In this document: piece after piece, positions 1-64,000 of the stretch | Numbering within the stretch: position 1 is the first letter of the stretch | Layout: every line of letters begins with the position of its first letter | Origin: Gammaproteobacteria bacterium | GTDB taxonomy: Bacteria > Pseudomonadota > Gammaproteobacteria > UBA5335 > SLRW01 | Length of the DNA: 64,000 nt | NCBI GenBank assembly: GCA_035638775.1 | Contig: DASQZJ010000064.1 | Coordinates: 62,453-126,452, forward strand | Direction of reading: 5' to 3' | The notes under the pieces: model-generated | What the model saw: only the letters and a program-made list of their open reading frames with translations | Told to the model about the DNA's origin: nothing | Databases searched by the model: none | Made by a program: the position numbers and the translations under genes

Positions 1-289
1 GCCAGGCGGCGAAGCGCCCCCAGAGGTCGGCCGAGGACAGATGCGTGTGCACGGCCACCGGGCGGTGCCGTGCGAGCAGGCGCGTCAGGCGCACCAGGAG
101 GGCCGGATCGAAGCGCCAGCGCCTCCCGAGAACCGTGACCGGCACACCCTGCGCTTCGATCTCCGATACCAGCGCCCCGCCATCGACCAGACAGACGACG
201 CGATAGTCGTATGAGCCACTGCGATGACGCAGTATGTCCACGAGCAGCCGTTCCGCCCCATCGGGCGGAAGCTCGTCGATGATATGCAC
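1..289 (-). CDS. Glycosyltransferase family 4 (group 1), N-terminal 96 codons only; gene continues past the left edge
   Basis: Absent from ORF track because truncated. My reverse-complement translation from GTG 289: VHIIDELPPDGAERLLVDILRHRSGSYDYRVVCLVDGGALVSEIEAQGVPVTVLGRRWRFDPALLVRLTRLLARHRPVAVHTHLSSADLWGRFAAW, a typical GT4 N-terminal Rossmann half; begins 13 nt after the stop of the upstream same-strand gene. Confidence 0.6.
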   Translation of the reverse strand, partial: MHIIDELPPDGAERLLVDILRHRSGSYDYRVVCLVDGGALVSEIEAQGVPVTVLGRRWRFDPALLVRLTRLLARHRPVAVHTHLSSADLWGRFAAW

Positions 290-302
290 GACCAGGGGCC
301 GA

Positions 303-1775
303 TCAGTCGGCGCTCGCACCTTCCGCCTCCTCGTTGTCACGCAGCTCGATCAACAAGTGCGACAGCACCGCAAAATAGACCCAGACGTAGCCGCACACCT
401 CGATGTTGGTCATGCGCGAGCCGAACATGTTGGTCACCGCCACACCGACCGCCATCATCGCCCCGCCCAATCCCACGGCGCGGTTGAAACGGTCCCGGCT
501 GTTGCGATAGACGGTTTTGCCCGAGCGGTAGAGGCGGTACAGGATCAGGAGGAACACGACCACCGCCGGGATCCCCATCTGGGAGCTGATGTACAGGTAC
601 ATGTTGTGGTTGTCGCTCTCCGCCACCGGCCGCTCGGTGTACTCGCTCTTGAGCAGGGGAAAGACCCGGAAGCCCTTGCCGAACACGGGGCTCTCCAGGG
701 TCATGTCGACGCCGGCATGCCACAGGATCAGGCGCGTCTCGGAGCTCTTGTCCACGTGCTCCGAATAGGCGCTCTGCACCATGGTGTCGTCCATTCGGGC
801 CACCAGCGAGCCGGGCAGCAGCTGCGGCAGGTACAGGACCACGATCAGTACGCCCCCGAGACCGGCGGCCAGAAGCCACTTGCCGCGCAGATAACCGGCT
901 GCGAGCGCAGTCGCCCCCATGGCCAGGTAGGCCCCGCGCGAGAACGTCGCCAGCAGGACCTTGGCGACCAGGGCGAAGGCCGGCAACGAGAGCCACGCCC
1001 GGATCCGGCGCAGGTTGACCGCGAACAGGCCGATGAACGGCGGCAGCGAGTAGACGATGAAGGCCCCGAAGCTGTTCGGCTGCAGCTGGGGCCCGAGCAC
1101 GCGTGATTTCTCGAGGCTCGCCAGACCCTGCTTGTCCAGCATCTCCTGGAAGCCCAGCACGTAGGCGAGCACCGCGCCGACCATCATGTACACGACCATC
1201 CGCCGTGCCATCTCGCCGTCGCGGATCAGACTGACGAAAAGGAAGAATACGAAGAACTGGTCGAGCCAGCCCTTGAAGTCCAGCGCAACGTCGTCGACCA
1301 GGTAGCTGAGCCCGCCCGGACGCAGGATCAGCGTCACCACCGAGAAGCAACTCAGGATCGCCCACCAGGTCATCAGCCGCGTGTGCGGGACCCGCGGCAT
1401 GAAGGGCCGGCCGTCGCGACGCGAGGTGACCACCGCCGCGAGGATCAGCATGGCGGTAAAGATGTTCACGCCGTTGACCCCGGGGGCAAGGGGCACGATC
1501 ACCTCCTTGCTCAACGGCATGTACAGGAGAAAACCGGCCATCAACCACTCGGGGTCGGTGAGGCTGCGCACACCAATGATCAGCCCGACCACGCCGGCCA
1601 GGGCGTAAAGCAGAGGCGAGGGGATGCGAACATGCAGCACCATCGACAGTGCCAGGATGCTGCCCGGCACCGCGAGAAAGCCGAGCGTGCGCAGCAGGAT
1701 CGTCCTGCTGGCCGGATTCGGCTCCGGGTCCCGCGCGTTTACCCGGTCAGGCCGCAAACTTCCTGTATAGGCCAT
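303..1775 (-). CDS. Wzy_C / O-antigen-ligase-family polytopic membrane protein (exosortase-A-locus O-glycosylation-ligase-like)
   Basis: ORF 303..1832; many hydrophobic helices; Wzy_C-like loop ESDNHNMYLYISSQMGIPAVVVFLLILY. Start placed at ATG 1775 (MAYTGSL), uncertain; overlaps upstream stop by 29 nt. Confidence 0.8.
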   Translation of the reverse strand: MAYTGSLRPDRVNARDPEPNPASRTILLRTLGFLAVPGSILALSMVLHVRIPSPLLYALAGVVGLIIGVRSLTDPEWLMAGFLLYMPLSKEVIVPLAPGVNGVNIFTAMLILAAVVTSRRDGRPFMPRVPHTRLMTWWAILSCFSVVTLILRPGGLSYLVDDVALDFKGWLDQFFVFFLFVSLIRDGEMARRMVVYMMVGAVLAYVLGFQEMLDKQGLASLEKSRVLGPQLQPNSFGAFIVYSLPPFIGLFAVNLRRIRAWLSLPAFALVAKVLLATFSRGAYLAMGATALAAGYLRGKWLLAAGLGGVLIVVLYLPQLLPGSLVARMDDTMVQSAYSEHVDKSSETRLILWHAGVDMTLESPVFGKGFRVFPLLKSEYTERPVAESDNHNMYLYISSQMGIPAVVVFLLILYRLYRSGKTVYRNSRDRFNRAVGLGGAMMAVGVAVTNMFGSRMTNIEVCGYVWVYFAVLSHLLIELRDNEEAEGASAD

Positions 1776-2544
1776 GATAGATGCGATTTCCCAGTAGCTT
1801 CCTTGCCGTGGTCTTCGCTGCCGCAACCGCACGATGCCGTGCCATCGTTGCCGGCTCGCCCCGTGCCAGGGCCCGGAACCCGGCCGCCGACATCCCGTCC
1901 CTCACGGCGATCCGCGGAACCGGCAGGCCGCGCCGCACATCCTGCGCGGCGACGATCCCGATGCGGGAAGTATAGAAGAACCGGTATCCCGCCGCCCGCC
2001 CATTTGCCAGCGTCCGCCCCCGGAAGCGTCCACCGGGGAAGGCGATCGCGGTGACCGGGCCGCCCAGGCGAGCCCGGATGGTCTCGCGCGAGTCGGCCAG
2101 CTCACGCACCAGTGGTTCGCCGCGCAGATCGTCGAGAAAGCGGTGCGTAACCCCGTGCGAGCCGATGCAGTTGCCTTCGGCGGCGAGCTCCGCCAGTTCG
2201 GTCCAGTCGCAGTAGTCCTGGCGCGTGCCGACCAGCCCGGTACTCACGAAAAACAATCCTTTGAGCCGACGCTCGCGAAGCGCGGGCAGAACGTGCCGAT
2301 GCCAACTGCGATGGCCGTCATCGAAGGTGAGCAGCACCCCGTGCGCGCGGCCGGCACCGAACCCATCCGGCAGCCCGGGGTCGACCACCGCCAGGCGCTC
2401 GCCCGCGAGCATGTCCAGCTGAGCCTCGAAGTCCCTGCGGGAGACCGCGTACGGTCGCTCCTCCGGTGCCAGCGCGAGGCGTTCGGCCGGGCCGTCGTAG
2501 ACCGCGTGGTACATGAGCACGGACAGCCGTGACCCGGCGTTCAT
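1747..2544 (-). CDS. Polysaccharide deacetylase (NodB homology domain)
   Basis: ORF 1747..2667; LSVLMYHAV, LLTFDDGHRSW, IGSHGVTH motifs; ATG 2544 forms ATGA overlap with upstream stop, so N-terminal 41 ORF-track codons discarded. Confidence 0.85.
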   Translation of the reverse strand: MNAGSRLSVLMYHAVYDGPAERLALAPEERPYAVSRRDFEAQLDMLAGERLAVVDPGLPDGFGAGRAHGVLLTFDDGHRSWHRHVLPALRERRLKGLFFVSTGLVGTRQDYCDWTELAELAAEGNCIGSHGVTHRFLDDLRGEPLVRELADSRETIRARLGGPVTAIAFPGGRFRGRTLANGRAAGYRFFYTSRIGIVAAQDVRRGLPVPRIAVRDGMSAAGFRALARGEPATMARHRAVAAAKTTARKLLGNRIYHGLYRKFAA

Positions 2545-3662
2545 GTGGCCCACCTCACATCGATCCGGCGACCGAGAAAGCGTCCCAGGCCGGCCACGGC
2601 GGCCCAGTTCAGCTCGACGAACACCGCCGCGAAGCTGACCACGCGCACCGCCCGCAGTCGCTGCCACGTCAGCCCCGCGAGCGCCATGAGGTAGAACAGC
2701 GCCTGGGCGACGAACGCCATCCGGTACAGGGTGCCCCCGATCGCGAAAGGGAGCACCAGTGCGGCCAACAGTGCATACGGCACGAGCAGGCGCAGGACCT
2801 TGTGCGAGACGAACTGCCAGAACACCGGGTTGCGCCAGGGCAGGAACAGCCAGGGGTTGCGGGCGAACGACTGGAAGTTGCCGGCAAGGGTGCGCACCTT
2901 GCGTCGCCGCTCTCCGGCGCTGGTGTTCTCCAGCTCGTCGTAACAGCGCGCCCCGGATTCCAGCACCACGCGCCGGCCCGTCCGGAGCACGCGGGCGGGC
3001 ACCTCGAAATCGTCGAGGATGGTGTCGCCCGGAAGGCCACCGAAGTCCGAGCGCCGGATGGCATACAGGGCGCCGGTGACGCCGGCGGTCGAATGCAGGC
3101 GGCTCTCGGCCCGGCGGATCGCCTTCTCGTACCGCCAGTACAGGCCCACGTCGCGCGCAGCACCCGTAGCGGCATCACGGTGGCAGAGCTCCCCGCTCAC
3201 CGCCCCGACGCCGGGCTCGAGCAGGCGCGCCACCAGCCGCGGCAGCGCCGCGCCATCGAGCAGCTGCCGCACGTCCGTGAACACCAGCACCTCGCCGCCG
3301 GCGAGCGTGGCCCCGAGGTTCAGCGCAGTCGGCTTGCCCGACCTCGGCTGGTAGCGAGCCATCACGATCCCCGGCAGCTCCCGCAGGATCGAGTCGGTAC
3401 CGTCGTCGGAGCCATCGGAGACGAAGATGATTTCCGGCGGATCCCCCGGATACGCCAGCGCCGCCAGGTTGCCTGCCTTGCGACGCACGTGGGGCTCGCC
3501 GTTGTGCACGGCCACGATCACGCTCACCGTCGGCCAGCGCGCGGGCGCCGCCGGCGCCCGATCGGGACTCCCCCGAAAGCGCGCGAGCAGCTGCACGAAC
3601 AGCGGGTAGCCCGCGTACGTGTAGATCACCAGGGCGACGACGATCCAGAAGGTCGCGGTCAT
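2541..3662 (-). CDS. Glycosyltransferase family 2, membrane-integrated (synthase-like: N- and C-terminal TM helices)
   Basis: ORF 2541..3791; VSVIVAVHNGE, IIFVSDGSDDGT, LVFTDVRQ; C-terminal hydrophobic helices; start ATG 3662 (MTATFWIVVAL) in ATGA overlap with upstream stop. Confidence 0.85.
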   Translation of the reverse strand: MTATFWIVVALVIYTYAGYPLFVQLLARFRGSPDRAPAAPARWPTVSVIVAVHNGEPHVRRKAGNLAALAYPGDPPEIIFVSDGSDDGTDSILRELPGIVMARYQPRSGKPTALNLGATLAGGEVLVFTDVRQLLDGAALPRLVARLLEPGVGAVSGELCHRDAATGAARDVGLYWRYEKAIRRAESRLHSTAGVTGALYAIRRSDFGGLPGDTILDDFEVPARVLRTGRRVVLESGARCYDELENTSAGERRRKVRTLAGNFQSFARNPWLFLPWRNPVFWQFVSHKVLRLLVPYALLAALVLPFAIGGTLYRMAFVAQALFYLMALAGLTWQRLRAVRVVSFAAVFVELNWAAVAGLGRFLGRRIDVRWAT

Positions 3663-4651
3663 GTCGCTCCCCTCCACTGCGGCCCGGAAATCAGCCAGAC
3701 GAAATCCCCCACCGTGGCGGCCGTGGTCGGCAGACGCTTCAGCGCCATCCAGTCCGTGTCGGGGCCGTTGAAGCCCTCGATGGTCGAGCACGCCACCCGA
3801 AAGCCGTTCTCCTGCAGCAGGGAGCGGCAGCGTGCGTCGAAATCGGCCGCGGTGCCGTTGGGATAGGCGAACCAGCGTGGCGCGTAGCCGAGCTCTTCCC
3901 GGATGCGGTCACGGCAGGTGCGGATCTCCCAGGTCAGCCGCGGGAACTCGACCCGCGACATGATGGGATGGGTGTGCGTGTGACCGGCGAACAGGCAGAG
4001 GTCGCCGATGGCGCGCGCCTCGTCCCAGCTCAGCATCTGCCGGGGCAACTCCTCCAGGGTGTCCTGCACGCCGAGATTGCGCGCGAGCTGTGCCACGTCG
4101 TGCTGGCGCCGGGTGTCCGGGCTCGCCTTGAGGCGGGCCTTGGCCCGCGCCGCCTCGAGACTCCGCTGGCCGGGCGTGGCCAGCGCCACCGGCGTATCCG
4201 GGCTCCATGGCAGGCGCGCCTCGCGGTGCGAGGTTTCCCGGAAGGCCAGGTCGACGAAGTCCGTCCAGAGCGGCCGGCCACTGTCGATCGCGCCCGTCGC
4301 CAGGAACACGACTGCGGGTATCCCGTACTCGCGCAGCACCGGATACACGAGGTCGTGCACGCAGCGGTAGCCATCGTCGAACGTCAACAGGACGGGCGGG
4401 CGGGCGGAACGTCCGCTCTGGACGGCGCGCGGCAGGTCGTCCGGACCGATCATCCGGCAGTGCCGTGCCAGCCACTCGAGCTGCCGGCGGAACAGTGCGA
4501 GATCGAGGCCGCCGAGCAGACTCGGTCCCGACGCCACGCGGTGGTACATCAGCACCAGCGCTCCGGGCGGGCGCACCGCCCGCGCCGGTCCGTTCCATAC
4601 CGGTGACGCCGCCCAGGCAGCCTTGATTCCCCGCTTCGCCGCGCGCATCAC
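3659..4651 (-). CDS. Polysaccharide deacetylase (NodB homology domain), second copy
   Basis: ORF 3659..4651; LVLMYHRV, VLLTFDDGYRCV, AGHTHTHP; ATGA overlap with upstream GT2 stop at 4648-4651. Confidence 0.85.
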   Translation of the reverse strand: MMRAAKRGIKAAWAASPVWNGPARAVRPPGALVLMYHRVASGPSLLGGLDLALFRRQLEWLARHCRMIGPDDLPRAVQSGRSARPPVLLTFDDGYRCVHDLVYPVLREYGIPAVVFLATGAIDSGRPLWTDFVDLAFRETSHREARLPWSPDTPVALATPGQRSLEAARAKARLKASPDTRRQHDVAQLARNLGVQDTLEELPRQMLSWDEARAIGDLCLFAGHTHTHPIMSRVEFPRLTWEIRTCRDRIREELGYAPRWFAYPNGTAADFDARCRSLLQENGFRVACSTIEGFNGPDTDWMALKRLPTTAATVGDFVWLISGPQWRGAT

Positions 4652-5718
4652 GACCGGGCTCCCGCGAGACGGCGGCGGCGCGCTTCCAGCACCGCACGGG
4701 GCAACAGCATGCGGGCGAACACCCGAAGCGTGCGCGGGGGCAGGTAGCCCAGGCGGGCCGCACGCGCCAGATAGCGCAGCGCAGCGCCGGGCTGCGTCTC
4801 GGCATGCTCGTGCGCCGCCGCGATCAGCGCCTCCCCGATGCGGCAGCGGAATACCTGGGGCTGGCGGCGCGGCAGGTGCGGGTCGCGGCGCACCAGCTTG
4901 TCCAGCAGCCGGATGAGCGCGGCACGCTGGCGCGCCAGGTGGGTGTCGGCCGACATCTGGTTCGCCCCGTAGCGGTAACCCAGCAGCGGGCTGTCCACGT
5001 AGGCCAGGCTGCCGACCCGGGCCACTCGCAGGAAGAAATCGTAGTCGGCGCAGTCGTCCAGCGTCTCGTCCTCTTCCCCCACCAGCGCCAGTGCCTGCCG
5101 GCGGAAGATGACTGTCGGCGGGTGTACGAAGTTGCCCAGGGCGAGGGTCTCGTACACCCGGCCGCCGTACACCCGCGGACCGCCGGCCTGCTCGACGTCC
5201 GGAAGCCGCCCCCCGTACAGGGCCAGGAAGTCGCGGCCGCAGCGCTGGACGGCGCTGTAGTAGCTCGAGATGTGGCTGGAGTCGAACACGCCCTGATCAT
5301 TGAAGGCCGCGAAATCCGAGCAGACGAGCATCACTTCCGGTCGGCCCTCCAGCACCCGCATCTGCTCCGCGAGCTTGCCGGGCAGCCAGACATCGTCGGA
5401 ATCCAGCCAGGCGACGAATTCGCCGCGCGCCACGCGCATGCCCGCATTGCGCGCGGACGCCAGTCCGCCGTTCGCCTTGCGTACCACCCGGATGCGCGAG
5501 CCGTATCCCGCCAGCACCTCGGCCGTGGCATCCCGCGAACCGTCATCGACGACGATCACCTCGCACGCGGGCCCGCCCTGGTCCAGCACGCTGTCGATCG
5601 CCGCCGGCAGGGTCGCCCCCCGGTTGTAGGCGGGGATCACCACGCTGACGCGGGGCACGCCGCCTCCGGCGGGGTCCGTGTCGGATCCTTCCATGACCGT
5701 GAATCCCCTGTCTTGCAT
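4648..5718 (-). CDS. Glycosyltransferase family 2 (soluble type)
   Basis: ORF 4648..5718; VSVVIPAYNRG, VIVVDDGSRD, WLDSDDVW. Confidence 0.9.
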   Translation of the reverse strand: MQDRGFTVMEGSDTDPAGGGVPRVSVVIPAYNRGATLPAAIDSVLDQGGPACEVIVVDDGSRDATAEVLAGYGSRIRVVRKANGGLASARNAGMRVARGEFVAWLDSDDVWLPGKLAEQMRVLEGRPEVMLVCSDFAAFNDQGVFDSSHISSYYSAVQRCGRDFLALYGGRLPDVEQAGGPRVYGGRVYETLALGNFVHPPTVIFRRQALALVGEEDETLDDCADYDFFLRVARVGSLAYVDSPLLGYRYGANQMSADTHLARQRAALIRLLDKLVRRDPHLPRRQPQVFRCRIGEALIAAAHEHAETQPGAALRYLARAARLGYLPPRTLRVFARMLLPRAVLEARRRRLAGARS

Positions 5719-5730
5719 GGTTTTCTCCGC

Positions 5731-7230
5731 TCAGTGGCTGCCGCTGCCCACCGGCCGGCGCCGCAGGGCAGCGAGCACCTGCCACAGCATCTGCCGCGTT
5801 TCGCCGTCGGCCAGCGTGACGAGCGCCCCGTACCAGAGGACCCCGGTGACGACCCGGAGCAGGATCGTCGCCACCAGCGACCCCGTGTGTATCGCCGTTA
5901 CGACCGGATACATGCTGAGCGCGATCAGGCCGAACTTGGCGGTACTGCCGAGCGGCAGCCCGAGCCGGATCACGCGGCGCGCCGCCAGCCCGGTCGCGGC
6001 GGTCAGGCCCAGGTAGCTGACCAGCGTGGCGATCGCTGCGCCCTGGATTCCCAGGCGCGGCACCAGCACCAGATTGAGGAGGATGTTGAAGACGGCGGCC
6101 CCTGCCACCAGGAGCATCATCGTGGCGCCGCGCTTGCGGATGTACAGGCCGGCCCCGAACATCACCACGCTCCCGTCCAGCACCATCCCCGCGATCGCCC
6201 ACGGGATCACCACGCCGCCCAGCGCATATTTGCTGGAGGCGAGCAGAGTCAGGAGCTCGGGCCCCACCGCCGTCAGCCCCACGATCACCGGCAGCGCGGC
6301 CATGAGGTAGAAGTGCAGGCTGCGCTGCAGGAACTCGCGGGTGGCCGTCTCGCCCTCGTCGGACCAGAGCCGCAGGTAGGTGGGCAGGATGGCGCTCACC
6401 AGGGAGGCCACGACCACGCCATTGGCGTACTCGCACATGTTGTAGGCCGCCGCGTAGGACCCCAGCGCGGCGGATCCCAGTGCCCACTGGATCACGTACC
6501 GGTCCCCGATGCTGAGGATCTGCCCGGCCAGCTCGTAGCCGATCAGGGGCACCCCGAAGCTGAGCATCCGGATCATGAGCTGGCGCGAAAAATCCGTCGG
6601 TGACCAGTGGACTTTCGTCAGCAGCAGCCAGCCCAGCACGCTGACCGCGGCGAGCTCCCCCACCAGCGTGGCGCTGAAGAATCCCTCCACGCTGCGCGAG
6701 ACCAGGATCAGGGTCGCCAGGATCACTGCCAGGGTGCCGTAGCGGCGCAGCACCTGATACAGGCTGTAGAGGCCGCTGCGCTCCTGCGCCCGCAGCATGT
6801 TCATGAACGCGCTGTCCAGCACCCGTACCAGGACGAGCAGCGCGACTACCAGCGGCAGCAGGCGGCGACCCGGAACGGGCCACCAGTGGAAGGGCGCCAG
6901 GGCGTTGGCGAGAAACCAGAGCAGCGCGACCAGCACCCCGCCGATCGTCATGCCGATGACGACCGTGGCGTAATACGAGGACAGGGTAAACGGCCCGTCG
7001 CCGGCGCGGATCTCCGAGTAGAAGCGCAGCACCGAGTTCTGGATGCCGGCCTTGCCGCACGCCACGAGGATCATGAGCGTCGCCGAGACCAGGCTGAGCA
7101 GGCCGTAGTCGCTGACCGAGAACAGGCGGGTCAGGATGGGGAACGAGATGAACCCGGCCAGCGTGACCACCAGGTTGCCGGCGGAATAGCGCGAGACATG
7201 GGCCGCCAGGCGGTCAAGCGTCGCTGCCAT
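5731..7230 (-). CDS. Wzx-type oligosaccharide flippase (MOP superfamily)
   Basis: ORF 5731..7230, 499 aa, about 12-14 hydrophobic helices, typical polysaccharide-biosynthesis-protein N-terminus NLVVTLAGFISFPILTRLFSVSDYGLL. Confidence 0.85.
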   Translation of the reverse strand: MAATLDRLAAHVSRYSAGNLVVTLAGFISFPILTRLFSVSDYGLLSLVSATLMILVACGKAGIQNSVLRFYSEIRAGDGPFTLSSYYATVVIGMTIGGVLVALLWFLANALAPFHWWPVPGRRLLPLVVALLVLVRVLDSAFMNMLRAQERSGLYSLYQVLRRYGTLAVILATLILVSRSVEGFFSATLVGELAAVSVLGWLLLTKVHWSPTDFSRQLMIRMLSFGVPLIGYELAGQILSIGDRYVIQWALGSAALGSYAAAYNMCEYANGVVVASLVSAILPTYLRLWSDEGETATREFLQRSLHFYLMAALPVIVGLTAVGPELLTLLASSKYALGGVVIPWAIAGMVLDGSVVMFGAGLYIRKRGATMMLLVAGAAVFNILLNLVLVPRLGIQGAAIATLVSYLGLTAATGLAARRVIRLGLPLGSTAKFGLIALSMYPVVTAIHTGSLVATILLRVVTGVLWYGALVTLADGETRQMLWQVLAALRRRPVGSGSH

Positions 7231-8377
7231 CGTCGCCCCCCGCTTCCAGCCCCGCCAGGACCGGTTCGGCCGGAACCCGGTGCGGCAGGCTCCGCTTGAG
7301 AGCCGGCAACCGGTGGCGGCGCAGCTCGTATGCCCATCCCGGGGCGGTGCGGGCGATCACGTCCAGGTAGAGCGTCTCCCCGCTTGCGTTGCACAGCGCC
7401 TTCTTGTAGTCGTACTTGCCCTTGAGCATGTCGAAGACGACCGCTCCCTCGGCGATCGACTGCTCGATGGCGTAACCGAACAGCGCGACCCCCGGGGCCC
7501 ACGTGCTCGACGACGGCTCGAATCCGCCCTGGAAGCAGGACACGCGGTCCCGCCAGCGGAAACAGTAGAGCATCGCGATGACCTCCCCATCGAGCTCCAG
7601 GCAGTACAGCCGGAGCCGATTCTGCCCCATCAGCCGCGAGGCCAGCTCGAGATGGAAGCCCGTGTAGCTGTCGCTGGAGAAGCCGTAACGTTCCGCGCGG
7701 TCCGCGAAGCGCCGCCGGTGCAGCCTGCCAAGGTGGCTCATGGCCCCGTCCAGGGTGAGCGCATCCTGCCACTGGTAGAAGCGCGCCCCGGCACGCTCCA
7801 GCCGCCGCCGGCGACGCCGAACCTGCTTGCGCCAGTTCATGCTGAGCCCGGCCAGATACGTCTCGTAGTCGCCGGGCAGGCGGATGGCGAAGGTGTTCGC
7901 GCTGGTCCCTTTCCGCACCGTGAAACCCTGCTCGCCCGCCAGCTCCGCGACGAGCGCGCCGAACGGGTGCTCCGCCGGCATGTCGGTGAGCGACAGCAGG
8001 TCCCAGGGGGCGGGCCGGCGCGTCAGATACCCCGCCAACGCCCGCTGCGCGGACTCGGCGGCGCCCGGAGCACACACGGGCGCCAGGTAGTCCGGCGAGG
8101 TATCGCCGCCGGTCCCGACGTATCGCAGCCGCCGCAGGGGCAGCACACGCAGGGCGCGGGCGCGCTCCAGGTAGAGAGGCAGTATGGCCACCGCGCGGCC
8201 CTGTTCGCGGGCCACCAGCACCTGAAGGCGCCGCCCCGTCCCGTAGTGCCTCCACCAGCTGGCGTGCCAATCCCAGCTGGTGAACACGTTCGCCAGCGGG
8301 TCCTCCCCGCTCAGGCGGTCCCAGTCGGACCGCAGCGCGTGCAGCCCGGCCGCGTCCGTGACGACTTCCATGTCCAT
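7214..8377 (-). CDS. CelD/FemAB-related GNAT-fold acyltransferase (Acetyltransf_6-like)
   Basis: ORF 7214..8467; LRSDWDRLSGEDPLANVFTSWDWHASWWRHYG N-terminus typical of CelD/BioF2-like family; start ATG 8377 (MDMEVV) with GAGG 9-10 nt upstream. Confidence 0.75.
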   Translation of the reverse strand: MDMEVVTDAAGLHALRSDWDRLSGEDPLANVFTSWDWHASWWRHYGTGRRLQVLVAREQGRAVAILPLYLERARALRVLPLRRLRYVGTGGDTSPDYLAPVCAPGAAESAQRALAGYLTRRPAPWDLLSLTDMPAEHPFGALVAELAGEQGFTVRKGTSANTFAIRLPGDYETYLAGLSMNWRKQVRRRRRRLERAGARFYQWQDALTLDGAMSHLGRLHRRRFADRAERYGFSSDSYTGFHLELASRLMGQNRLRLYCLELDGEVIAMLYCFRWRDRVSCFQGGFEPSSSTWAPGVALFGYAIEQSIAEGAVVFDMLKGKYDYKKALCNASGETLYLDVIARTAPGWAYELRRHRLPALKRSLPHRVPAEPVLAGLEAGGDDGSDA

Positions 8378-8463
8378 CCAGTGCGACCTCCGCGTCGGCC
8401 TCCGTGGCCGGCGCCAGTAAACCCTGCCTGTCCGTCGATCCGGTGCGCCCCGGCAACCGGCGC

Positions 8464-9687
8464 TCAACGCCGGCGTCTGCTGCCGTAAAGCCGGGTCAGC
8501 GCGCCGAGCACGACCGGGACCTGATACGTCGATTCGATGATCTCGCGCGAGCGCGCCCCCATCTGCCGCCGCAGCCGCTTCGCCGCCAACAACCGCCCGA
8601 CCGCCGCCGCGAGGTCAGCGGGTCGCTCGGACGCCACCAGCAGACCGTTCCATCCGTCCCGGACCAGCTCGACGCTGCCGCTGACCCGGGTGGCGACGAC
8701 CGGCAGGCCTGAGCACATCGCCTCCAGCACTGCATTTGGCAGCCCTTCCTGACGCGAGGGCTGGACATAGACATCCGCGCCGGCCATCAGCTCCGGGACG
8801 TCGTCACGCCCACCCAGGAACCGTACGCTGCCGTCCACGCCGAGCACCCGGGCCAGTCTCTCGAGGCTGTCCCGGTCCGGCCCGTCGCCGGCAAGCTGCA
8901 GCTCTGTCCCGGCCGGCAGCCCGCCCTGGTCGTCCAGCTCGCGCCACGCGCGCAGCAGCACGTCGACGCCCTTCACGCGGTCGAGGCGGCCCGCGTAGAG
9001 GACCCGCAGCGGGCCCCCATCGCCGGGCCCCCGGCGAGCGTTGCTGAAGCGCTCCAGGTCCACGGCATTGGGAATCATCGCCAGTCGATCCTCGGCATAC
9101 CCGGCCGCGAGGAGGCGCTCCCGAGTATAGTCGCTGATCGTCTGGATGGCGTCGTAGCGCCGCATGGCCGCATTCATCAGTCGGTGCAGCCACCGCGTCC
9201 GCAGCGCCGGGTCCAGCAGCCCCCCCTCGAACTCCCAGGCCCCGGAGACCTTTGCCACCAGCGTGGCGCCGAGCCAGGGTCGCAGCACGCCGGCGACCGC
9301 CGCCAGGTTGCTGACGGTATGCACGTGGATCGCATCGAAGTCGTGGCGCCGGCGCAGCAGGCAGGCCGCGAACCGCAGGCCCAGGATGGCCGCGCCGATG
9401 CCGCGGATTCGCGGATACGGAATGCGGTGCAGCGGGACACCGTGCAGGTCGGTCTCCAGGGCCTGCCGCGGCAGCAGCCTGGGGGCCATGATCTCCACGC
9501 GCACGCCGCGGCTCGCAAGCTCCCGGCTGAGCAGCGCCGCCTGCATCTCGGTGCCCCCGAGGCTGGGGAAGTACCCGTCGACGACGGTCAATACGCGCAG
9601 CGTACGTGTCCGGCCGCCGGCGTCGCGCGCTGCCGCGGCGGTGGCCGCCGCCACCGGACCGCCTGTTCCCATGACCGGATCATGCAT
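8464..9687 (-). CDS. Glycosyltransferase family 4 (group 1)
   Basis: ORF 8464..9747; LRVLTVVDGYFPSLGGTE, C-terminal EGLPNAVLEAMCSGLPVVATRVSG; start ATG 9687 with GAGGTG upstream, overlaps upstream stop by 8 nt. Confidence 0.85.
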   Translation of the reverse strand: MHDPVMGTGGPVAAATAAAARDAGGRTRTLRVLTVVDGYFPSLGGTEMQAALLSRELASRGVRVEIMAPRLLPRQALETDLHGVPLHRIPYPRIRGIGAAILGLRFAACLLRRRHDFDAIHVHTVSNLAAVAGVLRPWLGATLVAKVSGAWEFEGGLLDPALRTRWLHRLMNAAMRRYDAIQTISDYTRERLLAAGYAEDRLAMIPNAVDLERFSNARRGPGDGGPLRVLYAGRLDRVKGVDVLLRAWRELDDQGGLPAGTELQLAGDGPDRDSLERLARVLGVDGSVRFLGGRDDVPELMAGADVYVQPSRQEGLPNAVLEAMCSGLPVVATRVSGSVELVRDGWNGLLVASERPADLAAAVGRLLAAKRLRRQMGARSREIIESTYQVPVVLGALTRLYGSRRRR

Positions 9688-10621
9688 GTGCGGGCACCTC
9701 ACGCTCGGCGAACCGCGCGAACCACTCGCGGATCTGCTCCAACGCACTGGCCTGCCACTCCGGGAGATGCAGCTCGTGGTTGGCGTCGGGGATCACGCGA
9801 ATCCGATAGCTCCCGCCGTCGCGGCGTCCGTCCAGCTCCGGCCCGAGAACCAGGTCCTGGAATTCGAACCAGCGGTTGTCGTTGCCGCCGAACAGCATCA
9901 GGTGCGGGATGCCGGCGCGTTCCAGGTAGCCGAAGCTGTCCAGGAAGAGCTGGCTCGCACGAGCCTCCCGGGCGGGGAGTGCCTCGATCCTCGACAGCGG
10001 TGCGGAAACCAGGCCGGAGAGCGTTGCGCCGATCGCCGAGAAATCGCTCTCGCCCCGCAGCAGGCGGCTCCAGGCGGCCCGCGAGCGAAGCTTGGCCAGG
10101 TAGTCGTGCATGTTCCGCCGCAGGCGCGTCGGCGTGGGGCCGGACGGCGCCGCCGAGACGCCCACGGAGGTGTTGACGGACAGCACGCCGGCGACGAGAT
10201 CCGGCCGCTCCGCTGCCGCCAGCTGTGCCGTTACGGCACCTCCGCAGATGCCCCCGAGTACCACGCGGCGCACGCGAAAACGGCGCCGGAGCTGCGCCGC
10301 ACCGGCGAGGGCATCGCGCACGAAACGTCCTCCCTCGACGCTGTCGCGCAGCTCCTGCACCGGCGCGGCAGGCAGGTCGCCGTCGCTCTCGCCCACGCCC
10401 ACCGTATCCATGCGCAACGTCGTGACCCCGTCCGCCGCCAGCTTCCGGGCCAGGTGCACGTAGAAGCGGTGGGGGCCGGTCCGGTACTTCAGCCCGGCAG
10501 GCAGCAGCAGCATGCAGATGCCGTTGCCCCTCTCCGTCACGCCTCCGGGCATCGTGAGTATGCCACGCAGGGTGAGGTCGTCCGGTCCGCGCAGCTCGAG
10601 TGGCTCTTCCCTGCAGCGCAT
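9680..10621 (-). CDS. Alpha/beta-fold protein, exosortase-A-system hydrolase-1-like; Cys in nucleophile elbow
   Basis: C-terminal 313 codons of ORF 9680..11263 (rest is out-of-gene extension); start ATG 10621 (MRCREEPLEL); elbow VVLGGICGGAV (TGC at 10244-10246), later GGNDNRW and DANHELH. Confidence 0.8.
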   Translation of the reverse strand: MRCREEPLELRGPDDLTLRGILTMPGGVTERGNGICMLLLPAGLKYRTGPHRFYVHLARKLAADGVTTLRMDTVGVGESDGDLPAAPVQELRDSVEGGRFVRDALAGAAQLRRRFRVRRVVLGGICGGAVTAQLAAAERPDLVAGVLSVNTSVGVSAAPSGPTPTRLRRNMHDYLAKLRSRAAWSRLLRGESDFSAIGATLSGLVSAPLSRIEALPAREARASQLFLDSFGYLERAGIPHLMLFGGNDNRWFEFQDLVLGPELDGRRDGGSYRIRVIPDANHELHLPEWQASALEQIREWFARFAEREVPAHA

Positions 10622-10635
10622 GTCCGCCTCGCTTC

Positions 10636-11475
10636 TCACTGAATGTCGCAGAACATTTCCAGGCTGGCCTCGATCAGCCCGGGTTGTGCCGCATCGTGGA
10701 ATCGCGGCTCGTGCCAGAACTGCGGCACGGCAAGCGCACGGAATGCGACGTTCGGCAGCTGTTCCAGCTGCCGCCAGACTCCTCCCGCCTCGCTCGCGCG
10801 CGCGAAACCGATTACATCCACCCGGCACCCCGCGACCTGCGCCGCCTCGACAAGATCGAACCCGCGCACGGAAGCCGCGAGGGCGGGCCCCACCTGGTAG
10901 CCCAGGATATTCACCGGCTGGCCGGCTTCGAGCTGCGCCAGCAGGTGGCCGCGGTCCTGCACGATCCGCCGGTGCGTGGCCAGCTGGGTCGTGAGGTTGT
11001 AGCGCAGGCACTCCAGGAAATACGCCCCCCCCTTCACCACCGGGTGCCAGGTGTGCACCGACCGGGCCCCGACCCGGGCGGCCGCGCTCACGGCGATGGC
11101 CCCCCCGAGGCGCAGACCGAACAACCGCAACATGCGGATGCCAAGGCGATTCCGGGCGATCTCGGCCATGTCCTCGACGTCGTCGATCCAGGCGGCCAGG
11201 TCGAGGCCGTCGAGTTCGCCCTCGCTGTCGCCGTCCCCCTCGTAATCGAAACGCAGCACCCACTCGCCCCTCGCGGCCAGCGTCCGGGCGAAGTGCCGAT
11301 AGACCGGCTGCGTGAACACTTTCTCCTCCAGGAACGGGTTGCAGAAGATCCAGCCTTCGCGCATCCCCGCCTTCCCGGTCATGACGTGAAACAGCCTCCG
11401 GCCCCGACGGTTCTCCAGGAAGCCGCTGCTCTCGGGAATACGGTCCCGCGTGCGGGAAGCGATCGCGCTAGCCAT
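10636..11475 (-). CDS. Alpha/beta-fold protein, exosortase-A-system hydrolase-2-like; Arg at nucleophile-elbow position
   Basis: ORF 10636..11487; NPFLEEKV, RFDYEGDGDSEG, elbow LFGLRLGGAIA (CGC at 11110-11112); start either 11475 (ATG) or 11487. Confidence 0.75.
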   Translation of the reverse strand: MASAIASRTRDRIPESSGFLENRRGRRLFHVMTGKAGMREGWIFCNPFLEEKVFTQPVYRHFARTLAARGEWVLRFDYEGDGDSEGELDGLDLAAWIDDVEDMAEIARNRLGIRMLRLFGLRLGGAIAVSAAARVGARSVHTWHPVVKGGAYFLECLRYNLTTQLATHRRIVQDRGHLLAQLEAGQPVNILGYQVGPALAASVRGFDLVEAAQVAGCRVDVIGFARASEAGGVWRQLEQLPNVAFRALAVPQFWHEPRFHDAAQPGLIEASLEMFCDIQ

Positions 11476-12475
11476 GGCCGGGGGCAACCTCCGGCACGGG
11501 GGCCAGGAGAAGCGGTGAGGCGTGGTGGTAGGCGGTCGCGCTCCGCTTGGCTTCGATGTCGCGGTACACCAATCGCGCCCGGTCCTCCGGGATCCCCAGC
11601 CAGCGTGCCGCCCGCTGTGCCGGCAGACCGTGATTGAACGCCCACAGGGCCAGGTCCATCTGCTCGTACGGCAGGGCGAAATAGAACTCGTCCTGTCCCT
11701 GCGGGAGACTGTAGGTGTCCGTGGTGGGACGCGCCCGGCAGATGTCCTCCGGCAGCTCGAGATGGCGCGCCAGGGCGTAGACCTGCGTCTTGTAAAGGTG
11801 GGCGATCGGTTTCAGGTCCGCGGCCCCGTCGCCGTTCTTGACGAAGAACCCCTGGTCGTACTCCAGCCGGTTGGGCGTTCCCACGACCGCGTAGTTCAGG
11901 CGATCCGCGTGGAAGTACTCGATGTTCTTGCGGATGCGCTGCTTGTAATTGGTGGCGGCGACCACCTGCAGGTACTGGCGCAGGTTCAGGCGGCGCGAGC
12001 TCTGTGTTCCCGCGGGATCGGAGACGACCAGGACGAAGTGGTTGTACCGGCCGTCGAGCCCGCCGGCGATCACGATCTTGCTGCGCCAGCCGTCGCCGTA
12101 TTCCGGGAATACCTGGCGGATCGCCTCGTCGCGCCAGCGGTAGCAGCCGACTGCCTCGAGCACGGGGGCGATATCCTGCTCCACGTGCTCGAGGCCCAGG
12201 TGCTCGACCAGCAGCCGTCCGCGGCGGGTGCTGTCGGGGTCGGAATCGCGCTCGGGCAGCAGCAGGGCCAGCACCCGGCCCGCTCCGAGGGCACGCACGG
12301 CCAGGGCGGCGCAGACCGAGCTGTCAATGCCGCCGGAAACCGCCACGACCAGCCCGCGCCGGTGCAGATAACGCCCCAGCACCTCCCGGATACCCGAGGC
12401 GATGCGTTCCGTCTCCCGGGCCGGATCCAGTCCGAGTGCCTGCTCCGGCGTCAGTGCATCCAGTCGTGCCGCCAT
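11468..12475 (-). CDS. NAD synthetase (NadE)-family PP-loop ATP pyrophosphatase, operon-embedded
   Basis: C-terminal 335 codons of ORF 11468..13594; start ATG 12475 (MAARLDAL) overlapping upstream TAA (TAATG); PP-loop VAVSGGIDSSV; GTPNRLEYDQGFFVKNGDGAADLKPIAHLYKTQVYALARHL resembles the NadE NKSE..GY.T..GD...D..P core. Confidence 0.75.
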   Translation of the reverse strand: MAARLDALTPEQALGLDPARETERIASGIREVLGRYLHRRGLVVAVSGGIDSSVCAALAVRALGAGRVLALLLPERDSDPDSTRRGRLLVEHLGLEHVEQDIAPVLEAVGCYRWRDEAIRQVFPEYGDGWRSKIVIAGGLDGRYNHFVLVVSDPAGTQSSRRLNLRQYLQVVAATNYKQRIRKNIEYFHADRLNYAVVGTPNRLEYDQGFFVKNGDGAADLKPIAHLYKTQVYALARHLELPEDICRARPTTDTYSLPQGQDEFYFALPYEQMDLALWAFNHGLPAQRAARWLGIPEDRARLVYRDIEAKRSATAYHHASPLLLAPVPEVAPGHG

Positions 12476-14028
12476 TACAGTGCCCTTCCCTGCTGTGATT
12501 TCACTGCCGGGCCGGCCTGCTCGATACCACGAGCCAGCACGTGCCGGCGCAATTTCCCGGACGCGGTCCGGGGCAGAGCCGCGGCCACCCGGACGTACCG
12601 GGGCACCTTGTGCCGTGCCAGGTGCTCCAGGCAGTGGCGCTGGACCTCCCGCGGCTCGACGGCCGCCCCGGGGCGCGGCACGATCACCGCGCCGACCACC
12701 TGACCGAGCACCTTGTCCGCAATCCCGATGACCGCTGCCTCCGCGACGTACGGCAGCCGCGCGAGCACCTCCTCGACCTCCTCGGGGCTGACCCGCTGCG
12801 CCCCGACCTTGATCAGCTGGCTGCGGCGGCCCCGCAGATACAGGAATCCTTCCGCGTCCATCCAGCCGAGGTCTCCCGTGCGCAGCCAGCCGTCCCTGAG
12901 CACGTCCGCACTGGCTTCCGGGTCCCGCCAGTAGCCGCGCATGATCCCGGGCCCGCGGGCCCAGATCTCGCCCACGCGCCCGGCGGGCAGCCGCCCGCCC
13001 GCCCGATCGCGGACTTCCAGGACCGTGTCCGCGACGGGCACGCCCGCCGATCCGGGCTTGTCGGCAAACCGATGCGGCGGCAGGTAGCTCAGTCGCGCGG
13101 TCGCCTCGGTCTGGCCGTACATGACGAAGAAGCGCAGCCATGGCAGACGGCGACTCACCGCGCGGACCAGTTCCGGCGCCATTGGTCCTCCCGCCTGGGT
13201 GGCGTAGCGCAGGCAGCGCAGGTCGTGGGAGGTGTCGCGAAGGTGCGGCGCGAGCAGCGCGAAGGTCGAGGGTACGCCGGGGAGCCCCGTGACGCGCTCG
13301 CGCTGGATCCTTGCCAGCAGGCGCTCCGGGTATACGAGCGTCTCGCCCACCACCAGGCAGCCCCCGGCGGCAAGGTGGCTGTTCAGCACCGAGGCGCCAT
13401 AGGCGTAGTGGAACGGCAGCGTCGCCAGCGCCCGCTCGCCCGGGCCCAGGTCCAGGTAGGCGGCGATCGCCCGGGCGTTGCTTGCCAGGTTGGCGTGGCT
13501 GAGCATGACCCCCTTGGGTCGGCCGGTCGTCCCCGAGGTGTAGGAGATCACTGCCAGTGCATCGGAACGGGGCAAGCGGCCGGTGTGGCCCCACCGCACC
13601 GGGATCGACTGGTCCCCGGGCGCTTGCGCGGCGGTCCAGGGCGTCGGCGTATCCGGTGCCCCAAGCGTGACCACCCGGACCCCGGCATCGATCCCGATCA
13701 CCGGTGACGCGGCGAACACCCAGGTCGCGCCTGCATGGCGCAGCCGGCCCCGCACCGACCCGGTGCGCGCGGAGGGATCCATGGGGACCGCAACGCCGCC
13801 GGCCATCCAGATCCCGTAAAGCACGGCCGCATACGCCGGACCGTTCGGCAACAGCATGGCTACCCGCGACCCGGGCGCCAGCCCGTTCGCGCGCAGGTGC
13901 TCCGCGACGCCGCGCACCTGCCGGGAAAGATCACCGTAGCTTACCCGGCCCGTGCCGCAGGCGAAGGCGGGTGCCTGCGGCTGGCGGAATGCCTGCTCGA
14001 GGAACCCGTGCAGCAGCGTGGGAGCCAT
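12475..14028 (-). CDS. AMP-forming acyl-CoA/acyl-carrier ligase (exosortase-A-associated acyl-CoA ligase-like)
   Basis: ORF 12475..14028, 517 aa; ISYTSGTTGRPKGVMLSHANL, TGDLGWMDAEGFLYLRGR, ALPRTASGKLRR adenylation motifs. Confidence 0.9.
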   Translation of the reverse strand: MAPTLLHGFLEQAFRQPQAPAFACGTGRVSYGDLSRQVRGVAEHLRANGLAPGSRVAMLLPNGPAYAAVLYGIWMAGGVAVPMDPSARTGSVRGRLRHAGATWVFAASPVIGIDAGVRVVTLGAPDTPTPWTAAQAPGDQSIPVRWGHTGRLPRSDALAVISYTSGTTGRPKGVMLSHANLASNARAIAAYLDLGPGERALATLPFHYAYGASVLNSHLAAGGCLVVGETLVYPERLLARIQRERVTGLPGVPSTFALLAPHLRDTSHDLRCLRYATQAGGPMAPELVRAVSRRLPWLRFFVMYGQTEATARLSYLPPHRFADKPGSAGVPVADTVLEVRDRAGGRLPAGRVGEIWARGPGIMRGYWRDPEASADVLRDGWLRTGDLGWMDAEGFLYLRGRRSQLIKVGAQRVSPEEVEEVLARLPYVAEAAVIGIADKVLGQVVGAVIVPRPGAAVEPREVQRHCLEHLARHKVPRYVRVAAALPRTASGKLRRHVLARGIEQAGPAVKSQQGRAL

Positions 14029-14032
14029 CGCG

Positions 14033-14290
14033 TCAGCTCTCCGCCGCCGCGCGCTTGCGTTCGACGAACGCCACCAGGCTGGCGATGGAGTCCAGGTTCT
14101 CGGGCACCATCTCCCGGTCCTCGACCACGATACCGAACTCGACTTCCAGGAAGGCGATGATCTCCATGATGCCCGTGGAATCGATGATGCCCTTGTCGAG
14201 GAACGAATCCGCGTCCGCCAGCGCGGAGGGATCGTCGGTGAACAGGTAGTTCTCCAGCACGTAACTTCGCAGCATGTCCTTCATGGTCAT
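14033..14290 (-). CDS. Acyl carrier protein (85 aa)
   Basis: C-terminal 85 codons of ORF 14033..14758; start ATG 14290 in ATGA overlap with upstream stop; phosphopantetheine-site context LDKGIIDSTGIMEIIAFLE. Confidence 0.8.
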   Translation of the reverse strand: MTMKDMLRSYVLENYLFTDDPSALADADSFLDKGIIDSTGIMEIIAFLEVEFGIVVEDREMVPENLDSIASLVAFVERKRAAAES

Positions 14291-16275
14291 CCCCCGTCTC
14301 CCGTCACCGCCTTCCCGATCCCCTGCACCGCCCGTGACGGCACCCGCCGGAAATGGTCCGCTCCGTCGCCGAAGAAGCGCCGGTGCCACATCTGCGTCGT
14401 CAGGACCACCGCGGCCGCCAGGCCGTCCGCGTGGCCCAGCGCGCGGCCGGATGCCATTTTGTCGAGCAGCCGCCCCACTGCGACCGGGTCGAAATAGCCG
14501 GCAGCACGTATGCTCTCCGCGCTCATCAGATCGTCGCGGAGATCGGCACCGCCGGCCCCGGCCAGCCCCGCCGGAGCGGGTGCCCGGTACGGCTGTTTCC
14601 GTCGTCGCAGCACGGCATCGGGAATTCGCCCGCGCATCACCCGCCGCAACAGGTACTTCTCCTCCAGCACATGCATCTTCACGCGCGGATCCAGGCGGTT
14701 GGCGAAATCGACCACGCGATGATCCAGGAACGGAAACCGCCCCTCCACGGAGTGCCACATGAGCATGCGGTCGCCCTGGGTCGACAACAGGTAGCCGGGC
14801 AGCAGGTGGGTCGCCTCGAGATAGGCCGCCCGCTGGAACGGGCCGTAGTCGAAGAACCGTGATGGCAGCTCCGCCGCCAGCGCGTCATGCGGGTCCTCGC
14901 GCATCCGCTCCCGCAGGTCGGCAGACCAGAACACCCGGCAGCGGGAGCCGCTCCGCCAGCGCGGCAGATGCGAGAAGAACGGCTGTTCCGGCCGTTCCAG
15001 TCCGAGCCCGAAGAACCGCTGCAGGTAGACGTCGCTCTGGCCGCCGGCCAGGTTCATCCAGGGATACAGCCGTCGCAGCAGCAGGGGACGCCAGCGGGAC
15101 CGGGGCTGCCGGGCCCAGAAAGCGCGGACCTTGGTTTCCTTGAGGATGTCGTAACCGCCGAGCACCTCGTCGGCTCCCTCGCCCGTGACCACCACGCGAT
15201 AGCCGTTCTCCCGCACCAGTCCGGAGAGCAACCCGAGCGGGACGGGCGCGGTGCGGAACAGCGGACTCTCCGCGTGCCAGACGGCCTGGTCTAGTGCGCC
15301 CAGAATCTCGTCGCCCCCGAGGGCCAGCCGACGGTGGTCCAGCCCGAGCGTGCGCACCAGGGCATCCTGGTGGTGACTCTCGTCCAGCGAGGAACCGGGG
15401 AATTCGACGGAAAAGGTGCTCAGCGGAGCACGCGTGGCGCGGCGGATGAGCCATACCAGCGTCGAAGAATCCAGCCCTCCCGAGAGGTAGGCAGCGACGG
15501 GCACGTCGGCCCTCAGGCGGATGCGGGTCGCGTCCGCCAGCAGCGCGTCGAGCTCTTCGGCGAGACTGTCGGGGCTGCCCGCCAGGTAATCGCCCTGGTC
15601 GGGATAGTCCCACTGCCAATAGCGACGGCGGCGCATCCCGTTCCGGTCCACGCTGATCATCTCGCCGGGGCGCAGTTGGTGCATGCCCCGGAACAGCGTC
15701 CGGCCCGGGACCGGGGCCCACAGGGTCATGAGCTGGTCCAACGCTTCGACATCGGGTTCGGGACGGGGAACCAGGGGCAACAGGGCCTTGATTTCGGAGG
15801 CGAAGAGCAGCCGGCCGCCGTGCCACGTGTAGTGCAGGGGCACGATCCCGACGCGGTCCCGGGCAAGCAGCAGGCGCTGGACGCGCTCGTCCCAGACGGC
15901 AAGGGCGAACTGGCCGTTGAGCTCCTCGAGGAAGCGTTCGCCGCGGGCCCGGTAGAGCTCCAGCACGACCTCGGTGTCCGACCGGGTGCGGAAGCGGCAG
16001 CCTTCGCGTTCAAGGGCCGCCCGGAGCTCGGGGTGGTTGAAGATCTCGCCGTTGAAGACCAGGTGAACCCGGCGGCCGGCATCACTCATGGGCTGGACGC
16101 CGCCCGCGGGGTCGATGATCGCAAGGCGCGTGTGCGCCAGCCCGGTGTTCCCGCTCAGCAGGATGCCGTTGTCATCGGGTCCGCGGTGCGCCAGCGCACC
16201 TTGCATGACATCGAGCTCGGCCGCCGTCGGCGGAAGCCGACCGTCCCGAGAGAAAATCCCGGCGATTCCGCACAT
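14287..16275 (-). CDS. Asparagine synthase-family glutamine amidotransferase (exosortase-A-associated amidotransferase-1-like)
   Basis: ORF 14287..16326; start ATG 16275 giving Ntn MCGIAGIF; synthetase-domain YLSGGLDSS. Confidence 0.9.
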   Translation of the reverse strand: MCGIAGIFSRDGRLPPTAAELDVMQGALAHRGPDDNGILLSGNTGLAHTRLAIIDPAGGVQPMSDAGRRVHLVFNGEIFNHPELRAALEREGCRFRTRSDTEVVLELYRARGERFLEELNGQFALAVWDERVQRLLLARDRVGIVPLHYTWHGGRLLFASEIKALLPLVPRPEPDVEALDQLMTLWAPVPGRTLFRGMHQLRPGEMISVDRNGMRRRRYWQWDYPDQGDYLAGSPDSLAEELDALLADATRIRLRADVPVAAYLSGGLDSSTLVWLIRRATRAPLSTFSVEFPGSSLDESHHQDALVRTLGLDHRRLALGGDEILGALDQAVWHAESPLFRTAPVPLGLLSGLVRENGYRVVVTGEGADEVLGGYDILKETKVRAFWARQPRSRWRPLLLRRLYPWMNLAGGQSDVYLQRFFGLGLERPEQPFFSHLPRWRSGSRCRVFWSADLRERMREDPHDALAAELPSRFFDYGPFQRAAYLEATHLLPGYLLSTQGDRMLMWHSVEGRFPFLDHRVVDFANRLDPRVKMHVLEEKYLLRRVMRGRIPDAVLRRRKQPYRAPAPAGLAGAGGADLRDDLMSAESIRAAGYFDPVAVGRLLDKMASGRALGHADGLAAAVVLTTQMWHRRFFGDGADHFRRVPSRAVQGIGKAVTGDGG

Positions 16276-16356
16276 CCCTGTTCCTTCCCTCTGCCGCGGC
16301 CGAATCCCTGGCCGCCGTCCGTTCAAAGCATAGTCCGGCGTTGAGCCGCCCGCGAC

Positions 16357-17715
16357 TCATTGCTCCATGCGCATCGGCCCGATCCGGGTCGCGAACGGGT
16401 CGCTGTAGGGCCGGCGTTCAATCGGGCGCCAGACGATGCCCACCATTACCTGCGTCTCGTGGAAATCGGTCAGCCCATTGCTGCTGTCGCGGCGGTAGTG
16501 TGCAACCTCGAACCGCGTCGCGATGTTCCGGCTGAGATATCGCACCAGCGTCACCGAGGCCTGCATGTCGTCATCGCGCTGACCGATGTCCTCGTACCGC
16601 GTTTCGATGAAGCTGGCGGCCGTCTGCAGGGTCATGGCGCCGCCAAGCTTCCATCCCAGGGCAAGGTTCGCCGAGCGCTGCAGCTGATCGAGGGGCAGCC
16701 CCGGGTACTGCTGCTTTTCCGCGCGGATGCGAAAGTCCTGGAAGCCGGCGTCGGTCGAGCGCGTCAGGTAGAGCTCCGCGACCCGGTCCCGATAGATCTC
16801 GGCAACCGGCGCCTGGGCGACCTCCCCCGGGGTGGAGGGCGCGGCGCCGAGCAGCGCCAGCCCGGCGTCCGTCAGCTCCGAGCTGGCGTTCATGCCCGCC
16901 GTCAGCACCCGGGAAAGCCGCCGTGCGAGGTCGACGCGAATCATCGAGCCGTCCAGGCGCTGGCCGTTATCGCGTTTCAGGTAACTGCGCCCGAGCCGGA
17001 TGCCCACCCGAGACCGGGGCGGCTCGCGGGTCAGCCCGAAATAGTAATCCTCGCGCCGGTAGTCCTGGTCCGCGGCGACACTGCTGTTGTCATACCGTAC
17101 CCGGGTCGCTTCCGCGTTGAGCGACAGCCGCGTGAAAGGGCTCTCCTGCCGGTACAGCCGGGCGGCTCCCTGGTAACGCTTGTTGCCGATCTCGCTGTCC
17201 GAGTAGTACAGATCCCCGTAGCGTGCGGACAGCTCCAGCTGGTGGATCGGGTCGAGGGGCACGAAGGCGTCCGGCCCGGTCCACAGCGCGTTCTCGTTCT
17301 GGATGTTGCCGGGACTGGCGGGGTTCAGCTGGTCGATCCGGGCCTGCCGGGCGTGGTCCTCGAGGGTCCACGCCAGGCGCCCGGGGAGCAGGTTGCCCAC
17401 CACCCGGCCGTTCATGTCGTACAGCGTCTGGTCCCCGTAGGTCCCGTGCTGATAGTGCTCGTACTGCGCGGAACCGGTGACGTCGGCCATCAGCCAGCGC
17501 GACTGCTGGAGCCACTCCACGTCACTGGCCAGCACGTGCGTCAGCTCGCTCCTGGCGTCGTGCGGGGCGCGCGCGATGTTGTCGCTGTGCTGGGCGTCGT
17601 AGCCCAGGCTGAGCCGGAACTGCGCCATCGCCGGCTCCGAAGTCCACAATGCCGCCGCCGCCAGGAGCAGCACCATGAGGCGCCCCGCGCCCCGTCCCCG
17701 CGTCACCCTGGTCAT
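16357..17715 (-). CDS. Outer-membrane beta-barrel protein of PEP-CTERM-type EPS loci (function unknown)
   Basis: ORF 16357..17715; signal peptide LMVLLLAAAALWTSEPAMAQ; alternating beta-strand pattern throughout, Tyr/Arg-rich strands to the C-terminus. Confidence 0.7.
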   Translation of the reverse strand: MTRVTRGRGAGRLMVLLLAAAALWTSEPAMAQFRLSLGYDAQHSDNIARAPHDARSELTHVLASDVEWLQQSRWLMADVTGSAQYEHYQHGTYGDQTLYDMNGRVVGNLLPGRLAWTLEDHARQARIDQLNPASPGNIQNENALWTGPDAFVPLDPIHQLELSARYGDLYYSDSEIGNKRYQGAARLYRQESPFTRLSLNAEATRVRYDNSSVAADQDYRREDYYFGLTREPPRSRVGIRLGRSYLKRDNGQRLDGSMIRVDLARRLSRVLTAGMNASSELTDAGLALLGAAPSTPGEVAQAPVAEIYRDRVAELYLTRSTDAGFQDFRIRAEKQQYPGLPLDQLQRSANLALGWKLGGAMTLQTAASFIETRYEDIGQRDDDMQASVTLVRYLSRNIATRFEVAHYRRDSSNGLTDFHETQVMVGIVWRPIERRPYSDPFATRIGPMRMEQ

Positions 17716-17724
17716 GACCGGAGC

Positions 17725-18591
17725 CTAGGCCGCGAAGCGCCGGAGCACGGGCGGCAGCCACGGCCTCCGGTTGAGAACCACGCCCAGCAGCTTCCGCTCC
17801 CCCACCGCTGTCGCCGCCGCCGCGAGTTGGCGCGCCGTCACCCGCCCGTACGGCACCACAAGCATGACCCAGTCACACAGCTCCGCAAGCACCGAGGTAT
17901 CGGCGGAGGATTGCACCGGCGGCGCGTCCAGCACCAGCGAGCGCTCCGGATAGCGCCGCGCGATCCCCGACATCAGCTGCCGCATGCGCACGGAGCTGAA
18001 GAACTCGCCTTCCAGGTCACGGCGCGTCCCGGCAGGTATCAGTCTCACCCGGGGCAGCCCGGTGGGCTGGATAATCTCGTCTTCCACGATGTCCCTGCTC
18101 GAGAGGTAGTCGCTCAGCCCGGTTTCCGTGAGCGGCAGCTCCGGCATCGCGAAGGCGGTGGCCTTGGGCGCACGGATATTGCAGTCGAGCACCAGCGCCG
18201 TGCGCGCCTCGTCCAGGGCGATCGCGGCCGCCAGGTTGCAGGCCACGAAGCTGGAGCCGCCTCCGGGGATCACGGAGGTCACCATGACCACGGTGTTGGC
18301 ACCGCCGGTTCGCTGCATCAGGCGCATGCGCAGCTCGCGGAAAGCGTTGCCCACCGGCGTGTTGGCGGTCCCGGAGGACAACAGCCGCCGCGCGGCCAGC
18401 TCCTTCGCGGTAAACACGAAGGGCTCCTCCATGCGCGCGATCGCGTGTCGCGAAGCCTGGCGCTCGGCCAGGTCGAAATGCCTCTGTTCGGCGGACGCGA
18501 GCGCCCCCTCCCTGTCACCGGCCCCCAGCGCCGCCATGGGCCAGCCGGAATCGGTCCGGCCGCCCAGTTGTTCCTTGTCCGCAATGCTCAT
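17725..18591 (-). CDS. BY-kinase (CpsD/Wzc C-terminal domain)-like P-loop protein with degenerate Walker A
   Basis: ORF 17725..18591; VVMVTSVIPGGGSSFVACNLA (18250-18276, Lys replaced by Ser), Walker A-prime ALVLDCNIRAP, Walker B LVLDAPP; no C-terminal Tyr cluster. Confidence 0.75.
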   Translation of the reverse strand: MSIADKEQLGGRTDSGWPMAALGAGDREGALASAEQRHFDLAERQASRHAIARMEEPFVFTAKELAARRLLSSGTANTPVGNAFRELRMRLMQRTGGANTVVMVTSVIPGGGSSFVACNLAAAIALDEARTALVLDCNIRAPKATAFAMPELPLTETGLSDYLSSRDIVEDEIIQPTGLPRVRLIPAGTRRDLEGEFFSSVRMRQLMSGIARRYPERSLVLDAPPVQSSADTSVLAELCDWVMLVVPYGRVTARQLAAAATAVGERKLLGVVLNRRPWLPPVLRRFAA

Positions 18592-18592
18592 G

Positions 18593-20164
18593 TCAGAGGA
18601 TTCCCTTCATCTTCAGCAGGCCGATGGCGACGAAAGCGCCCATCGAGAGAAACAGCAGCACGGCAACCCAGCGGCTGTCACCTCGCTCCCGGCGCACCTC
18701 GCCCTCGATCAGGAGATCCGGGACCACCGCCACGACCGGCAGCCCGAGAGCGCGCTGCACCGCTTCTTCCGAGCGTATCCGCGGGTCCACCTCCTGCAGC
18801 GCCAGCAGCAGCCCGAACGGCACCGCCAACCCCAGCAGGATGCCCCCCGCGGCGAAATGGATGAACCGCAGACCGCTGGGTTTGAGCGGCAGGAAGGCCG
18901 GCTCGTACACGCGCAGCGACATGCCCTGCTGGTCTCGGTCCAGGTTCATCGAGATGCGCGCGTTCTCGCGCCGCTTGAGCAGGTCCTGGTAGATGTCACG
19001 GTTGACGTGGTAATCGCGCGTGAGCTCGGCCATGACTGCCTCGCTGGAGCTTACGCGCTTGCCGCGGTTGACCTCGTCCGAAAGCATCTTGCGCGTCTCG
19101 TCGCGGCGCGCGCGCAGCGTCGCGATGCTGGTGCGGGTATCCGAAAGCTCCCGCCGCAGCCGCTCGTACAGCGGGCTCATCTGGATATTCTTGTCGACGT
19201 AGGTCTTGCCGCTGGCCTCCGCGGCCTTCTGCGCCAGCTCGCGCCGTTTCTGTTCCTGTCGCACCGCTTCCTTCAGATCGGCGATCTGGTACCTGAGCTG
19301 CACGATGTCGGGATAGCTGTCCTTGTAGGACAGCCTCAGCGTGGCCAGCTTGCCCTGCAGCTGGGCAATCAGCTCCTGGTACTGGCCCTCGCGGGAAATG
19401 CTGGCGGTGACCGCCGCCTCGCCGGAGAGCTGGTTCTTGAGCGAGCCTTCCTTGATGTGAGCCTCCTTGAGCTCCAGCTCGGTCTTCTGGATCTTGTCCT
19501 GCAGGGTGGTGATGCGGTCGCCGATGGTGCCCTCCGTCCCCGGTCTGGCATCGAGATGCGTGTCGCGGAAGTCGCGCATCCGGTTCTCCGCGCCGACCAG
19601 CTTCTTGTGGTACTCGTCCACCTGGTTGTCGATGAACTCGTACGCGGTATCGCTCTCCTGCGACTTGAGCTTGAGACTGGCCTCGATGAACAGCTGCGCG
19701 AACTCCGACACGGTCTGCCTGGCGCGACCGGGGCGATCGTCCTGGTACTGGATCTTGACCAGATTGTCCCCGATCTGGAACACGCGGGTGTGACGCTTGA
19801 TCCTTTCGGCGATGCGCTGTTGCTGCACGGGCGTGGGATGGGACGCCAGCAGGCCGGTGGCCTGCATGATCCGGTGCAGCGCGGAACGGCTGTAGAGCAG
19901 CTCGCGTGCGACCCGTGACTGGTCGACGGCGCCCGTGGGGACCGCCTGCCCCTGGAGCAGCGGCTTGATGATGTTGTGATTGTCCACGAGGATCGTGACC
20001 GAGGACGTGTAAACCTTCGGCCAGAACACCCCGACCACGCTCATGGAAAGGCTGATCACCACGAACAGCACGGCGAGCAGGCGCCGGTGCTGGTACGCCT
20101 CGGTCAACAGCGATCGCAGACGCTGTTCGAGAGAATTGGCGACAGTCGAGCCGGACATGGTCAT
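18593..20164 (-). CDS. Wzz/PCP-type chain-length determinant with long coiled-coil periplasmic domain
   Basis: ORF 18593..20164; N-terminal TM LAVLFVVISLSMSVVGVFW, coiled-coil-rich middle, C-terminal TM pair. Confidence 0.85.
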   Translation of the reverse strand: MTMSGSTVANSLEQRLRSLLTEAYQHRRLLAVLFVVISLSMSVVGVFWPKVYTSSVTILVDNHNIIKPLLQGQAVPTGAVDQSRVARELLYSRSALHRIMQATGLLASHPTPVQQQRIAERIKRHTRVFQIGDNLVKIQYQDDRPGRARQTVSEFAQLFIEASLKLKSQESDTAYEFIDNQVDEYHKKLVGAENRMRDFRDTHLDARPGTEGTIGDRITTLQDKIQKTELELKEAHIKEGSLKNQLSGEAAVTASISREGQYQELIAQLQGKLATLRLSYKDSYPDIVQLRYQIADLKEAVRQEQKRRELAQKAAEASGKTYVDKNIQMSPLYERLRRELSDTRTSIATLRARRDETRKMLSDEVNRGKRVSSSEAVMAELTRDYHVNRDIYQDLLKRRENARISMNLDRDQQGMSLRVYEPAFLPLKPSGLRFIHFAAGGILLGLAVPFGLLLALQEVDPRIRSEEAVQRALGLPVVAVVPDLLIEGEVRRERGDSRWVAVLLFLSMGAFVAIGLLKMKGIL

Positions 20165-20170
20165 CCCCCC

Positions 20171-20830
20171 TCAGAACAGGCGCTCGGGCACGGTGATCAC
20201 GTCGCCCGGACGCAGGGCGTAGTTGGTGCCGAGATTGCCCTTGTTGAGGATATCCCCCAGCTCCACGTGCAGGACTTCCGACCGGTCATGGATGCGCCGG
20301 TGCAGCACCGTACCGTTGGCCGAGGCGAACTCGTTCACGCCGCCCGCCTCCAGCACCGCGTCGAGCACCGTCATCCCCTGACGGAACGGGAGCGTCACCG
20401 GTCGCCTGACCGCTCCGGTCACCCGCACGCGGGTGAGAAACTCGTGGCTCTTGAGGTCGGTTACGATCACCGCCACCTGCGGCTTGCGCACGTAGGCCGA
20501 CAGGGCATGCTCGACGTTGCTGGCCACCTGCATCGGCGCCAGCCCGCCGGCACGCACGTCGCCCACCAGCGGGACGGAGATCATCCCGTCCGGCCGCACC
20601 GGGACCGTCACGGAAAGGTCCGGGTTGCCCCAGACGCTCACCCGCACCACGTCGTCGACGCCCAGGTGATAGGTATGGCCGATCAGCGAGGCAGCCGCGC
20701 CATCGCTTCCCTGGGTGACGTGCACCCCGTCGCCGGGGCCGCCACCGTGCACCAGCGCGGGATCGGCCGGATGGCAGGCGACGAGCAGCGTCGCCAGAAA
20801 CAGCAAAGCGAACAGCCTCAATGCAGACAC
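20171..20830 (-). CDS. Polysaccharide export lipoprotein (Wza/Poly_export + SLBB type)
   Basis: ORF 20171..20830 (GTG start); lipobox LLVAC; YHLGVDDVVRVSVWGNPDLSVTVPVRPDGMISVPLVGDVRAGG typical Poly_export motif. Confidence 0.85.
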   Translation of the reverse strand: MSALRLFALLFLATLLVACHPADPALVHGGGPGDGVHVTQGSDGAAASLIGHTYHLGVDDVVRVSVWGNPDLSVTVPVRPDGMISVPLVGDVRAGGLAPMQVASNVEHALSAYVRKPQVAVIVTDLKSHEFLTRVRVTGAVRRPVTLPFRQGMTVLDAVLEAGGVNEFASANGTVLHRRIHDRSEVLHVELGDILNKGNLGTNYALRPGDVITVPERLF

Positions 20831-21024
20831 GACCGGATCTCCCCGTCCCGAGGCCGGTCATGCACCGGATACGGGACATGCTTGCGACGGACGGACCGCC
20901 GGCGACGCGGTGCCATGTTGCACACTCGCGGCCAGTGGACTAGAACCTGAACGGACGCCGGCCGCCGGGTCGCGGTCGCGGGGGGCGGCGCCACGCAACA
21001 ACACGAAACGGGAGCGCCGAGAGG

Positions 21025-21879
21025 ATGGACGCCGATCCGGGCATCGCACGCTGCTACCGCCTGCTCGGAGTGGATCCGCCCTGCAGCTGGGCCGAGGTCC
21101 GGCGTGCCTACCGGCGCGAGATCCGTCGCTGCCACCCCGACCGCGCGGGGCGCGATGCGCCGGCGCGCGTTCGCGCCGACCGGCAAAGCGCCGAAATCAA
21201 CCGGGCCTACGACGTGCTCCGCCGCTACTACCGGAACCACGGGGTGCTGCCGGAGGTGGCGCCGGACCGCGTCCGCTCCGCAACGCCCGCGCCCGTGCGC
21301 CGACGGAGCCGTCGCCGCTACGTCCTGGCCGCGGCCGCCGGGGCGGCGACCCTGGTCTGGCTCATCCACCACCAGCCGCCGCCCTCCTCGCCCCGGGCGG
21401 TGGTGGACGCGGCGACGCCCGGCCCCGATCAGCGGGGGCAGCCGGCGCCGCGCCCCGAGATTGCCGATGCGCCCCACTTCGGAGCCGGCTCCAGCGTCGG
21501 CGACGTCTTTGACATCGAGGGGGTGCCCGGCCGCGTGATCGGCGATACCTGGTACTACGGACCGTCCTGGGTGCGCTTCTCGCATGGCGAGGTGATCGCC
21601 TGGCACAGCGAGCCGCAGCATCCCCTGCAGTCGGACCCGGCGTACCCGCTGGATTACGGGGATGCGCCGACACGCCGCGGCCGGCTCGTGCATGCGAGGC
21701 ACTGGGGCTTCACCGTGGGATCGTCGGCCGCCGAGGTCTATGCCGTGCAGGGCCCGCCCGACGTGAAGCGAGACGGCCAGTGGCGATACGGTGCCTCGCG
21801 GGTGTACTTCCACGACGGCCGGGTGACCGGCTGGTACAGTGATCCGGCACGACCGCTTCGAACCACCCTGCCGAACTGA
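21025..21879 (+). CDS. Membrane-anchored J-domain protein with duplicated C-terminal (periplasmic) repeat
   Basis: ORF 21025..21879; J domain CYRLLGV...RRCHPDR...INRAYDVL; one TM YVLAAAAGAATLVWLI; two ~50-aa repeats (aa 151-201, 228-278) sharing GSS..V....G.P.......W.YG.S.V.F..G.V..W.S.P..PL. Confidence 0.8.
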   Translation: MDADPGIARCYRLLGVDPPCSWAEVRRAYRREIRRCHPDRAGRDAPARVRADRQSAEINRAYDVLRRYYRNHGVLPEVAPDRVRSATPAPVRRRSRRRYVLAAAAGAATLVWLIHHQPPPSSPRAVVDAATPGPDQRGQPAPRPEIADAPHFGAGSSVGDVFDIEGVPGRVIGDTWYYGPSWVRFSHGEVIAWHSEPQHPLQSDPAYPLDYGDAPTRRGRLVHARHWGFTVGSSAAEVYAVQGPPDVKRDGQWRYGASRVYFHDGRVTGWYSDPARPLRTTLPN

Positions 21880-21896
21880 CGGTATCGCCCCGCGCA

Positions 21897-23303
21897 TCAC
21901 CGCGACCCCTTGCCGAACAGCACCACCTCGACGGTCTGCAGCAGGATCGCCAGGTCCAGCAGCAGCGTGTAGTTCTTCACGTAGTAGAGGTCGTACTGAA
22001 GCTTCTCCCGGGCGTCCGCTTCGGAGGCGCCGTAGGGGTAGTGCAGCTGGGCCCAGCCGGTGATCCCGGGCTTGACCCGGTGCCGCTCGACGTAATACGG
22101 GAGAACGGCAGCGAGGCGGTCGACGAACACCTGCCGCTCGGGACGGGGCCCGACGAAGCTCATGTCGCCGCGCAGGACGTTGAATACCTGCGGCAGCTCG
22201 TCCAGGCGGTACTTGCGGATGAAACGCCCCACGCGGGTGATCCGCATGTCGTTCTGCTGTGCCCAGCGCGCCTGCCCGTCGCTCTCCGCGTCCACCACCA
22301 TGCTGCGGAACTTGAGCATGTGGAAGATGCGGCCCTGCTGCCCCACCCGCTCCTGCCGGAACAGTACCGGGGCTGCCCGTCCGCTCTCCACGCGGATGGC
22401 CAGCGCGACCGCCAGCATCACCGGCCAGGTCAGGGCGAGCAGCAGCAGACTGACCAGGATATCGAAGGTCCGCTTGAGATAGGCTTGCGCGACGCCCGCC
22501 TGGTAGCCGTCCGAAAAAATCATCCAGCTGGGATAGAGCAGGTCGAGCTTGACCTTGCCCGTCTCGCGCTCGAAGAAGCTGGCGACGTCGGTCACGCGGA
22601 CGCCCCCCATCTTGCACTGCAGGAGCTGGTCGGTGGGAAAGGCGCTGCGGCGCTCGTCCATCGCCACCACCACCTCGTCGATCTGGTTGGTGCGGCAATA
22701 GTCCCACAGGCCCTCGCCCACCTGGATCCGGCGCGCGGCCTCGATGCCCTCGCCATCCCCCTCGGTGGGCACGAAACCGACGATGCGGAAATCCCGCTGG
22801 TCCGACCGCCGCCGCAGCCACTGCATCATGCTCGCCGCCTTGACGCCCGCGCCGAGCACCAGGAGCCGGTTCCGGAAAGGATTCTCGTCCACCGTGTGCA
22901 TGAACACCGGACGGACCGTGCCCACGACGAAGAACGCCATGATCCCGGCCAGCGCAAGGGCGCCGCGTCCCAGGTAGAGGGTCGGTATCAGGTAGAACAG
23001 CAGGGTCATCGCGATGCCGCCGAGGGCGAACGCCGCCCCGAGTCGCAGCAGCACCGCGGGGCTGCTCTCGCGCATTCGGGGCTGGTACAGGCCGAGGGCC
23101 AGCATGCTGAGCAGCATGATGGCGGCGTAGGCGAGCGCCCGTGGCAGCAGCGGCCCGATGCTTTCCCGCACCGCGTGAGCGACGCCGAAGAAGCGCAGGT
23201 ACGCCCCCGCATACACGGACAGCATGAATATGCCGGCCTCGACCCCGGCCAGCATCAGGAAGGGGGTATGAACGTATTGTCTGAAGACCCGGACCGTCGC
23301 CAT
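21897..23303 (-). CDS. Priming polyprenyl-phosphate sugar-phosphate transferase (bacterial sugar transferase, EpsB/WbaP-like)
   Basis: ORF 21897..23303; N-terminal TM bundle, C-terminal KRTFDILVSLLLL...FRQERVG..GRIFHMLKFRSM...PGITGWAQL. Confidence 0.9.
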   Translation of the reverse strand: MATVRVFRQYVHTPFLMLAGVEAGIFMLSVYAGAYLRFFGVAHAVRESIGPLLPRALAYAAIMLLSMLALGLYQPRMRESSPAVLLRLGAAFALGGIAMTLLFYLIPTLYLGRGALALAGIMAFFVVGTVRPVFMHTVDENPFRNRLLVLGAGVKAASMMQWLRRRSDQRDFRIVGFVPTEGDGEGIEAARRIQVGEGLWDYCRTNQIDEVVVAMDERRSAFPTDQLLQCKMGGVRVTDVASFFERETGKVKLDLLYPSWMIFSDGYQAGVAQAYLKRTFDILVSLLLLALTWPVMLAVALAIRVESGRAAPVLFRQERVGQQGRIFHMLKFRSMVVDAESDGQARWAQQNDMRITRVGRFIRKYRLDELPQVFNVLRGDMSFVGPRPERQVFVDRLAAVLPYYVERHRVKPGITGWAQLHYPYGASEADAREKLQYDLYYVKNYTLLLDLAILLQTVEVVLFGKGSR

Positions 23304-23478
23304 CCCTAGCTCCCGTCAGGCAGTCCATGACCTCGACCGGCGATGTCGCAGGCCCGTCGCCGGTCCAGCCACCGCCCGGGTTTCCTCCTGAAGCCCGGCC
23401 CGGTGTCCAAGATCGTTCCGTGAGGCATGCGCCGTCGGCGGGCATTCCCGCCGCGGCCCGTCTCCATCCTGCGAGAAA

Positions 23479-23507
23479 GGTATAGATGGGGTTGCGGGTT
23501 TTCTCAA
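23479..23507 (-). promoter_or_regulatory. Candidate sigma70 promoter for the priming sugar transferase gene
   Basis: Minus strand TTGAGA (23507..23502) - 17 nt - TATACC (23484..23479) in the AT-richest patch of the 336-bp divergent intergenic region, ~175 nt upstream of ATG 23303; the spacer contains GGGGTTG/CAACCCC inverted repeat (23488-23494 / 23505-23511). Confidence 0.3.
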
Positions 23508-23640
23508 CCCCCCTTAACGGGTGGAGCGCCGGCTCGCGAACGCTGGACTATACTTCGGACGCCCGGCAGGGGAAGCCGGGCGCGGGGCCGGCGTGCATCG
23601 CGGGCACACGGCTCGGGACAACCGGAACAGGGATGTTGTC

Positions 23641-24918
23641 ATGCTGACTCTGGAAGAGTGCCGCGTGGGCCTGATCGGCCTCGGCTACGTCGGACTGCCG
23701 CTGGCAGTGGAGTTCGGGAAGCACTTTCCGACGCTGGGATTCGACCTCAAGCCCGAGCGCGTGCAAGAGCTGCGCGAAGGCTGGGACCGCACGCTGGAGG
23801 TGGACGCCGCCGAGCTGGCATGCGCCACCCGGCTGCGCTACAGCGACGATCCTTCGGAGCTGGTCGACTGCAACGTCTACGTGGTAACGGTTCCCACTCC
23901 CATCGACCGCCACAAGCAGCCCGACCTGCGGCCCCTGGAAGCCGCCAGCCGCACGGTCGGGCGGGTGCTGGGCCGCGGTGACGTCGTGGTGTTCGAATCG
24001 ACCGTGTACCCGGGAGCCACCGAGGAGGTCTGCGTCCCGATCATGGAGTCGGAATCCGGTCTCGCCTGCAATCGCGATTTCTACGCCGGCTACAGCCCCG
24101 AACGCATCAATCCCGGAGACCGGGACCATCGGCTCCCCGGGATCGTCAAGGTCGTGTCGGGATCGACCCCGGAAGCCGCGGAGCTGGTCGCCGGACTGTA
24201 CGGCCGCATCATTCCGGCCGGCGTGCACCGCGCCAGCAGCATCCGCGTCGCGGAGGCGGCCAAGGTGATCGAGAATACCCAGCGCGATGTCAATATCGCG
24301 CTGGTCAACGAGCTGGCCATGATCTTTCACCGGCTCGGCATCGACACGCGCGAAGTGCTGGACGCGGCCGGCACCAAGTGGAACTTCCTGCCCTTCGTGC
24401 CCGGGCTGGTGGGCGGGCATTGCATCGGCGTCGATCCCTACTACCTGACCGCCAAGGCCCAGGAGATCGGCTACTTCCCCGAGATGATCCTGGCCGGCCG
24501 GCGCCTCAACGACCGGATGGGCGGCTATGTCGCGGAGCGCGTGGTCAAGTTGCTCACCCAGCGCCGGATCCATGTCGCCGGAGCCGCTGTGCTGGTCATG
24601 GGATTCACTTTCAAGGAGAACTGCCCCGATCTGCGCAATACCCGCGTGATTGATATGATCCGGGAGTTCCAGCACTATCAGGCCATCGTGGAGATATTCG
24701 ACCCCTGGGTGGATACGGCCGAGGCCGAGCGCGAGTACGGCGTGCGGCCGGTGCTGGACCCCCCCGAAGGCGGTTACGATGCCGTCATCCTGGCCGTGGC
24801 GCACCGGCAGTTCATCGAGATGGGACCCGGAAGGATCCGGGCCCTGTGCAAGCCTGACGGGATCGTATTCGACATCAAGAACGTGTTACCAGCGGAGGCC
24901 GTTGACGGGCGCCTGTAA
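23641..24918 (+). CDS. Nucleotide-sugar 6-dehydrogenase, TviB/WbpO-like (UDP-N-acetylhexosamine dehydrogenase)
   Basis: ORF 23521..24918, start moved to ATG 23641 ([26 protein letters not shown]); catalytic-Cys context [15 protein letters not shown]. Confidence 0.85.
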
Positions 24919-25009
24919 TCGGATCGGGGCGCCCGGCGCCGGGTGCGGACGGGTTCGGGGACTGCCTTGACCGGCATCCCCGTCGCAGCAACATGTCAGT
25001 GGAGAAGTC

Positions 25010-26023
25010 ATGAAAGTGCTCGTCACCGGCACCGCCGGGTTCATCGGCTCCGCAACCGCGCTGCGTTTGCTGGAGCGGGGCGACGAGGTCGTCGGCGTCG
25101 ACAACCTCAACCCCTACTACGACGTGGAGCTCAAGAAGGCCCGACTGCGGCGCAAGCTGGAATATCCCGGGTTCACGGAGATCACCGCCGACATCGCCGA
25201 TCGCGGGGCGATGGAGCAGGCCTTCCGGGAGCATCAGCCGCAGCGAGTGATCAATCTTGCGGCCCAGGCGGGAGTGCGCTACTCGCTCGAGAACCCCCAT
25301 GTCTACGTCGACTCCAACGTGGTCGGGTTCCTCAACATCCTCGAGTGCTGCCGCCATCACGATGTCGAATCGCTCGTGTACGCCTCGACCAGCTCGGTCT
25401 ATGGTGGCAACACCCGGATGCCCTTCTCGCCCCACGACGACGTCGGTCACCCGTTGACGCTCTACGCCGCTACCAAGCGTGCCAACGAGCTGATGGCGCA
25501 TACCTACAGCCACCTGTTCGGTCTGCCTGCCACGGGGCTTCGCTTCTTCACCGTATACGGCCCGTGGGGACGCCCCGACATGGCGCTGTTCCGCTTCACG
25601 CGGGCGATACTCGCCGGCGAGCCGATCGATGTCTACAACTACGGCCGGCACCGGCGAGACTTCACCTACATCGACGACATCGTGGACGGCGTGGTACGCG
25701 TACTGGACCGGATTCCCTCCGGATCCCCCGACTGGTCGGGAGACGCCCCGGATCCGGCCACCAGCAGCGCCCCGTTCCGGGTCTACAACATCGGCAACAG
25801 CAAGCCGGTCGAGCTCGAGCGCTACATCGAGGTGATCGAACAATGCCTGGACCGGAAGGCGGACAGGAACCTGCTGCCCATGCAGCCGGGTGACGTGCCC
25901 GACACGTATGCCGATGTCACGGACCTCACGCACGACACCGGGTACCGGCCCCGCACCTCCGTCGAGGTCGGCGTGCGGAATTTCGTCGACTGGTACCTGA
26001 GCTACTACGGCCGGCGCTCCTGA
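25010..26023 (+). CDS. NAD-dependent SDR epimerase, UDP-(N-acetyl)hexuronate 4-epimerase-like (TviC/Cap1J type)
   Basis: ORF 25010..26023; [23 protein letters not shown] (YxxxK). Confidence 0.85.
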
Positions 26024-26049
26024 GGCTCTCCGCGGCACGGCCCCGACGC

Positions 26050-27312
26050 ATGCCACGCGCGCGGCGAGTGCGACTCCCCCTGGCGATCGTGCTCGCCTGC
26101 GGTGGCGCCTCGGAAGGCGCGCTGGGCGTGGTGCGCGCGCTCGGAGCACGCGGCGTGCCGATCCTGCTGGTGACCGAAGCCGCGGACTCTCCCGTGGCTG
26201 CATCCCGGCACGTCGACCAGGTCGTTCACCTGCCCCGGTTCACCCGGGACGCCGCCTCCCTGGTGAATGCGGTGACCGCCGTCGCATCCCGCCAGGCACA
26301 GCCGCCGGTCCTGTTTCCGACCGCGGACCCGGACCTGGCACTGATCGCGACACACTACCGCGAGCTGTCCGCAGTGCTGCGACCGCTGGTCGATGATCCC
26401 GCGCTGACCGGCGCCCTGATGGACAAGGGGCGGTTCCTCGGGCTGGCCCACGTGCACGGGCTTCCGGTACCCCGCACCCATGCCCTGGAGACGGTGATCC
26501 GGAAGCCGGGAAGCCTTGCCTGCCCGATCATGCTCAAGCCGCGGACTCCGGACGCCTGGCATCTCCCCGGCCTCGAGGCATGGCTGGGCGAGTGCAAGGC
26601 CCGCCGCGTCGATACGCCGGGGGAGCTGGCCCGGCTCGGACCTCGCCTTCTGGACGCCGGGGCGGCGACCCTCGCGCAGGAGTACGTCCCCGGCCCCGAC
26701 GAGGAACACCGTGATCTGCACGTGTTCCGGGAGAGCCCGGCACGGCCGCCGGTCTGGTTCAGCGGCCGCAAGCTCCGCGTCTATCCGGTGCATGCCGGCA
26801 GCGCTACCTGCGCAATCAGCGAGTCCATGCCCGACCTCGCCGCCCTGGGCCTGCGGGCGCTCGACGCGCTCGGCTACACCGGGCTCGCCAACTTGAATTT
26901 CAAGCGGCACGCGGATACCGGGCGATTCATGCTGCTGGAGATCAATCCCCGCGTCAGCCAGTGGAACATCCTCGCCACGCGCTGTGGCATTGACCTCCCG
27001 TGGTGCGCCTACGCCGCAGCCGCCGGGCTCGATGTCGGACCGGTTCCGCCCGGCCAGCGCACCGGGCCGCGCTATGTCGACCTCGGTGCCGATCTGCGCG
27101 CCTGGCGCCGCTACCGGCGCTTCGGCGAATGGCCCGTCCTGTCCTACATCGGCTCGCTGATGAGCGGCCCGCGGGTCTGGCAGACCTTCGACGCTTCGGA
27201 CCCGGCCCCGCTCCTGCAGGCGTTCCGGCGCGACCTCGCGACGCTGTTCCGGCGCCGCCCCCGCTTCCGGCACCCCGGCGGCGGTGGACCGGACAGCCTC
27301 CTGAACGGCTAG
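26050..27312 (+). CDS. ATP-grasp superfamily carboxylate-amine ligase-like protein
   Basis: ORF 26050..27312; IMLKPR, LAQEYVPG, GLANLNFKRHADTGRFMLLEINPRVS typical ATP-grasp core. Confidence 0.7.
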   Translation: MPRARRVRLPLAIVLACGGASEGALGVVRALGARGVPILLVTEAADSPVAASRHVDQVVHLPRFTRDAASLVNAVTAVASRQAQPPVLFPTADPDLALIATHYRELSAVLRPLVDDPALTGALMDKGRFLGLAHVHGLPVPRTHALETVIRKPGSLACPIMLKPRTPDAWHLPGLEAWLGECKARRVDTPGELARLGPRLLDAGAATLAQEYVPGPDEEHRDLHVFRESPARPPVWFSGRKLRVYPVHAGSATCAISESMPDLAALGLRALDALGYTGLANLNFKRHADTGRFMLLEINPRVSQWNILATRCGIDLPWCAYAAAAGLDVGPVPPGQRTGPRYVDLGADLRAWRRYRRFGEWPVLSYIGSLMSGPRVWQTFDASDPAPLLQAFRRDLATLFRRRPRFRHPGGGGPDSLLNG

Positions 27313-27333
27313 GCACTTCGCCGGCCGACGAAC

Positions 27334-28503
27334 CTACGCCGATCGTCGCATCGCCCGCCCCTGCCGCCGCACCGTCCGGGCCAATCCGACACCCGCCAGC
27401 GCCGCCCGGCCCAGCGTCGACGTGGCGAACACCCCCGTGGACAGGCGCCGCCGCCCGGGCCACAGGCTCTCGAGGAACGAGCCCTCGTCCGCGCCGCTGT
27501 CGAGGAACCGCAGGCCGCGCAGGAAGCCCTCGCCCTCCCGTAGCAGCAACACCTCGTTCATCAATCCCGGGCTGAACTTCCGGAACGCCGTGTCCCAGCC
27601 GATCTTGAACGCGAATCCGGCGCCGCCGGACAGGAAGTTGCTGGTCGAGGCGATCACGCGCCCGTCACAGAGCAGCTCGGTGAAGAACGCGTCGCCGCGC
27701 CGGCGCAGCCGCCTGACCACCTCCTCGAAGAACGCCTGGTCGCGGGCCCGGGACTGCAACGACGATCCCCGTTCGCCCTTCCAGCCGCAGTGCTCCAGGT
27801 CGACAAAGCGGGAGATCGCCGCATCGTCGACCGCGCCCCCCTCCAGCAGGCGCCATTCGAACGCACCGGCTTCGCGCAGCCGCCGCTCCTTCCGCGTGAG
27901 CTCACGTCGTGTGCGACCGGTATGGGTCACGACCGGCTGCCGCGCAAGGTCCGACTCCGAGAGAAAGGCACGTTCGATATGCGCGTGCTCCACCCAGCGG
28001 GCACCGCTGGCAGCCGCCGCGTTCATCAGCGCCCGTCCCAGCGCTCCGCCCGCATCCAGCTCCCGGAAGGCGAAACCATGCCAGCGGTTGGAGCGGGATG
28101 CCACGAACCCGAACAGGGCTTCCAGGGCCTCCGGCGCCTCGCCGGGCGCGACCAGCAGTCCCGTCAGAAACGAGTGCCTGCTGGCGTAGGCCGCAAGGTG
28201 CGGCAGCGGGAACCGCCGGCTGCGTGCCACCTGGCGGAAGACGCCCAGGGCAGCGAAGCCCGGGCTGCCGGCGGACGCGACGGTCACCACCAGCGGTGTC
28301 GCGTCCGGGGTCAGGTAGCGCAGTGCCGGCAGCACGAAATCCGGCGAAAGGTAAACGTTGGGCTCGAGTGCTTCATCGGCCAGCGCCGCCCAGCGCTCGA
28401 CCTGGGCCGGGCCCAGTTGCCCGGGCTCCCGGACTTGCACCGCAGGAACGGGCACCGACGTCGGCTCCGTCCCGGAGCGACGCCAAAAAACAGGTCTTCC
28501 CAT
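27334..28503 (-). CDS. CelD/FemAB-related GNAT-fold acyltransferase, second copy
   Basis: ORF 27334..28650, start moved to ATG 28503 (MGRPVFW); VERWAALADEALEPNVYLSPDFVLPALRYL N-terminus and C-terminal FKIGWDTAFRKFSPGLMNE like CelD family. Confidence 0.7.
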   Translation of the reverse strand: MGRPVFWRRSGTEPTSVPVPAVQVREPGQLGPAQVERWAALADEALEPNVYLSPDFVLPALRYLTPDATPLVVTVASAGSPGFAALGVFRQVARSRRFPLPHLAAYASRHSFLTGLLVAPGEAPEALEALFGFVASRSNRWHGFAFRELDAGGALGRALMNAAAASGARWVEHAHIERAFLSESDLARQPVVTHTGRTRRELTRKERRLREAGAFEWRLLEGGAVDDAAISRFVDLEHCGWKGERGSSLQSRARDQAFFEEVVRRLRRRGDAFFTELLCDGRVIASTSNFLSGGAGFAFKIGWDTAFRKFSPGLMNEVLLLREGEGFLRGLRFLDSGADEGSFLESLWPGRRRLSTGVFATSTLGRAALAGVGLARTVRRQGRAMRRSA

Positions 28504-28598
28504 GACCCGAGACCTCCGCGCCGACTCGCGGCCGGTGTTTTCTGTTGCTTCTTCCCGGCGCCTCCTCGCGGGGCTGCCACTATCGACTATAGAACAGT

Positions 28599-28617
28599 AT
28601 CGGGAATCCGTCCCGAT
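28599..28617 (-). terminator. Candidate hairpin terminator after ccmI
   Basis: ATCGGGA-aatccg... precisely atcggga(28599-28605)/tcccgat(28611-28617), 7-bp stem 5-nt loop, ~50 nt after ccmI stop, followed on the minus strand by a moderately T-rich tract (ACTGTTCTATAGT). Confidence 0.3.
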
Positions 28618-28665
28618 TCCCCGGTCACCGGCCGGGGCGGCTTGCAGCAACGCCCTGCAGGTCCC

Positions 28666-29907
28666 TCAGCGGCTGCCCTTGACCACCTTGTCGATCACCA
28701 GGCTCACCCGGTGCTTGCCATCCACCGGCACGGTCTCCGACTTCGTCTCCAGGTCGCCCGGTCTTGCCATGGCACTGCCGTGTACGGCAACACGGGCGGC
28801 CACCGACACCCGGTGGTAGTCAGACAGCGCGTGCGCCTGCATCATCGAGCTGCTGTCGTCCAGCACCACGGACGTCGGCAGGTCACTGACCTTGCGGCGC
28901 ACCACCGCCACCGGCATCGTCGATCCGCCGACGGGGCGGGCGTAGATGTATACGGGATCGTCGGCCCTGGCCCGCGACGCAACATCACCGGCGAGCGCGA
29001 CATGTACGCGGATCACCGCCTTGCCCGCCGCCGCTGCCGGCGTTGCGGCCGTCCCCGACGCCCCCGCGCCGGCGCCGGAAGCCATCTGCTTGCGCGCCTG
29101 CGCGATGGTCTTCTGCAGCACCTTGGCACCCTGGCTGCCGGGTGTCTGCTCGGCCAGCAGCTTCTTCCAGTGGCCGATGGCGGTCCGGTAGTCGCCCTGC
29201 TGCGCCGCGGCCACGCCCGCCAGCCACAAGGCTTTCGGGAACGACCCGTTCATCGCCAGCGCCTTGTTCAGCAGCTTCTCGGGCTTGCCGGCCAGCGACC
29301 GCGTGCTGCCGGCCATGGCCAGCGCCTCGGCGTAGTCGGTGAGCGTCTCCGGCGTGTCACCGAGGATCTCGCGGGCGTGGGTCAGCGCCTTGGCCGCATC
29401 CTTGTAGCGGCCCATGACCAGGTACGAGCGCCCCAGCATGAGCCAGCCCTGGCCGTCGTCGGGGTTGTTCTGCAGCCGCTGTGCCAGCCCCCGCACCATG
29501 CTCTGCACCTGCGACTGGGTCAGGTTCTTCGGTGCGTGCGAGCGCCAGGGCATCCCGCCCACCCGGGAGTACAGGCCCACCCCGATCACCGGGACCGCCA
29601 CGGCGACCGCAACGACCGCCCAGCGGCCGCGCCGGCGCCTGGCCCGGGCCCGGCTTTCCCCGGCCCCGGCCGTCTCGTCCAGAAGCTGCCGGTCGAGCTC
29701 CGCACGCGCCTGCTCGAAATCCTCCTCGGGCACCACGCCGCTGTCGACGTCCTGCTGCAGCTCGGCCACGCGCTGGCGATACAGCTTCACGCTGACGGCG
29801 TCCCGGTCCGGCCCGGTACGCCGGGTACCACGCCAGAGCGGCACTCCGACCAGGAGGATGGCCACCACCATCATGGCGGCGGCGAGGGCCCAGAACTCGA
29901 TCATCAT
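28666..29907 (-). CDS. ccmI: Cytochrome c maturation protein CcmI (CycH), TPR-containing
   Basis: C-terminal 413 codons of ORF 28666..30309; start ATG 29907 (MMIEFWALAAAMMVV) in ATGA overlap with ccmH stop; TPR region and C-terminal beta domain. Confidence 0.85.
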   Translation of the reverse strand: MMIEFWALAAAMMVVAILLVGVPLWRGTRRTGPDRDAVSVKLYRQRVAELQQDVDSGVVPEEDFEQARAELDRQLLDETAGAGESRARARRRRGRWAVVAVAVAVPVIGVGLYSRVGGMPWRSHAPKNLTQSQVQSMVRGLAQRLQNNPDDGQGWLMLGRSYLVMGRYKDAAKALTHAREILGDTPETLTDYAEALAMAGSTRSLAGKPEKLLNKALAMNGSFPKALWLAGVAAAQQGDYRTAIGHWKKLLAEQTPGSQGAKVLQKTIAQARKQMASGAGAGASGTAATPAAAAGKAVIRVHVALAGDVASRARADDPVYIYARPVGGSTMPVAVVRRKVSDLPTSVVLDDSSSMMQAHALSDYHRVSVAARVAVHGSAMARPGDLETKSETVPVDGKHRVSLVIDKVVKGSR

Positions 29908-30398
29908 TGCTTGTCGTTCCGCTCGGTTGCGCGAAGCAGCTCGTCGATCCGCGCGCGTTCCTCGTCGCTGATGTCCGCCGCGCGCTCCCGCGAACGGTGG
30001 CGGATCGACCACACCAGCACGACCAGCCCCAGCAGGACCAGTGCGAACGGACCGAACCAGAGCGCGTAAGTCCGGTAATCCAGGGGCGGCTTGAACAGCA
30101 CGTAATCGCCGTAGCGATTGGTCAGGTACTGCTTGATCTGCGCGTTGGACTTGCCGCTTTTCATCATGTGGAAGATCTGCGCCCTCAGGTCGGCCGCGAG
30201 ATCCGCGTTCGAGTCCAGCAGCGACTCGTCCTGACAGACCAGGCAGCGCAGCTCGCCCAGCAGATTCTGGTAGCGCTGTTCCTTGGCGGGGTTGTCGAAG
30301 TGGTGCCACCCCGCGCCGCTCTGTGCCGGCTCGGCGAAAGCCGAGACGGCGAACAGCATGACGAGGGCGACCAGCAGTGATCCGGCCAGAGCCTTCAT
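29904..30398 (-). CDS. ccmH: Cytochrome c heme lyase subunit CcmH (CycL)
   Basis: C-terminal 164 codons of ORF 29904..30746; signal peptide, LRCLVCQDESL motif; ATGA overlap with ccmG stop. Confidence 0.9.
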   Translation of the reverse strand: MKALAGSLLVALVMLFAVSAFAEPAQSGAGWHHFDNPAKEQRYQNLLGELRCLVCQDESLLDSNADLAADLRAQIFHMMKSGKSNAQIKQYLTNRYGDYVLFKPPLDYRTYALWFGPFALVLLGLVVLVWSIRHRSRERAADISDEERARIDELLRATERNDKQ

Positions 30399-30970
30399 CC
30401 CGAGGTCCCCGTCTCGCCCCTTGCCAGGGGCTCCCCTTTCTTCAGGCGCACGATCAGCGGCCGCATCTTGTCCTTCCACACCTTCGGCGTGATTGGTCCG
30501 ACCTGCTTGTACCGGATGACGCCCTTGCCGTCCACCACGTAGGTTTCGGGTACGCCGTAGACGCCCCAGTTGATCCCGACCTTGCCGCTCTTGTCCTGCG
30601 CCACGGTCTGGTACGGATCGCCGAACTCGTCCAGCCAGTTCAGCGCGGCCTTGCGGGTATCCTTGTAGTCCAGGCCGTAGATCGGGACGATCCCGCTGTG
30701 CGCGATCTGCAGCAGCATCGGGTGCTCGGCCCGGCAGGACACGCACCAGGAGGCCCAGACGTTGACCAGGGCCACGTGGCCCTGCGCCAGGCGGGCGCTG
30801 GTGAAGGTGTTACCGGGCTGCTTGAGCTCGGGAAGCTTGAACTTCGGCACGGGCTTGTTGATCAGCGGGGAGGGAACCAGCGACGGATCGCGCGTCAATC
30901 CCCAGCCCAGCAGCCCCACCAGGCCCACGAAGAATGCCAGGGGGACCAGGAACCGCAGACGGCTGCGCAT
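30395..30970 (-). CDS. ccmG: Thiol:disulfide interchange protein CcmG/DsbE
   Basis: C-terminal 191 codons of ORF 30395..32788; VNVWASWCVSCRAEHP thioredoxin motif; start ATG 30970 overlaps ccmF TGA by 1 nt. Confidence 0.9.
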   Translation of the reverse strand: MRSRLRFLVPLAFFVGLVGLLGWGLTRDPSLVPSPLINKPVPKFKLPELKQPGNTFTSARLAQGHVALVNVWASWCVSCRAEHPMLLQIAHSGIVPIYGLDYKDTRKAALNWLDEFGDPYQTVAQDKSGKVGINWGVYGVPETYVVDGKGVIRYKQVGPITPKVWKDKMRPLIVRLKKGEPLARGETGTSG

Positions 30971-32952
30971 CAGCCGTCCACTCCGCCCGACGGCGCACCT
31001 TCGGGGAGGCGGATGCGCTCGTGCTGCAGTGCCAGTCGATAACGCCGGTCGGTGAAGGCCAGCAGCCCGCCGAAGGCCATGATCAGCGCGCCGCCCCAGA
31101 TCCAGCGTACCAGCGGCATGTAGCGGACCCGCACGGTCCAGCTGCCGTCGTCCAGCTGCTGGCCGAGTGCCAGGAACAGGTCGCGGGTGAAACCCGCCTG
31201 GATCGCCGCCATGCTCCGCGGCGTGCCGCTCGGCTGATACATGCGCTTCTGCGTGTCCATCGTGTAGAGCTGGTGCCCGTTGCGGCTCACCGTGAAGATG
31301 CCCTCGTTGCCCTGGTAGTTGGGGCCGGATACCTGCTTCATCTTGTCCAGGCGGAAGCTGTAGCCGGCCACGGTCGCCGACTGCCCGGGCGCCAGGCGTA
31401 CCGTCTGCTTGACCGCGAAGGTGCTGACCACGCCCACGCCCAGCATGAACACGGCGACCCCGATGTGCGCGATGTGCATGCCGTAAAAGCCCCGCGGGAC
31501 GCTGCGCCACCGCCGGACTCCGCCGCGGTTCTGCAGGCGCTGGTACACGCCCCGCAGGCTGGTCGCAAGCACCCAGAAGGCCAGCAACAGTGTCAGCGCG
31601 AGCTCCGCCGACCGGACCCCGCCGACCGCGATGATCACCACGCCGGCAGCCACCACCGAGGCGATGAATGCCCCGCGCAGCTGCCGCGCTAGCGCCGCGG
31701 GCTCGGCCCGCCGCCAGCTCGCCGCGGGCCCGAACCCGAGCAGCAGCGTGAGCGCCAGCATCAGCGGCACGAACACCGCGTCGAAATACGGGGGACCGAC
31801 CGAGATCCGGCCCATGCCCAGGGCCTCGATCAGGATCGGATACAGGGTTCCGAGCAGGACCGCGGCGCAGGTGACGACCAGCAGCACGTTGTTTGCCAGC
31901 AGGAAGCTCTCGCGCGAGATCAGGGAGAAATTCCCGACGCTGCGGATCGCGGGCGCCCGCAGGGCGTACAGGATGAGCGAGGCGCCCACGACGACCCCCA
32001 GGAACGAGAGGATGTAGATCCCGCGGGTCGGGCTGACCGCGAACGCGTGCACCGACGTCAGGACCCCGGAACGCACGATGAAGGTGCCGAGCAGGCTGAG
32101 GGAGAACGCCGCAATGGCCAGCAGCGCGGTCCAGGCCTTGAACGTGCCCCGCTTTTCGGTGACGGCCATGGAATGGATCAGCGCGGTGCCGACCAGCCAC
32201 GGCATGAACGAGGCGTTCTCCACCGGGTCCCAGAACCACCATCCGCCCCAGCCGAGCACGTAGTAGGACCACGCGCTCCCCAGCGTGATGCCGCAGGTCA
32301 GGAACACCCAGGCGGCCGCGGTCCAGGGGCGTGACCAGCGGGCCCAGGCGGAATCCAGCCGCCCGCCCAGCAGCGCCGCGATCGCGAAGGCGAAAGCCAC
32401 CGCGAAGCCCACGTACCCCAGGTACAGCATGGGCGGGTGCCCGACCATGCCCGGATCCTGCAGCAGCGGATTGAGGTCGCGGCCCTGGGCCGGCGCCGGG
32501 AAGCTCCGCGTGAACGGGTTGGCGGTGAACAGCATGTACAACAGGAACCCGGCCGCGATCAGGCCCAGCACGCCGAGCACCCGGGAGGCGAACACCTGCG
32601 GCAGGCTCCGGCTGAAGATCGCCACCGCGACACCCCAGACGGAGAGGATCGTCACCCACAGCAGCATGGATCCCTCGTGTCCACCCCAGACCGCCGTGAA
32701 CTTGTAGATCATCGGCAGCGCGGTGTTCGAGTTCTCGGCCACGTAGGCGACGGAAAAGTTGCTGGTGAGAAAGCAGAACGCCAGGCATCCGAAGGCGAGC
32801 AGGACGAACGCGCCGTGGCCGAAGGTGGCCGGGCGCGCCACGGCCATCCAGGACTCGTTCCGCCGCCAGGCGCCGAGCAGCGGCAGGGTCGCCTGCATCA
32901 GCGCCAGTGACAGCGCCATGATCAGGGCAAAGTTTCCGATCTCGGGGATCAC
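30970..32952 (-). CDS. ccmF: Cytochrome c-type biogenesis heme lyase CcmF
   Basis: ORF 30970..33219; start placed at GTG 32952 (VIPEIGNFALIMALSL, matches usual MIPE.G N-terminus) overlapping ccmE TGA; WGGWWFWDPVENAS WWD motif. Confidence 0.9.
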   Translation of the reverse strand: MIPEIGNFALIMALSLALMQATLPLLGAWRRNESWMAVARPATFGHGAFVLLAFGCLAFCFLTSNFSVAYVAENSNTALPMIYKFTAVWGGHEGSMLLWVTILSVWGVAVAIFSRSLPQVFASRVLGVLGLIAAGFLLYMLFTANPFTRSFPAPAQGRDLNPLLQDPGMVGHPPMLYLGYVGFAVAFAFAIAALLGGRLDSAWARWSRPWTAAAWVFLTCGITLGSAWSYYVLGWGGWWFWDPVENASFMPWLVGTALIHSMAVTEKRGTFKAWTALLAIAAFSLSLLGTFIVRSGVLTSVHAFAVSPTRGIYILSFLGVVVGASLILYALRAPAIRSVGNFSLISRESFLLANNVLLVVTCAAVLLGTLYPILIEALGMGRISVGPPYFDAVFVPLMLALTLLLGFGPAASWRRAEPAALARQLRGAFIASVVAAGVVIIAVGGVRSAELALTLLLAFWVLATSLRGVYQRLQNRGGVRRWRSVPRGFYGMHIAHIGVAVFMLGVGVVSTFAVKQTVRLAPGQSATVAGYSFRLDKMKQVSGPNYQGNEGIFTVSRNGHQLYTMDTQKRMYQPSGTPRSMAAIQAGFTRDLFLALGQQLDDGSWTVRVRYMPLVRWIWGGALIMAFGGLLAFTDRRYRLALQHERIRLPEGAPSGGVDG

Positions 32953-33473
32953 TGCTTGGCTCCGTATCCGGATTCGCCGGCGCGGACCTCCTGGACCTCC
33001 TTGCCGGTCACCAGCTTGGCGTGCTCCGCCTTGCTGGCCTCCTTCGCCTCCTGGCTCTTCTTCAGCTCCGCCGCGACCGAGGGCGGCATGTACTTGGAGT
33101 CGTGCTTGGCCAGCACCTGGGAGGCGCGGAAGACGCCGTTGCCGCCCAGCTGGCCCTGGGCGACGATCCCCTGGCCCGCGCGGAAGAGGTCGGGAAGCAC
33201 GCCCGCATAGGTCACCCATACCGTGTGCCGGTTGTCGGTGAGCTCGAAGCGCACCGTCGACCCGCGCTTGGCGTGGTGGATGCTGCCCGGGACCACCAGT
33301 CCGCCGATGCGGAACGCGTGGTTCAGGGGGGCCGCGCCGTTGGCGATCTGGGTCGGGCTGAAGAAGAACAGCAGGTTCTTGCGGAACGCGCCCGCCCCCA
33401 GTGCGACCGCCACGCCGACACCCCCTACAATCAGCAGCACCCCGATCAGCCGCCGTTTACGTTGTGGAGTCAT
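32949..33473 (-). CDS. ccmE: Heme chaperone CcmE
   Basis: ORF 32949..33512, start ATG 33473 (MTPQRKRRL); heme-binding VLAKHDSKYMPP. Confidence 0.9.
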   Translation of the reverse strand: MTPQRKRRLIGVLLIVGGVGVAVALGAGAFRKNLLFFFSPTQIANGAAPLNHAFRIGGLVVPGSIHHAKRGSTVRFELTDNRHTVWVTYAGVLPDLFRAGQGIVAQGQLGGNGVFRASQVLAKHDSKYMPPSVAAELKKSQEAKEASKAEHAKLVTGKEVQEVRAGESGYGAKQ

Positions 33474-33633
33474 TCCCGCCTCGCTCCCGCCGCTGCCTGC
33501 GCGCCAGGTCACGCATCAGCGACCGGCGACGCCAGAGCGGAATCAGTACATTGATGAGCAGTACAATGAACGCGATCCCGTAGGCGGTCCATACGTAGAA
33601 TCCGTAACCGCCCATGTAGAAGAACTTGGCCAT
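33457..33633 (-). CDS. ccmD: Heme exporter protein CcmD (58 aa)
   Basis: Last 58 codons of ORF 33457..34875: MAKFFYMGGYGFYVWTAYGIAFIVLLINVLIPLWRRR, single TM, sits between ccmC and ccmE. Confidence 0.8.
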   Translation of the reverse strand: MAKFFYMGGYGFYVWTAYGIAFIVLLINVLIPLWRRRSLMRDLARRQRRERGGNDSTT

Positions 33634-33635
33634 GC

Positions 33636-34370
33636 CTACCCGCCTTCGACCATTTGAACGACCCAGCGGGACTTTCGTTCCCTGTCCAGGATCTCGCAGC
33701 GCATCCGGAGCATGAGCACCACCGCGTAGTAGCTCATGAAGGCGACGATCATGAACAGCAGGGGGACGAGCATGCTGGTGGAGATGTTGTCGGTGGTGAA
33801 GCTGATCGTGGTGCCCTGGTGCAGGGTGTTCCACCAGTCCACCGAGTAGTGGATGATCGGGATGTTCACCACGCCCACCAGGGCCAGGATGCCGCTCGCG
33901 CGGGCCGCCGTCTCCGGGGTCTCGATGGCGGCGCGCAACCCCATGTAACCGAGGTAGAGGAACAGCAGGATCAGCTCCGAGGTCAGGCGCGCGTCCCAGA
34001 CCCAGTAGGTGCCCCAGGTGGGCTTGCCCCAGATCGACCCGGTCACCAGGGCCAGGAACGTGAAGGCCGCACCCAGCGGCGCGCTGCAGCGCGCTACCAC
34101 GTCCGCCATCTTGATCTTCCAGATCAGGTTGACCGCCGCCGCGCCCGCCATCACGACGTACACCATCATGGACAGCAAGGCGCTGGGCACGTGGATGTAG
34201 ATGATGCGAAATACGTTGCCCTGCTGGTAGTCCGGCGGCGCGAAGTAGAGTCCGCCGACCAGGCCCACCAGCATGCAGATGATGGTGAGCGCGCTGAGCC
34301 AGGGCAGCAGCTTGCCCGAAAGCCGATAGAAGTGCCGGGGCGACGCCCACTGGGAGATGAATCGATGCAT
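33636..34370 (-). CDS. ccmC: Heme exporter protein CcmC
   Basis: ORF 33636..34370; WGKPTWGTYWVWDARL tryptophan-rich WWD motif. Confidence 0.92.
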   Translation of the reverse strand: MHRFISQWASPRHFYRLSGKLLPWLSALTIICMLVGLVGGLYFAPPDYQQGNVFRIIYIHVPSALLSMMVYVVMAGAAAVNLIWKIKMADVVARCSAPLGAAFTFLALVTGSIWGKPTWGTYWVWDARLTSELILLFLYLGYMGLRAAIETPETAARASGILALVGVVNIPIIHYSVDWWNTLHQGTTISFTTDNISTSMLVPLLFMIVAFMSYYAVVLMLRMRCEILDRERKSRWVVQMVEGG

Positions 34371-34373
34371 AGG

Positions 34374-35114
34374 CTACTCCAGGCTGATCCGCAGGGCCGC
34401 GGCGGCCGCGAAGGGCGCCAGGACGACGGCACCGGTGCACAGGGCGCCGAGGAAGTACAGCTGCGCGACCACGGGCAGCCCCTGGGCCGCGCTCTCCACG
34501 GAACCCGCGCCGAATATCAGAACCGGGACGTACAGGGGAAGGAGAAGCAGGCTCAGAAGCATTCCGCCGTGCCTCAGGCCAACCGTCAGCGCCACGCCGA
34601 TCGCTCCCACCAGGCTCAGTACCGGCGTGCCCAGCAGCAGGCTCAGAACCAGCGCCGCGAACGCGGATTGCGGCAAGTTTAACAACAAGCCCAGAAGCGG
34701 CGCCACAAGGATCAGAGGCAGGCCCGTTACCAGCCAGTGGGCCAGAACCTTGGCGCCGACCAGGATCGGCATTGGATGCGGGCTCAGCGCGATCTGCTCC
34801 AGGCTGCCGTCGTCGAAATCCGAGCGGAAGATCCCTTCCAGCGACAGCATCGAGGCGAGCAGGGCTCCCACCCACACGGCCCCGGGGGCCACCGCACGCA
34901 GCAAATCGTTGTCGGCGCCCAGCGCCAGCGGGAACAGGGTCTCCACCATGACGAAGAACAGCACCGGGTTGGCCAGCTCGCTGCGACGCCGGAACGCGAG
35001 CACCAGGTCCCGCCGCAGCAATCCGGCGAACGCCCGCAGGGCGTCGCTGCGAGCCGCCGCGGGACGCCTGCGGCGGGGTCCGGCAGCGGTCACCGGCGCG
35101 TCCTGGCTGCTCAT
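34374..35114 (-). CDS. ccmB: Heme exporter membrane protein CcmB
   Basis: Last 246 codons of ORF 34374..35732; start ATG 35114 in ATGA overlap with ccmA stop; six hydrophobic helices, FRSDFDDGSLEQI. Confidence 0.88.
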   Translation of the reverse strand: MSSQDAPVTAAGPRRRRPAAARSDALRAFAGLLRRDLVLAFRRRSELANPVLFFVMVETLFPLALGADNDLLRAVAPGAVWVGALLASMLSLEGIFRSDFDDGSLEQIALSPHPMPILVGAKVLAHWLVTGLPLILVAPLLGLLLNLPQSAFAALVLSLLLGTPVLSLVGAIGVALTVGLRHGGMLLSLLLLPLYVPVLIFGAGSVESAAQGLPVVAQLYFLGALCTGAVVLAPFAAAAALRISLE

Positions 35115-35803
35115 GCCGCCCTCCGGGCGCCGATGTCGATCCGCCGCACGGTGCGGCCGGCGTCGAGCGTCACGGCCTGGTGACTGGTAACGATGGAGAT
35201 GCCGCCCTCGTCGCTGTGGTCGTTCAGCATCCCCTCCACCATCGCGCGGCCGTCCCGGTCGAGCGCGGTGAACGGCTCGTCCAGCACCCACAGGGCAGCG
35301 GATCCGCAGAGCAGGCGCGCCAGGGCCACGCGGCGGCACTGGCCCGCGGAAAGGGTGCGTGCCGGCACGTCCTCGTAGCCGTACAGGCCCACGCGCGCCA
35401 GCGCCTCCCAGGGGTCCAGGCGCAGCAGACCCGTGGACGAGACGGTCATGGCGCTGCGCACGTTCTCGACCGCGGTGAGGTCCGACTTCACCGCGCTGGC
35501 GTGGGCCACGTACGCGAGCTCGGCAGTGAAGCTGGCACGCTCGCGGCGAATGTCGGCGCCATCCCAGGTGACGTCTCCGGAAGCGGGCCACGCCAGGCCG
35601 CAGAGAATGCGCAGCAGGCTGGTCTTCCCGCAACCGTTTGGCCCGGCCAGCTGCAGCACGTCGCCGGGAGCGAGCGACAGGTTCACGCCGGTGAACAGCT
35701 CCCGGTCGTCGCGGACGCAAGAGAGCTCGCATCCGACCAGGCGTGCGTCCGGGACGGGCACGAACCTCCCCGTCGCGTCACCGCGTCGGCCGGTTGCGTC
35801 CAT
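35111..35803 (-). CDS. ccmA: Heme exporter ATP-binding protein CcmA
   Basis: ORF 35111..35827; start ATG 35803 with GGAG upstream (alternative GTG 35827); Walker A GPNGCGKTS, signature LSAGQCRR, Walker B LWVLDEP. Confidence 0.9.
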   Translation of the reverse strand: MDATGRRGDATGRFVPVPDARLVGCELSCVRDDRELFTGVNLSLAPGDVLQLAGPNGCGKTSLLRILCGLAWPASGDVTWDGADIRRERASFTAELAYVAHASAVKSDLTAVENVRSAMTVSSTGLLRLDPWEALARVGLYGYEDVPARTLSAGQCRRVALARLLCGSAALWVLDEPFTALDRDGRAMVEGMLNDHSDEGGISIVTSHQAVTLDAGRTVRRIDIGARRAA

Positions 35804-35807
35804 GTTG

Positions 35808-36752
35808 TCAGTCTCCGGCGAGTACACCTTCCATTGCCGTGAACACGGAGGGACGCTGCGCCACCTTGCCGTCGTCTCCCAGAAGATAGAATCCCCCCAC
35901 CATCATGGTGTCGGGCCCGTGGCGATAGAGCTGGCTGCGGATCACGTAGGGTTGCGCGGGGAAGAACGGCTTGCGGAAAAGCATCCGCGCACGGGTGATC
36001 CGGTGCCCCTTCACGGCCAGGCCACCAGCGTGCAGCTGGCGCGTGTATTGGTTCTCCAGCCCCATGATGTATTCCAGCACGTTCACGTGCTGGTTGATGT
36101 CCGTGTTGGGCATGCCCCAGACGCCCCGGTACGTCTCCCAGCCGCCGGTGTCGACCGGCTCGTGGCCCTCGGGAATCTCCGCGAGCGCCTCGACCGTGGG
36201 CAGCGGCTCCGCCCACGCGTGCTCGCGGAGCCCGTGCAGCGCCTCCGGGACCGTGGTGACCTGGCGTTGTTCGGGCGGACCCGCGGGTCGGGTGATCACG
36301 TGCAGCACCCGTGCCGAACCCGCCTCGACCAGCTCGCTGTCCTCGGTGGCGTATCCGAGGTTGGCGCGGCCGCCGGGCTGCAGCCGCCCGCGAATGCGGG
36401 TACGGGATTCGAACATGAGGCGCTCGACCCCGGTCCCGGCTGGAACCGGGCGACCGTCACGGTCGCTGTGGCTCCGGCAGAGGCGCAGCGTGAAATCGGT
36501 GTGCAGGGAGCGCCCGAAGCTCAGCGGCGCGGGGGTATTGCGGAAGTCGACGAAGTACAGCACGGGGGCGATGCCGACACGCCGCATGCCGGTCATCGGG
36601 AAACGCCGCTCCAGGTCCGCGAACATGGGCGGCATGCAGATCCCGACGAAACCCCGGATGCGCAGCCGGAACGCCATGTCCAGTCGCTCGAAGGTGGTCG
36701 GCACCTTGGCCTGTCCAGTCAGGCTGTCGATCATCTCGCTGCTATCGTTCAT
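35808..36752 (-). CDS. Double hotdog-fold protein, acyl-ACP/acyl-CoA thioesterase-like
   Basis: ORF 35808..36752, 314 aa; C-terminal half has 4HBT-type signature PNTDINQHVNVLEYI; N-terminal half of similar length; stop only 4 nt before ccmA ATG. Confidence 0.55.
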   Translation of the reverse strand: MNDSSEMIDSLTGQAKVPTTFERLDMAFRLRIRGFVGICMPPMFADLERRFPMTGMRRVGIAPVLYFVDFRNTPAPLSFGRSLHTDFTLRLCRSHSDRDGRPVPAGTGVERLMFESRTRIRGRLQPGGRANLGYATEDSELVEAGSARVLHVITRPAGPPEQRQVTTVPEALHGLREHAWAEPLPTVEALAEIPEGHEPVDTGGWETYRGVWGMPNTDINQHVNVLEYIMGLENQYTRQLHAGGLAVKGHRITRARMLFRKPFFPAQPYVIRSQLYRHGPDTMMVGGFYLLGDDGKVAQRPSVFTAMEGVLAGD

Positions 36753-36776
36753 CGCATGCGCCGTCGCCGGCTCCCC

Positions 36777-37190
36777 TTAGCGTTCCCGCACGACCGACTT
36801 GGTCACACGTGCGGTGGCCACCAGCCTGTTGCCCACCCGTGCTTCCGATTCCGCGAACACCAGGCTGCGGCCGCGCCGCAGCACCGATCCGCCCAGCTCC
36901 AGCACTTCGCCGGAGCTCACCCCGCGCATCACCGACACGAACAGGTCGTGGGTGACCGCGTTTTCGCCGTCGTCCAGCAGGGGCAGGATCGACAGGTACG
37001 CGGTGGCGTCCAGCAGAGCGTACACGACCCCGCCGTGCAGCACTTGCTTGTTGTTGAGGCTGCCCGCGCCCACGCTCAGCCGCGTACGCGAACGGCCCTG
37101 CTCCACCGCAATGATTTCCAGACCCAGATGACGGTGCAACGGCACCGCGGCGACCCCTTCGATCGCCGCTTCGAGCTCGCCAGGAGACAA
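36777..37190 (-). CDS. PaaI-family hotdog thioesterase
   Basis: ORF 36777..37190 (TTG start, AAGGGCGAGGA upstream); LHRHLGLEIIAVEQGRSRTRLSV...VLHGGVVYALLDATA typical PaaI/YbgC-type. Confidence 0.8.
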   Translation of the reverse strand: MSPGELEAAIEGVAAVPLHRHLGLEIIAVEQGRSRTRLSVGAGSLNNKQVLHGGVVYALLDATAYLSILPLLDDGENAVTHDLFVSVMRGVSSGEVLELGGSVLRRGRSLVFAESEARVGNRLVATARVTKSVVRER

Positions 37191-37305
37191 ATCCTCGCCC
37201 TTTCGTCCGATGGTCGCCGCGCCCGCGGTCCGGCACGAAGCGGGGAACCTTAAGCTCTCGTCGTGAGCAGGTCAATCGCCTCCGGCCGGGCCGCCTGCGG
37301 GGCGT

Positions 37306-41847
<4,542 letters not shown>

Positions 41848-41859
41848 TCTCGTTACCCG

Positions 41860-42861
41860 TTACCGGCTCGGAAACACCAGGTCGAACCCGGAGATCTCCT
41901 GCCGGGACAGGTTCAATTGAAGATGATCCGCAGTTCGGGTGTTTACCGCAACCCGCAGCGCGGTCAGGGGCTGCATGCCACCGCCCGCATCGGATCCCCC
42001 CTGCTCGAGGCGGCTGAGCGCCAGCCGCGCGAGCTCCCTGCCCATCTGCTGGTTGTCCGGGTACAGCGAGAACAGGACCCCGCGCTGGACATACGACGGG
42101 TTGCTCGAGAACACCACCAGGTCCTTTTCCCAGGCCTTTTCCAGGATCATGGGCAGGACCACGCCGTCGTTGACCGTGACCGTGTCCTGCGGCAGCCAGA
42201 TTGCGTCGCCGCTGTGCGCCCGCCGGTCGAGGATGTCGCGGTAGCGGTGCACTGCCGTGCGCGTGTCCGGGGCCGCCAGGGCGACCAGTTCGAGCCCCTG
42301 ATCGGCGGCCGCCCGGCGCGCGAGCGCGATCAGCGACGCATTGCTGTTCGGGTCGTACACCACGAACACGCGCCGGGTGCGCGGTGAAAGCGCATGCAGC
42401 CGCGCGAACAGCGCCCGTGGAGAGGGCACCAGGCTGATCCCGGTGGGCTTGCCGTCGCCCGGCGTCGGGGGAATCAGTACGGCACCGAACACCGTCGGCA
42501 GATCGGCGCGCAACCGCCGCCCGAGCCGGTAACCGCTGCGGCCCAGCGCGACGATCACCTGCACGTCGTTGCGGTGGGCCCAGCCCGACACCGTGTGGGC
42601 GCCGACATCGTCCGCCAGGCGCAGCGTGACGACCCGCCCGGGCGCGGCGGCGCGGATCCCTCCCAGGATTTCGGTGAAGACGGCGCGATAGGGCTGACTG
42701 ATGTCCGGGTAGATTACGCCCAGCACCGGAGCGGCCTCGGCCGCCGCCGGACGCGGCAGCGGGCAGGCCAGGAGCAGCAGAAACAGCAAGGCCGCCCCGG
42801 CCGGTCCCCGCTTCCGCAGGGCGGCACGCCGTCTCGACGGATGTGGATATCTGTCCGCCAC
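41860..42861 (-). CDS. Periplasmic substrate-binding protein (ABC_sub_bind/BMP-like fold) with no ABC permease or ATPase in the window
   Basis: ORF 41860..42861; signal peptide ALLFLLLLACPLPRPAAAEA; alternating beta-alpha pattern VLGVIYPD..., VIVALG, VFVVYDPNS, LELVALA typical of type I PBPs; 12 nt upstream of sensor start. Confidence 0.65.
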   Translation of the reverse strand: MADRYPHPSRRRAALRKRGPAGAALLFLLLLACPLPRPAAAEAAPVLGVIYPDISQPYRAVFTEILGGIRAAAPGRVVTLRLADDVGAHTVSGWAHRNDVQVIVALGRSGYRLGRRLRADLPTVFGAVLIPPTPGDGKPTGISLVPSPRALFARLHALSPRTRRVFVVYDPNSNASLIALARRAAADQGLELVALAAPDTRTAVHRYRDILDRRAHSGDAIWLPQDTVTVNDGVVLPMILEKAWEKDLVVFSSNPSYVQRGVLFSLYPDNQQMGRELARLALSRLEQGGSDAGGGMQPLTALRVAVNTRTADHLQLNLSRQEISGFDLVFPSR

Positions 42862-42875
42862 ACCTCCCCCGGGTG

Positions 42876-44984
42876 CTAGAAGTTCCAGTCCAGCGCGACG
42901 TAGAAGTTCCGTCCCGGCAGCGGCAGATCGCCGGGCAGATTCACGTTCGAGCCGGTGGACAGGAGACTGGGCTCCTTCGCGCCCTGGTTGAGCACGTTGC
43001 GAACCGACCCGGCCAGCTCCAGGCCGCTGTTTCCCAGTGCATGGCGCAGGGTGAAGTCGACCCAGGTGTAGGAACCCAGGGGCGGCCGCGGATCACCGGG
43101 CGAGCGGTACCGCCGCCCCACCCAGTCGATCGTCAGGTCGGCGTTCCACTCCGGCCGGAACTGCCAGTCGCTGCGGATGTAGACCTCGTTCACCGGCGCA
43201 TTGCCCACCCGATGGTGGATGCGCTCGTCGGTGGCGTGCTGGTAGGCGTAGTTGGCGCGGAGCGTGTAGCTGTCGAGCGGCTGCCATTCGATCTCGGTCT
43301 CCATCCCGTACCCGTCCTGTCCGCCGGTGTTCTGGGCCCGCCTGGCGATGGGAGACGACGGGTCGTTCACGAAGCGGATCAGGTCGTGCATCCGGTAGTA
43401 GAACAGGTTCAGGCCGCCGCGAAGGCTCGCCGAGTACTGGTAGTCGAAAGCGGTCTCGTAGGTGTCGATGGTCTCGGGATTGAGGTTCGGATTGCCGAGA
43501 GCGATCGGATTGTTGATGTTGTACTGCTCGGCGAAGGACGGCGCCCGGAACGCGCGCCCGTACAGGAATTTGGTGGTCAGGTTGTAGCGTGTCTGCCATA
43601 CGAGGGCCAGGCGCGGATTCACCGTCTTGCCCCAGTCCGTATAGTGGTCGTAGCGCACCCCGGCGGTCAGGTCCCAGTCCCGCGCGAACCCCCACTCGTC
43701 CTGCAGGAACAGGTAGCTCACGTAGCGGTCATGGGGCCGGATGAACGGGTCGGTATTGGTGACGTCGACCAGCCCGCCCGGCAGCGGAACCGGGAAGCCG
43801 CCCGGGTCGAGCGTGTAGTTCTTGCGCTCGGTCGCACGGTAGAGGTTCTCGTGGCTGACGCCGCTGCCGATGCGCCAGGTCTGCCCGGGCCATCCCGAGT
43901 ACAGGCCCACGACGTCCAGGCGGGTATGGCGCTCGTACACGTGGGGATCGCCGATCACGCCATTCGGGAAGGTCTGCCCGTTGGGGAAGGTGGCTCCGGG
44001 GGGGAACAGCACCAGGTCGGTCCGGTTGGCCACCTGGAAATAGCTGACCTGGGTCTTGAGCCCCCAGTTTCGGGTAAGCGCGGGATCATGCCAGGTCAGG
44101 TCGGCGTCGTAGCGGTCGCTGCTGGCCTTGCCGGCGGGGTCGAGGGCTTCGTTGCCGCCGGCGCCGACGCCCTGGTCGCGGCTGCCGAGGTACCCCATGC
44201 GCAGCCGCCAGTGATCCAGCTTGAAGTCGAGGCGCGCCTCGCCCCGCCGCTTGCCGAGGTTCACCGACCCGGGCGCCAGCGATGCGCTCGTACCCATGAG
44301 GCGGTCAAGCGCGGTCTGGGCGTCGCGGCGGATGGTCGGGTGCGGTCCGCGCGTGTGCAGCAGGTCGACGCTGGCCGCGTAGTGGACCGGCCCCAGCCAG
44401 CCGGAGTGCAGGCCCCAGCCTTCCTCGGTGCCGTAGGAGCCCGCCCTGGCGCCGGTCTCGGTGCCGTGGATGTCGTCAGGGCCGCGCGTGATCACGTTGA
44501 TCACGCCGGCGTAGGCATCGGCTCCGTAGAGCGCCGACCCCGGGCCCCGGATCACCTCGATGCGCTGGATGTCGTGCACCGGCAGCCCGGGCCAGACCTG
44601 GCCGCGGTTGCCCAGGAAGGCGTTGGTGATCGGGATGCCGTTGATCAGAACCAGCACCCGGGGGTTGAACTCCGAGGTGATCCCGCGGATCTGGATGATC
44701 GGGATGTAGCCGGCGGAGGACACCGACACGTGCACGCCCGGCACTGCTTCCAGCGCCTCGGCCAGGTTGGTGGCCCCGGTCCTGAGGATGTCCTGCCGGG
44801 TGATCACGCTGGCGACCGCCGGGGCCTGGGAAATCGGCTGGCGGGTCCCGGTGGCGATGCTGACGAATTGCTGGTTGCCGTAGGACAGCGACAGGTCGCT
44901 CTCCGCCGGCCCCTTCGCGAACAGGAAGCCACTGTGCCCCGCGAGCAGCAGCCCGAGGGCTGCGGCGCAGAATCTTCTTGTCAT
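42876..44984 (-). CDS. TonB-dependent outer-membrane receptor
   Basis: ORF 42876..44984; signal peptide, plug domain VITRQDILRTGATNLAEALEAVPGVHV...IQIRG, beta-barrel ending in terminal Phe (ALDWNF). Confidence 0.9.
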   Translation of the reverse strand: MTRRFCAAALGLLLAGHSGFLFAKGPAESDLSLSYGNQQFVSIATGTRQPISQAPAVASVITRQDILRTGATNLAEALEAVPGVHVSVSSAGYIPIIQIRGITSEFNPRVLVLINGIPITNAFLGNRGQVWPGLPVHDIQRIEVIRGPGSALYGADAYAGVINVITRGPDDIHGTETGARAGSYGTEEGWGLHSGWLGPVHYAASVDLLHTRGPHPTIRRDAQTALDRLMGTSASLAPGSVNLGKRRGEARLDFKLDHWRLRMGYLGSRDQGVGAGGNEALDPAGKASSDRYDADLTWHDPALTRNWGLKTQVSYFQVANRTDLVLFPPGATFPNGQTFPNGVIGDPHVYERHTRLDVVGLYSGWPGQTWRIGSGVSHENLYRATERKNYTLDPGGFPVPLPGGLVDVTNTDPFIRPHDRYVSYLFLQDEWGFARDWDLTAGVRYDHYTDWGKTVNPRLALVWQTRYNLTTKFLYGRAFRAPSFAEQYNINNPIALGNPNLNPETIDTYETAFDYQYSASLRGGLNLFYYRMHDLIRFVNDPSSPIARRAQNTGGQDGYGMETEIEWQPLDSYTLRANYAYQHATDERIHHRVGNAPVNEVYIRSDWQFRPEWNADLTIDWVGRRYRSPGDPRPPLGSYTWVDFTLRHALGNSGLELAGSVRNVLNQGAKEPSLLSTGSNVNLPGDLPLPGRNFYVALDWNF

Positions 44985-45062
44985 GTGTCGCTCCGCCGGC
45001 CATCTGCCCTGCCCGGCCCGGGCGGCATGACCGGACTCCCCCTTTGTCCCGCCGGAACCCGA

Positions 45063-45866
45063 CTATTCCCAGCGTCTCGGTTCCGGCCCGTCGTATTCGA
45101 CCCGGGCACAGCGCAGGGGGAAGAAGCTCCCCTCCTCCTTGCGCGAGGCCTCGATGAAGCAGGGCCACATCCCCGCGAGAAACACCGGATAGGTGAACGC
45201 GTAGTACTCCCGCGGGCTCATGCCCATGTCCGCGCAGAGCGCCGCGGCGAGTCCGGCGTAGTTCATCTTCATGCGCCAGCGTCCCTGCTGCAGAGCCTCC
45301 TCGATCTCGAATGCCAGCCGCACGAACGGGCCACGATCGAAACCCAGCTCCCGCGCGACCTCCATGACGTGCGGGATCCGCTCATCGACGTTGGTCACCG
45401 GGCGTCCGTAGCCGGACAGGCCGCGGTAACGCCGGAGCTCGTCGCGGACGATGTCGCCCGGGTCCTCGCCCTGCTCCCGGCGCCGGCGCGCGCGACGCAG
45501 GAAGTCCATGGTCCGGATGTCGGGTCGGCGGCCGAAGATGCTGGCTTCCGAGACGGCCATCGCGGCACTGATGCCCAGATTGCCGGTCGTTCGCGCGGTA
45601 CCGGCCAGCGAAGCGACACGGTTGTTCCAGATGCGCGGCTCCGGGAAGCTGGTCGCGACCCACATGGCGTTCATCATGCGCAGCGTGCGCTCGTCGTAGC
45701 GTCGGCCGGTGATCCCGTAGGTGTACACCTCGATCCAGGACGAGCGCAGCAGGTCGCGGTGCAGGTCGTGCTCGCGGAAGAACACGCGCTTGCCCGGGAC
45801 CCATTCCCCCATCTCCGTTTCCCAGCGGTCCTCGAACCGCTCCAGGGACCTCCCGCCCGCGCTCAT
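45063..45866 (-). CDS. Citrate synthase/citryl-CoA lyase-fold protein, copy B (267 aa), catalytic residues apparently substituted
   Basis: Last 267 codons of ORF 45063..46430, start ATG 45866 (MSAGGRS); CS-fold landmarks RVFFREHDL, YTYGITGRRYDE, SGYGRPVTNVDERIP (GYGH to GYGR), KMNYAGLAAAL (NVDxxSG position), FLAGMWPCFIEA. Confidence 0.6.
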   Translation of the reverse strand: MSAGGRSLERFEDRWETEMGEWVPGKRVFFREHDLHRDLLRSSWIEVYTYGITGRRYDERTLRMMNAMWVATSFPEPRIWNNRVASLAGTARTTGNLGISAAMAVSEASIFGRRPDIRTMDFLRRARRRREQGEDPGDIVRDELRRYRGLSGYGRPVTNVDERIPHVMEVARELGFDRGPFVRLAFEIEEALQQGRWRMKMNYAGLAAALCADMGMSPREYYAFTYPVFLAGMWPCFIEASRKEEGSFFPLRCARVEYDGPEPRRWE

Positions 45867-45873
45867 CGCCGCC

Positions 45874-46692
45874 TCACTCCTCCTGCTGTCCGGATTGCCC
45901 GGCCCGGTGTACCTGGCCGTGGAAGAACGGATAACGCCGATAGGTTCCACCTGCCTGCTCGAGGGCATGGGCGGCGGCCCCGGGCAGGCGCAGCAACAGG
46001 TAGAGCATCTCGCCCGCGGCCGGGTCGAATCCCAGCTCCAGCAGCGCGGCCGCGGCCACGCCCGGCACCGCGAGCACGGCGCCGACGCGCCGCTCCATCT
46101 CCTCGCGGTTGCGCTGCAGCCATGCCAGCCAGCCGTGCGCGTCGCCCGCGGTGTCGACGAGACAGGCCAGCAGCTGTTGTACCGGCAGACCGCAACGCGC
46201 CGCGTGCGGGTCGAAGCCGGCGGGATGCTCCATGGACAGCCAGATGTCCGCGCGCCCGTCCTCGCCCGTGTCCCCGTCCGGAGCGGCCGCCCACGCGTCC
46301 AGCCGGCCCTCGCTGGCCAGCATGCCGCACATCGCCCGGTAGACCTCGTGACCGCCGCCGAACTGGCCCGCTCCGACGGCCAGCGCTGCCGACAGCATGG
46401 CGGCCGCCGGCGTGCGCGCGACGCCCGCATTCATGGCGGCGCGCACCGAGGGGTCCCGCGGCCCCGGGTTGGCCAGCCCGATCGCCAGCCGCTCCAGCAG
46501 GCGGGCCTGCGCCGCCGCCGGGCGTTCGCCGCGGAGCAGCAGGAACAGGTACTCGCTCCAGCCGGCGCGCGGCAGGATCTCGCCGTAGACGTCATAGCCC
46601 CGGCACAGGCAGCGCTCGGCGACGAACGGGTCGGCCGGGTCGGCGTCCTCGCGCCAGATTCCGGTATGGATCCGTTCCGCCCGGTCGGTCAT
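45874..46692 (-). CDS. Citrate synthase/citryl-CoA lyase-fold protein, copy A (272 aa), catalytic residues apparently missing
   Basis: Last 272 codons of ORF 45874..47082, start ATG 46692 in ATGA overlap with ThDP-enzyme stop; CRGYDVYGEIL, EYLFLLLRGERP, LRLPGAAAHALEQ landmarks; HADHE position reads LANPGPRD. Confidence 0.6.
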   Translation of the reverse strand: MTDRAERIHTGIWREDADPADPFVAERCLCRGYDVYGEILPRAGWSEYLFLLLRGERPAAAQARLLERLAIGLANPGPRDPSVRAAMNAGVARTPAAAMLSAALAVGAGQFGGGHEVYRAMCGMLASEGRLDAWAAAPDGDTGEDGRADIWLSMEHPAGFDPHAARCGLPVQQLLACLVDTAGDAHGWLAWLQRNREEMERRVGAVLAVPGVAAAALLELGFDPAAGEMLYLLLRLPGAAAHALEQAGGTYRRYPFFHGQVHRAGQSGQQEE

Positions 46693-48485
46693 CGGGAGTC
46701 CCTCAGTACTTTCATGCGTGTTCCCATCGGCGGGACCTGCTCGCCGTCGACCCGCACATCCAGCACGGTCGGTCCGCGGTGCCGGCAGATCGCCTCGATG
46801 TCCAGCGCCTCGAACTCCGCCGGCGTGCTCACCCGGTAACCGCAGGCACCCATGGCCTGCGCGATCGCCGCGAAGTCGACCGCCGGCAGACGGTACCCGA
46901 TCCGTTCGGCTCCGCCCAGGCGCTGACCGTGCTTGACCATGCCGAGCGCGCTGTCGTTGAGAATCACGAAGACCAACGGCAGGCCGTGCTCCACTGCCAC
47001 GGTGAGCTCCTGGCCCGACATCAGCACGCTGCCGTCTCCGGTGACGCATACCACCGGGCCGTCCCGGTAGGCCAGGGAGCATCCGACCGCAACGCCGATG
47101 GCCCAGCCCATCGAGGCGAACTTGACGCAGGCCCGGAACACGCCGCCGCCGATCGAACGGGGCCCGGCGATGCGCCGGTCCGGCGGCTCGAGGTAGTGGG
47201 TCACCCAGGCCACGCTGTTGCCGGTATCGGCGAAATACTTGGTGCTCGGCGGAAACGCGCGCGCCAGGCAGTTCATCAGATACTGCGGCGTGATCGGGGT
47301 CGACGGCCGGCCGAACGCGGCCTCGTCGTCGAAGCGGAAGGCCCGCTCGCCCGTGCGCAGGTTCTCACGAGCCCGGGCCAGATGGCGATCGCGTCGCCGG
47401 CGTCCGGCGTCGGTTTCGAAGCGCTCGATCAGCGATGCGAAGATGCGGTCGAAGCTGCCCGCCACGTGCAGACGCGCCATGGGCGAGCGGGTGAGGTTGG
47501 ACGCGGTGTACTCCACGTGCACCAGGTGGCTGGTGAGTATCGCCTCCCCGTCCCAGCCGCCGGTGCTCCACTCGGACAGGTCGGTCCCGACCGCGACCAC
47601 CAGGTCGACGCGGGGATCCTGAAGCGTGGCGTGCGCCTCGGCATGCCCGGCGAACCCGATCACGCCACGGAACAGGGGGTGCCACGGGCTCACCAGGCCC
47701 TTGCCGTCCGGCGTGGTCACGACCGGCGCATCGAGCAGCATGGCCAGGTCGAGGATTGCCGCGGCCGCCTCGTGGCATTCGTCGCCGATCACGAACACCG
47801 GCCGGTGCGCGCGTCCGATCTCCTCCGCCAGCGCCGCCAGCGCCGGCTCGTCGACGAACTCGCGCGGTCGCAGCAGGGACTCGAGGTCGTAGCTCGGGGC
47901 CTGCCCGCGTACCGGGCCGCGCAGCACGTCCAGGGGGATGCTCAGATGGGCCGGGCCGGAAGGGGCGTGGACCGCCGTCATGATGGCGCTGACGAGCTTC
48001 TGCTCGAGCTGGTCCTGGTGGGACACGAGGGAATTGTACCGGGTGCAGTTGGCGTAAATCCCGACCGTGTTGATGCCGGTGCAGGAGGATTCCTGGAACG
48101 CGCCCTTGCCGAACGTGGCGAGCGGCGTCTGCCCGGTAATCGCGAGCAGTGCCACGTGGTTGTCGTGGGCGCTGGCAACGCCGGTGACCATGTTGGTCGA
48201 GCCCGGGCCGGTGGTCGCGCAGCAGACCCCCAGCCGACCCGTCTGCCGCGCATACCCCTCCGCCATGAACGCGGCCCCGGTCTCGTGGCGGGCGACCACC
48301 ACCCGCGGCCCGCCGCGTCGGGCGCTGCGCGCCAGCGCATCGAACAGTGGCTCGATCGCGCCCCCAGGCACACCGAACACGTAGTCCACGCCGATGCGTT
48401 CGAGGTAGCGTACGATCAGGTCGGCCGCGACCTGTTCCCGGACCGGGATTCGGTGTTCCCGCCCGTCAGTGACGACGGAAGCCAT
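46689..48485 (-). CDS. Thiamine-diphosphate enzyme of the acetolactate synthase large-subunit family
   Basis: ORF 46689..48596, start moved to ATG 48485 (MASVVTDG); GVDYVFGVPGGAIEPLFDAL, ARHETGAAFMAEGYAR, CCATTGPGSTN, ThDP motif GDGSVLMSGQELTVAVEHGLPLVFVILND. Confidence 0.88.
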   Translation of the reverse strand: MASVVTDGREHRIPVREQVAADLIVRYLERIGVDYVFGVPGGAIEPLFDALARSARRGGPRVVVARHETGAAFMAEGYARQTGRLGVCCATTGPGSTNMVTGVASAHDNHVALLAITGQTPLATFGKGAFQESSCTGINTVGIYANCTRYNSLVSHQDQLEQKLVSAIMTAVHAPSGPAHLSIPLDVLRGPVRGQAPSYDLESLLRPREFVDEPALAALAEEIGRAHRPVFVIGDECHEAAAAILDLAMLLDAPVVTTPDGKGLVSPWHPLFRGVIGFAGHAEAHATLQDPRVDLVVAVGTDLSEWSTGGWDGEAILTSHLVHVEYTASNLTRSPMARLHVAGSFDRIFASLIERFETDAGRRRRDRHLARARENLRTGERAFRFDDEAAFGRPSTPITPQYLMNCLARAFPPSTKYFADTGNSVAWVTHYLEPPDRRIAGPRSIGGGVFRACVKFASMGWAIGVAVGCSLAYRDGPVVCVTGDGSVLMSGQELTVAVEHGLPLVFVILNDSALGMVKHGQRLGGAERIGYRLPAVDFAAIAQAMGACGYRVSTPAEFEALDIEAICRHRGPTVLDVRVDGEQVPPMGTRMKVLRDSR

Positions 48486-48555
48486 GCGCACCCCCCCTGG
48501 CCGGCGGACCGGGAGACCGTCCCGGCGGTGCCGGACCGTCTCCCCCATTGCTTGT

Positions 48556-48567
48556 GCAAGGCCTTGC
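48556..48567. repeat. Perfect 12-bp palindrome GCAAGGCCTTGC upstream of the ThDP-enzyme gene
   Basis: Read directly; 71-82 nt upstream of ATG 48485; possible operator or leader hairpin. Confidence 0.3.
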
Positions 48568-48656
48568 GCGTGCCCGGTTCCTGCCGGGCTGCTCACGCAT
48601 CCACGGCCCCGTCGTCACCCGGTCGCACCCGCGCGCCGCTCCGCGCATCTCAAGGC

Positions 48657-48683
48657 TCCATGCTACGTTTGAGTTCCATGCTA
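48657..48683. repeat. Direct repeat TCCATGCTA x2 in 18-bp register
   Basis: 48657-48665 and 48675-48683, inside the only AT-rich patch of the 330-bp region between the FNR-like gene and the ThDP-enzyme gene. Confidence 0.3.
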
Positions 48684-48816
48684 ACAGGCTGCGCGCGTTC
48701 GTCCAGCCGCCCGCGCCCGGATGCGCTCCCCGGACCGGCGCCGGCGCGGCGTCGGTCCGGGCCGACAGCGGGCCGGGATGGCGGTTGCCGGGGATCCTGC
48801 GGGACCGGGGCAGGCT

Positions 48817-49506
48817 TCAGGAGAAATCCCCTTTTTCCAGCCTCTCCAGTGCATTACGGACGGCGTTCTCGGACTCGTTCAGGAGCCGCGCCAGCTCCGA
48901 AGGGGGGAGCATCGACCGGGGGCGGCCGGCGTCGACCGCGGCCGGTGTCGGGTCCTCCGCGGCCAGCCTCTGCAGCAGGGAGGAGAGCCGCGCGTCCAGC
49001 CCCGTGGCACGGTCGCTCGCGCCCTCTGCGCGCAGGGAGCGCATCCGCCGGGCGAGCAGGCCGGAGACGTGCCGGCAGAAGGCCAGGTCCGCATCCGCCC
49101 GCTCCAGGAACGCCGCCAGCGGGACCACGCAGAGCTCTGTCGCCAGCACCACGGTCGCATGATACTGCCACACCGGGTCGTCCAGTGCTCCCAGCCCCAG
49201 CATATCGCCGGCCCCCAGCAGGGCCACGGTGCGTTCGCCCGCGGGCGGGCCCCCGGCCCGCCACAGGCGCACCAGTCCGCGGCGGATACCGAAGACCCGT
49301 ACCGCGGGGGTGCCCGCGGTGACCAGCACGGCGCCCCGGGCGAGCCGCCGGCGGGATACGCCCGGTGCACCCGGCCCGTCCCGGTTGCAGAGGATCCCGC
49401 ACTCCGGCACCAGCCCGCAGCGCAGCGCCCCGGAAGCACCGTCCCGCCGCGAACTGCCCGCCTCGCGGTGCCCCCCGGCACCCTTTCCGCTGGTTTGCCC
49501 GGCCAT
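48817..49506 (-). CDS. CRP/FNR-family transcription regulator, FNR-like cysteine pattern
   Basis: ORF 48817..49506; cNMP-binding-fold core GAVLVTAGTPAVRVFGIRRGLVRL...ALLGAGDMLG; C-terminal HTH SELARLLNESENAVRNALERLEKG; N-terminal RCGLVPECGILCN plus ELCVVP. Confidence 0.8.
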   Translation of the reverse strand: MAGQTSGKGAGGHREAGSSRRDGASGALRCGLVPECGILCNRDGPGAPGVSRRRLARGAVLVTAGTPAVRVFGIRRGLVRLWRAGGPPAGERTVALLGAGDMLGLGALDDPVWQYHATVVLATELCVVPLAAFLERADADLAFCRHVSGLLARRMRSLRAEGASDRATGLDARLSSLLQRLAAEDPTPAAVDAGRPRSMLPPSELARLLNESENAVRNALERLEKGDFS

Positions 49507-49540
49507 CGCCAGAACCTATCCCAGCCCCTCGCGAGCCAAT

Positions 49541-49554
49541 CTGATCCAGGTCAA
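49541..49554. promoter_or_regulatory. Candidate FNR/CRP-family box CTGAT-ccag-GTCAA
   Basis: 8/10 match to TTGAT-N4-ATCAA; 35-48 nt upstream of the FNR-like ATG (minus) and just upstream of a candidate plus-strand promoter for the mrp-like cluster. Confidence 0.35.
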
Positions 49555-49575
49555 CCGCAGCCGGCCGCACCAGTG

Positions 49576-49605
49576 TTGACTTGCGCTGGGGGCGATGGTT
49601 AGGTT
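49576..49605 (+). promoter_or_regulatory. Candidate sigma70 promoter for the mrp-like cluster
   Basis: TTGACT (49576-49581) - 18 nt - TAGGTT (49600-49605); sequence match only; implies ~210-nt leader. Confidence 0.3.
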
Positions 49606-49709
49606 ATCCACCTTTGTCGGGCGAACGCCCGTTCGTAAATCGCTTCGCGCCGATGCTCGAGCCCGGCCGGGAGGAGACGATCAGCGGTCCGGGCGCTGCC
49701 CGGCCGTTA

Positions 49710-49733
49710 CTGACCCGGTCGGGGCCGGGTCAG
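49710..49733 (+). other. Perfect 9-bp hairpin in the mrp-like leader
   Basis: CTGACCCGG (49710-49718) tcgggg CCGGGTCAG (49725-49733); no T-tract after it; further hairpins at 49618-49631 and 49775-49794. Confidence 0.4.
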
Positions 49734-49825
49734 TGCGCCGCTTCGCCGACCAGGGCGCTTTCCGCGGCCCCGGCGGTTGCCGCATCCGGCAACCAACGAT
49801 TCCGTCGCCAAACAGGGGTAACATC

Positions 49826-50296
49826 GTGGCCCACCTCATCAGTCTGGGATTGGCCCTGGGTGTGTTGTGGATGCTCCTGTCCGGGGACACCCAGCCTTAC
49901 CTGCTGGCGCTGGGCGGCGGGTCCGTGCTGCTGGTCGCGTTGATCTCGCATCGCATGGACGTGGTCGACCGCGAGGGTCATCCGGTCCACCTGACGCCGA
50001 AAGCGATAGCCTACTGGTTGTGGCTGCTCCTCGAGATCGTCAAGGCCAATCTCGACGTGACCCGGCACATCCTGCGGCGGGACATGGGCATCTCGCCCAC
50101 CGTGTTCCGGGTCCGGGCCTCCCAGCACTCGGACCTTGGCCGGGTGATCTTCGCCAACTCGATCACCCTCACTCCGGGAACGGTGTCCCTGGAGGTGTAC
50201 CCCGACGAGATCGAGGTGCACGCGATTTCCCGCGACGCCGCGGACGGTCTGGCCGAGGGCGAGATGGACCGACGCGTCACGGCCTGGGAAGGCTGA
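49826..50296 (+). CDS. mrpE: Cation:proton antiporter subunit MrpE/MnhE
   Basis: ORF 49595..50296, start moved to in-frame GTG 49826 (VAHLISLGLALGVLWMLLSG) preceded by AGGGG; IFANSITLTPGTVSLEV signature. Confidence 0.8.
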   Translation: MAHLISLGLALGVLWMLLSGDTQPYLLALGGGSVLLVALISHRMDVVDREGHPVHLTPKAIAYWLWLLLEIVKANLDVTRHILRRDMGISPTVFRVRASQHSDLGRVIFANSITLTPGTVSLEVYPDEIEVHAISRDAADGLAEGEMDRRVTAWEG

Positions 50297-50300
50297 GCCG

Positions 50301-50591
50301 ATGGTCGCCGTGATCACCATCGCGATCCTGGTCACCATGCTGCTGTGCCTGGCGCGCGCGGTGCTGGGACCGACGGTGTACGACCGGATCCTGGCGATCA
50401 ACCTGTTCGGCTCTGCCACCGTGGTGATCATTGCGGCGCTGGGATTCCTCAACGGTCGGCCCCAATGGCTCGACATCGCGCTGGTCTATGCCCTGATCAA
50501 CTTCGTCAGCACCATCGCGGTGCTCAAGTTCATGGAGGGCTGGAACATGGGTGCCGCCCGGCGGGACCGCGACACCGGAGGCCGACGATGA
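50301..50591 (+). CDS. mrpF: Cation:proton antiporter subunit MrpF/MnhF
   Basis: ORF 50301..50591, 96 aa, three helices, GPTVYDRILAINLFGS typical MnhF. Confidence 0.8.
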   Translation: MVAVITIAILVTMLLCLARAVLGPTVYDRILAINLFGSATVVIIAALGFLNGRPQWLDIALVYALINFVSTIAVLKFMEGWNMGAARRDRDTGGRR

Positions 50592-50932
50592 TCCACCTGG
50601 TCGCGACCGGTCTTGCCTGGGCGTTCCTCGCGGGTGGCGCCTTCTTCCTGGTGGTGGGCGCCGTGGGGCTGTTGCGCTTCCCGGATTTCTTCACGCGCAT
50701 GCACGGCGCCGGGATCACCGACACCCTGGGTGTCGGCCTGACGCTGGTCGGCTTCTGCTTCCTTGCCGGCTGGTCGATGGCCACGATCAAGCTGCTGATC
50801 ATCCTGGCGTTCCTCTGGTTCACCAATCCCGTGGCCACGCACGCCCTCGCCAAGGCCGCGTTGCGCGACGGGCAGGTGCCGATCACCGCTGAGGACGAAG
50901 AGCAGGAGGAGGACGGGCCATCGGCGTCGTAG
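50588..50932 (+). CDS. mrpG: Cation:proton antiporter subunit MrpG/MnhG
   Basis: In-frame ATG 50588 within ORF 50345..50932 (ATGA overlap with mrpF stop); GAVGLLRFPDFFTRMHGAGITDTLG signature. Confidence 0.85.
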   Translation: MIHLVATGLAWAFLAGGAFFLVVGAVGLLRFPDFFTRMHGAGITDTLGVGLTLVGFCFLAGWSMATIKLLIILAFLWFTNPVATHALAKAALRDGQVPITAEDEEQEEDGPSAS

Positions 50933-51003
50933 TCGACATTTCGCTGCTCACCCTGCTCGGCATCACCGCGCTCACCATCATCCGCCTGCGCAGCCTGTTC
51001 GCG

Positions 51004-51480
51004 GTGGTGATGCTGGCCGGACTCTACAGCTTCGTATCGGCGGGGCTGTTCGTGGTGATGGACGCGGTCGACGTCGCCTTCACCGAAGCGGCGGTGGGTG
51101 CCGGCATCTCCACCGTGCTGATGCTGAGCACGCTCGCGCTGACTTCGCGGCGGTCCAAGCGGTCGATCCGCACCCGCGCCCTGCCGTTGCTGGTGGTGCT
51201 CGTCACCGGGACCGCGCTGATCTACGGCACCCTCGACATGCCCCATTACGGCAGCCCCGGGGCGCCGGCCAACCATCACGTGGCGCCGCGCTACCTGCGG
51301 GAGTCGATGCCCAAGACCAACGTCCCCAACGTCGTCACCTCGGTGCTGGCGAGCTATCGCGGCTACGACACGCTGGGAGAGACCACCGTCGTGTTCACGG
51401 CGGTGGTCGGGGTAACGATCCTGCTCGGGGTGCGGCGGCGGCGCCCCAACCGGCCGCGTGACGGGGGGGACGACTCATGA
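51004..51480 (+). CDS. DUF4040/MbhD-MbhE-like membrane subunit (MnhB-related, corresponds to C-terminal part of MrpA); true start probably upstream of 51004
   Basis: ORF 51004..51480 (GTG); VVMDAVDVAFTEAAVGAGISTVL and NVVTSVLASYRGYDTLGETTVVF motifs; frame is open from 50893 and 50932-51003 encodes a helix that looks like part of the domain (see findings). Confidence 0.7.
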   Translation: MVMLAGLYSFVSAGLFVVMDAVDVAFTEAAVGAGISTVLMLSTLALTSRRSKRSIRTRALPLLVVLVTGTALIYGTLDMPHYGSPGAPANHHVAPRYLRESMPKTNVPNVVTSVLASYRGYDTLGETTVVFTAVVGVTILLGVRRRRPNRPRDGGDDS

Positions 51481-51917
51481 CCGGGCACTTGGTCCTGCGC
51501 GTTGTCGCCAAGCTGCTGCTGCCGCTGATCCTGCTGTTCGCGCTGTACGTGCAGTTCCACGGGGATTTCGGCCCCGGGGGCGGCTTCCAGGCCGGCGTGA
51601 TCTTCGCCGCGGGCTTCATCCTCTACGCGCTGATCTTCGGCGTGCGCCAGGGACGCCGCGTGCTGCCGGGATGGCTCGCGCACAACCTGGTCGCGGTGGG
51701 CCTTCTGATCTACGCCGGCACCGGGGTGGCGACCCTGGCGCTGGGCGGCAACTTCCTCGACTACAACGTGCTCGCCCACGCGCCTGCGGAGGGCCAGGAA
51801 CTGGGGATCATGCTGATCGAGTTCGGCGTCGGGGTCGCCGTATCCAGCGCCATGATCATCATCGTCTACATGTTCGCCGGCCGCGGGGAAGACGACGGGG
51901 AAGAAGACCGCGAATGA
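51477..51917 (+). CDS. mrpB: Cation:proton antiporter subunit MrpB/MnhB
   Basis: ORF 51477..51917; LLLPLILLFALYVQFHGDFGPGGGFQAGVIFAAGFIL signature; ATGA overlap upstream. Confidence 0.85.
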   Translation: MTGHLVLRVVAKLLLPLILLFALYVQFHGDFGPGGGFQAGVIFAAGFILYALIFGVRQGRRVLPGWLAHNLVAVGLLIYAGTGVATLALGGNFLDYNVLAHAPAEGQELGIMLIEFGVGVAVSSAMIIIVYMFAGRGEDDGEEDRE

Positions 51918-52270
51918 GCACGTTCCTGGGCCTGTACAACTACTGGATCGTGGTGCTGCTGATGATGGGCGGCTTCTACGTCGTCATCGCCCAGGGCAAT
52001 CTGATCAAGAAAGTGGTCGGTCTGAACATATTCCAGACCTCCGTGTTCATTCTCTACATCAGCATGGGCAAGGTGCACGGGGCCACGGCCCCGATCATCG
52101 CCAGGGGATATCACCTCTACACCAACCCGATCCCCAGCGTGCTGATCCTGACCGCAATCGTCGTGGGCGTGGCGACCACCGCCGTGGGCTCGGCCCTGGT
52201 GGTCCGCATCTACGAGGCCTACGGCACGATGGAAGAAGACGAAATACACGATCAGGACAAGAGTCTGTGA
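51914..52270 (+). CDS. mrpC: Cation:proton antiporter subunit MrpC/MnhC (NuoK-like)
   Basis: In-frame ATG 51914 within ORF 51458..52270; NLIKKVVGLNIFQTSVFILYIS, LTAIVVGVATTAVGSALVVRIY. Confidence 0.85.
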   Translation: MSTFLGLYNYWIVVLLMMGGFYVVIAQGNLIKKVVGLNIFQTSVFILYISMGKVHGATAPIIARGYHLYTNPIPSVLILTAIVVGVATTAVGSALVVRIYEAYGTMEEDEIHDQDKSL

Positions 52271-53754
52271 CGTTCCACAACCTTCCCGCGCTACAGGTGG
52301 TGATCCCGCTGATCTCGGCGCCGCTGTGCTTTCTGCTGCGGCGGGCCACGCCCGCGTGGCTGCTGTCGGTGGCGGTGAGCTGGATCTGCCTGGCGATCTC
52401 GGTGTTGCTGCTGCGGCATGTGCTCGGTGTGGGCCCGATCTCGTACCACATGGGTGGCTGGATGCCGCCCTGGGGCATCGAGTACCGGGTCGACCTGCTC
52501 AACGCCTTCGTCCTGGTCCTGGTCTCCGGCATCGGTGCCGTGGTGCTTCCGTACGCCCGCCGCAGCGTGCTGTTCGAAGTGGGCAACCGTCGCGCCTATC
52601 TCTTCTACACGGCATTCCTGCTCTGCCTCACCGGGCTGCTGGGCATGACCACCACCGGCGACGCCTTCAACGTGTTCGTGTTCCTGGAGATCTCGTCGCT
52701 CGCCTCCTACATCCTGATCAGCATGGGGCGCGACCGGCGCGCGCTCACGGCGTCGTTCCAGTACCTGGTGATGGGCACCATCGGCGGCACCTTCATCCTG
52801 ATCGCGATCGGTTTCATGTACATCTCGACGGGGACCCTCAACATGGCCGATCTCGCCCGTCGCCTGCCGGAAGTGATGCAGATGCGCACCGTGCAGGTGG
52901 CCTTCGCCTTCTTCACCGTGGGCATCGGGCTCAAGCTGGCCATGTTCCCGCTGCACCTGTGGCTGCCCAACGCGTACACGTACGCCCCATCGGCCGCGAC
53001 CAGCTTCCTCGCCTCCACTTCCACCAAGGTGGCGATCTACCTGCTGCTGCGCTTCGCCTACGACGTGTTCGGCATGCCGTTCTCCTTCCACGCGATGCCG
53101 TTCGGCCCGATCCTGCTGGCGCTGAGCAGCATCGCCATCCTGTTCGCGTCGGTCGGCGCCATCTTCCAGAACAACATCAAGCGCATGTTCGCGTACTCCA
53201 GCGTCGCCCAGATCGGTTACATCACCCTGGGCATCGGGATGGCGACCGCCACCGGGCTCACCGCCGGGATCCTGCACCTGTTCAACCACGCCCTGATGAA
53301 AGGTGCGCTGTTCCTCGCCATCGGCTGCATCGTGCCCCGGCTGAATTCCATGCAGCTGGCCGACATGGCCGGCCTGGGACGCCGCATGCCGTGGACCATG
53401 GCCGCGATCGTGATCGCCGGCTTCAGCCTGGTGGGGATGCCGCTGACCGTGGGTTTCATCAGCAAGTGGTACCTGGTGATGGCAGCCCTGCAGAAGGGCT
53501 GGTGGTGGCTCGCGCTGCTGATCCTGGTCGGCTCGCTGCTGGCCCTGATCTACGTCTGGCGCGTGATCGAGGCCGCCTACCTGCGCGAGCCCAATCCCGG
53601 CCGTGACCTGACCGCCATCCGCGAGGCGCCACTGTCGATGCTGGTCCCGACATGGATCCTGGTGCTGGCGAATATCTGGTTCGGGATCAACCCGCATCTG
53701 ACCGTGGGGACGGCGGGACGCGCGGCGGCCATGCTCATGGGGCTGGGCTCATGA
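52267..53754 (+). CDS. mrpD: NuoL/M/N-type antiporter-like subunit (MrpD family), copy 1
   Basis: ORF 52267..53754 (GTG in GTGA overlap); 495 aa, ~14 helices, FVFLEISSLASYILI, KLAMFPLHLWLPNAY, YSSVAQIGYI. Confidence 0.88.
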   Translation: MTFHNLPALQVVIPLISAPLCFLLRRATPAWLLSVAVSWICLAISVLLLRHVLGVGPISYHMGGWMPPWGIEYRVDLLNAFVLVLVSGIGAVVLPYARRSVLFEVGNRRAYLFYTAFLLCLTGLLGMTTTGDAFNVFVFLEISSLASYILISMGRDRRALTASFQYLVMGTIGGTFILIAIGFMYISTGTLNMADLARRLPEVMQMRTVQVAFAFFTVGIGLKLAMFPLHLWLPNAYTYAPSAATSFLASTSTKVAIYLLLRFAYDVFGMPFSFHAMPFGPILLALSSIAILFASVGAIFQNNIKRMFAYSSVAQIGYITLGIGMATATGLTAGILHLFNHALMKGALFLAIGCIVPRLNSMQLADMAGLGRRMPWTMAAIVIAGFSLVGMPLTVGFISKWYLVMAALQKGWWWLALLILVGSLLALIYVWRVIEAAYLREPNPGRDLTAIREAPLSMLVPTWILVLANIWFGINPHLTVGTAGRAAAMLMGLGS

Positions 53755-55229
53755 CGCCCCAGGCCACCATGCTGGCGACCATCGTCGTACCGCTCGCCGC
53801 CTCGGTGCTGATCACGCGCGCCGGGCGCTGGCCCAACCTGCGCGAGGCGATCAGCGTGCTGACCACGCTGGCCCTGTTCGCCCTGGTGGTCAGCCTGCTC
53901 CCGTCCGTGCTCGCCGGCCACCGGCCGGCGCTCCAGCTGTTCCGGGTGCTGCCCGGGATCTCCCTGGGCTTCCGGCTGGAGCCCCTGGGCATGCTCTTCG
54001 CCCTGGTCGCGTCGGGCCTGTGGATCGCCACCGCGATTTACAGCATCGGCTACATGCGCGCCGAGCACGAATCACACCAGACGCGCTTCTACGCGTTCTT
54101 CCCGCTGGCGCTGGCCAGCGCCATGGGCATCGCCTTCGCCTCCAACCTGTTCACCCTGTTCGTTTTCTACGAGGCGCTGACCCTGTCCACCTATCCCCTG
54201 GTGATCCACAGGGAGACGCCGGAGGCCCGTCGCGCCGGGCGCGTCTACCTGGGGCTGCTGATGGGGACCTCGATCGGGTTGCTGCTGCTGGCGATCGTCT
54301 GGACCTGGGCCATCGCGGGCACGCTCAGCTTCCAGCCCGGCGGCATCCTCGCCGGACGCGTGCGGCACGCCGTGGTCCCGGTGCTGCTCGGGCTGTACCT
54401 GTTCGGCATCGGCAAGGCGGCGCTAATGCCCTTCCACCGCTGGCTGCCGTCGGCCATGGTCGCACCGACTCCCGTCAGCGCCCTGCTGCACGCGGTGGCG
54501 GTGGTCAAGGCCGGCGTGTTCACGGTGCTCAAGGTGGTGATCTACGTCTTCGGCACGCACCTGCTGACGCAGACCGGCGCCAGCGTATGGCTGATGTACG
54601 TGGCCGGCTTCACGCTGGTGACCGCCTCGCTGGTCGCGATGCTCCAGGACGACCTCAAGGCGCGGCTGGCCTACTCCACCGTCAGCCAACTCTCCTACAT
54701 CGTGCTCGGCGCCACCCTGGCCACCCGCTGGGGCATCATCGGCGGCAGCCTGCACCTGGTGATGCACGCCTTCGCCAAGATCACGCTGTTCTTCTGCGCC
54801 GGGGCGATCGCGGTCACCACGCACAAGACCCGCGTAAGCGAGCTCAACGGCATCGGCCGCCGGATGCCCGTGACCATGCTGGCGTTCCTGCTGGGAACCC
54901 TCAGCATCATCGGACTGCCCCCCGGCGGGGGCGCCTGGAGCAAGTGGCTGCTGGCGATGGGCACCATCGAGGCCCACCGGTACCTGCTGCTGGCGGCGCT
55001 GATGCTCAGCTCGCTGCTCAACATCGGCTACCTCATGACCATCGTGGCGCGCGCCTTCTTCCTGGCTCCCGGGGACGGCGGGGACGTGGCCGGCGTCCGC
55101 GAGGCGCCGCTTTTGTGCCTGGTGCCGCTCAGCATCACCGCGCTGGGCTGCGTGGTGCTGTTCTTCTATGCCCAGCCCATCGTGCACATGCTGATGCCGC
55201 TGGTGAACGCGACGGGGAGTGGCGGATGA
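53751..55229 (+). CDS. mrpD: NuoL/M/N-type antiporter-like subunit (MrpD family), copy 2
   Basis: In-frame ATG 53751 within ORF 53652..55229 (ATGA overlap); FVFYEALTLSTYPLV, KAALMPFHRWLPSAMVAPTPVSALLHAVAVVKAGV, YSTVSQLSYI. Confidence 0.88.
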   Translation: MTPQATMLATIVVPLAASVLITRAGRWPNLREAISVLTTLALFALVVSLLPSVLAGHRPALQLFRVLPGISLGFRLEPLGMLFALVASGLWIATAIYSIGYMRAEHESHQTRFYAFFPLALASAMGIAFASNLFTLFVFYEALTLSTYPLVIHRETPEARRAGRVYLGLLMGTSIGLLLLAIVWTWAIAGTLSFQPGGILAGRVRHAVVPVLLGLYLFGIGKAALMPFHRWLPSAMVAPTPVSALLHAVAVVKAGVFTVLKVVIYVFGTHLLTQTGASVWLMYVAGFTLVTASLVAMLQDDLKARLAYSTVSQLSYIVLGATLATRWGIIGGSLHLVMHAFAKITLFFCAGAIAVTTHKTRVSELNGIGRRMPVTMLAFLLGTLSIIGLPPGGGAWSKWLLAMGTIEAHRYLLLAALMLSSLLNIGYLMTIVARAFFLAPGDGGDVAGVREAPLLCLVPLSITALGCVVLFFYAQPIVHMLMPLVNATGSGG

Positions 55230-55459
55230 GCGAACGGCGCGACAGGCGGAACGGCCGGCGGGCCTTTGCCTGGACCTGGGCGATCGCCGCCCTGACCGTC
55301 CTGGCCGGCCTGTTCGTGGGCCGCCGCGCCGATTTCGCCGTGGAGGGCCTGTTCGGCTTCTACGCCGTCGCCGGCCTGGTCAGCAGTGCGCTGATCGCCG
55401 CCGGTGGCGCCCTGATCGCCCGGCTCGCGGGACGCGGAGAGGACTACTATGACGGCTGA
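55226..55459 (+). CDS. Small two-helix membrane protein (77 aa) inside the antiporter cluster
   Basis: In-frame ATG 55226 within ORF 54020..55459 (ATGA overlap with upstream stop; 11-nt overlap with next gene); RRAFAWTWAIAALTVLAGLFVG and FYAVAGLVSSALIAAGGALIA helices; coding status inferred from coupling only. Confidence 0.5.
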   Translation: MSERRDRRNGRRAFAWTWAIAALTVLAGLFVGRRADFAVEGLFGFYAVAGLVSSALIAAGGALIARLAGRGEDYYDG

Positions 55460-57161
55460 CATGCCCGGGTGGCTGCTGCACACCCCGCCGGGCGTGATCC
55501 TGGCGGTCGGCGTGCTGCTGGTGCCGTTCCTGCGCGGCCGGGTCCGGGGAGCCTACATGCTGCTGCTGCCGGTGCTGGGAGCGCTGCACCTGGCGCTGCT
55601 GCCGCACGGCACGGCGGGCCACCCCGTGCTGTTCGGCCAGACGCTCACGCTGGTCCGCGTGGACGCGCTCAGCCAGGTCTTCGGGTACGTGTTCTACTTC
55701 GCCGCCTTCGCCGGGGTGCTGTTCTCGCTCAAGGTGCGCGACCCGATGCAGCAGGTGGCCTCGCTGGTCTATGCCGGCACCGCGATCGGCGCCGTGTTCG
55801 CCGGCGACCTGATCACCCTGTTCGCCTTCTGGGAGCTGACGGCGGTCGCCTCGGTATTCCTGGTCTGGGCCAGTCGCAGCACGCGCGCCTACGCCGCCGG
55901 CCTGCGCTACCTGCTGGTCCAGATCACCTCCGGCGTGCTGCTGCTGTCCGGGGGTGCCGTGCGCTTCGTCCAGACCGGCTCGATCGGTTTCGACCACATG
56001 ACCCTGGCCGGTCTGGGCTCGATCCTGCTGTTCCTGGCCTTCGGCATCAAGGCCGCCTTTCCGCTGCTGCACAACTGGCTCACCGATGCCTACCCCGAAG
56101 CCACGCCGGGGGGCTCGGTATTCCTGAGCGTGTTCACCACCAAGATGGCGATCTACGCGCTGGCGCGGGGCTTTGCCGGGACCGAGATCCTGATCTGGAT
56201 CGGCGTGGCGACGGTGATCTTCACCCTGATCTATGCCGCGGTGGAGAACGACCTGCGGCGGGTGCTCGGCTACTGCCTGATCAACCAGCTGGGCTTCATG
56301 GTCATCGGCATCGGCATCGGCACGCAGCTGGGGATCGACGGCGCAGCCGCGCACGCCGTCAGCCATGTGCTGTACAAGAGTCTGCTGTTCATGTGCATGG
56401 GCGCGGTGATGACACGAACCGGCACGGCACGGGCCACCGAGCTGGGCGGCCTTTACCGGTCCATGCCCTGGACCACGACTTTCTGCATCCTGGCTTCGCT
56501 CGGCATGTCGGCGCCGCTGTTCGCCGGCTATACCAGCAAGGCACTGTTGCTCAAGGCCGCCGCGGACACGCATCACGAGTGGGTGTGGCTGGTACTGGTA
56601 TTCGGCGCCGCCGGGATCTTCCTGCTCGCCGGCGTGAAGGTCGTGTGGTACGCCTTCTTCAACCGCGATGCCGGGCTCGAGGTGGCGGAGGCGCCGCGCA
56701 ACATGCTGCTGGCCATGGCGATCACCGCGGGCGCCCTGCTGGCGATCGGGGTGCACCCCGCGATCGTCTGGAACCTGCTGCCCTACCCCGTGCACGACAA
56801 CCCGTATACGCCCGGCCACGTGCTCGGCACCCTGCAGCTGCTGGCCCTGACCGTCGCGGGCTTCGCACTGCTGCTGCGCACCGGGCTGTGGCCCCGGCCG
56901 GGCCGGCGTATCCTGCTGGACTCCGACTGGATCTACCGGCGGGCCCTGCCGGCCACCGTGACCGCGTTCCTGGGCACGGGAGGGCGGGCCTGGCAGGGAT
57001 TCAAGGAGGCCGGGATCACCATCTTCGGCGGAACCGTCACCCTGCTCGCGCGTCACCACGGGCCGCAGGGCCGCCTGGCCCGCACCTGGCCCACGGGCAG
57101 CATGGTGCTGTGGGTCGCGGTGCTGCTGGCGCTGTACCTGGTGCTCTACTACTTCCGCTGA
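55449..57161 (+). CDS. NuoL/M/N-type antiporter-like subunit (MrpD/MrpA-N family), copy 3 (570 aa)
   Basis: ORF 55449..57161; LFAFWELTAVASVFLVW, KAAFPLHNWLTDAYPEATPGGSVFLS, INQLGFMVIGIG. Confidence 0.85.
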   Translation: MTADMPGWLLHTPPGVILAVGVLLVPFLRGRVRGAYMLLLPVLGALHLALLPHGTAGHPVLFGQTLTLVRVDALSQVFGYVFYFAAFAGVLFSLKVRDPMQQVASLVYAGTAIGAVFAGDLITLFAFWELTAVASVFLVWASRSTRAYAAGLRYLLVQITSGVLLLSGGAVRFVQTGSIGFDHMTLAGLGSILLFLAFGIKAAFPLLHNWLTDAYPEATPGGSVFLSVFTTKMAIYALARGFAGTEILIWIGVATVIFTLIYAAVENDLRRVLGYCLINQLGFMVIGIGIGTQLGIDGAAAHAVSHVLYKSLLFMCMGAVMTRTGTARATELGGLYRSMPWTTTFCILASLGMSAPLFAGYTSKALLLKAAADTHHEWVWLVLVFGAAGIFLLAGVKVVWYAFFNRDAGLEVAEAPRNMLLAMAITAGALLAIGVHPAIVWNLLPYPVHDNPYTPGHVLGTLQLLALTVAGFALLLRTGLWPRPGRRILLDSDWIYRRALPATVTAFLGTGGRAWQGFKEAGITIFGGTVTLLARHHGPQGRLARTWPTGSMVLWVAVLLALYLVLYYFR

Positions 57162-57172
57162 GCCCGGCTCAG
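57158..57172. other. Palindrome CTGAGCCcGGCTCAG spanning both convergent stop codons
   Basis: Contains TGA of the last antiporter gene (57159-57161) and the TGA of dnaQ (57169-57171 on minus); possible minimal bidirectional hairpin. Confidence 0.3.
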
Positions 57173-57915
57173 TCCGCGGGGTCCCGCTCCAGGGCATGCC
57201 AGACGCAGCGGCCGCCGCTGGCTTCAGCGACGGCCTCGAGCCGGCGGGCATGCTCGGCCAGCTCCTCCTCGCTCGCACGCACGACGCGCAGGGGGGTGCC
57301 CGTCCGCACCACCGGTCGGTGCGGCGACGCGCCGCCGGGGCCCGCACCGCCGTCGGACGTCCGCCCGCCCTGCGCTCCGTCGAGCGACAGCGCCACCTGG
57401 CCGCCGGTCATGGCCAGGTAGACGTCGGCCAGGATCTCCGCGTCCAGCAGCGCCCCGTGCAGCTGCCGCTGGCTGTTGTCGATCTCGTAGCGCCGGCACA
57501 GGGCATCGAGGCTGTTCTTCTGCCCCGGGTGCAGCCGCCGGGCCATTTCCAGCGTGTCCAGGATGCGGCAGCGCTGCGCGATGTCCTCCACCTCGCTCCC
57601 GACGCGCCGCAGCTCGTGGTTGATGAAGCCGACGTCGAAGGGCGCGTTGTGGATCACGAGCTCGGCGCCGTCCAGGAACCCGAGCAGCTCCGGGACGATG
57701 TCGACGAAGCGCGGCTTGTCCCGCAGCTGCTCCAGGGTCAGGCCGTGCACCTCGACGGCACCCTCGTCGATGTCCCGCTCGGGATTGAGGTACTCGTGGA
57801 AGCGCCGGCCGGTGAAACGCCGGCTCACCAGCTCCACGCAGCCGATCTCGATGATCCGGTGCCCGGCCTCCGGTTCCAGGCCGGTGGTCTCCGTATCCAG
57901 CACGATCTGGCGCAT
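57169..57915 (-). CDS. dnaQ: DNA polymerase III epsilon subunit (3'-5' exonuclease)
   Basis: ORF 57169..57915; MRQIVLDTETTGL, VIHNAPFDVGFI, HGALLDAEILADVYL Exo I-III motifs. Confidence 0.95.
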   Translation of the reverse strand: MRQIVLDTETTGLEPEAGHRIIEIGCVELVSRRFTGRRFHEYLNPERDIDEGAVEVHGLTLEQLRDKPRFVDIVPELLGFLDGAELVIHNAPFDVGFINHELRRVGSEVEDIAQRCRILDTLEMARRLHPGQKNSLDALCRRYEIDNSQRQLHGALLDAEILADVYLAMTGGQVALSLDGAQGGRTSDGGAGPGGASPHRPVVRTGTPLRVVRASEEELAEHARRLEAVAEASGGRCVWHALERDPAD

Positions 57916-57931
57916 TCCCGCCTCCCGTCGC

Positions 57932-58384
57932 TCAGGCGCGGGCCCGGCCCGTCACCTCGTCCACGCCGCGGTTGGCCAGGGCGTCCGCACGCTCGTTGCC
58001 GTCGTTTCCCTGGTGACCGCGCACCCAGTGCCACCGGATCCGGTGGCGTGCGGCCAGCTCGTCCAGGCGCCGCCACAGGTCCTCGTTCTTCACCGGCTTG
58101 CGGCCCGCCGTGCGCCAGCCGTTACGACGCCAGTTGGCAAGCCACCGGGTAATGCCGTCGCGCAGATAGCGCGAATCGGTGTACAGGTCGACCGTGCACG
58201 GGCGCCGGAGCGCTTCCAGTCCCCGGATCGCCGCGGTCAGCTCCATGCGGTTGTTGGTGGTATCGGGCTCGCCCCCGTGCAGCGTCTTCTCGTGCCGGCC
58301 GTAGCGCATCAGCACGCCCCAGCCGCCCGGACCCGGGTTGCCGCGGCAGGCGCCGTCGGTGTAGATGGTCACGTTGCGGCTCAA
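57932..58384 (-). CDS. rnhA: Ribonuclease HI
   Basis: ORF 57932..58471 trimmed to TTG 58384 (TTGA overlap with upstream stop), giving [23 protein letters not shown]; NNRMEL, DSRYL, GNERAD motifs; start uncertain. Confidence 0.9.
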
Positions 58385-59142
58385 TGCGACTGCCTGTGGC
58401 TGCCGGCCAGCGCCGGAGCGGCGACCGCGCGCCGCAGCCGACGGCGCGGCCGGATGGGGGTCAGCGTGCACACGCGCTTGCGAGCGAGCAGCATATAGGC
58501 GCCGGGCATCAGGGGCCAGATGCGCGGTCCGGCGCGTTCCATGAACGCCAGGCGCTCCAGCAGCCGCCGGTTGCCGACCGGCAGCCGGTAGAAGTAGCGG
58601 CGCGCCTGCACGATGTCGTAGCCCAGCAGCGACAGCCAGTCACGAATACGCCGTTCTCCCAGCAGCCGCGCCGACCACGGGGGCTCGCCGCGGTCGCGGT
58701 GCAGCAGCTTGCGCAGCCCCCACAGGCCCCACGGGTTGAACGCCAGCACCACGACGTGACCCTGCGCAACCAGGATCCGGTCCACCTCGCGCAGCAGCCG
58801 GTGCGGATGCTCGGTGAATTCGAGCGTATGGGGAAGGACTACCGCGTCGACGCTCTCCGACTGGAACGGCAGCTGATCGAGCCGGGCACGCACTTCGGCC
58901 TGGGACCCGTCGGGACCTACGCGGTAGCGGTTCAGCACCTTGAGGTCGCCCAGCAGCTCGCGTTCGGGGCCCCAGTAGCCGAGCTGCAGGGCAAAAAAAC
59001 CGAACACGCCGGGGAGATACTCTCTCAGCAGGGAGAGCTCGGCCTGGTACACGCGCTGCCCGAGCGGCCTGCGCAGCCACTGCTCCAGCGTCTGGCCGTG
59101 TTCCGCGCGTACTCCCTTCACCGTGTCCACCGTGGCTGCCAC
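58381..59142 (-). CDS. Class I SAM-dependent methyltransferase (YafS-like, conserved neighbour of rnhA/gloB)
   Basis: ORF 58381..59142; position between gloB and rnhA as in E. coli; [12 protein letters not shown] and [17 protein letters not shown] methyltransferase-fold strands. Confidence 0.75.
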
Positions 59143-59324
59143 CCGGGCCGGCCGGCTCTTCCCGGCGGCTGCTGCGACTTACCAATCTTCCAGAAGGTAT
59201 CTCCCGGGGGAATACTAACCCGGTCCGGGGCGGTACCGCATCCCGGCGCTGCCGTCGGCCTGTTGGGCGAAATCACGGCCGGCCGTCAATTGACCGCCCG
59301 TGCCGGGCCTGTCACCATTTTGCC

Positions 59325-60095
59325 ATGCTCGAGTATCATCCTGTTCGCGCGTTCCGCGACAACTATATCTGGATGCTGCGTCGACCCGGAGCGGAGGCCT
59401 GCGTGGCGGTCGATCCGGGCGATGCCGCCCCCGTGCGCGACTACCTGGGACGCAAGGACCTGGCGCTGGCCGCGATCCTGGTCACCCACCATCATCCGGA
59501 CCACGTCGGCGGCGTCGCCAGCCTGGCGGACGCGTTCGACGTGCCGGTCTTCGGGCCGGCGGGCGAAAGCATCCCGGCGTGCAGCAATCCCGTTTCCGGC
59601 GGTGACGTGGTCGAGCCGCCGACGCTGGCGACGAGCTTCCGGGTGATCGACATCCCGGGCCATACCGCCGGTCACATCGCCTACCACGGCGACGGCAGCC
59701 TGCTCTGCGGCGACACGCTGTTCGCGGTCGGCTGCGGGCGGCTGTTCGAGGGAACGCCCGACCAGATGCGCCAATCCCTCGACCGGCTGCGCAGTCTGCC
59801 CCCGGAAACCGCGATATACTGCGGACACGAATACACGCTCAAGAACATCCGCTTCGCGCTGGCAGTGGAGCCGGACAACCCGGCGTTGCAGGCGAGGCAG
59901 GAGGAAGCCCGGCAACGGCGCGATGAAGACATGCCGACGCTTCCCAGCCGCATGGGGGCGGAGCTCGACACCAACCCGTTCCTGCGCTGGGACCGGCCGG
60001 AGGTCAGGGCCGCGGCGGAGAAGCACGCGGGGCACGCGCTGGGCGGCGACACGGAGGTATTCGCAGAGCTGCGCAGGTGGAAGGACAACTTCTAG
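59325..60095 (+). CDS. gloB: Hydroxyacylglutathione hydrolase (glyoxalase II)
   Basis: ORF 59325..60095; FRDNYIWML, metallo-beta-lactamase motif THHHPDHVGG, TPGHTAGHI. Confidence 0.93.
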   Translation: MLEYHPVRAFRDNYIWMLRRPGAEACVAVDPGDAAPVRDYLGRKDLALAAILVTHHHPDHVGGVASLADAFDVPVFGPAGESIPACSNPVSGGDVVEPPTLATSFRVIDIPGHTAGHIAYHGDGSLLCGDTLFAVGCGRLFEGTPDQMRQSLDRLRSLPPETAIYCGHEYTLKNIRFALAVEPDNPALQARQEEARQRRDEDMPTLPSRMGAELDTNPFLRWDRPEVRAAAEKHAGHALGGDTEVFAELRRWKDNF

Positions 60096-60164
60096 GCCGC
60101 CGGCTCCCGGGCACGCCAAAACCAGAACAACCCGAGGTCAGCCAACAGGTCCGGCGGCAACACC

Positions 60165-61823
60165 ATGACTATCTCGACGCGCGTCCTCACCCGCCTCGCA
60201 GCGAGCCTGCTGACCCCCGTCCTGTTCGCTCTCGGCCTCGGCGGCTGCAGCATGGCCCACCTCACATCCGCATCGGGCGCCTCCCCCACGCCATCCGGAA
60301 CGGCATCCGACGGCAGCTCCTCGGCGGCCGCCGCGATCGGCGGCAACGGCGCCGCCGTCGCACCGACGGCGCAAGAGCAGGCGGTCGCCGCGACCGATGC
60401 CGCGCCCGCCAATGACAGTCCGCCCGACACGATCTGGCCGGTGCTGCGCGCCGGTTTCCGCCTGCCGGGCAAGGACCGCACGGCGGTGCGTGAGGAGCTT
60501 GCGAGGTACGCCGCCCACCCGGGGACGGTGGAGATCATGCTCCAGCGTGCCGAGCCGTACCTCTACATGATCACGCAGCAGATCCGCAAGCGCGGAATGC
60601 CCACGGAGCTGGCCCTGCTGCCCGCCGTGGAGAGCGGCTACGACCCCTTCGCCTACTCGCAGGGACGCGCCGCCGGCCTGTGGCAGTTCATCCCCGGGAC
60701 GGCCCGTCGCTTCGGACTGCGCCAGAGCTGGTGGTTCGACGGGCGCAGGGACATACCGGATTCCACCCGCGCGGCGCTCGATTACCTGCAGGGCCTGGCC
60801 GATGACTTCGACGGCAACTGGCTGCTGGCGCTGGCCTCCTACAACGCCGGCCGCGGCCGCATCGACGCGCAGTTGCGGGCCAACCGCCGCCGGCACCGGC
60901 CCCAAACGTTCTGGGACATTTCCCTGCCCGACGAGACCACGCGCTACGTGCCCAAGCTCCTGGCATTGAGCGTGATCATTTCGGACCCTTCCCGCTACGG
61001 AGTGAGGCTCCCGCCGATCCCGGACAGGCCGTACCTGGAGACCGTGCGGCTGAAGAGCCAGATCGACCTGGCCAAGGCGGCCCGCATGGCCGGCATCAGC
61101 CTGGCCGACCTGTATCGCTACAACCCGGGCTACAACCGCTGGGCGACGGCACCGCACGGGCCCCATCGGCTGCTTGTGCCGGTCGCGGACGCCCGCGACC
61201 TGCGCCGTCACCTGGCGCAGCTGGACCCGTCGCAGCGGGTGCAGTGGGTGCGGCACCGCATCCGCCGGGGCGAGACCCTGAACCGGCTCGCAAAACGCTC
61301 CCACACGACCGTGGCGCTGCTGCAGAGGGTGAACCACATCCACGGCCGGATCATTCGCGCCGGCCATCACATCCTGCTGCCCGAGCCCAGCAAGAAGCTC
61401 AGCCGCTACACCCTCAGCGAGTACCAGCGTCTGCGCCGCCTCAAGGAGCGGCCGCACGGGGCACGCAAGCGGATGCACGTGGTGCGTCGGGGCGATTCGC
61501 TGTGGAGCATCGCGCGGCGCTACGGCGTCCGTGTCTCGCGGCTGGCCCGCTGGAACGGCATGGCGCCGGGAGACACCCTGCACACGGGCACCCGCCTGGT
61601 GATCTGGACCGGTGACGCATTCGCCTCGACCGAGCCCGCCCGTCGGTTGCGGACCGTGCATTACACCGTCCACCGCGGGGATTCGCTTTCGCGCATCTCG
61701 CAGCGCTTCAACGTCAGCGTCGCGCAGCTGCGCGACTGGAATGACATCAGCCGCGGGGAGTACCTGCAGCCGGGCCAGCAGCTGGTGCTGCACGTCGACG
61801 TTCTGGCCCAGTCGGGCGGCTGA
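60165..61823 (+). CDS. mltD: Membrane-bound lytic murein transglycosylase D-like lipoprotein (SLT domain + three LysM repeats)
   Basis: ORF 60165..61823; lipobox LGLGGC; SLT catalytic region [27 protein letters not shown]; LysM repeats [39 protein letters not shown]. Confidence 0.9.
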
Positions 61824-61853
61824 CATCGCGCCGGTGCCGCGGCGAACGAGAGC

Positions 61854-61883
61854 TTGAAAGGAGATTCGTCCTTCCGCTATTTT
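61854..61883 (+). promoter_or_regulatory. Candidate sigma70 promoter for fabI
   Basis: TTGAAA (61854-61859) - 18 nt - TATTTT (61878-61883), ~60 nt upstream of ATG 61946; sequence match only. Confidence 0.3.
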
Positions 61884-61945
61884 CCCGCTCTGGCGGGGAA
61901 TCTCCCCGTACCGCCACATCGGTCGTCAACGAGCAAGGAACAGCC

Positions 61946-62734
61946 ATGGGATTCCTGTCCGGCAAGCGCGCCCTGATCACGGGCGTGGCCAGCAACCGCT
62001 CCATCGCCTGGGGCATCGCCCGCGCCATGCACCGCGAAGGCGCGGAGCTCGCCTTCACCTACCCCAACGACAAGCTGCGCCCGCGGGTGGAGAAGTTCGC
62101 GGCCGAGCTGGACTCCCGGCTGTGCTTCCCCTGTGACGTCACCCTGGACGAGGAGATCGACGGCCTGTTCCGCTCCCTGGGCGAGCACTGGGACGGGCTG
62201 GACATCCTGGTGCACTCGATCGGCTTCGCCCCGCGCGAGGCACTGGAGGGCCGCTACATCGACGCGGTCACCCGGGAGAGCTATCGCGTCGCCCACGACG
62301 TCAGCGCCTACAGCTTCGCGGCACTGGCGCGCGGTGCCCGCCCGATGATGCAGGGCCGCAACGGGGCCATGCTCACGATGACCTACATGGGATCGGTACG
62401 GGCGGTGCCCAGCTACAACGTGATGGGGCCCGCCAAGGCGAGCCTGGAGGCGAACGTGCGCTTTCTGGCCTACGATCTCGGCCCGGAAGGCATCCGGGTC
62501 AACGCGATCTCGGCCGGTCCGATCAAGACACTGGCGGCGGCCGGCATCAGCGGGATTCGCAGCATGCTGGCCCAGGCCGAGCGCGCCGCGCCGCTGCGCC
62601 GCAACATCACCATCGACGAGGTCGGCAACGTCGCCGCCTTCCTGTGCTCCAACCTCGCCTCTGCCGTCACCGGCGAAATCACTTACGTGGACGCCGGTTA
62701 CAACATCCTGGGGCTGGTGGCCGAAAGCGAGTAG
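61946..62734 (+). CDS. fabI: Enoyl-[acyl-carrier-protein] reductase (NADH) FabI
   Basis: ORF 61946..62734; [37 protein letters not shown] (Y-x6-K). Confidence 0.95.
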
Positions 62735-62760
62735 CGATCCGCCGGCGGGTCCGGTGCGCG

Positions 62761-62784
62761 CCGCGGCCGGGCAGCCGGCCGCGG
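62761..62784. terminator. GC-rich hairpin between convergent fabI and ppiD (candidate bidirectional terminator)
   Basis: CCGCGGCCGG (62761-62770) gcag CCGGCCGCGG (62775-62784), perfect 10-bp stem; abuts ppiD stop; weak T-tract only on plus side. Confidence 0.45.
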
Positions 62785-62785
62785 G

Positions 62786-64000
62786 CTACTGGAGCTTGCT
62801 CTTGTACTCGGTGACGTTGCCCTTGTCCCTGAGGGCCTGCACGTAGGCATCGAATTCCGCGTTCCCCTGGCGCGCGCCCAGCTGCTCCCGGATCTTCGCG
62901 AGCTTCTTCTTGCCGAGCGCGGAGGGGTTGCCATCCGTGACCTTGTGGAGCGCCACCACGGCATAGTCGCCGCTGGAGAGCCTGGCGCCGCGAATCACCG
63001 CCTGCTTGCCGTTTCCCTGCGGCCGGGGCATGCGGAAAACCGCCTGGACCAGCGCGCTGTCGAGCTTCTGGTCATCCCGCTCGATGGCGCCCGGATCATG
63101 GTAACTGAGTCCGGGCATCGACTTGAACGAGGAAAGCCTGCGCCACTTGTCGTGCTCCTGGTGGACGATGGACTGCCCCTTTTCCCGGGCCTTCTTCTCC
63201 GCTTCCTGGTGCCGCAGGGCCGCGACGATCTCGTCGTGTACCTGTGACAGCGGCTTCTGCTTTGCCTTCTGGTGTTCGGCGGCCCGGACCACCAGCACCT
63301 TGCCGTTCTTGAGCTGGATGGGATCGCTGTTCATGCCCTGCTTGAGCACCTGCGGCTTGAACGCGGCCTTGACGACCTTGTCGTTCTGCCCGATCCCCTT
63401 GCCGCCCTTGCGGGTGATCCAGCCGGTCTCGCGGATCTTGAGGCCGAGCTTCTTGGCCGCCGGCTGCAACGAGTCCGGCTGCTCGAAAGTCACGTTGGCC
63501 AGCTTCTGCCCCAGGTCGTACATCTCGCTCTTGGCCTGGTGCTGGCGGTAGCTCTGCTCGACCTGCTTTTGCACCTGATCGAAGGGCTTGGTGTGCTTGG
63601 GCTGAACTCCCACCAGCTTGATGATGTGGTAGCCGTAGCGGGTCTTGACCACCTTCGATATCTGCCCCTTCTTCAGATGGAACAAGGCGTTGTCGAAGGG
63701 CTTGACCATCTCGCCCGGCGATACCCAGCCCAGGTCGCCACCCTGCTTGGCGCTGCCCGCATCGTCCGAGTACTCCCGGGCCAGCTTGCGGAACGACTCA
63801 CCGGACAGTGCCTTCTTCCGGATTCGCTCGGCCTTCTCGCGCGCGGCCGCGTCGTTGCCGTTCTTCGGCTTGATCAGGATATGCAGCGCGTGGCGGCGTG
63901 GCGCCGTCGTATAGCGCTTGATGTGATTCTGGTAATACTGCTTCAGGTCGGACTGCGTCACCTTGACCGTCCCGGCCACCTGCTGCGGCGACAGCTCCAC
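62786..64000 (-). CDS. ppiD: Periplasmic chaperone/peptidyl-prolyl isomerase PpiD, C-terminal ~400 codons; gene continues past right edge
   Basis: ORF 62786..64000 open to the window edge; parvulin-like segment ALHILIK...GGDLGWVSPGEMVKPFDNALFHLKKGQISKVVKTRYGYHIIKL. Confidence 0.85.
   Translation of the reverse strand: MELSPQQVAGTVKVTQSDLKQYYQNHIKRYTTAPRRHALHILIKPKNGNDAAAREKAERIRKKALSGESFRKLAREYSDDAGSAKQGGDLGWVSPGEMVKPFDNALFHLKKGQISKVVKTRYGYHIIKLVGVQPKHTKPFDQVQKQVEQSYRQHQAKSEMYDLGQKLANVTFEQPDSLQPAAKKLGLKIRETGWITRKGGKGIGQNDKVVKAAFKPQVLKQGMNSDPIQLKNGKVLVVRAAEHQKAKQKPLSQVHDEIVAALRHQEAEKKAREKGQSIVHQEHDKWRRLSSFKSMPGLSYHDPGAIERDDQKLDSALVQAVFRMPRPQGNGKQAVIRGARLSSGDYAVVALHKVTDGNPSALGKKKLAKIREQLGARQGNAEFDAYVQALRDKGNVTEYKSKLQ

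Follow-up and report, generated by a model that had tools for sequence, protein, structure and literature searches.

Four consecutive genes on pSymB of Sinorhizobium meliloti (asnB, ACP, adenylate-forming enzyme and nadE) constitute the closest described counterpart of the locus analysed here, which displays the same genes in the same order. In the 2009 work of Ramos-Vega, the acyl groups carried by this ACP in E. coli were reportedly C12:0 and C18:0. PMC7232532, citing that work, describes cotranscription of smb20650 (ligase) with smb20651 (ACP), formation of holo-SMb20651 with AcpS and, upon co-expression of SMb20650 in E. coli, an acylated form; the function of the operon is still open in the literature (PMC5686131). 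The initial annotation, according to which no such protein had a demonstrated substrate, needs qualifying, as the ACP/ligase pair of this very cassette is partly characterised.

Several other systems recall parts of the locus. The accessory set of exosortase-A (XrtA) systems (TIGR03108, TIGR03098, TIGR03099, TIGR03100 and TIGR03101) has its superfamilies in common with proteins of the window, i.e. the whole 64-kb stretch of DNA that was analysed. In Nod-factor synthesis (NodB deacetylase, NodA N-acyltransferase, NodF carrier), as with LpxC/LpxD, an amino sugar is de-N-acetylated and then N-acylated from a dedicated acyl-carrier protein. The window likewise combines GT2 enzymes and its own ACP with two deacetylases of PF01522, but has no NodA, NodE or LpxD homologue, and it differs further by an ANL ligase as carrier loader and by two extra amide synthetases. 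Uronamides are formed in O-antigen loci by AsnB homologues of the WbpS/WbtH type; similarly, the window displays a glutamine-dependent AsnB homologue in a polysaccharide locus with an amino-uronic-acid dehydrogenase gene, yet this AsnB is tied to three partners (ACP, ligase and NadE-like enzyme) that are absent from those systems. The combination of a stand-alone adenylating enzyme with a stand-alone carrier is also found in the Dlt (DltA/DltC) and OlsH/OlsI systems, OlsI being an alpha/beta hydrolase that acts as acyltransferase in ornithine-lipid synthesis (PMC12493201). In contrast to these, the window ligase has no amino-acid-binding aspartate, MBOAT and DltD are absent, and hydB carries Cys rather than Ser. 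The relevant features of the window are the following:

1747..2667, minus strand: second polysaccharide deacetylase (PF01522)
3659..4651, minus strand: polysaccharide deacetylase (PF01522), by which an amino group could be freed for renewed acylation
7214..8467, minus strand: FemAB-like GNAT (Acetyltransf_6), start codon uncertain
8464..9687, minus strand: GT4 glycosyltransferase
9680..10621, minus strand: hydB, hydr1-like alpha/beta-fold protein, 313 aa (ATG 10621, TGA 9682-9680)
10636..11475, minus strand: hydA, hydr2-like alpha/beta-fold protein, 279 aa (ATG 11475, TGA 10638-10636)
11468..12475, minus strand: NadE-like PP-loop enzyme, 335 aa, SGGIDSS (ATG 12475, TAG 11470-11468)
12475..14028, minus strand: ANL-superfamily ligase, 517 aa, containing YTSGTTGRPKGV (ATG 14028, TAA 12477-12475)
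14033..14290, minus strand: stand-alone ACP, 85 aa, IIDSTG (ATG 14290, TGA 14035-14033)
14287..16275, minus strand: AsnB-like glutamine-dependent amidotransferase, 662 aa, starting with MCGIAG (ATG 16275, TGA 14289-14287; TIGR01536, 465 bits for a cut-off of 267)
16357..23303, minus strand, upstream: XrtA-type genes for the assembly and export of EPS (priming GT, exporter, chain-length determinant, Tyr kinase, outer-membrane protein)
23521..27312, plus strand, divergent: TviB-like UDP-GlcNAc 6-dehydrogenase, epimerase and ATP-grasp enzyme

The locus further encodes a flippase, a Wzy-like gene and glycosyltransferases, including GT2 enzymes. Among the upstream genes, three exceeded their cut-offs (TIGR03013, 586 vs 393; TIGR03027, 195 vs 180; TIGR03007, 372 vs 279), and the matches to TIGR03018 and TIGR03016 fell below theirs. 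The TviB-like dehydrogenase was placed just under the cut-off of NF011729 (586.8 vs 592); together with its divergent neighbours it would be a source of amino-uronic acid carboxylates.

The six genes between 16275 and 9680, and the motifs quoted for them in the initial annotation, were all recovered in place on the minus strand. Their superfamily assignments also held (Asn_synthase with GATase_7, PP-binding, AMP-binding, NAD_synthase and two Hydrolase_4/alpha-beta-fold proteins). The AsnB-like ATG is preceded by GGGAAGGAA (minus-strand reading). Three junctions stood as first described (ATGA at 14290-14287, TAATG at 12477-12473 and the stop/start overlap ATGGCTAG at 11475-11468); at the two others, the ACP and ligase genes do not overlap but are separated by a 4-nt gap, and hydA and hydB by a 14-nt gap containing GAGG. 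Coupling continues beyond 9680, as the stop codon of hydB and the GT4 start codon overlap as well (ATGCATGA, 9687-9680). The six genes therefore lie within a long operon, extending from about 23303 to about 300, and have no transcription-signal boundaries of their own. Start/stop overlaps are commonplace in operons, so these junctions carry no statistical weight; the module is real through conserved synteny.

This synteny was counted in 47 species-level genome loci where the NadE-like gene has at least 5 kb of flank in either direction. Within 5 kb of it, the ligase was found in 46, the ACP in 45 and AsnB in 44 loci, all three occurring together in 44/47, frequently with start/stop codon overlaps between the NadE-like gene and its neighbours. 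Trios or quartets were also recorded in metagenome contigs and in rhizobial and Azospirillum replicons. AsnB-like, ACP, ligase and NadE-like genes thus form a widespread conserved four-gene cassette, which lies inside polysaccharide operons in 40 of 80 genome loci, on an Azospirillum plasmid and in the window. In S. meliloti, on the contrary, the quartet stands alone beside sugar-transport and minCDE genes, with neither EPS operon nor hydrolase pair. A gene for a PrmC/HemK-type glutamine-amide methyltransferase with NPPY motif (TIGR03534, 202 for a cut-off of 199) occurs within or beside the cassette in 18/80 loci and in M. ciceri, in many cases between the ligase and NadE-like genes. Its presence suggests that the product carries a primary amide of glutamine type. 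The slot 3' of the NadE-like gene is occupied in many loci by an acyltransferase-type gene: a GNAT in Azospirillum, and elsewhere a hexapeptide transferase with an unknown 283-aa protein, or a FemAB-like gene.

At the protein level, identities between the window and S. meliloti reached 49% for AsnB, 47.5% for the ACP, 34% for the ligase and 59% for NadE. The AsnB-like protein, encoded by the first gene of the cassette, keeps its N-terminal Cys and the PP-loop SGGLDSS and is 45-51% identical to cassette AsnB of other genomes. The ACP barely passed PF00550 (21.3 bits, cut-off 20.8) and was 47-49% identical to its rhizobial pSymB or plasmid counterparts. Its phosphopantetheine serine lies within IIDSTG, a motif shared with the S. 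meliloti ACP, and DSTG was invariant in 35 orthologues. Cassette ACPs match DltC and OlsHI-ACP models weakly, the best NCBIfam match of the window ACP being ACP_for_OlsHI (55 vs 130). Ligase motifs A3 to A10 (SGK) are intact and conserved, and region A4 reads LPFHYAYGAS and lacks the FDxS aspartate found in domains that adenylate amino acids; identity to the S. meliloti and M. ciceri cassette ligases was 33-34%. What stood of the thiotemplate-like pathway initially proposed is the loading of a dedicated carrier: the invariant DSTG, the intact ligase motifs and the S. meliloti data make the ligase the probable loader of the 85-aa protein.

The NadE-like enzyme is very highly conserved across phyla. 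Its identity across genomes (59-72%) is far above that of the ligase (33-50%), with a mean column identity of 72%. It retains the NadE catalytic motifs, lacks the glutaminase domain and passed NF002048, the NCBIfam 'NAD(+) synthase' subfamily (491 vs 313). The best PDB match, however, scored only 101 bits and left query residues ~109-172 unaligned, which corresponds to a conserved insert of ~60 aa that solved NadE structures lack. Such conservation would be expected for a universal substrate (NaAD, nucleotide sugar) rather than for an acyl group that varies, and in one Planctomycetes MAG (L073) a 68%-identical homologue stands by itself, with infB and thiD as neighbours; both observations count against the two-unit model presented below.

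The last two genes, hydA and hydB, follow the order of the canonical hydr2-hydr1 pair (L040) and are fused to a single protein in two genomes (L021, L045). In hydB, the triad Cys126-Asp248-His282 was invariant in 23 sequences, its Cys being conserved in canonical TIGR03100 and fused proteins, and the predicted structure (AF2 pLDDT 86.5) displays an alpha/beta-hydrolase fold. The equivalent position of hydA is an invariant Arg122 (GLRLGG; hhalign 98.4%), also present in a canonical TIGR03101 member. We consider hydB a probable acyl-thioester transferase and hydA its probable non-catalytic partner. A hydr2/hydr1 pair, separate or fused, adjoined the cassette, and no canonical ligase-decarboxylase set was detected in the vicinity, in only 3/80 loci (L053, L021, L045), in addition to the window and L001/L002, the latter two also sharing the GT4 gene 3' of hydB. 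These rare companions could belong to a different pathway.

Taken together, the six genes may be read, tentatively, as two units placed end to end, which would make an acyl-ACP, turn two carboxylates into amides and transfer the acyl group by way of a Cys to an EPS repeat unit. Unit 1 (16275-11468) is the cassette known from pSymB. Its ligase would adenylate an aliphatic carboxylic acid, not an alpha-amino acid, and load it as thioester onto the phosphopantetheine arm of the carrier, the loading itself having been described for the S. meliloti orthologues. Each of the two PP-loop enzymes would then convert one carboxylate, on the intermediate or on the acceptor, to a carboxamide; AsnB-like would draw its ammonia from glutamine, whereas NadE-like would use free ammonia. 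In unit 2 (11475-9680), the hydr2/hydr1-type pair, Cys126 of hydB would accept the acyl group from the carrier and pass it to an amine or hydroxyl, and hydA, where Arg replaces the nucleophile, may bind substrate or carrier. The acceptor would most likely be the lipid-linked repeat unit of an amino-uronic-acid polysaccharide, with amines exposed by the two deacetylases and carboxylates provided by the TviB-like dehydrogenase, akin to the NodB/NodA/NodF and LpxC/LpxD logic.

Other readings were weighed against this one. The initial annotation took four of the products for marker families of exosortase-A loci and placed the NadE-like enzyme where the PLP decarboxylase would be expected, in a module decorating the polymer or PEP-CTERM cargo. 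The priming GT, the exporter and the chain-length determinant, all of XrtA type and above their cut-offs, agree with it, as does the hydA/hydB pair, distantly related to TIGR03101/TIGR03100 with the canonical order and the same Arg and Cys residues. Yet all four proteins scored far below the curated cut-offs (AsnB-like, TIGR03108, 361 vs 817; ligase, TIGR03098, 310 vs 592; hydA, TIGR03101, 97 vs 203; hydB, TIGR03100, 78 vs 168), the pSymB quartet has no EPS or exosortase context, and the 64-kb window yielded neither a decarboxylase nor an exosortase, EpsI, PrsK/R or PEP-CTERM protein. Moreover, the cassette shares loci with true TIGR03098 and TIGR03099 pairs (L010, L040) or lies beside a decarboxylase homologue (L025, L082), so that NadE-like is no substitute: the genes of the canonical set form a cassette of their own, able to adjoin this one. 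The marker-module reading is therefore highly unlikely. The NadE-like protein might instead be a true ammonia-dependent paralogue of NAD+ synthetase that shares no more than location or regulation with the acyl-ACP/AsnB pathway and plays no role in its chemistry; this is rather unlikely. Its profile score, catalytic motifs, conservation and solitary copy amid housekeeping genes favour this; the nearly constant, often overlapping cassette neighbours, the PrmC-like gene inserted before it in many loci, the insert and the poor match to solved NadE do not. It also lies on dispensable replicons, pSymB being removable once engA and tRNA-Arg are relocated (PMC4207669), and A. brasilense has a homologue on a plasmid record in addition to two characterised glutamine-dependent NadE enzymes (PMC7196632).

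A different product was also considered, namely a lipid whose head group is amidated (an aminolipid or N-acyl amino acid, for instance), serving as membrane lipid or anchor. It would accommodate the weak OlsHI-ACP match, the acyltransferase activity of OlsI, the isolated S. meliloti quartet and a PrmC-like enzyme methylating a glutamine head group, as well as the reported C12:0/C18:0 acylation, although a heterologous pattern may differ from the native substrate. This reading is unlikely in view of the frequent residence in polysaccharide operons and of the window, where no OlsB, OlsF or OlsH homologue was found. Scarcely probable is a protein or peptide target, in which the AsnB-like and NadE-like enzymes would form amides on the side chains of Asp/Glu or at a C-terminus before methylation of the resulting glutamine by the PrmC-like enzyme; such a target could be secreted cargo of the EPS system. 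PrmC/HemK enzymes are indeed protein glutamine methyltransferases, and some relatives of AsnB modify peptides (lasso-peptide cyclases, for example), but no precursor peptide or cargo gene was found travelling with the cassette in the surveyed neighbourhoods, the window has no PEP-CTERM tail, and the ACP and ligase would be left unexplained.

The two-unit model thus remains our preferred reading, and cassette synteny, carrier loading in S. meliloti and intact catalytic motifs argue for it with due reserve. Further points in its favour are the PrmC-like gene for the amide steps; for acyl transfer, the invariant residues of hydB and hydA, the fused pairs, the acyltransferase-type genes 3' of NadE-like in many loci and the OlsI precedent, from the pathway whose ACP family is the best, if weak, NCBIfam match of the window ACP; and, as context, the flippase, Wzy-like, glycosyltransferase, deacetylase and TviB-like genes of the locus. 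C12:0 and C18:0 acyl groups have no second carboxylate to amidate, which counts against it, and the polymer need not be the acceptor since the S. meliloti quartet lies away from EPS genes. In the present locus, the six genes probably attach acyl and amide groups to the polymer.

Conserved synteny designated a four-gene cassette as the core of the finding, composed of an AsnB-like protein, an 85-aa carrier protein (ACP), an ANL ligase and a NadE-like protein, to which a pair of alpha/beta-fold proteins (hydA and hydB) was a rare addition. The six genes were re-read on the minus strand and lay at the positions given in the initial annotation; the ATGA, TAATG and ATGGCTAG junctions claimed there were all real.

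Genes of the cassette, the hydA/hydB pair and the adjacent divergent group in the window
16275-14287, minus strand: AsnB-like protein, motif MCGIAG
14290-14033, minus strand: carrier protein (ACP), 85 aa, motif IIDSTG
14028-12475, minus strand: ANL ligase, motif YTSGTTGRPKGV
12475-11468, minus strand: NadE-family protein, motif SGGIDSS
11475-10636, minus strand: hydA, alpha/beta-fold protein
10621-9680, minus strand: hydB, alpha/beta-fold protein
23521-28650, next to the operon and divergent: TviB-like UDP-GlcNAc 6-dehydrogenase, epimerase, ATP-grasp enzyme and second FemAB-like GNAT

The ACP and ligase genes were separated by a 4-nt gap, and hydA and hydB by a 14-nt gap with GAGG. Since the start of a GT4 glycosyltransferase gene overlapped the hydB stop (ATGCATGA, 9687-9680), the six genes form the inner part of an operon (about 23303 to about 300) and no transcription unit of their own. 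Upstream, the priming glycosyltransferase, exporter and chain-length determinant passed the XrtA/PEP-CTERM families TIGR03013 (585.6 bits, cut-off 393), TIGR03027 (194.6, cut-off 180) and TIGR03007 (371.9, cut-off 279), which provides an XrtA-type (exosortase A) EPS core; the tyrosine kinase and outer-membrane protein of this part fell below the cut-offs of their own XrtA families. Downstream followed the GT4 gene, a FemAB-like GNAT, a MOP flippase, two GT2 glycosyltransferases, two PF01522 deacetylases and a Wzy/O-antigen-ligase-like protein. The TviB-like dehydrogenase of the divergent group scored 586.8 for a cut-off of 592. Four ATP-dependent carboxylate-activating enzymes are encoded in the locus (the ATP-grasp enzyme, the AsnB-like protein, the ligase and the NadE-like protein), suggesting that the polymer is heavily decorated with amides.

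The EPS locus extends beyond the left end of the window, whose G+C content is about 69%. The rest of the window encodes cytochrome c maturation (ccm) proteins, a TonB receptor, an Mrp antiporter, dnaQ, mltD, fabI, ppiD and a hybrid kinase with GGDEF/EAL domains. The latter, a protein of about 1500 aa in which hybrid histidine kinase, receiver and GGDEF-EAL domains are combined (37306-41859, minus strand), may control the EPS locus, situated about 9 kb away, via c-di-GMP. The sole thioesterase-type gene seen in the window codes for a hotdog-fold thioesterase (TIGR00369; 36777-37271, minus strand), which neighbours the ccm genes and is not part of the EPS locus. In relatives, an AAA ATPase gene separates AsnB from the gene of the outer-membrane protein (comparison loci L001:3233-4303 and L002:2993-4189); tblastn did not find it in the window, where 16276-16356 holds only a 79-nt spacer.

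The amidotransferase, the ligase and both hydrolases had been taken in the initial annotation for marker families of exosortase A loci. Membership was judged by curated cut-offs, namely 816.9 bits for TIGR03108 (XrtA/PEP-CTERM system amidotransferase), 592.35 for TIGR03098 (XrtA ligase), 168.45 for TIGR03100 ('hydrolase 1') and 202.75 for TIGR03101 ('hydrolase 2'), and all four proteins scored below them. The AsnB-like protein reached 361.1 bits (a cassette AsnB from another genome also failed, with 454 bits), the ligase 309.9, hydB 77.8 against TIGR03100 and hydA 97.2 against TIGR03101. By comparison, true TIGR03098 members in loci L010, L040 and L053 displayed 640-796 bits, and the canonical hydrolases 1 and 2 of L040 displayed 328.5 and 231.7 bits. 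XrtA-specific NCBIfam names for the window proteins were therefore ruled out. At the level of generic families, the AsnB-like protein passed asparagine synthase TIGR01536 and the fourth gene product the 'NAD(+) synthase' subfamily NF002048 (PRK00876; 490.9 bits over model positions 9-326, cut-off 313). Neither exosortase, EpsI, PrsK/R nor PEP-CTERM tails occurred among the called genes of the window, where the EPS locus is cut at the left end, and a search across the window found no PPTase, PrmC-like gene or hexapeptide transferase.

The NadE-like protein was also thought to sit in the place of the PLP-dependent decarboxylase (TIGR03099), for which tblastn with a true TIGR03099 protein gave no match in the window. 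This did not withstand comparison with other loci. In L010, the cassette shares one locus with a true TIGR03098 ligase (796 bits) and a true TIGR03099 decarboxylase (640 bits). In L040, it is followed by canonical TIGR03101 (232 bits), TIGR03100 (328) and TIGR03098 (787) proteins and a decarboxylase homologue (54% identical), and such a homologue also lies beside the cassette in L025 and L082. Since both sets co-occur, the NadE-like protein is no replacement and the two cassettes are able to sit side by side. A 286-aa protein without family match precedes the canonical TIGR03098 ligase and TIGR03099 decarboxylase and is about 40% identical to a 283-aa protein accompanying the NadE-type cassette (L010:12728-16996; L008:8983-9834); an Asp/Glu racemase comes after the canonical pair.

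Relatives of the NadE-like protein with about 70% identity numbered over 8000 and, in the contexts examined, the genes for the 85-aa ACP, the ligase and NadE always occurred together with an AsnB gene nearby. In a survey of one genome per species, 600 pattern-matched stretches out of a larger number were checked, and 348 of them encoded a relative. Comparison of the window proteins by tblastn with the best 80 loci yielded the order AsnB-ACP-ligase-NadE in 35 and AsnB-ligase-ACP-NadE in 17, i.e. 52 of 80 displayed four adjacent genes on one strand like the window. Most remaining loci carried ACP-ligase-NadE and an AsnB gene that was located elsewhere or cut off. Among the 47 loci flanked by 5 kb or more on each side, 44 (94%) had the ligase, ACP and AsnB genes within 5 kb of the NadE-like gene. 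The loci spanned Gamma- and Betaproteobacteria, Myxococcota, Gemmatimonadota, Desulfobacterota and Bacteroidota. In a Planctomycetes MAG (L073:9986-10972), a NadE-like gene with 68% identity stood by itself between nusA-infB and thiD/thiN; this was the only informative locus devoid of ligase, ACP and AsnB genes. The slot after the NadE-like gene varied by lineage, being occupied by a hydr2/hydr1 pair (hydrolase 2 and 1 types), a GNAT, a FemAB-like gene or a hexapeptide transferase with the 283-aa protein, and the genes in this slot are acyltransferase-type. The 283-aa protein, a 352-aa cluster and a rhizobial 371-aa protein had no confident family in Pfam/NCBIfam and gave only a sub-threshold GNAT hint.

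The cassette itself was already known, and what is new here is its direct junction with an EPS operon and with a divergent hydr2/hydr1-type pair. All S. meliloti, S. medicae and S. fredii records examined carried it on pSymB, and it was also present on replicons of Ensifer, Mesorhizobium ciceri, Shinella and Azospirillum. Identities between the window and Sinorhizobium meliloti proteins, over nearly full length, were 49% for AsnB, 47.5% for ACP, 34% for the ligase and 59% for NadE. Yet, the S. meliloti asnB-ACP-ligase-nadE operon is free-standing between sugar-transport genes and minCDE, whereas the cassette of the window is located inside an EPS operon. Other neighbourhoods differed again. 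In M. ciceri, a divergent 371-aa protein and a HemK/PrmC methyltransferase are encoded after the cassette; in Azospirillum thermophilum, the cassette comes after GT2-GT4-GT4-deacetylase and precedes a GNAT gene, the nadE stop and the GNAT start overlapping. An Azospirillum GNAT of 368 aa was translationally coupled to the nadE end (L097:10002-11108), and a rhizobial protein of 371-373 aa with only a sub-threshold GNAT hint lay next to the methyltransferase (L094:10012-11127 and L095:25264-26385); both are possible acyltransferases of the cassette. The ACP active-site serine of S. meliloti strain R14 reads Pro (IIDPTG, L095:12001-12267) and the ligase of strain AK57 is annotated in fragments (L093:7409-8959), which may reflect cassette decay in some isolates or sequencing error.

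The carrier protein passed PF00550 (21.3 bits, cut-off 20.8) and its serine motif DSTG, of the DSxG type, was invariant in 35 orthologues. Ramos-Vega reportedly named the S. meliloti operon asnB-smb20651-smb20650-nadE1 in 2009 and described C12:0 and C18:0 acyl forms. According to one account (PMC7232532), smb20650 shares a transcript with smb20651, the ACP gene, AcpS generates holo-SMb20651, acylated SMb20651 appears in E. coli upon co-expression of SMb20650, and SMb20650 does not replace FadD. The initial annotation had proposed a pathway in which the ligase activates an acid and tethers it to the carrier. With DSTG conserved here, this carrier and ligase logic stood, and the co-expression of ligase and ACP that it called for has, on that account, largely been carried out on the S. 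meliloti orthologues with an outcome favouring loading; its exosortase and decarboxylase components gave way to the cut-offs and to co-occurrence, respectively. In a 2017 paper, the function of the operon was still called open (PMC5686131), and the work on SMb20651/SMb20650 was the only functional study of the cassette located by our literature search on exosortase accessory enzymes, NadE in polysaccharide loci and pSymB genes. The top PDB sequence matches of the ligase were a mixture of fatty-acyl, feruloyl, malonyl and oxalyl CoA ligases, from which its specificity was not readable. A short dicarboxylate amidated on the carrier is a possibility for the acyl group, tempered by the fatty acyl groups reported on the S. 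meliloti ACP and by a NadE-like protein far more conserved than the ligase.

The hydB family was small (33 matches at 39% identity or more). Its nearest cultured member belongs to Sulfurifustis variabilis, in a locus almost identical to that of the window (chain-length determinant, kinase, outer-membrane protein, ATPase, AsnB, ligase, ACP, NadE, hydA, hydB, GT4 and onward). A second genome displayed AsnB-ACP-ligase-NadE-hydA-hydB-GT4, the very order of the window, and a third the hydA-hydB pair without the cassette. The pair adjoins the cassette in the window, L001 and L002 and, separate or fused, in L053, L021 and L045 among the 80 loci, where no canonical ligase-decarboxylase set was detected nearby. 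Invariant residues of hydB were Cys126 (GG[IL]CGG), Asp248 and His282; its predicted model (pLDDT 86.5) adopted an ordinary alpha/beta-hydrolase fold, and a fold search with it returned only generic esterases and lipases, without substrate clue. In hydA, an invariant Arg stood at the nucleophile position, Arg122 falling on Cys126 of hydB with 98.4% probability in a profile alignment. A second criterion for TIGR03100, derived in this analysis, associates a hydr2-type partner with a Cys at the nucleophile elbow: hydA lies immediately upstream of hydB, and in the alignment Cys126 falls on the Cys of the canonical protein from L040. Since the canonical L040 proteins also have Cys (TIGR03100) and Arg (TIGR03101) at this position, 'hydrolase 1' is a Cys-Asp-His enzyme and 'hydrolase 2' its nucleophile-less partner. 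In two loci, the pair was fused.

Fused hydrolases of comparison loci
L021:13736-15520: hydr2-hydr1 fusion of 594 aa, hydr2 N-terminal and hydr1 C-terminal
L045:10216-12117: hydr2-hydr1 fusion of 633 aa, hydr2 N-terminal and hydr1 C-terminal

Judging from gene structure, these fusions imply that the two 'hydrolases' of XrtA-type loci would work as a complex.

A PrmC/HemK-type methyltransferase with an NPPY motif was found inside or beside the cassette in 18 of the 80 loci and in M. ciceri, mostly between the ligase and the NadE-like gene, and passed TIGR03534 (202 bits, cut-off 199).

Loci with a PrmC-like gene in or beside the cassette (Thioalkalivibrio sulfidiphilus and Thiocapsa marina included)
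L022, L034, L035, L044, L046, L050, L054, L057, L060-L062, L072, L074, L088, L091 and others
L094:11124-11849

The PrmC/HemK family methylates the amide nitrogen of glutamine, so the product of the pathway probably bears a primary carboxamide. We tentatively propose that the NadE-like protein may not be a NAD synthetase and could be a dedicated amide synthetase acting on a carrier-, CoA- or nucleotide-linked carboxylate, the primary amide being then N-methylated by the PrmC-like enzyme in about one fifth of the genomes; stated this specifically, the proposal is possible rather than probable. That the protein is a real NAD synthetase appeared unlikely, even though its conservation is much higher than that of the ligase and the stand-alone copy between infB and thiD in L073 argues for NAD synthesis. 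Its gene context (ligase, ACP, AsnB and PrmC-like genes) argues for another role, as do a best match of only 101 bits to any solved NadE and a conserved insert of about 60 aa. A homologue of the family also occurs on a plasmid record of A. brasilense. Two studies point the same way: two glutamine-dependent NadE enzymes are already characterised in A. brasilense (PMC7196632), and pSymB is dispensable apart from engA and tRNA-Arg (PMC4207669).

The amide synthetase would be one component of a broader mechanism comprising carrier loading, two amidations, acyl transfer by Cys126 and an EPS repeat unit as acceptor, to which, as a whole, we give somewhat less than an even chance. The ligase would load an aliphatic acid onto the carrier, as its orthologues do. 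The AsnB-like protein, with glutamine, and the NadE-like protein, with ammonia, would each amidate a carboxylate, either of the intermediate or of its acceptor; intact motifs and the PrmC-like association point to these steps. Cys126 of hydB would take up the acyl group for transfer to an amine or a hydroxyl group, hydA being the putative binding partner, and OlsI is a precedent for this type of transfer (PMC12493201). Operon structure suggests that the acceptor would here be a lipid-linked repeat unit of an amino-uronic-acid EPS, whose amines may be freed by the PF01522 deacetylases; such deacetylation and acyl transfer resemble NodB/NodA/NodF. A lipid as the cassette product seems quite improbable; this rival and the NAD synthetase are kept alive by the conservation of the NadE-like protein, the lone L073 homologue and the location of the S. 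meliloti cassette outside an EPS locus.

The cassette matters because it is widespread, misleadingly annotated and now provided with concrete, testable handles. It occurs in several hundred sequenced species and thousands of metagenome proteins, and its members are labelled one by one as asparagine synthase, fatty-acid ACP, acyl-CoA ligase and NAD synthase. The description of the S. meliloti ACP dates back 17 years. The 94% linkage of the NadE-like gene, the embedded glutamine-amide methyltransferase and the Cys/Arg hydrolase pair, fused in some genomes, are leads that make the unexplained accessory enzymes of PEP-CTERM-type EPS loci open to concrete experiments, for which S. meliloti, Mesorhizobium ciceri, Azospirillum and Pseudoxanthomonas mexicana are tractable hosts. 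If the NadE-like protein is an amide synthetase, thousands of 'NAD(+) synthase' annotations would be wrong and, together with the AsnB-like protein and the Cys/Arg alpha/beta pair, it would define an undescribed route for adding acyl and amide groups to bacterial exopolysaccharides or lipids.

Follow-up and report, generated by a model that had tools for sequence, protein, structure and literature searches.

Why would a ThDP-dependent enzyme be co-encoded with two citrate-synthase (CS)-fold proteins that lack the catalytic triad, beside genes for import and sensing? We investigated this question in a 64,000-nucleotide stretch of DNA, hereafter the window. Together, the enzyme trio, the importer, the binding protein, and the sensor look like an undescribed make-and-sense small-molecule system. 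No description of a ThDP/CSL-A/CSL-B system was found in the searchable literature, and the novelty claimed in the initial annotation was upheld in that no characterized pathway matched.

Gene organization of the block

The six genes of the block are listed in Table 1. The ATG of CSL-A overlaps the ThDP stop codon (ATGA, 4 nt), the CSL-A stop codon and CSL-B are 7 nt apart, and the TBDR gene starts (44984) 78 nt downstream of CSL-B; the initial annotation had thus placed the three genes of the trio and their junctions correctly. A GGAGGAG ribosome-binding site precedes CSL-B, and the stop-to-stop frame of the ThDP ORF extends to 48596. GC3 was 0.89 for ThDP, CSL-A, and CSL-B, as for the flanking real genes. 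Long plus-strand ORFs across the region were rejected as high-GC shadows.

Table 1. Features of the six-gene block and its upstream region, with window coordinates.
Feature	Coordinates	Strand	Details
Hybrid sensor, 1513 aa	37306-41847	-	HAMP, HisKA, HATPase, three receiver domains, Hpt, GGDEF, EAL
Periplasmic solute-binding protein (ABC_sub_bind/COG2984 type), 333 aa, signal peptide	41860-42861	-	
TonB-dependent outer-membrane receptor (TBDR), 702 aa, signal peptide	42876-44984	-	Plug and TonB_dep_Rec_b-barrel
CSL-B, 267-aa remote CSL-A paralogue, same predicted fold, no triad	45063-45866	-	
CSL-A, 272-aa predicted citryl-CoA-lyase/citrate-synthase-fold protein without His/His/Asp triad	45874-46692	-	
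ThDP-dependent enzyme, acetolactate-synthase superfamily, 598 aa	46689-48485	-	ATG at 48485
Candidate operator/promoter element upstream of ThDP gene, GGACGAACGCGCGCAGCCTGTTAGCATGGAACTCAAACGTAGCATGG, with direct repeat of TAGCATGGA	48657-48706	-	Repeat and conservation in L004

No terminator-like or Rfam element was found within the six-gene block. Between the ThDP gene and the gene for a cNMP-binding regulator (48817-49506) lie 331 nt. The two copies of TAGCATGGA in the candidate element are the sole ones in the window, where 0.24 would be expected. The element is near-identical in the closest relative, L004 (7165-7212), where the rest of the spacer has diverged; it was not found in other loci.

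The ThDP enzyme has no TM segment or signal peptide. The enzymes are predicted to be cytosolic, in contrast to the TBDR and the binding protein with their predicted signal peptides. The block contains no ABC permease or ATPase partner for the binding protein. In the hybrid sensor, two TM segments flank a periplasmic loop of ~135 aa ahead of the HAMP domain, and this architecture recurs in Immundisolibacter and Nitrosococcus watsonii. The block shows no evident feedback loop on its operon, since it has no conserved DNA-binding response regulator.

The ThDP enzyme and the two CS-fold proteins

The ThDP enzyme contains the Pfam TPP_enzyme_N/M/C domains, a catalytic Glu in the context HETGA, and the GDGS...ILND ThDP/Mg motif. 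It scored below the cut-off of every NCBIfam equivalog, the best being the biosynthetic acetolactate synthase large subunit at 296 bits versus 538. Its best solved relatives are BbmA and CsmA, followed by acetohydroxyacid synthase (AHAS).

Models of CSL-A and CSL-B suggest a citryl-CoA-lyase (CCL)/citrate-synthase fold (TM 0.67-0.74), and the two proteins share ~20% identity. Both match the Citrate_synt and CCL models far below the curated cut-offs, at 34-55 bits versus 193-261. The initial annotation had proposed, from alignment by eye, that the catalytic triad was lost. Indeed, His274, His320, and Asp375 are missing from CSL-A and CSL-B alike according to each of three alignment methods: phmmer, hmmsearch with profiles, and hhalign (with CCL 6hxp). 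Residue counts in 40 family members each of CSL-A and CSL-B bear this out. At the His274 place, CSL-A has L/Y/F/S and CSL-B Y/F; at that of His320, CSL-A has M/L/I and CSL-B an invariant Arg; and at that of Asp375, CSL-A has T/S/P and CSL-B A/G/T/S. One reading was in error: the His of "HADHE", taken for a triad residue, corresponds to the substrate-binding His238, whose place is occupied by Pro in both proteins.

The two oxaloacetate-binding arginines are divided between the proteins, the R401 equivalent being retained in CSL-A only (Arg235, 39/40 members) and the R329 equivalent in CSL-B only. CSL-A has invariant His242, His156, Arg79, Cys28, and Cys167 and near-invariant Glu155 and Cys30. 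In CSL-B, an invariant GYGRP stands in place of GYGH, and the invariant residues include D161-E162-R163 (R329 equivalent), R78, W80-N81-N82-R83, R198, and N202. Overall, 50 columns are invariant in CSL-A and 37 in CSL-B (40 sequences each, ~50-57% identical to the window protein). The term "degenerate", used in the initial annotation, does not fit two strongly constrained families with their own invariant polar residues. Given this constraint, the CSL proteins may not be relics but neo-functionalized enzymes or proteins that bind a ligand.

Conservation of the trio and a proposed make-and-sense cassette

CSL-B relatives are encoded on at least 555 stretches among contigs of one genome per species. 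Among the matches listed, the hosts are Gamma- and Betaproteobacteria, Geobacter/Pelotalea, and single Ignavibacteria and Fibrobacteres MAGs. We surveyed the neighborhoods of the 45 genome loci flanked on both sides by at least 8 kb. CSL-A and the ThDP gene each accompanied CSL-B in 45/45, the TBDR in 42/45, the HK in 36/45, and an orthologue of the binding protein in 30/45; all six genes occurred together in 30/45. The same six genes, with the same 4-nt ThDP/CSL-A overlap, are present in N. watsonii and Immundisolibacter. Natural fusions join ThDP to CSL-A (P0364, 885 aa, with CSL-B next) and CSL-A to CSL-B (P0471, 574 aa, whose operon also has ThDP, TBDR, short-chain dehydrogenase (SDR), and HK genes); P0428 and P0441 are further CSL-CSL fusions. 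The entire triad is tandemly duplicated in L045 and L023.

The trio thus behaves as a unit, given its 45/45 co-occurrence, its fusions, and the recurrence of the 4-nt overlap in distant genomes. This part of the heteromeric ThDP system proposed in the initial annotation stood; physical association of the proteins is suggested by the fusions and the synteny, and the binding of CoA esters or oxo-acids, or the regulation, ascribed there to the CS-fold subunits is putative. The proposed link to import and sensing also held, persisting across phyla despite replacement of the binding-protein family or ThDP lineage. Specifically, SBP_bac_3 or SBP_bac_5 proteins replace the window-type binding protein in divergent loci, and Geobacter-type loci keep CSL-A/B, TBDR, PBP, and HKs with a different, BbmA-like ThDP lineage. 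An SDR family is carried by 21 loci, with the gene between ThDP and CSL-A in ~18. A sulfotransferase gene immediately follows CSL-B in six loci, beside an APS kinase gene in one. In L052, a sodium:solute symporter gene adjoins the TBDR gene.

We assign a probability of about one half to a "make, re-import and sense" reading of the block, as a conserved cassette in which the product of a three-part synthase is re-imported and sensed. The genomic data give good support for ThDP enzyme, CSL-A, and CSL-B probably forming a single multi-subunit enzyme in the cytosol. Its two CSL subunits would pair as a hetero-dimer mimicking the citrate-synthase homodimer, with CSL-A docked on the C-terminus of the ThDP subunit. 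The ThDP subunit would decarboxylate a 2-oxo acid and ligate it to a second carbonyl compound, yielding an acetolactate-like tertiary alpha-hydroxy-beta-keto acid. The CSL pair, whose fold evolved around binding citrate, a tertiary alpha-hydroxy acid, or citryl-CoA, might take up this labile intermediate and convert it further, for instance into an acyloin by decarboxylation, using new working residues in the MEH, PxPR, and RLPG...H..EQ motifs of CSL-A and the PxPRxWNNR, GYGRP, and DER motifs of CSL-B. By analogy, the product would be an acyloin or alpha-hydroxy-acid metabolite. In some lineages, it may be reduced by the in-operon SDR or sulfated by the sulfotransferase, sometimes with APS kinase. 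Once released, the molecule would re-enter across the outer membrane via the dedicated TBDR and be captured by the periplasmic binding protein, which would present it to the hybrid kinase in a LuxP/LuxQ- or TorT/TorS-like manner; the GGDEF/EAL output of the kinase would then shift c-di-GMP. If so, the product would be a self-made extracellular cue, autoinducer-like or chelator-like.

The initial annotation had allowed the trio to make or degrade this molecule. We favor "make", based on the sulfotransferase, APS kinase, and SDR genes and on the lack of a conserved inner-membrane importer. No exporter is conserved among the loci either, and the direction therefore rests on accessory genes of a minority of loci. 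The opposite reading, in which an external acyloin or alpha-hydroxy acid enters via the TBDR, is sensed by the PBP-HK, and is cleaved by a cytosolic ThDP lyase with the CS-fold pair, is rather unlikely. The superfamily does include ThDP lyases (benzaldehyde lyase and 2-hydroxyacyl-CoA lyase are among the matches of the ThDP enzyme), the TBDR, sensor, and enzymes resemble nutrient-utilization loci, and L052 has its symporter. However, neither an inner-membrane transporter nor downstream catabolic enzymes recur across the loci, the in-line sulfotransferase and APS kinase are biosynthetic tailoring enzymes, and the solved structures nearest to the ThDP enzyme are of carboligases. TBDRs more often serve scarce nutrients or metal chelates than quorum signals, for which they are unusual. 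In a metallophore version of the "make" reading, it is possible, if doubtful, that the trio makes a small alpha-hydroxy-carboxylate chelator, that the TBDR imports its metal complex, and that the cell adjusts its behavior when the PBP-HK senses the loaded chelator, much as PfeS/PirS sense ferric enterobactin in the periplasm. The dedicated TBDR (42/45 loci), hosts rich in metal-centered lifestyles (Gallionella, Sideroxydans, Geobacter, Nitrosococcus), and the binding of citrate-like ligands by the CS fold are consistent with such a chelator, as is the alpha-hydroxy-carboxylate that an acetolactate synthase-type product would bear, the iron-binding unit of citrate-type siderophores. Against it, the window has no Fur box, and the recurrent neighbors include no NRPS/NIS synthetase, inner-membrane permease/reductase, or conserved exporter. 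Moreover, the TBDR falls below the cut-off of every siderophore-receptor model, as of all specific NCBIfam receptor models, and divergent loci without a TBDR still retain an SBP_bac_5 protein and multi-domain HKs.

Two further alternatives concern the enzymes themselves. The CSL proteins could be genuine Claisen-type enzymes, CCL- or synthase-like, which use an acyl-CoA and relocated catalytic residues in a separate pathway step. Invariant or nearly invariant polar residues do adjoin the lost positions (in CSL-A, E155-H156 immediately follow that of His320; in CSL-B, they are R155 and D161-E162-R163), and NCBI labels many members citryl-CoA lyase. Nevertheless, the loss of all three canonical residues from both paralogues (40+40 sequences), the scores far below cut-off, the lack of a recurrent CoA ligase or transferase nearby, and the ThDP+CSL-A fusion, which points to one complex, make this distinctly improbable. 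Scarcely credible is an ordinary acetolactate synthase for branched-chain amino acids with coincidental neighbors and decaying CS-fold relics. Although the top-scoring NCBIfam model is of this type, its cut-off is missed, and neither ilvC nor a small subunit with an ACT domain lies next to the ThDP gene in the window, N. watsonii, or Immundisolibacter. The highly conserved CSL families, found with the ThDP gene at every full-flank locus, and the existence of fusions contradict chance association.

Comparison with known systems

In both sequence and structure, CSL-A and CSL-B are best matched by CCL (the Hydrogenobacter thermophilus protein, PDB 6hxp, and the module of this type in ATP-citrate lyase), with which they share an all-helical fold of ~260-270 aa; CSL-A retains the RGYD-like N-terminal and R..PG..AH..EQ motifs. 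Apart from the missing triad and low scores, the CSL proteins differ from CCL, a single homo-oligomeric protein, in being two obligate remote paralogues, and from the CCL module in being coupled or fused to a ThDP enzyme rather than a succinyl-CoA-synthetase-like module.

The ThDP subunit is best matched by BbmA of Brevibacillus (PDB 8x3x, E 2e-88) and next by CsmA (PDB 8x3z, E 1e-77), with which it has a C-terminal PPMG.R.K tail in common. However, identity is no more than ~31-32%, the value for BbmA being ~32%. The P0242 gene, the closest BbmA relative with contig data (88% identical), adjoins a KAS-III-like gene and a 105-aa ORF, and its neighborhood lacks a CS-fold partner, TBDR, or sensor. 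By contrast, ThDP genes 42-48% identical to BbmA adjoin CSL-A/B in Geobacter-type loci. No published function of BbmA or CsmA was found in the literature searched.

The AHAS holoenzyme comprises a catalytic and an ACT-domain regulatory subunit. In the window, too, the gene for a catalytic ThDP subunit from this superfamily is coupled in translation to smaller genes for accessory subunits. Here, however, the accessory subunits number two and have the CS rather than the ACT fold, the catalytic subunit scores below every AHAS equivalog cut-off, and the context is TBDR, binding protein, and sensor rather than ilv genes. The alsS-alsD/budABC operons encode a ThDP acetolactate synthase, an SDR reductase, and acetolactate decarboxylase, which performs an acyloin-forming decarboxylation. 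The operon logic is similar: a ThDP carboligase, a putative handler of a tertiary alpha-hydroxy-beta-keto acid (the CSL pair), and an optional SDR (21 loci). Nevertheless, an unrelated CS-fold pair stands in the place of acetolactate decarboxylase, and als/bud operons have no linkage to outer-membrane import or sensing.

Among sensing systems, LuxP/LuxQ and TorT/TorS resemble the block, where the gene for a periplasmic binding protein neighbors that for a hybrid kinase whose periplasmic loop is small. Unlike these systems and CqsA/CqsS, the window cassette includes a TBDR and a GGDEF/EAL output, and its signal molecule is putative. As in CqsA/CqsS, a candidate synthase is encoded beside a candidate receptor, the window synthase being ThDP plus CS fold rather than PLP-dependent. 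CAI-1 and LAI-1 are alpha-hydroxyketones, the class of compound that a ThDP carboligase would naturally yield.

Gene organization and the ThDP enzyme

The cassette encodes a ThDP enzyme, two proteins of the citrate-synthase (CS)/citryl-CoA-lyase (CCL) fold (CSL-A and CSL-B), a TonB-dependent receptor (TBDR), a periplasmic binding protein (PBP), and a hybrid histidine kinase (HK). Inspection of the translated ORFs gave the same gene positions, ATGA overlap, CSL-A/CSL-B gap, and distance to the TBDR gene as the initial annotation. Because the G+C content of the window is approximately 70%, spurious long ORFs occur on both strands, and real genes were distinguished from shadow ORFs using codon-position GC. 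The GC3 was 0.89 for the three enzyme genes, and the flanking receptor gene was alike. One antisense shadow ORF has a GC3 of 0.83, so GC3 alone can mislead in this window. The plus-strand ORFs antisense to the cassette, at 42843-49322 and 45721-46839 (up to 2159 aa), were rejected as high-GC shadow frames. The annotation of a 'Gammaproteobacteria bacterium' MAG contains an exact window protein (P0001).

Features of the window (window positions)
Feature	Position	Strand	Remarks
Hybrid sensor (HK), 1513 aa	37306-41847	-	12 nt after PBP; HAMP, HisKA, HATPase, three receivers, Hpt, GGDEF, EAL
ABC_sub_bind-type PBP	41860-42861	-	14 nt after TBDR
TBDR	42876-44984	-	78 nt downstream of CSL-B
CSL-B	45063-45866	-	267 aa; start 7 nt past CSL-A stop; GGAGGAG in front
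CSL-A	45874-46692	-	272 aa; start ATG overlaps ThDP stop (ATGA)
ThDP enzyme	46689-48485	-	598 aa counted from ATG
Repeat-containing block, ~50 nt	48657-48706	-	upstream of ThDP gene
cNMP-binding (Crp/Fnr-like) regulator	48817-49506	-	331 nt upstream of cassette; Cys-rich N-terminus CGLVPECGILC
Three further gene groups	303-27312; 30970-36752; 49595-57161

Signal peptides were found in the TBDR and the PBP; the ThDP enzyme, CSL-A, and CSL-B have neither a signal peptide nor a TM segment. In the HK, two TM segments flank a periplasmic loop of approximately 135 aa. Pattern scans revealed no terminator-like site among the three enzyme genes or between CSL-B and the TBDR, and no credible sigma-70 site. 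Three weak terminator matches near the TBDR/PBP and PBP/HK junctions did not exceed the level in shuffled sequence. There was no credible Rfam match to a riboswitch or other RNA element in the 36.5-50 kb region.

Within the block upstream of the ThDP gene, TAGCATGGA occurs twice as a direct repeat, with 18 nt from one start to the next, and nowhere else in the window. The block is almost identical in the closest relative (L004, 7165-7212), is absent from the other loci, and may be an operator or promoter. The adjacent Crp/Fnr-like regulator is likewise conserved in L004 only; it is therefore probably not a core part of the system and was not counted as a component. Three further gene groups fill the rest of the window: a cluster of the exopolysaccharide/O-antigen type, with Wzy_C, a flippase, a sugar transferase, a UDP-glucose dehydrogenase, an asparagine synthase, and an AMP-binding enzyme; genes for cytochrome c maturation (CcmF, CcmC-like, ABC ATPase); and an Mrp/Mnh-type cation:proton antiporter operon.

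The ThDP enzyme has the three-domain TPP_enzyme_N/M/C architecture of Pfam, and its translation contains HETGA, with the catalytic Glu, and the ThDP/Mg motif GDGS...ILND. Its top NCBIfam match was TIGR00118, biosynthetic acetolactate synthase, at 296 bits against a cut-off of 538, and it scored below the cut-off for all 25 of the NCBIfam models listed. The best solved relatives were BbmA from Brevibacillus (8x3x; E 2e-88) and CsmA (8x3z; E 1e-77), with AHAS enzymes ranking behind. No ACT-domain small subunit (ilvN/ilvH) or ilv context adjoins the gene in the window or in the related loci examined; its actual neighbours there are CSL-A, CSL-B, the TBDR, the PBP, and the HK. The ThDP subunit belongs to the ALS superfamily, outside every curated family within it.

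Sequence comparison does not place the enzyme close to the ScyA/BbmA-type acyloin synthases of secondary metabolism: it scored 254 bits against the TPP_ScyA_rel cut-off of 1000 and shares 31-32% identity with BbmA and CsmA. The closest BbmA relative with contig data, P0242 (88% identical), adjoins a KAS-III-like gene and a small ORF, and no CS-fold gene lies beside it or beside an Elusimicrobia relative. These contexts indicate that the cassette is not the BbmA pathway.

The citrate-synthase-fold pair

CSL-A and CSL-B were modelled with confidence by AlphaFold from 40-sequence alignments, with pLDDT values of 85.3 and 78.5 and pTM values of 0.85 and 0.77, respectively. In Foldseek searches, 6hxp, the CCL of Hydrogenobacter thermophilus, was the top match of both models, with the CCL modules of ATP-citrate lyase (ACLY) next (TM 0.67-0.74 for these leading matches) and citrate and methylcitrate synthases (CS/PrpC) behind. 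By predicted fold, both proteins belong to the citrate-synthase superfamily. By sequence, 6hxp was the sole clear solved relative of either. Scores against Pfam Citrate_synt (PF00285) were 16 and 19.5 bits (cut-off 27), and those against NCBIfam CCL models (PRK06224) were 34-55 bits (cut-offs 193-261). The two proteins are remote paralogues (hhalign probability 87%, approximately 20% identity).

To map the CS residues, the proteins were aligned with 6hxp using phmmer, profile hmmsearch, and hhalign (probability 96.5% and 96.4%), and residues were counted in 40 members of each CSL family (see the following table). The three methods agree that the triad His274/His320/Asp375 is absent from both proteins, which bears out the triad loss proposed in the initial annotation. 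The 'HADHE' histidine that it had taken for a triad residue is instead the substrate-binding His238, whose place is held by Pro within a derived P-x-P-R motif common to both proteins, with the Arg invariant. One candidate for a retained His274, His115 of CSL-A, aligned so in a single phmmer alignment; it was rejected because the profile and hhalign alignments place it 4 residues away from that position, and family members have either H or R there.

Residues at CS positions in 40 members of each CSL family (pig CS numbering)
CS position	CSL-A	CSL-B
His274 (triad)	L31/Y5/F2/S2	Y37/F3
His320 (triad)	M28/L4/I3/other 5, then E155 (36/40) and invariant H156	invariant R155; GYGRP where CS has GYGHR
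Asp375 (triad)	T19/S15/P6	A28/G7/T3/S2
His238 (substrate-binding)	Pro 36/40	Pro 40/40
Arg401 (oxaloacetate-binding)	R235, 39/40	Met
Arg329 (oxaloacetate-binding)	H/N/Y/A	R163, 40/40, inside invariant DER

The oxaloacetate-binding arginines are kept in a complementary fashion: only CSL-A has the equivalent of Arg401 and only CSL-B that of Arg329. This pattern would fit a single composite site in a putative CSL-A/CSL-B hetero-dimer. In all, 50 columns are invariant in CSL-A and 37 in CSL-B among sequences approximately 50-57% identical to the window proteins. This conservation argues that neither protein is degenerate, contrary to the initial description of these subunits. The pair shares the fold of the CS and CCL families and differs from them in two defining respects, the curated score and the catalytic triad.

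In CSL-A, C28, C167, and H156 are invariant and C30 occurs in 39 of the 40 sequences; none of these is common to 6hxp in our alignments. C28, C30, H156, and C167 could form a metal site that ties the loop at 137-168 to the N-terminal hairpin. Two cysteines of CSL-B, C236 and C253, are also nearly invariant.

Distribution, neighbourhood, and fusions

A word-index protein search (E <= 0.001; 8000 candidates scored per query) returned at least 2593 matches for CSL-A and at least 1696 for CSL-B. An exhaustive profile search of 50%-identity representatives yielded 553 CSL-A clusters, and a scan of one genome per species confirmed at least 555 CSL-B stretches. Among the matches listed, the hosts include Nitrosococcus, Gallionella, Sideroxydans, Sulfuricella, Noviherbaspirillum, Rhizobacter, Pelomonas, Roseateles, Azonexus, and Geobacter/Pelotalea, as well as single Ignavibacteria and Fibrobacteres MAGs.

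The genome neighbourhoods were surveyed, as the initial annotation had proposed, by searching the six window proteins against 83 loci and clustering every ORF. Co-occurrence counts come from the 45 loci in which CSL-B has 8 kb or more of sequence on each side; the loci were chosen via CSL-B, so the counts are conditional on its presence. CSL-A and a ThDP gene were each found in 45/45 loci, the latter on the same strand and upstream in 40. The TBDR occurred in 42, a related HK in 36, the PBP orthologue in 30, and all six genes in 30. The six genes stand in the identical order in Nitrosococcus watsonii and an Immundisolibacter MAG, where the ThDP and CSL-A genes again overlap by 4 nt. In Gallionellaceae, the PBP and HK genes are divergent and upstream of the trio of ThDP, CSL-A, and CSL-B genes. 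No recurrent inner-membrane transporter, exporter, CoA ligase, or DNA-binding regulator was present among the clustered neighbours in the 83 loci.

The Geobacter/Pelotalea loci (L052, L055, L068, L072, and L015) carry a divergently transcribed ThDP gene of another lineage, with 42-48% identity to BbmA and 35-38% to the window enzyme. They retain CSL-A/B together with a TBDR, kinases, and a binding protein of either the ABC_sub_bind or the SBP_bac_3 type. By sequence identity, it looks as if the ThDP partner was displaced there by another lineage. In divergent loci lacking the TBDR, an SBP_bac_5 protein and multi-domain kinases lie beside a CSL fusion. The link of the trio to sensing survives non-orthologous replacement.

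Natural fusions turned up in the exhaustive representative search. P0364 (885 aa) joins a full ThDP enzyme to CSL-A through a linker of approximately 30 residues, and its gene is followed by an overlapping CSL-B gene whose product is 43% identical to that of the window. P0471 (574 aa) is a single chain of CSL-A and then CSL-B (E 2e-26 and 7e-32 versus the window proteins); its gene directly follows a ThDP gene, with genes for a TBDR, a short-chain dehydrogenase (SDR), and a kinase alongside. P0428 and P0441 are additional CSL-CSL fusions. The entire ThDP/CSL-A/CSL-B unit is tandemly duplicated in L045 (3620-10786) and L023 (3820-10780), and in L090 (5714-13892) the ThDP gene is split and an SBP_bac_5 gene is flanked by two CSL pairs. 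We infer that the three proteins form a hetero-complex.

Some loci depart from this organization. In two MAGs (L005, ~6760-8835; L040, ~6970-8835), the ThDP gene and CSL-A are separated by an IS200-like transposase gene (Y1_Tnp); the ThDP gene may be disrupted there, as the tblastn match spans only ~1 kb. In a low-GC gammaproteobacterial MAG (L062), an AMP-binding/carrier-protein/acyltransferase fusion of 949 aa (5436-8285, minus strand) is close to CSL-A/B, with no TBDR, PBP, or HK nearby.

Proposed function and comparison with known systems

The initial annotation left open whether the trio makes or degrades the molecule handled by the receptor and sensor. Some loci carry accessory genes set in line with the operon. 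An SDR family occurs in 21 loci, in approximately 18 of which it lies between the ThDP gene and CSL-A on the same strand. A Sulfotransfer_3 gene directly follows CSL-B in six loci (L043, 10904-12854; L037, L041, L063, L047, and L012). An APS kinase gene comes after the sulfotransferase in L043, and another is further downstream in L023 (15153-15728). This gene content suggests that some lineages sulfate the cassette product. As the SDR, sulfotransferase, and APS kinase are biosynthetic tailoring enzymes and there is no conserved inner-membrane importer, synthesis is favoured; a catabolic role, in which the trio degrades a compound taken up via the TBDR, is less likely on the same grounds. An ordinary AHAS function, or CSL genes persisting as relics, is contradicted by the conservation of the CSL proteins, the synteny, and the fusions.

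A live variant is that the product acts as a metal chelator, making this a siderophore or metallophore locus. Against this, no Fur box was matched within the window at up to 3 mismatches, the recurrent neighbours include no NRPS/NIS synthetase or inner-membrane importer, and the TBDR scored under all NCBIfam siderophore-receptor cut-offs. As in a signalling cassette, candidate synthase genes stand beside a ligand-binding protein and an HK across lineages.

The most far-reaching reading, at a probability of roughly 0.35, is signalling: the cassette would represent an as yet unrecognised system for cell-cell or cell-environment signalling, widespread among bacteria, in which a new type of three-subunit enzyme, a ThDP carboligase with a catalytically re-invented CS-fold hetero-dimer, makes a small acyloin-type molecule that a dedicated TBDR actively takes back up. 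In the proposed mechanism, the ThDP subunit, assembled with CSL-A and CSL-B, would perform an ALS-type ligation to a tertiary alpha-hydroxy-beta-keto acid, and this citrate-like intermediate would be handed to the CS-fold pair. The product, optionally reduced or sulfated, would be released and re-imported in a TonB-dependent manner. The PBP would then capture it, and the kinase would set c-di-GMP levels.

In a literature search, neither the cassette nor BbmA/CsmA was found described; the 'citryl-CoA lyase' of Caulobacter and Comamonas papers refers to CitE-type genes and was set aside as not relevant. We are aware of no ThDP enzyme that has partners of the CS fold, and the search found none. 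If the proposal is correct, such partners, replacing ACT-domain regulators, would be a new type of ThDP-enzyme subunit and a clear case of a citrate-synthase fold put to another use while lacking the catalytic triad. Hundreds of environmental species would then possess an extracellular metabolite with a dedicated route of import and c-di-GMP sensing. Ammonia oxidisers and iron oxidisers carry the cassette, as does Geobacter; in Nitrosococcus, Gallionella/Sideroxydans, and Geobacter, biofilm and surface behaviour bears on nitrogen and iron cycling. The cassette is also present in cultured strains, namely Nitrosococcus watsonii, Pelotalea chapellei, Noviherbaspirillum denitrificans, Pelomonas, and Roseateles, and with its compact six-gene form this makes direct testing possible.

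As proposed, the cassette would fall under two known types of system: ThDP carboligases with several subunits, and cassettes that pair a synthase with its receptor. Compared with the alsSD/budABC systems, the CS-fold pair would occupy the place of acetolactate decarboxylase. On the sensing side, the cassette resembles LuxP/LuxQ and TorT/TorS in having a PBP without an ABC permease encoded beside an HK with a small periplasmic loop, an arrangement that presumably reflects the same sensing mode.
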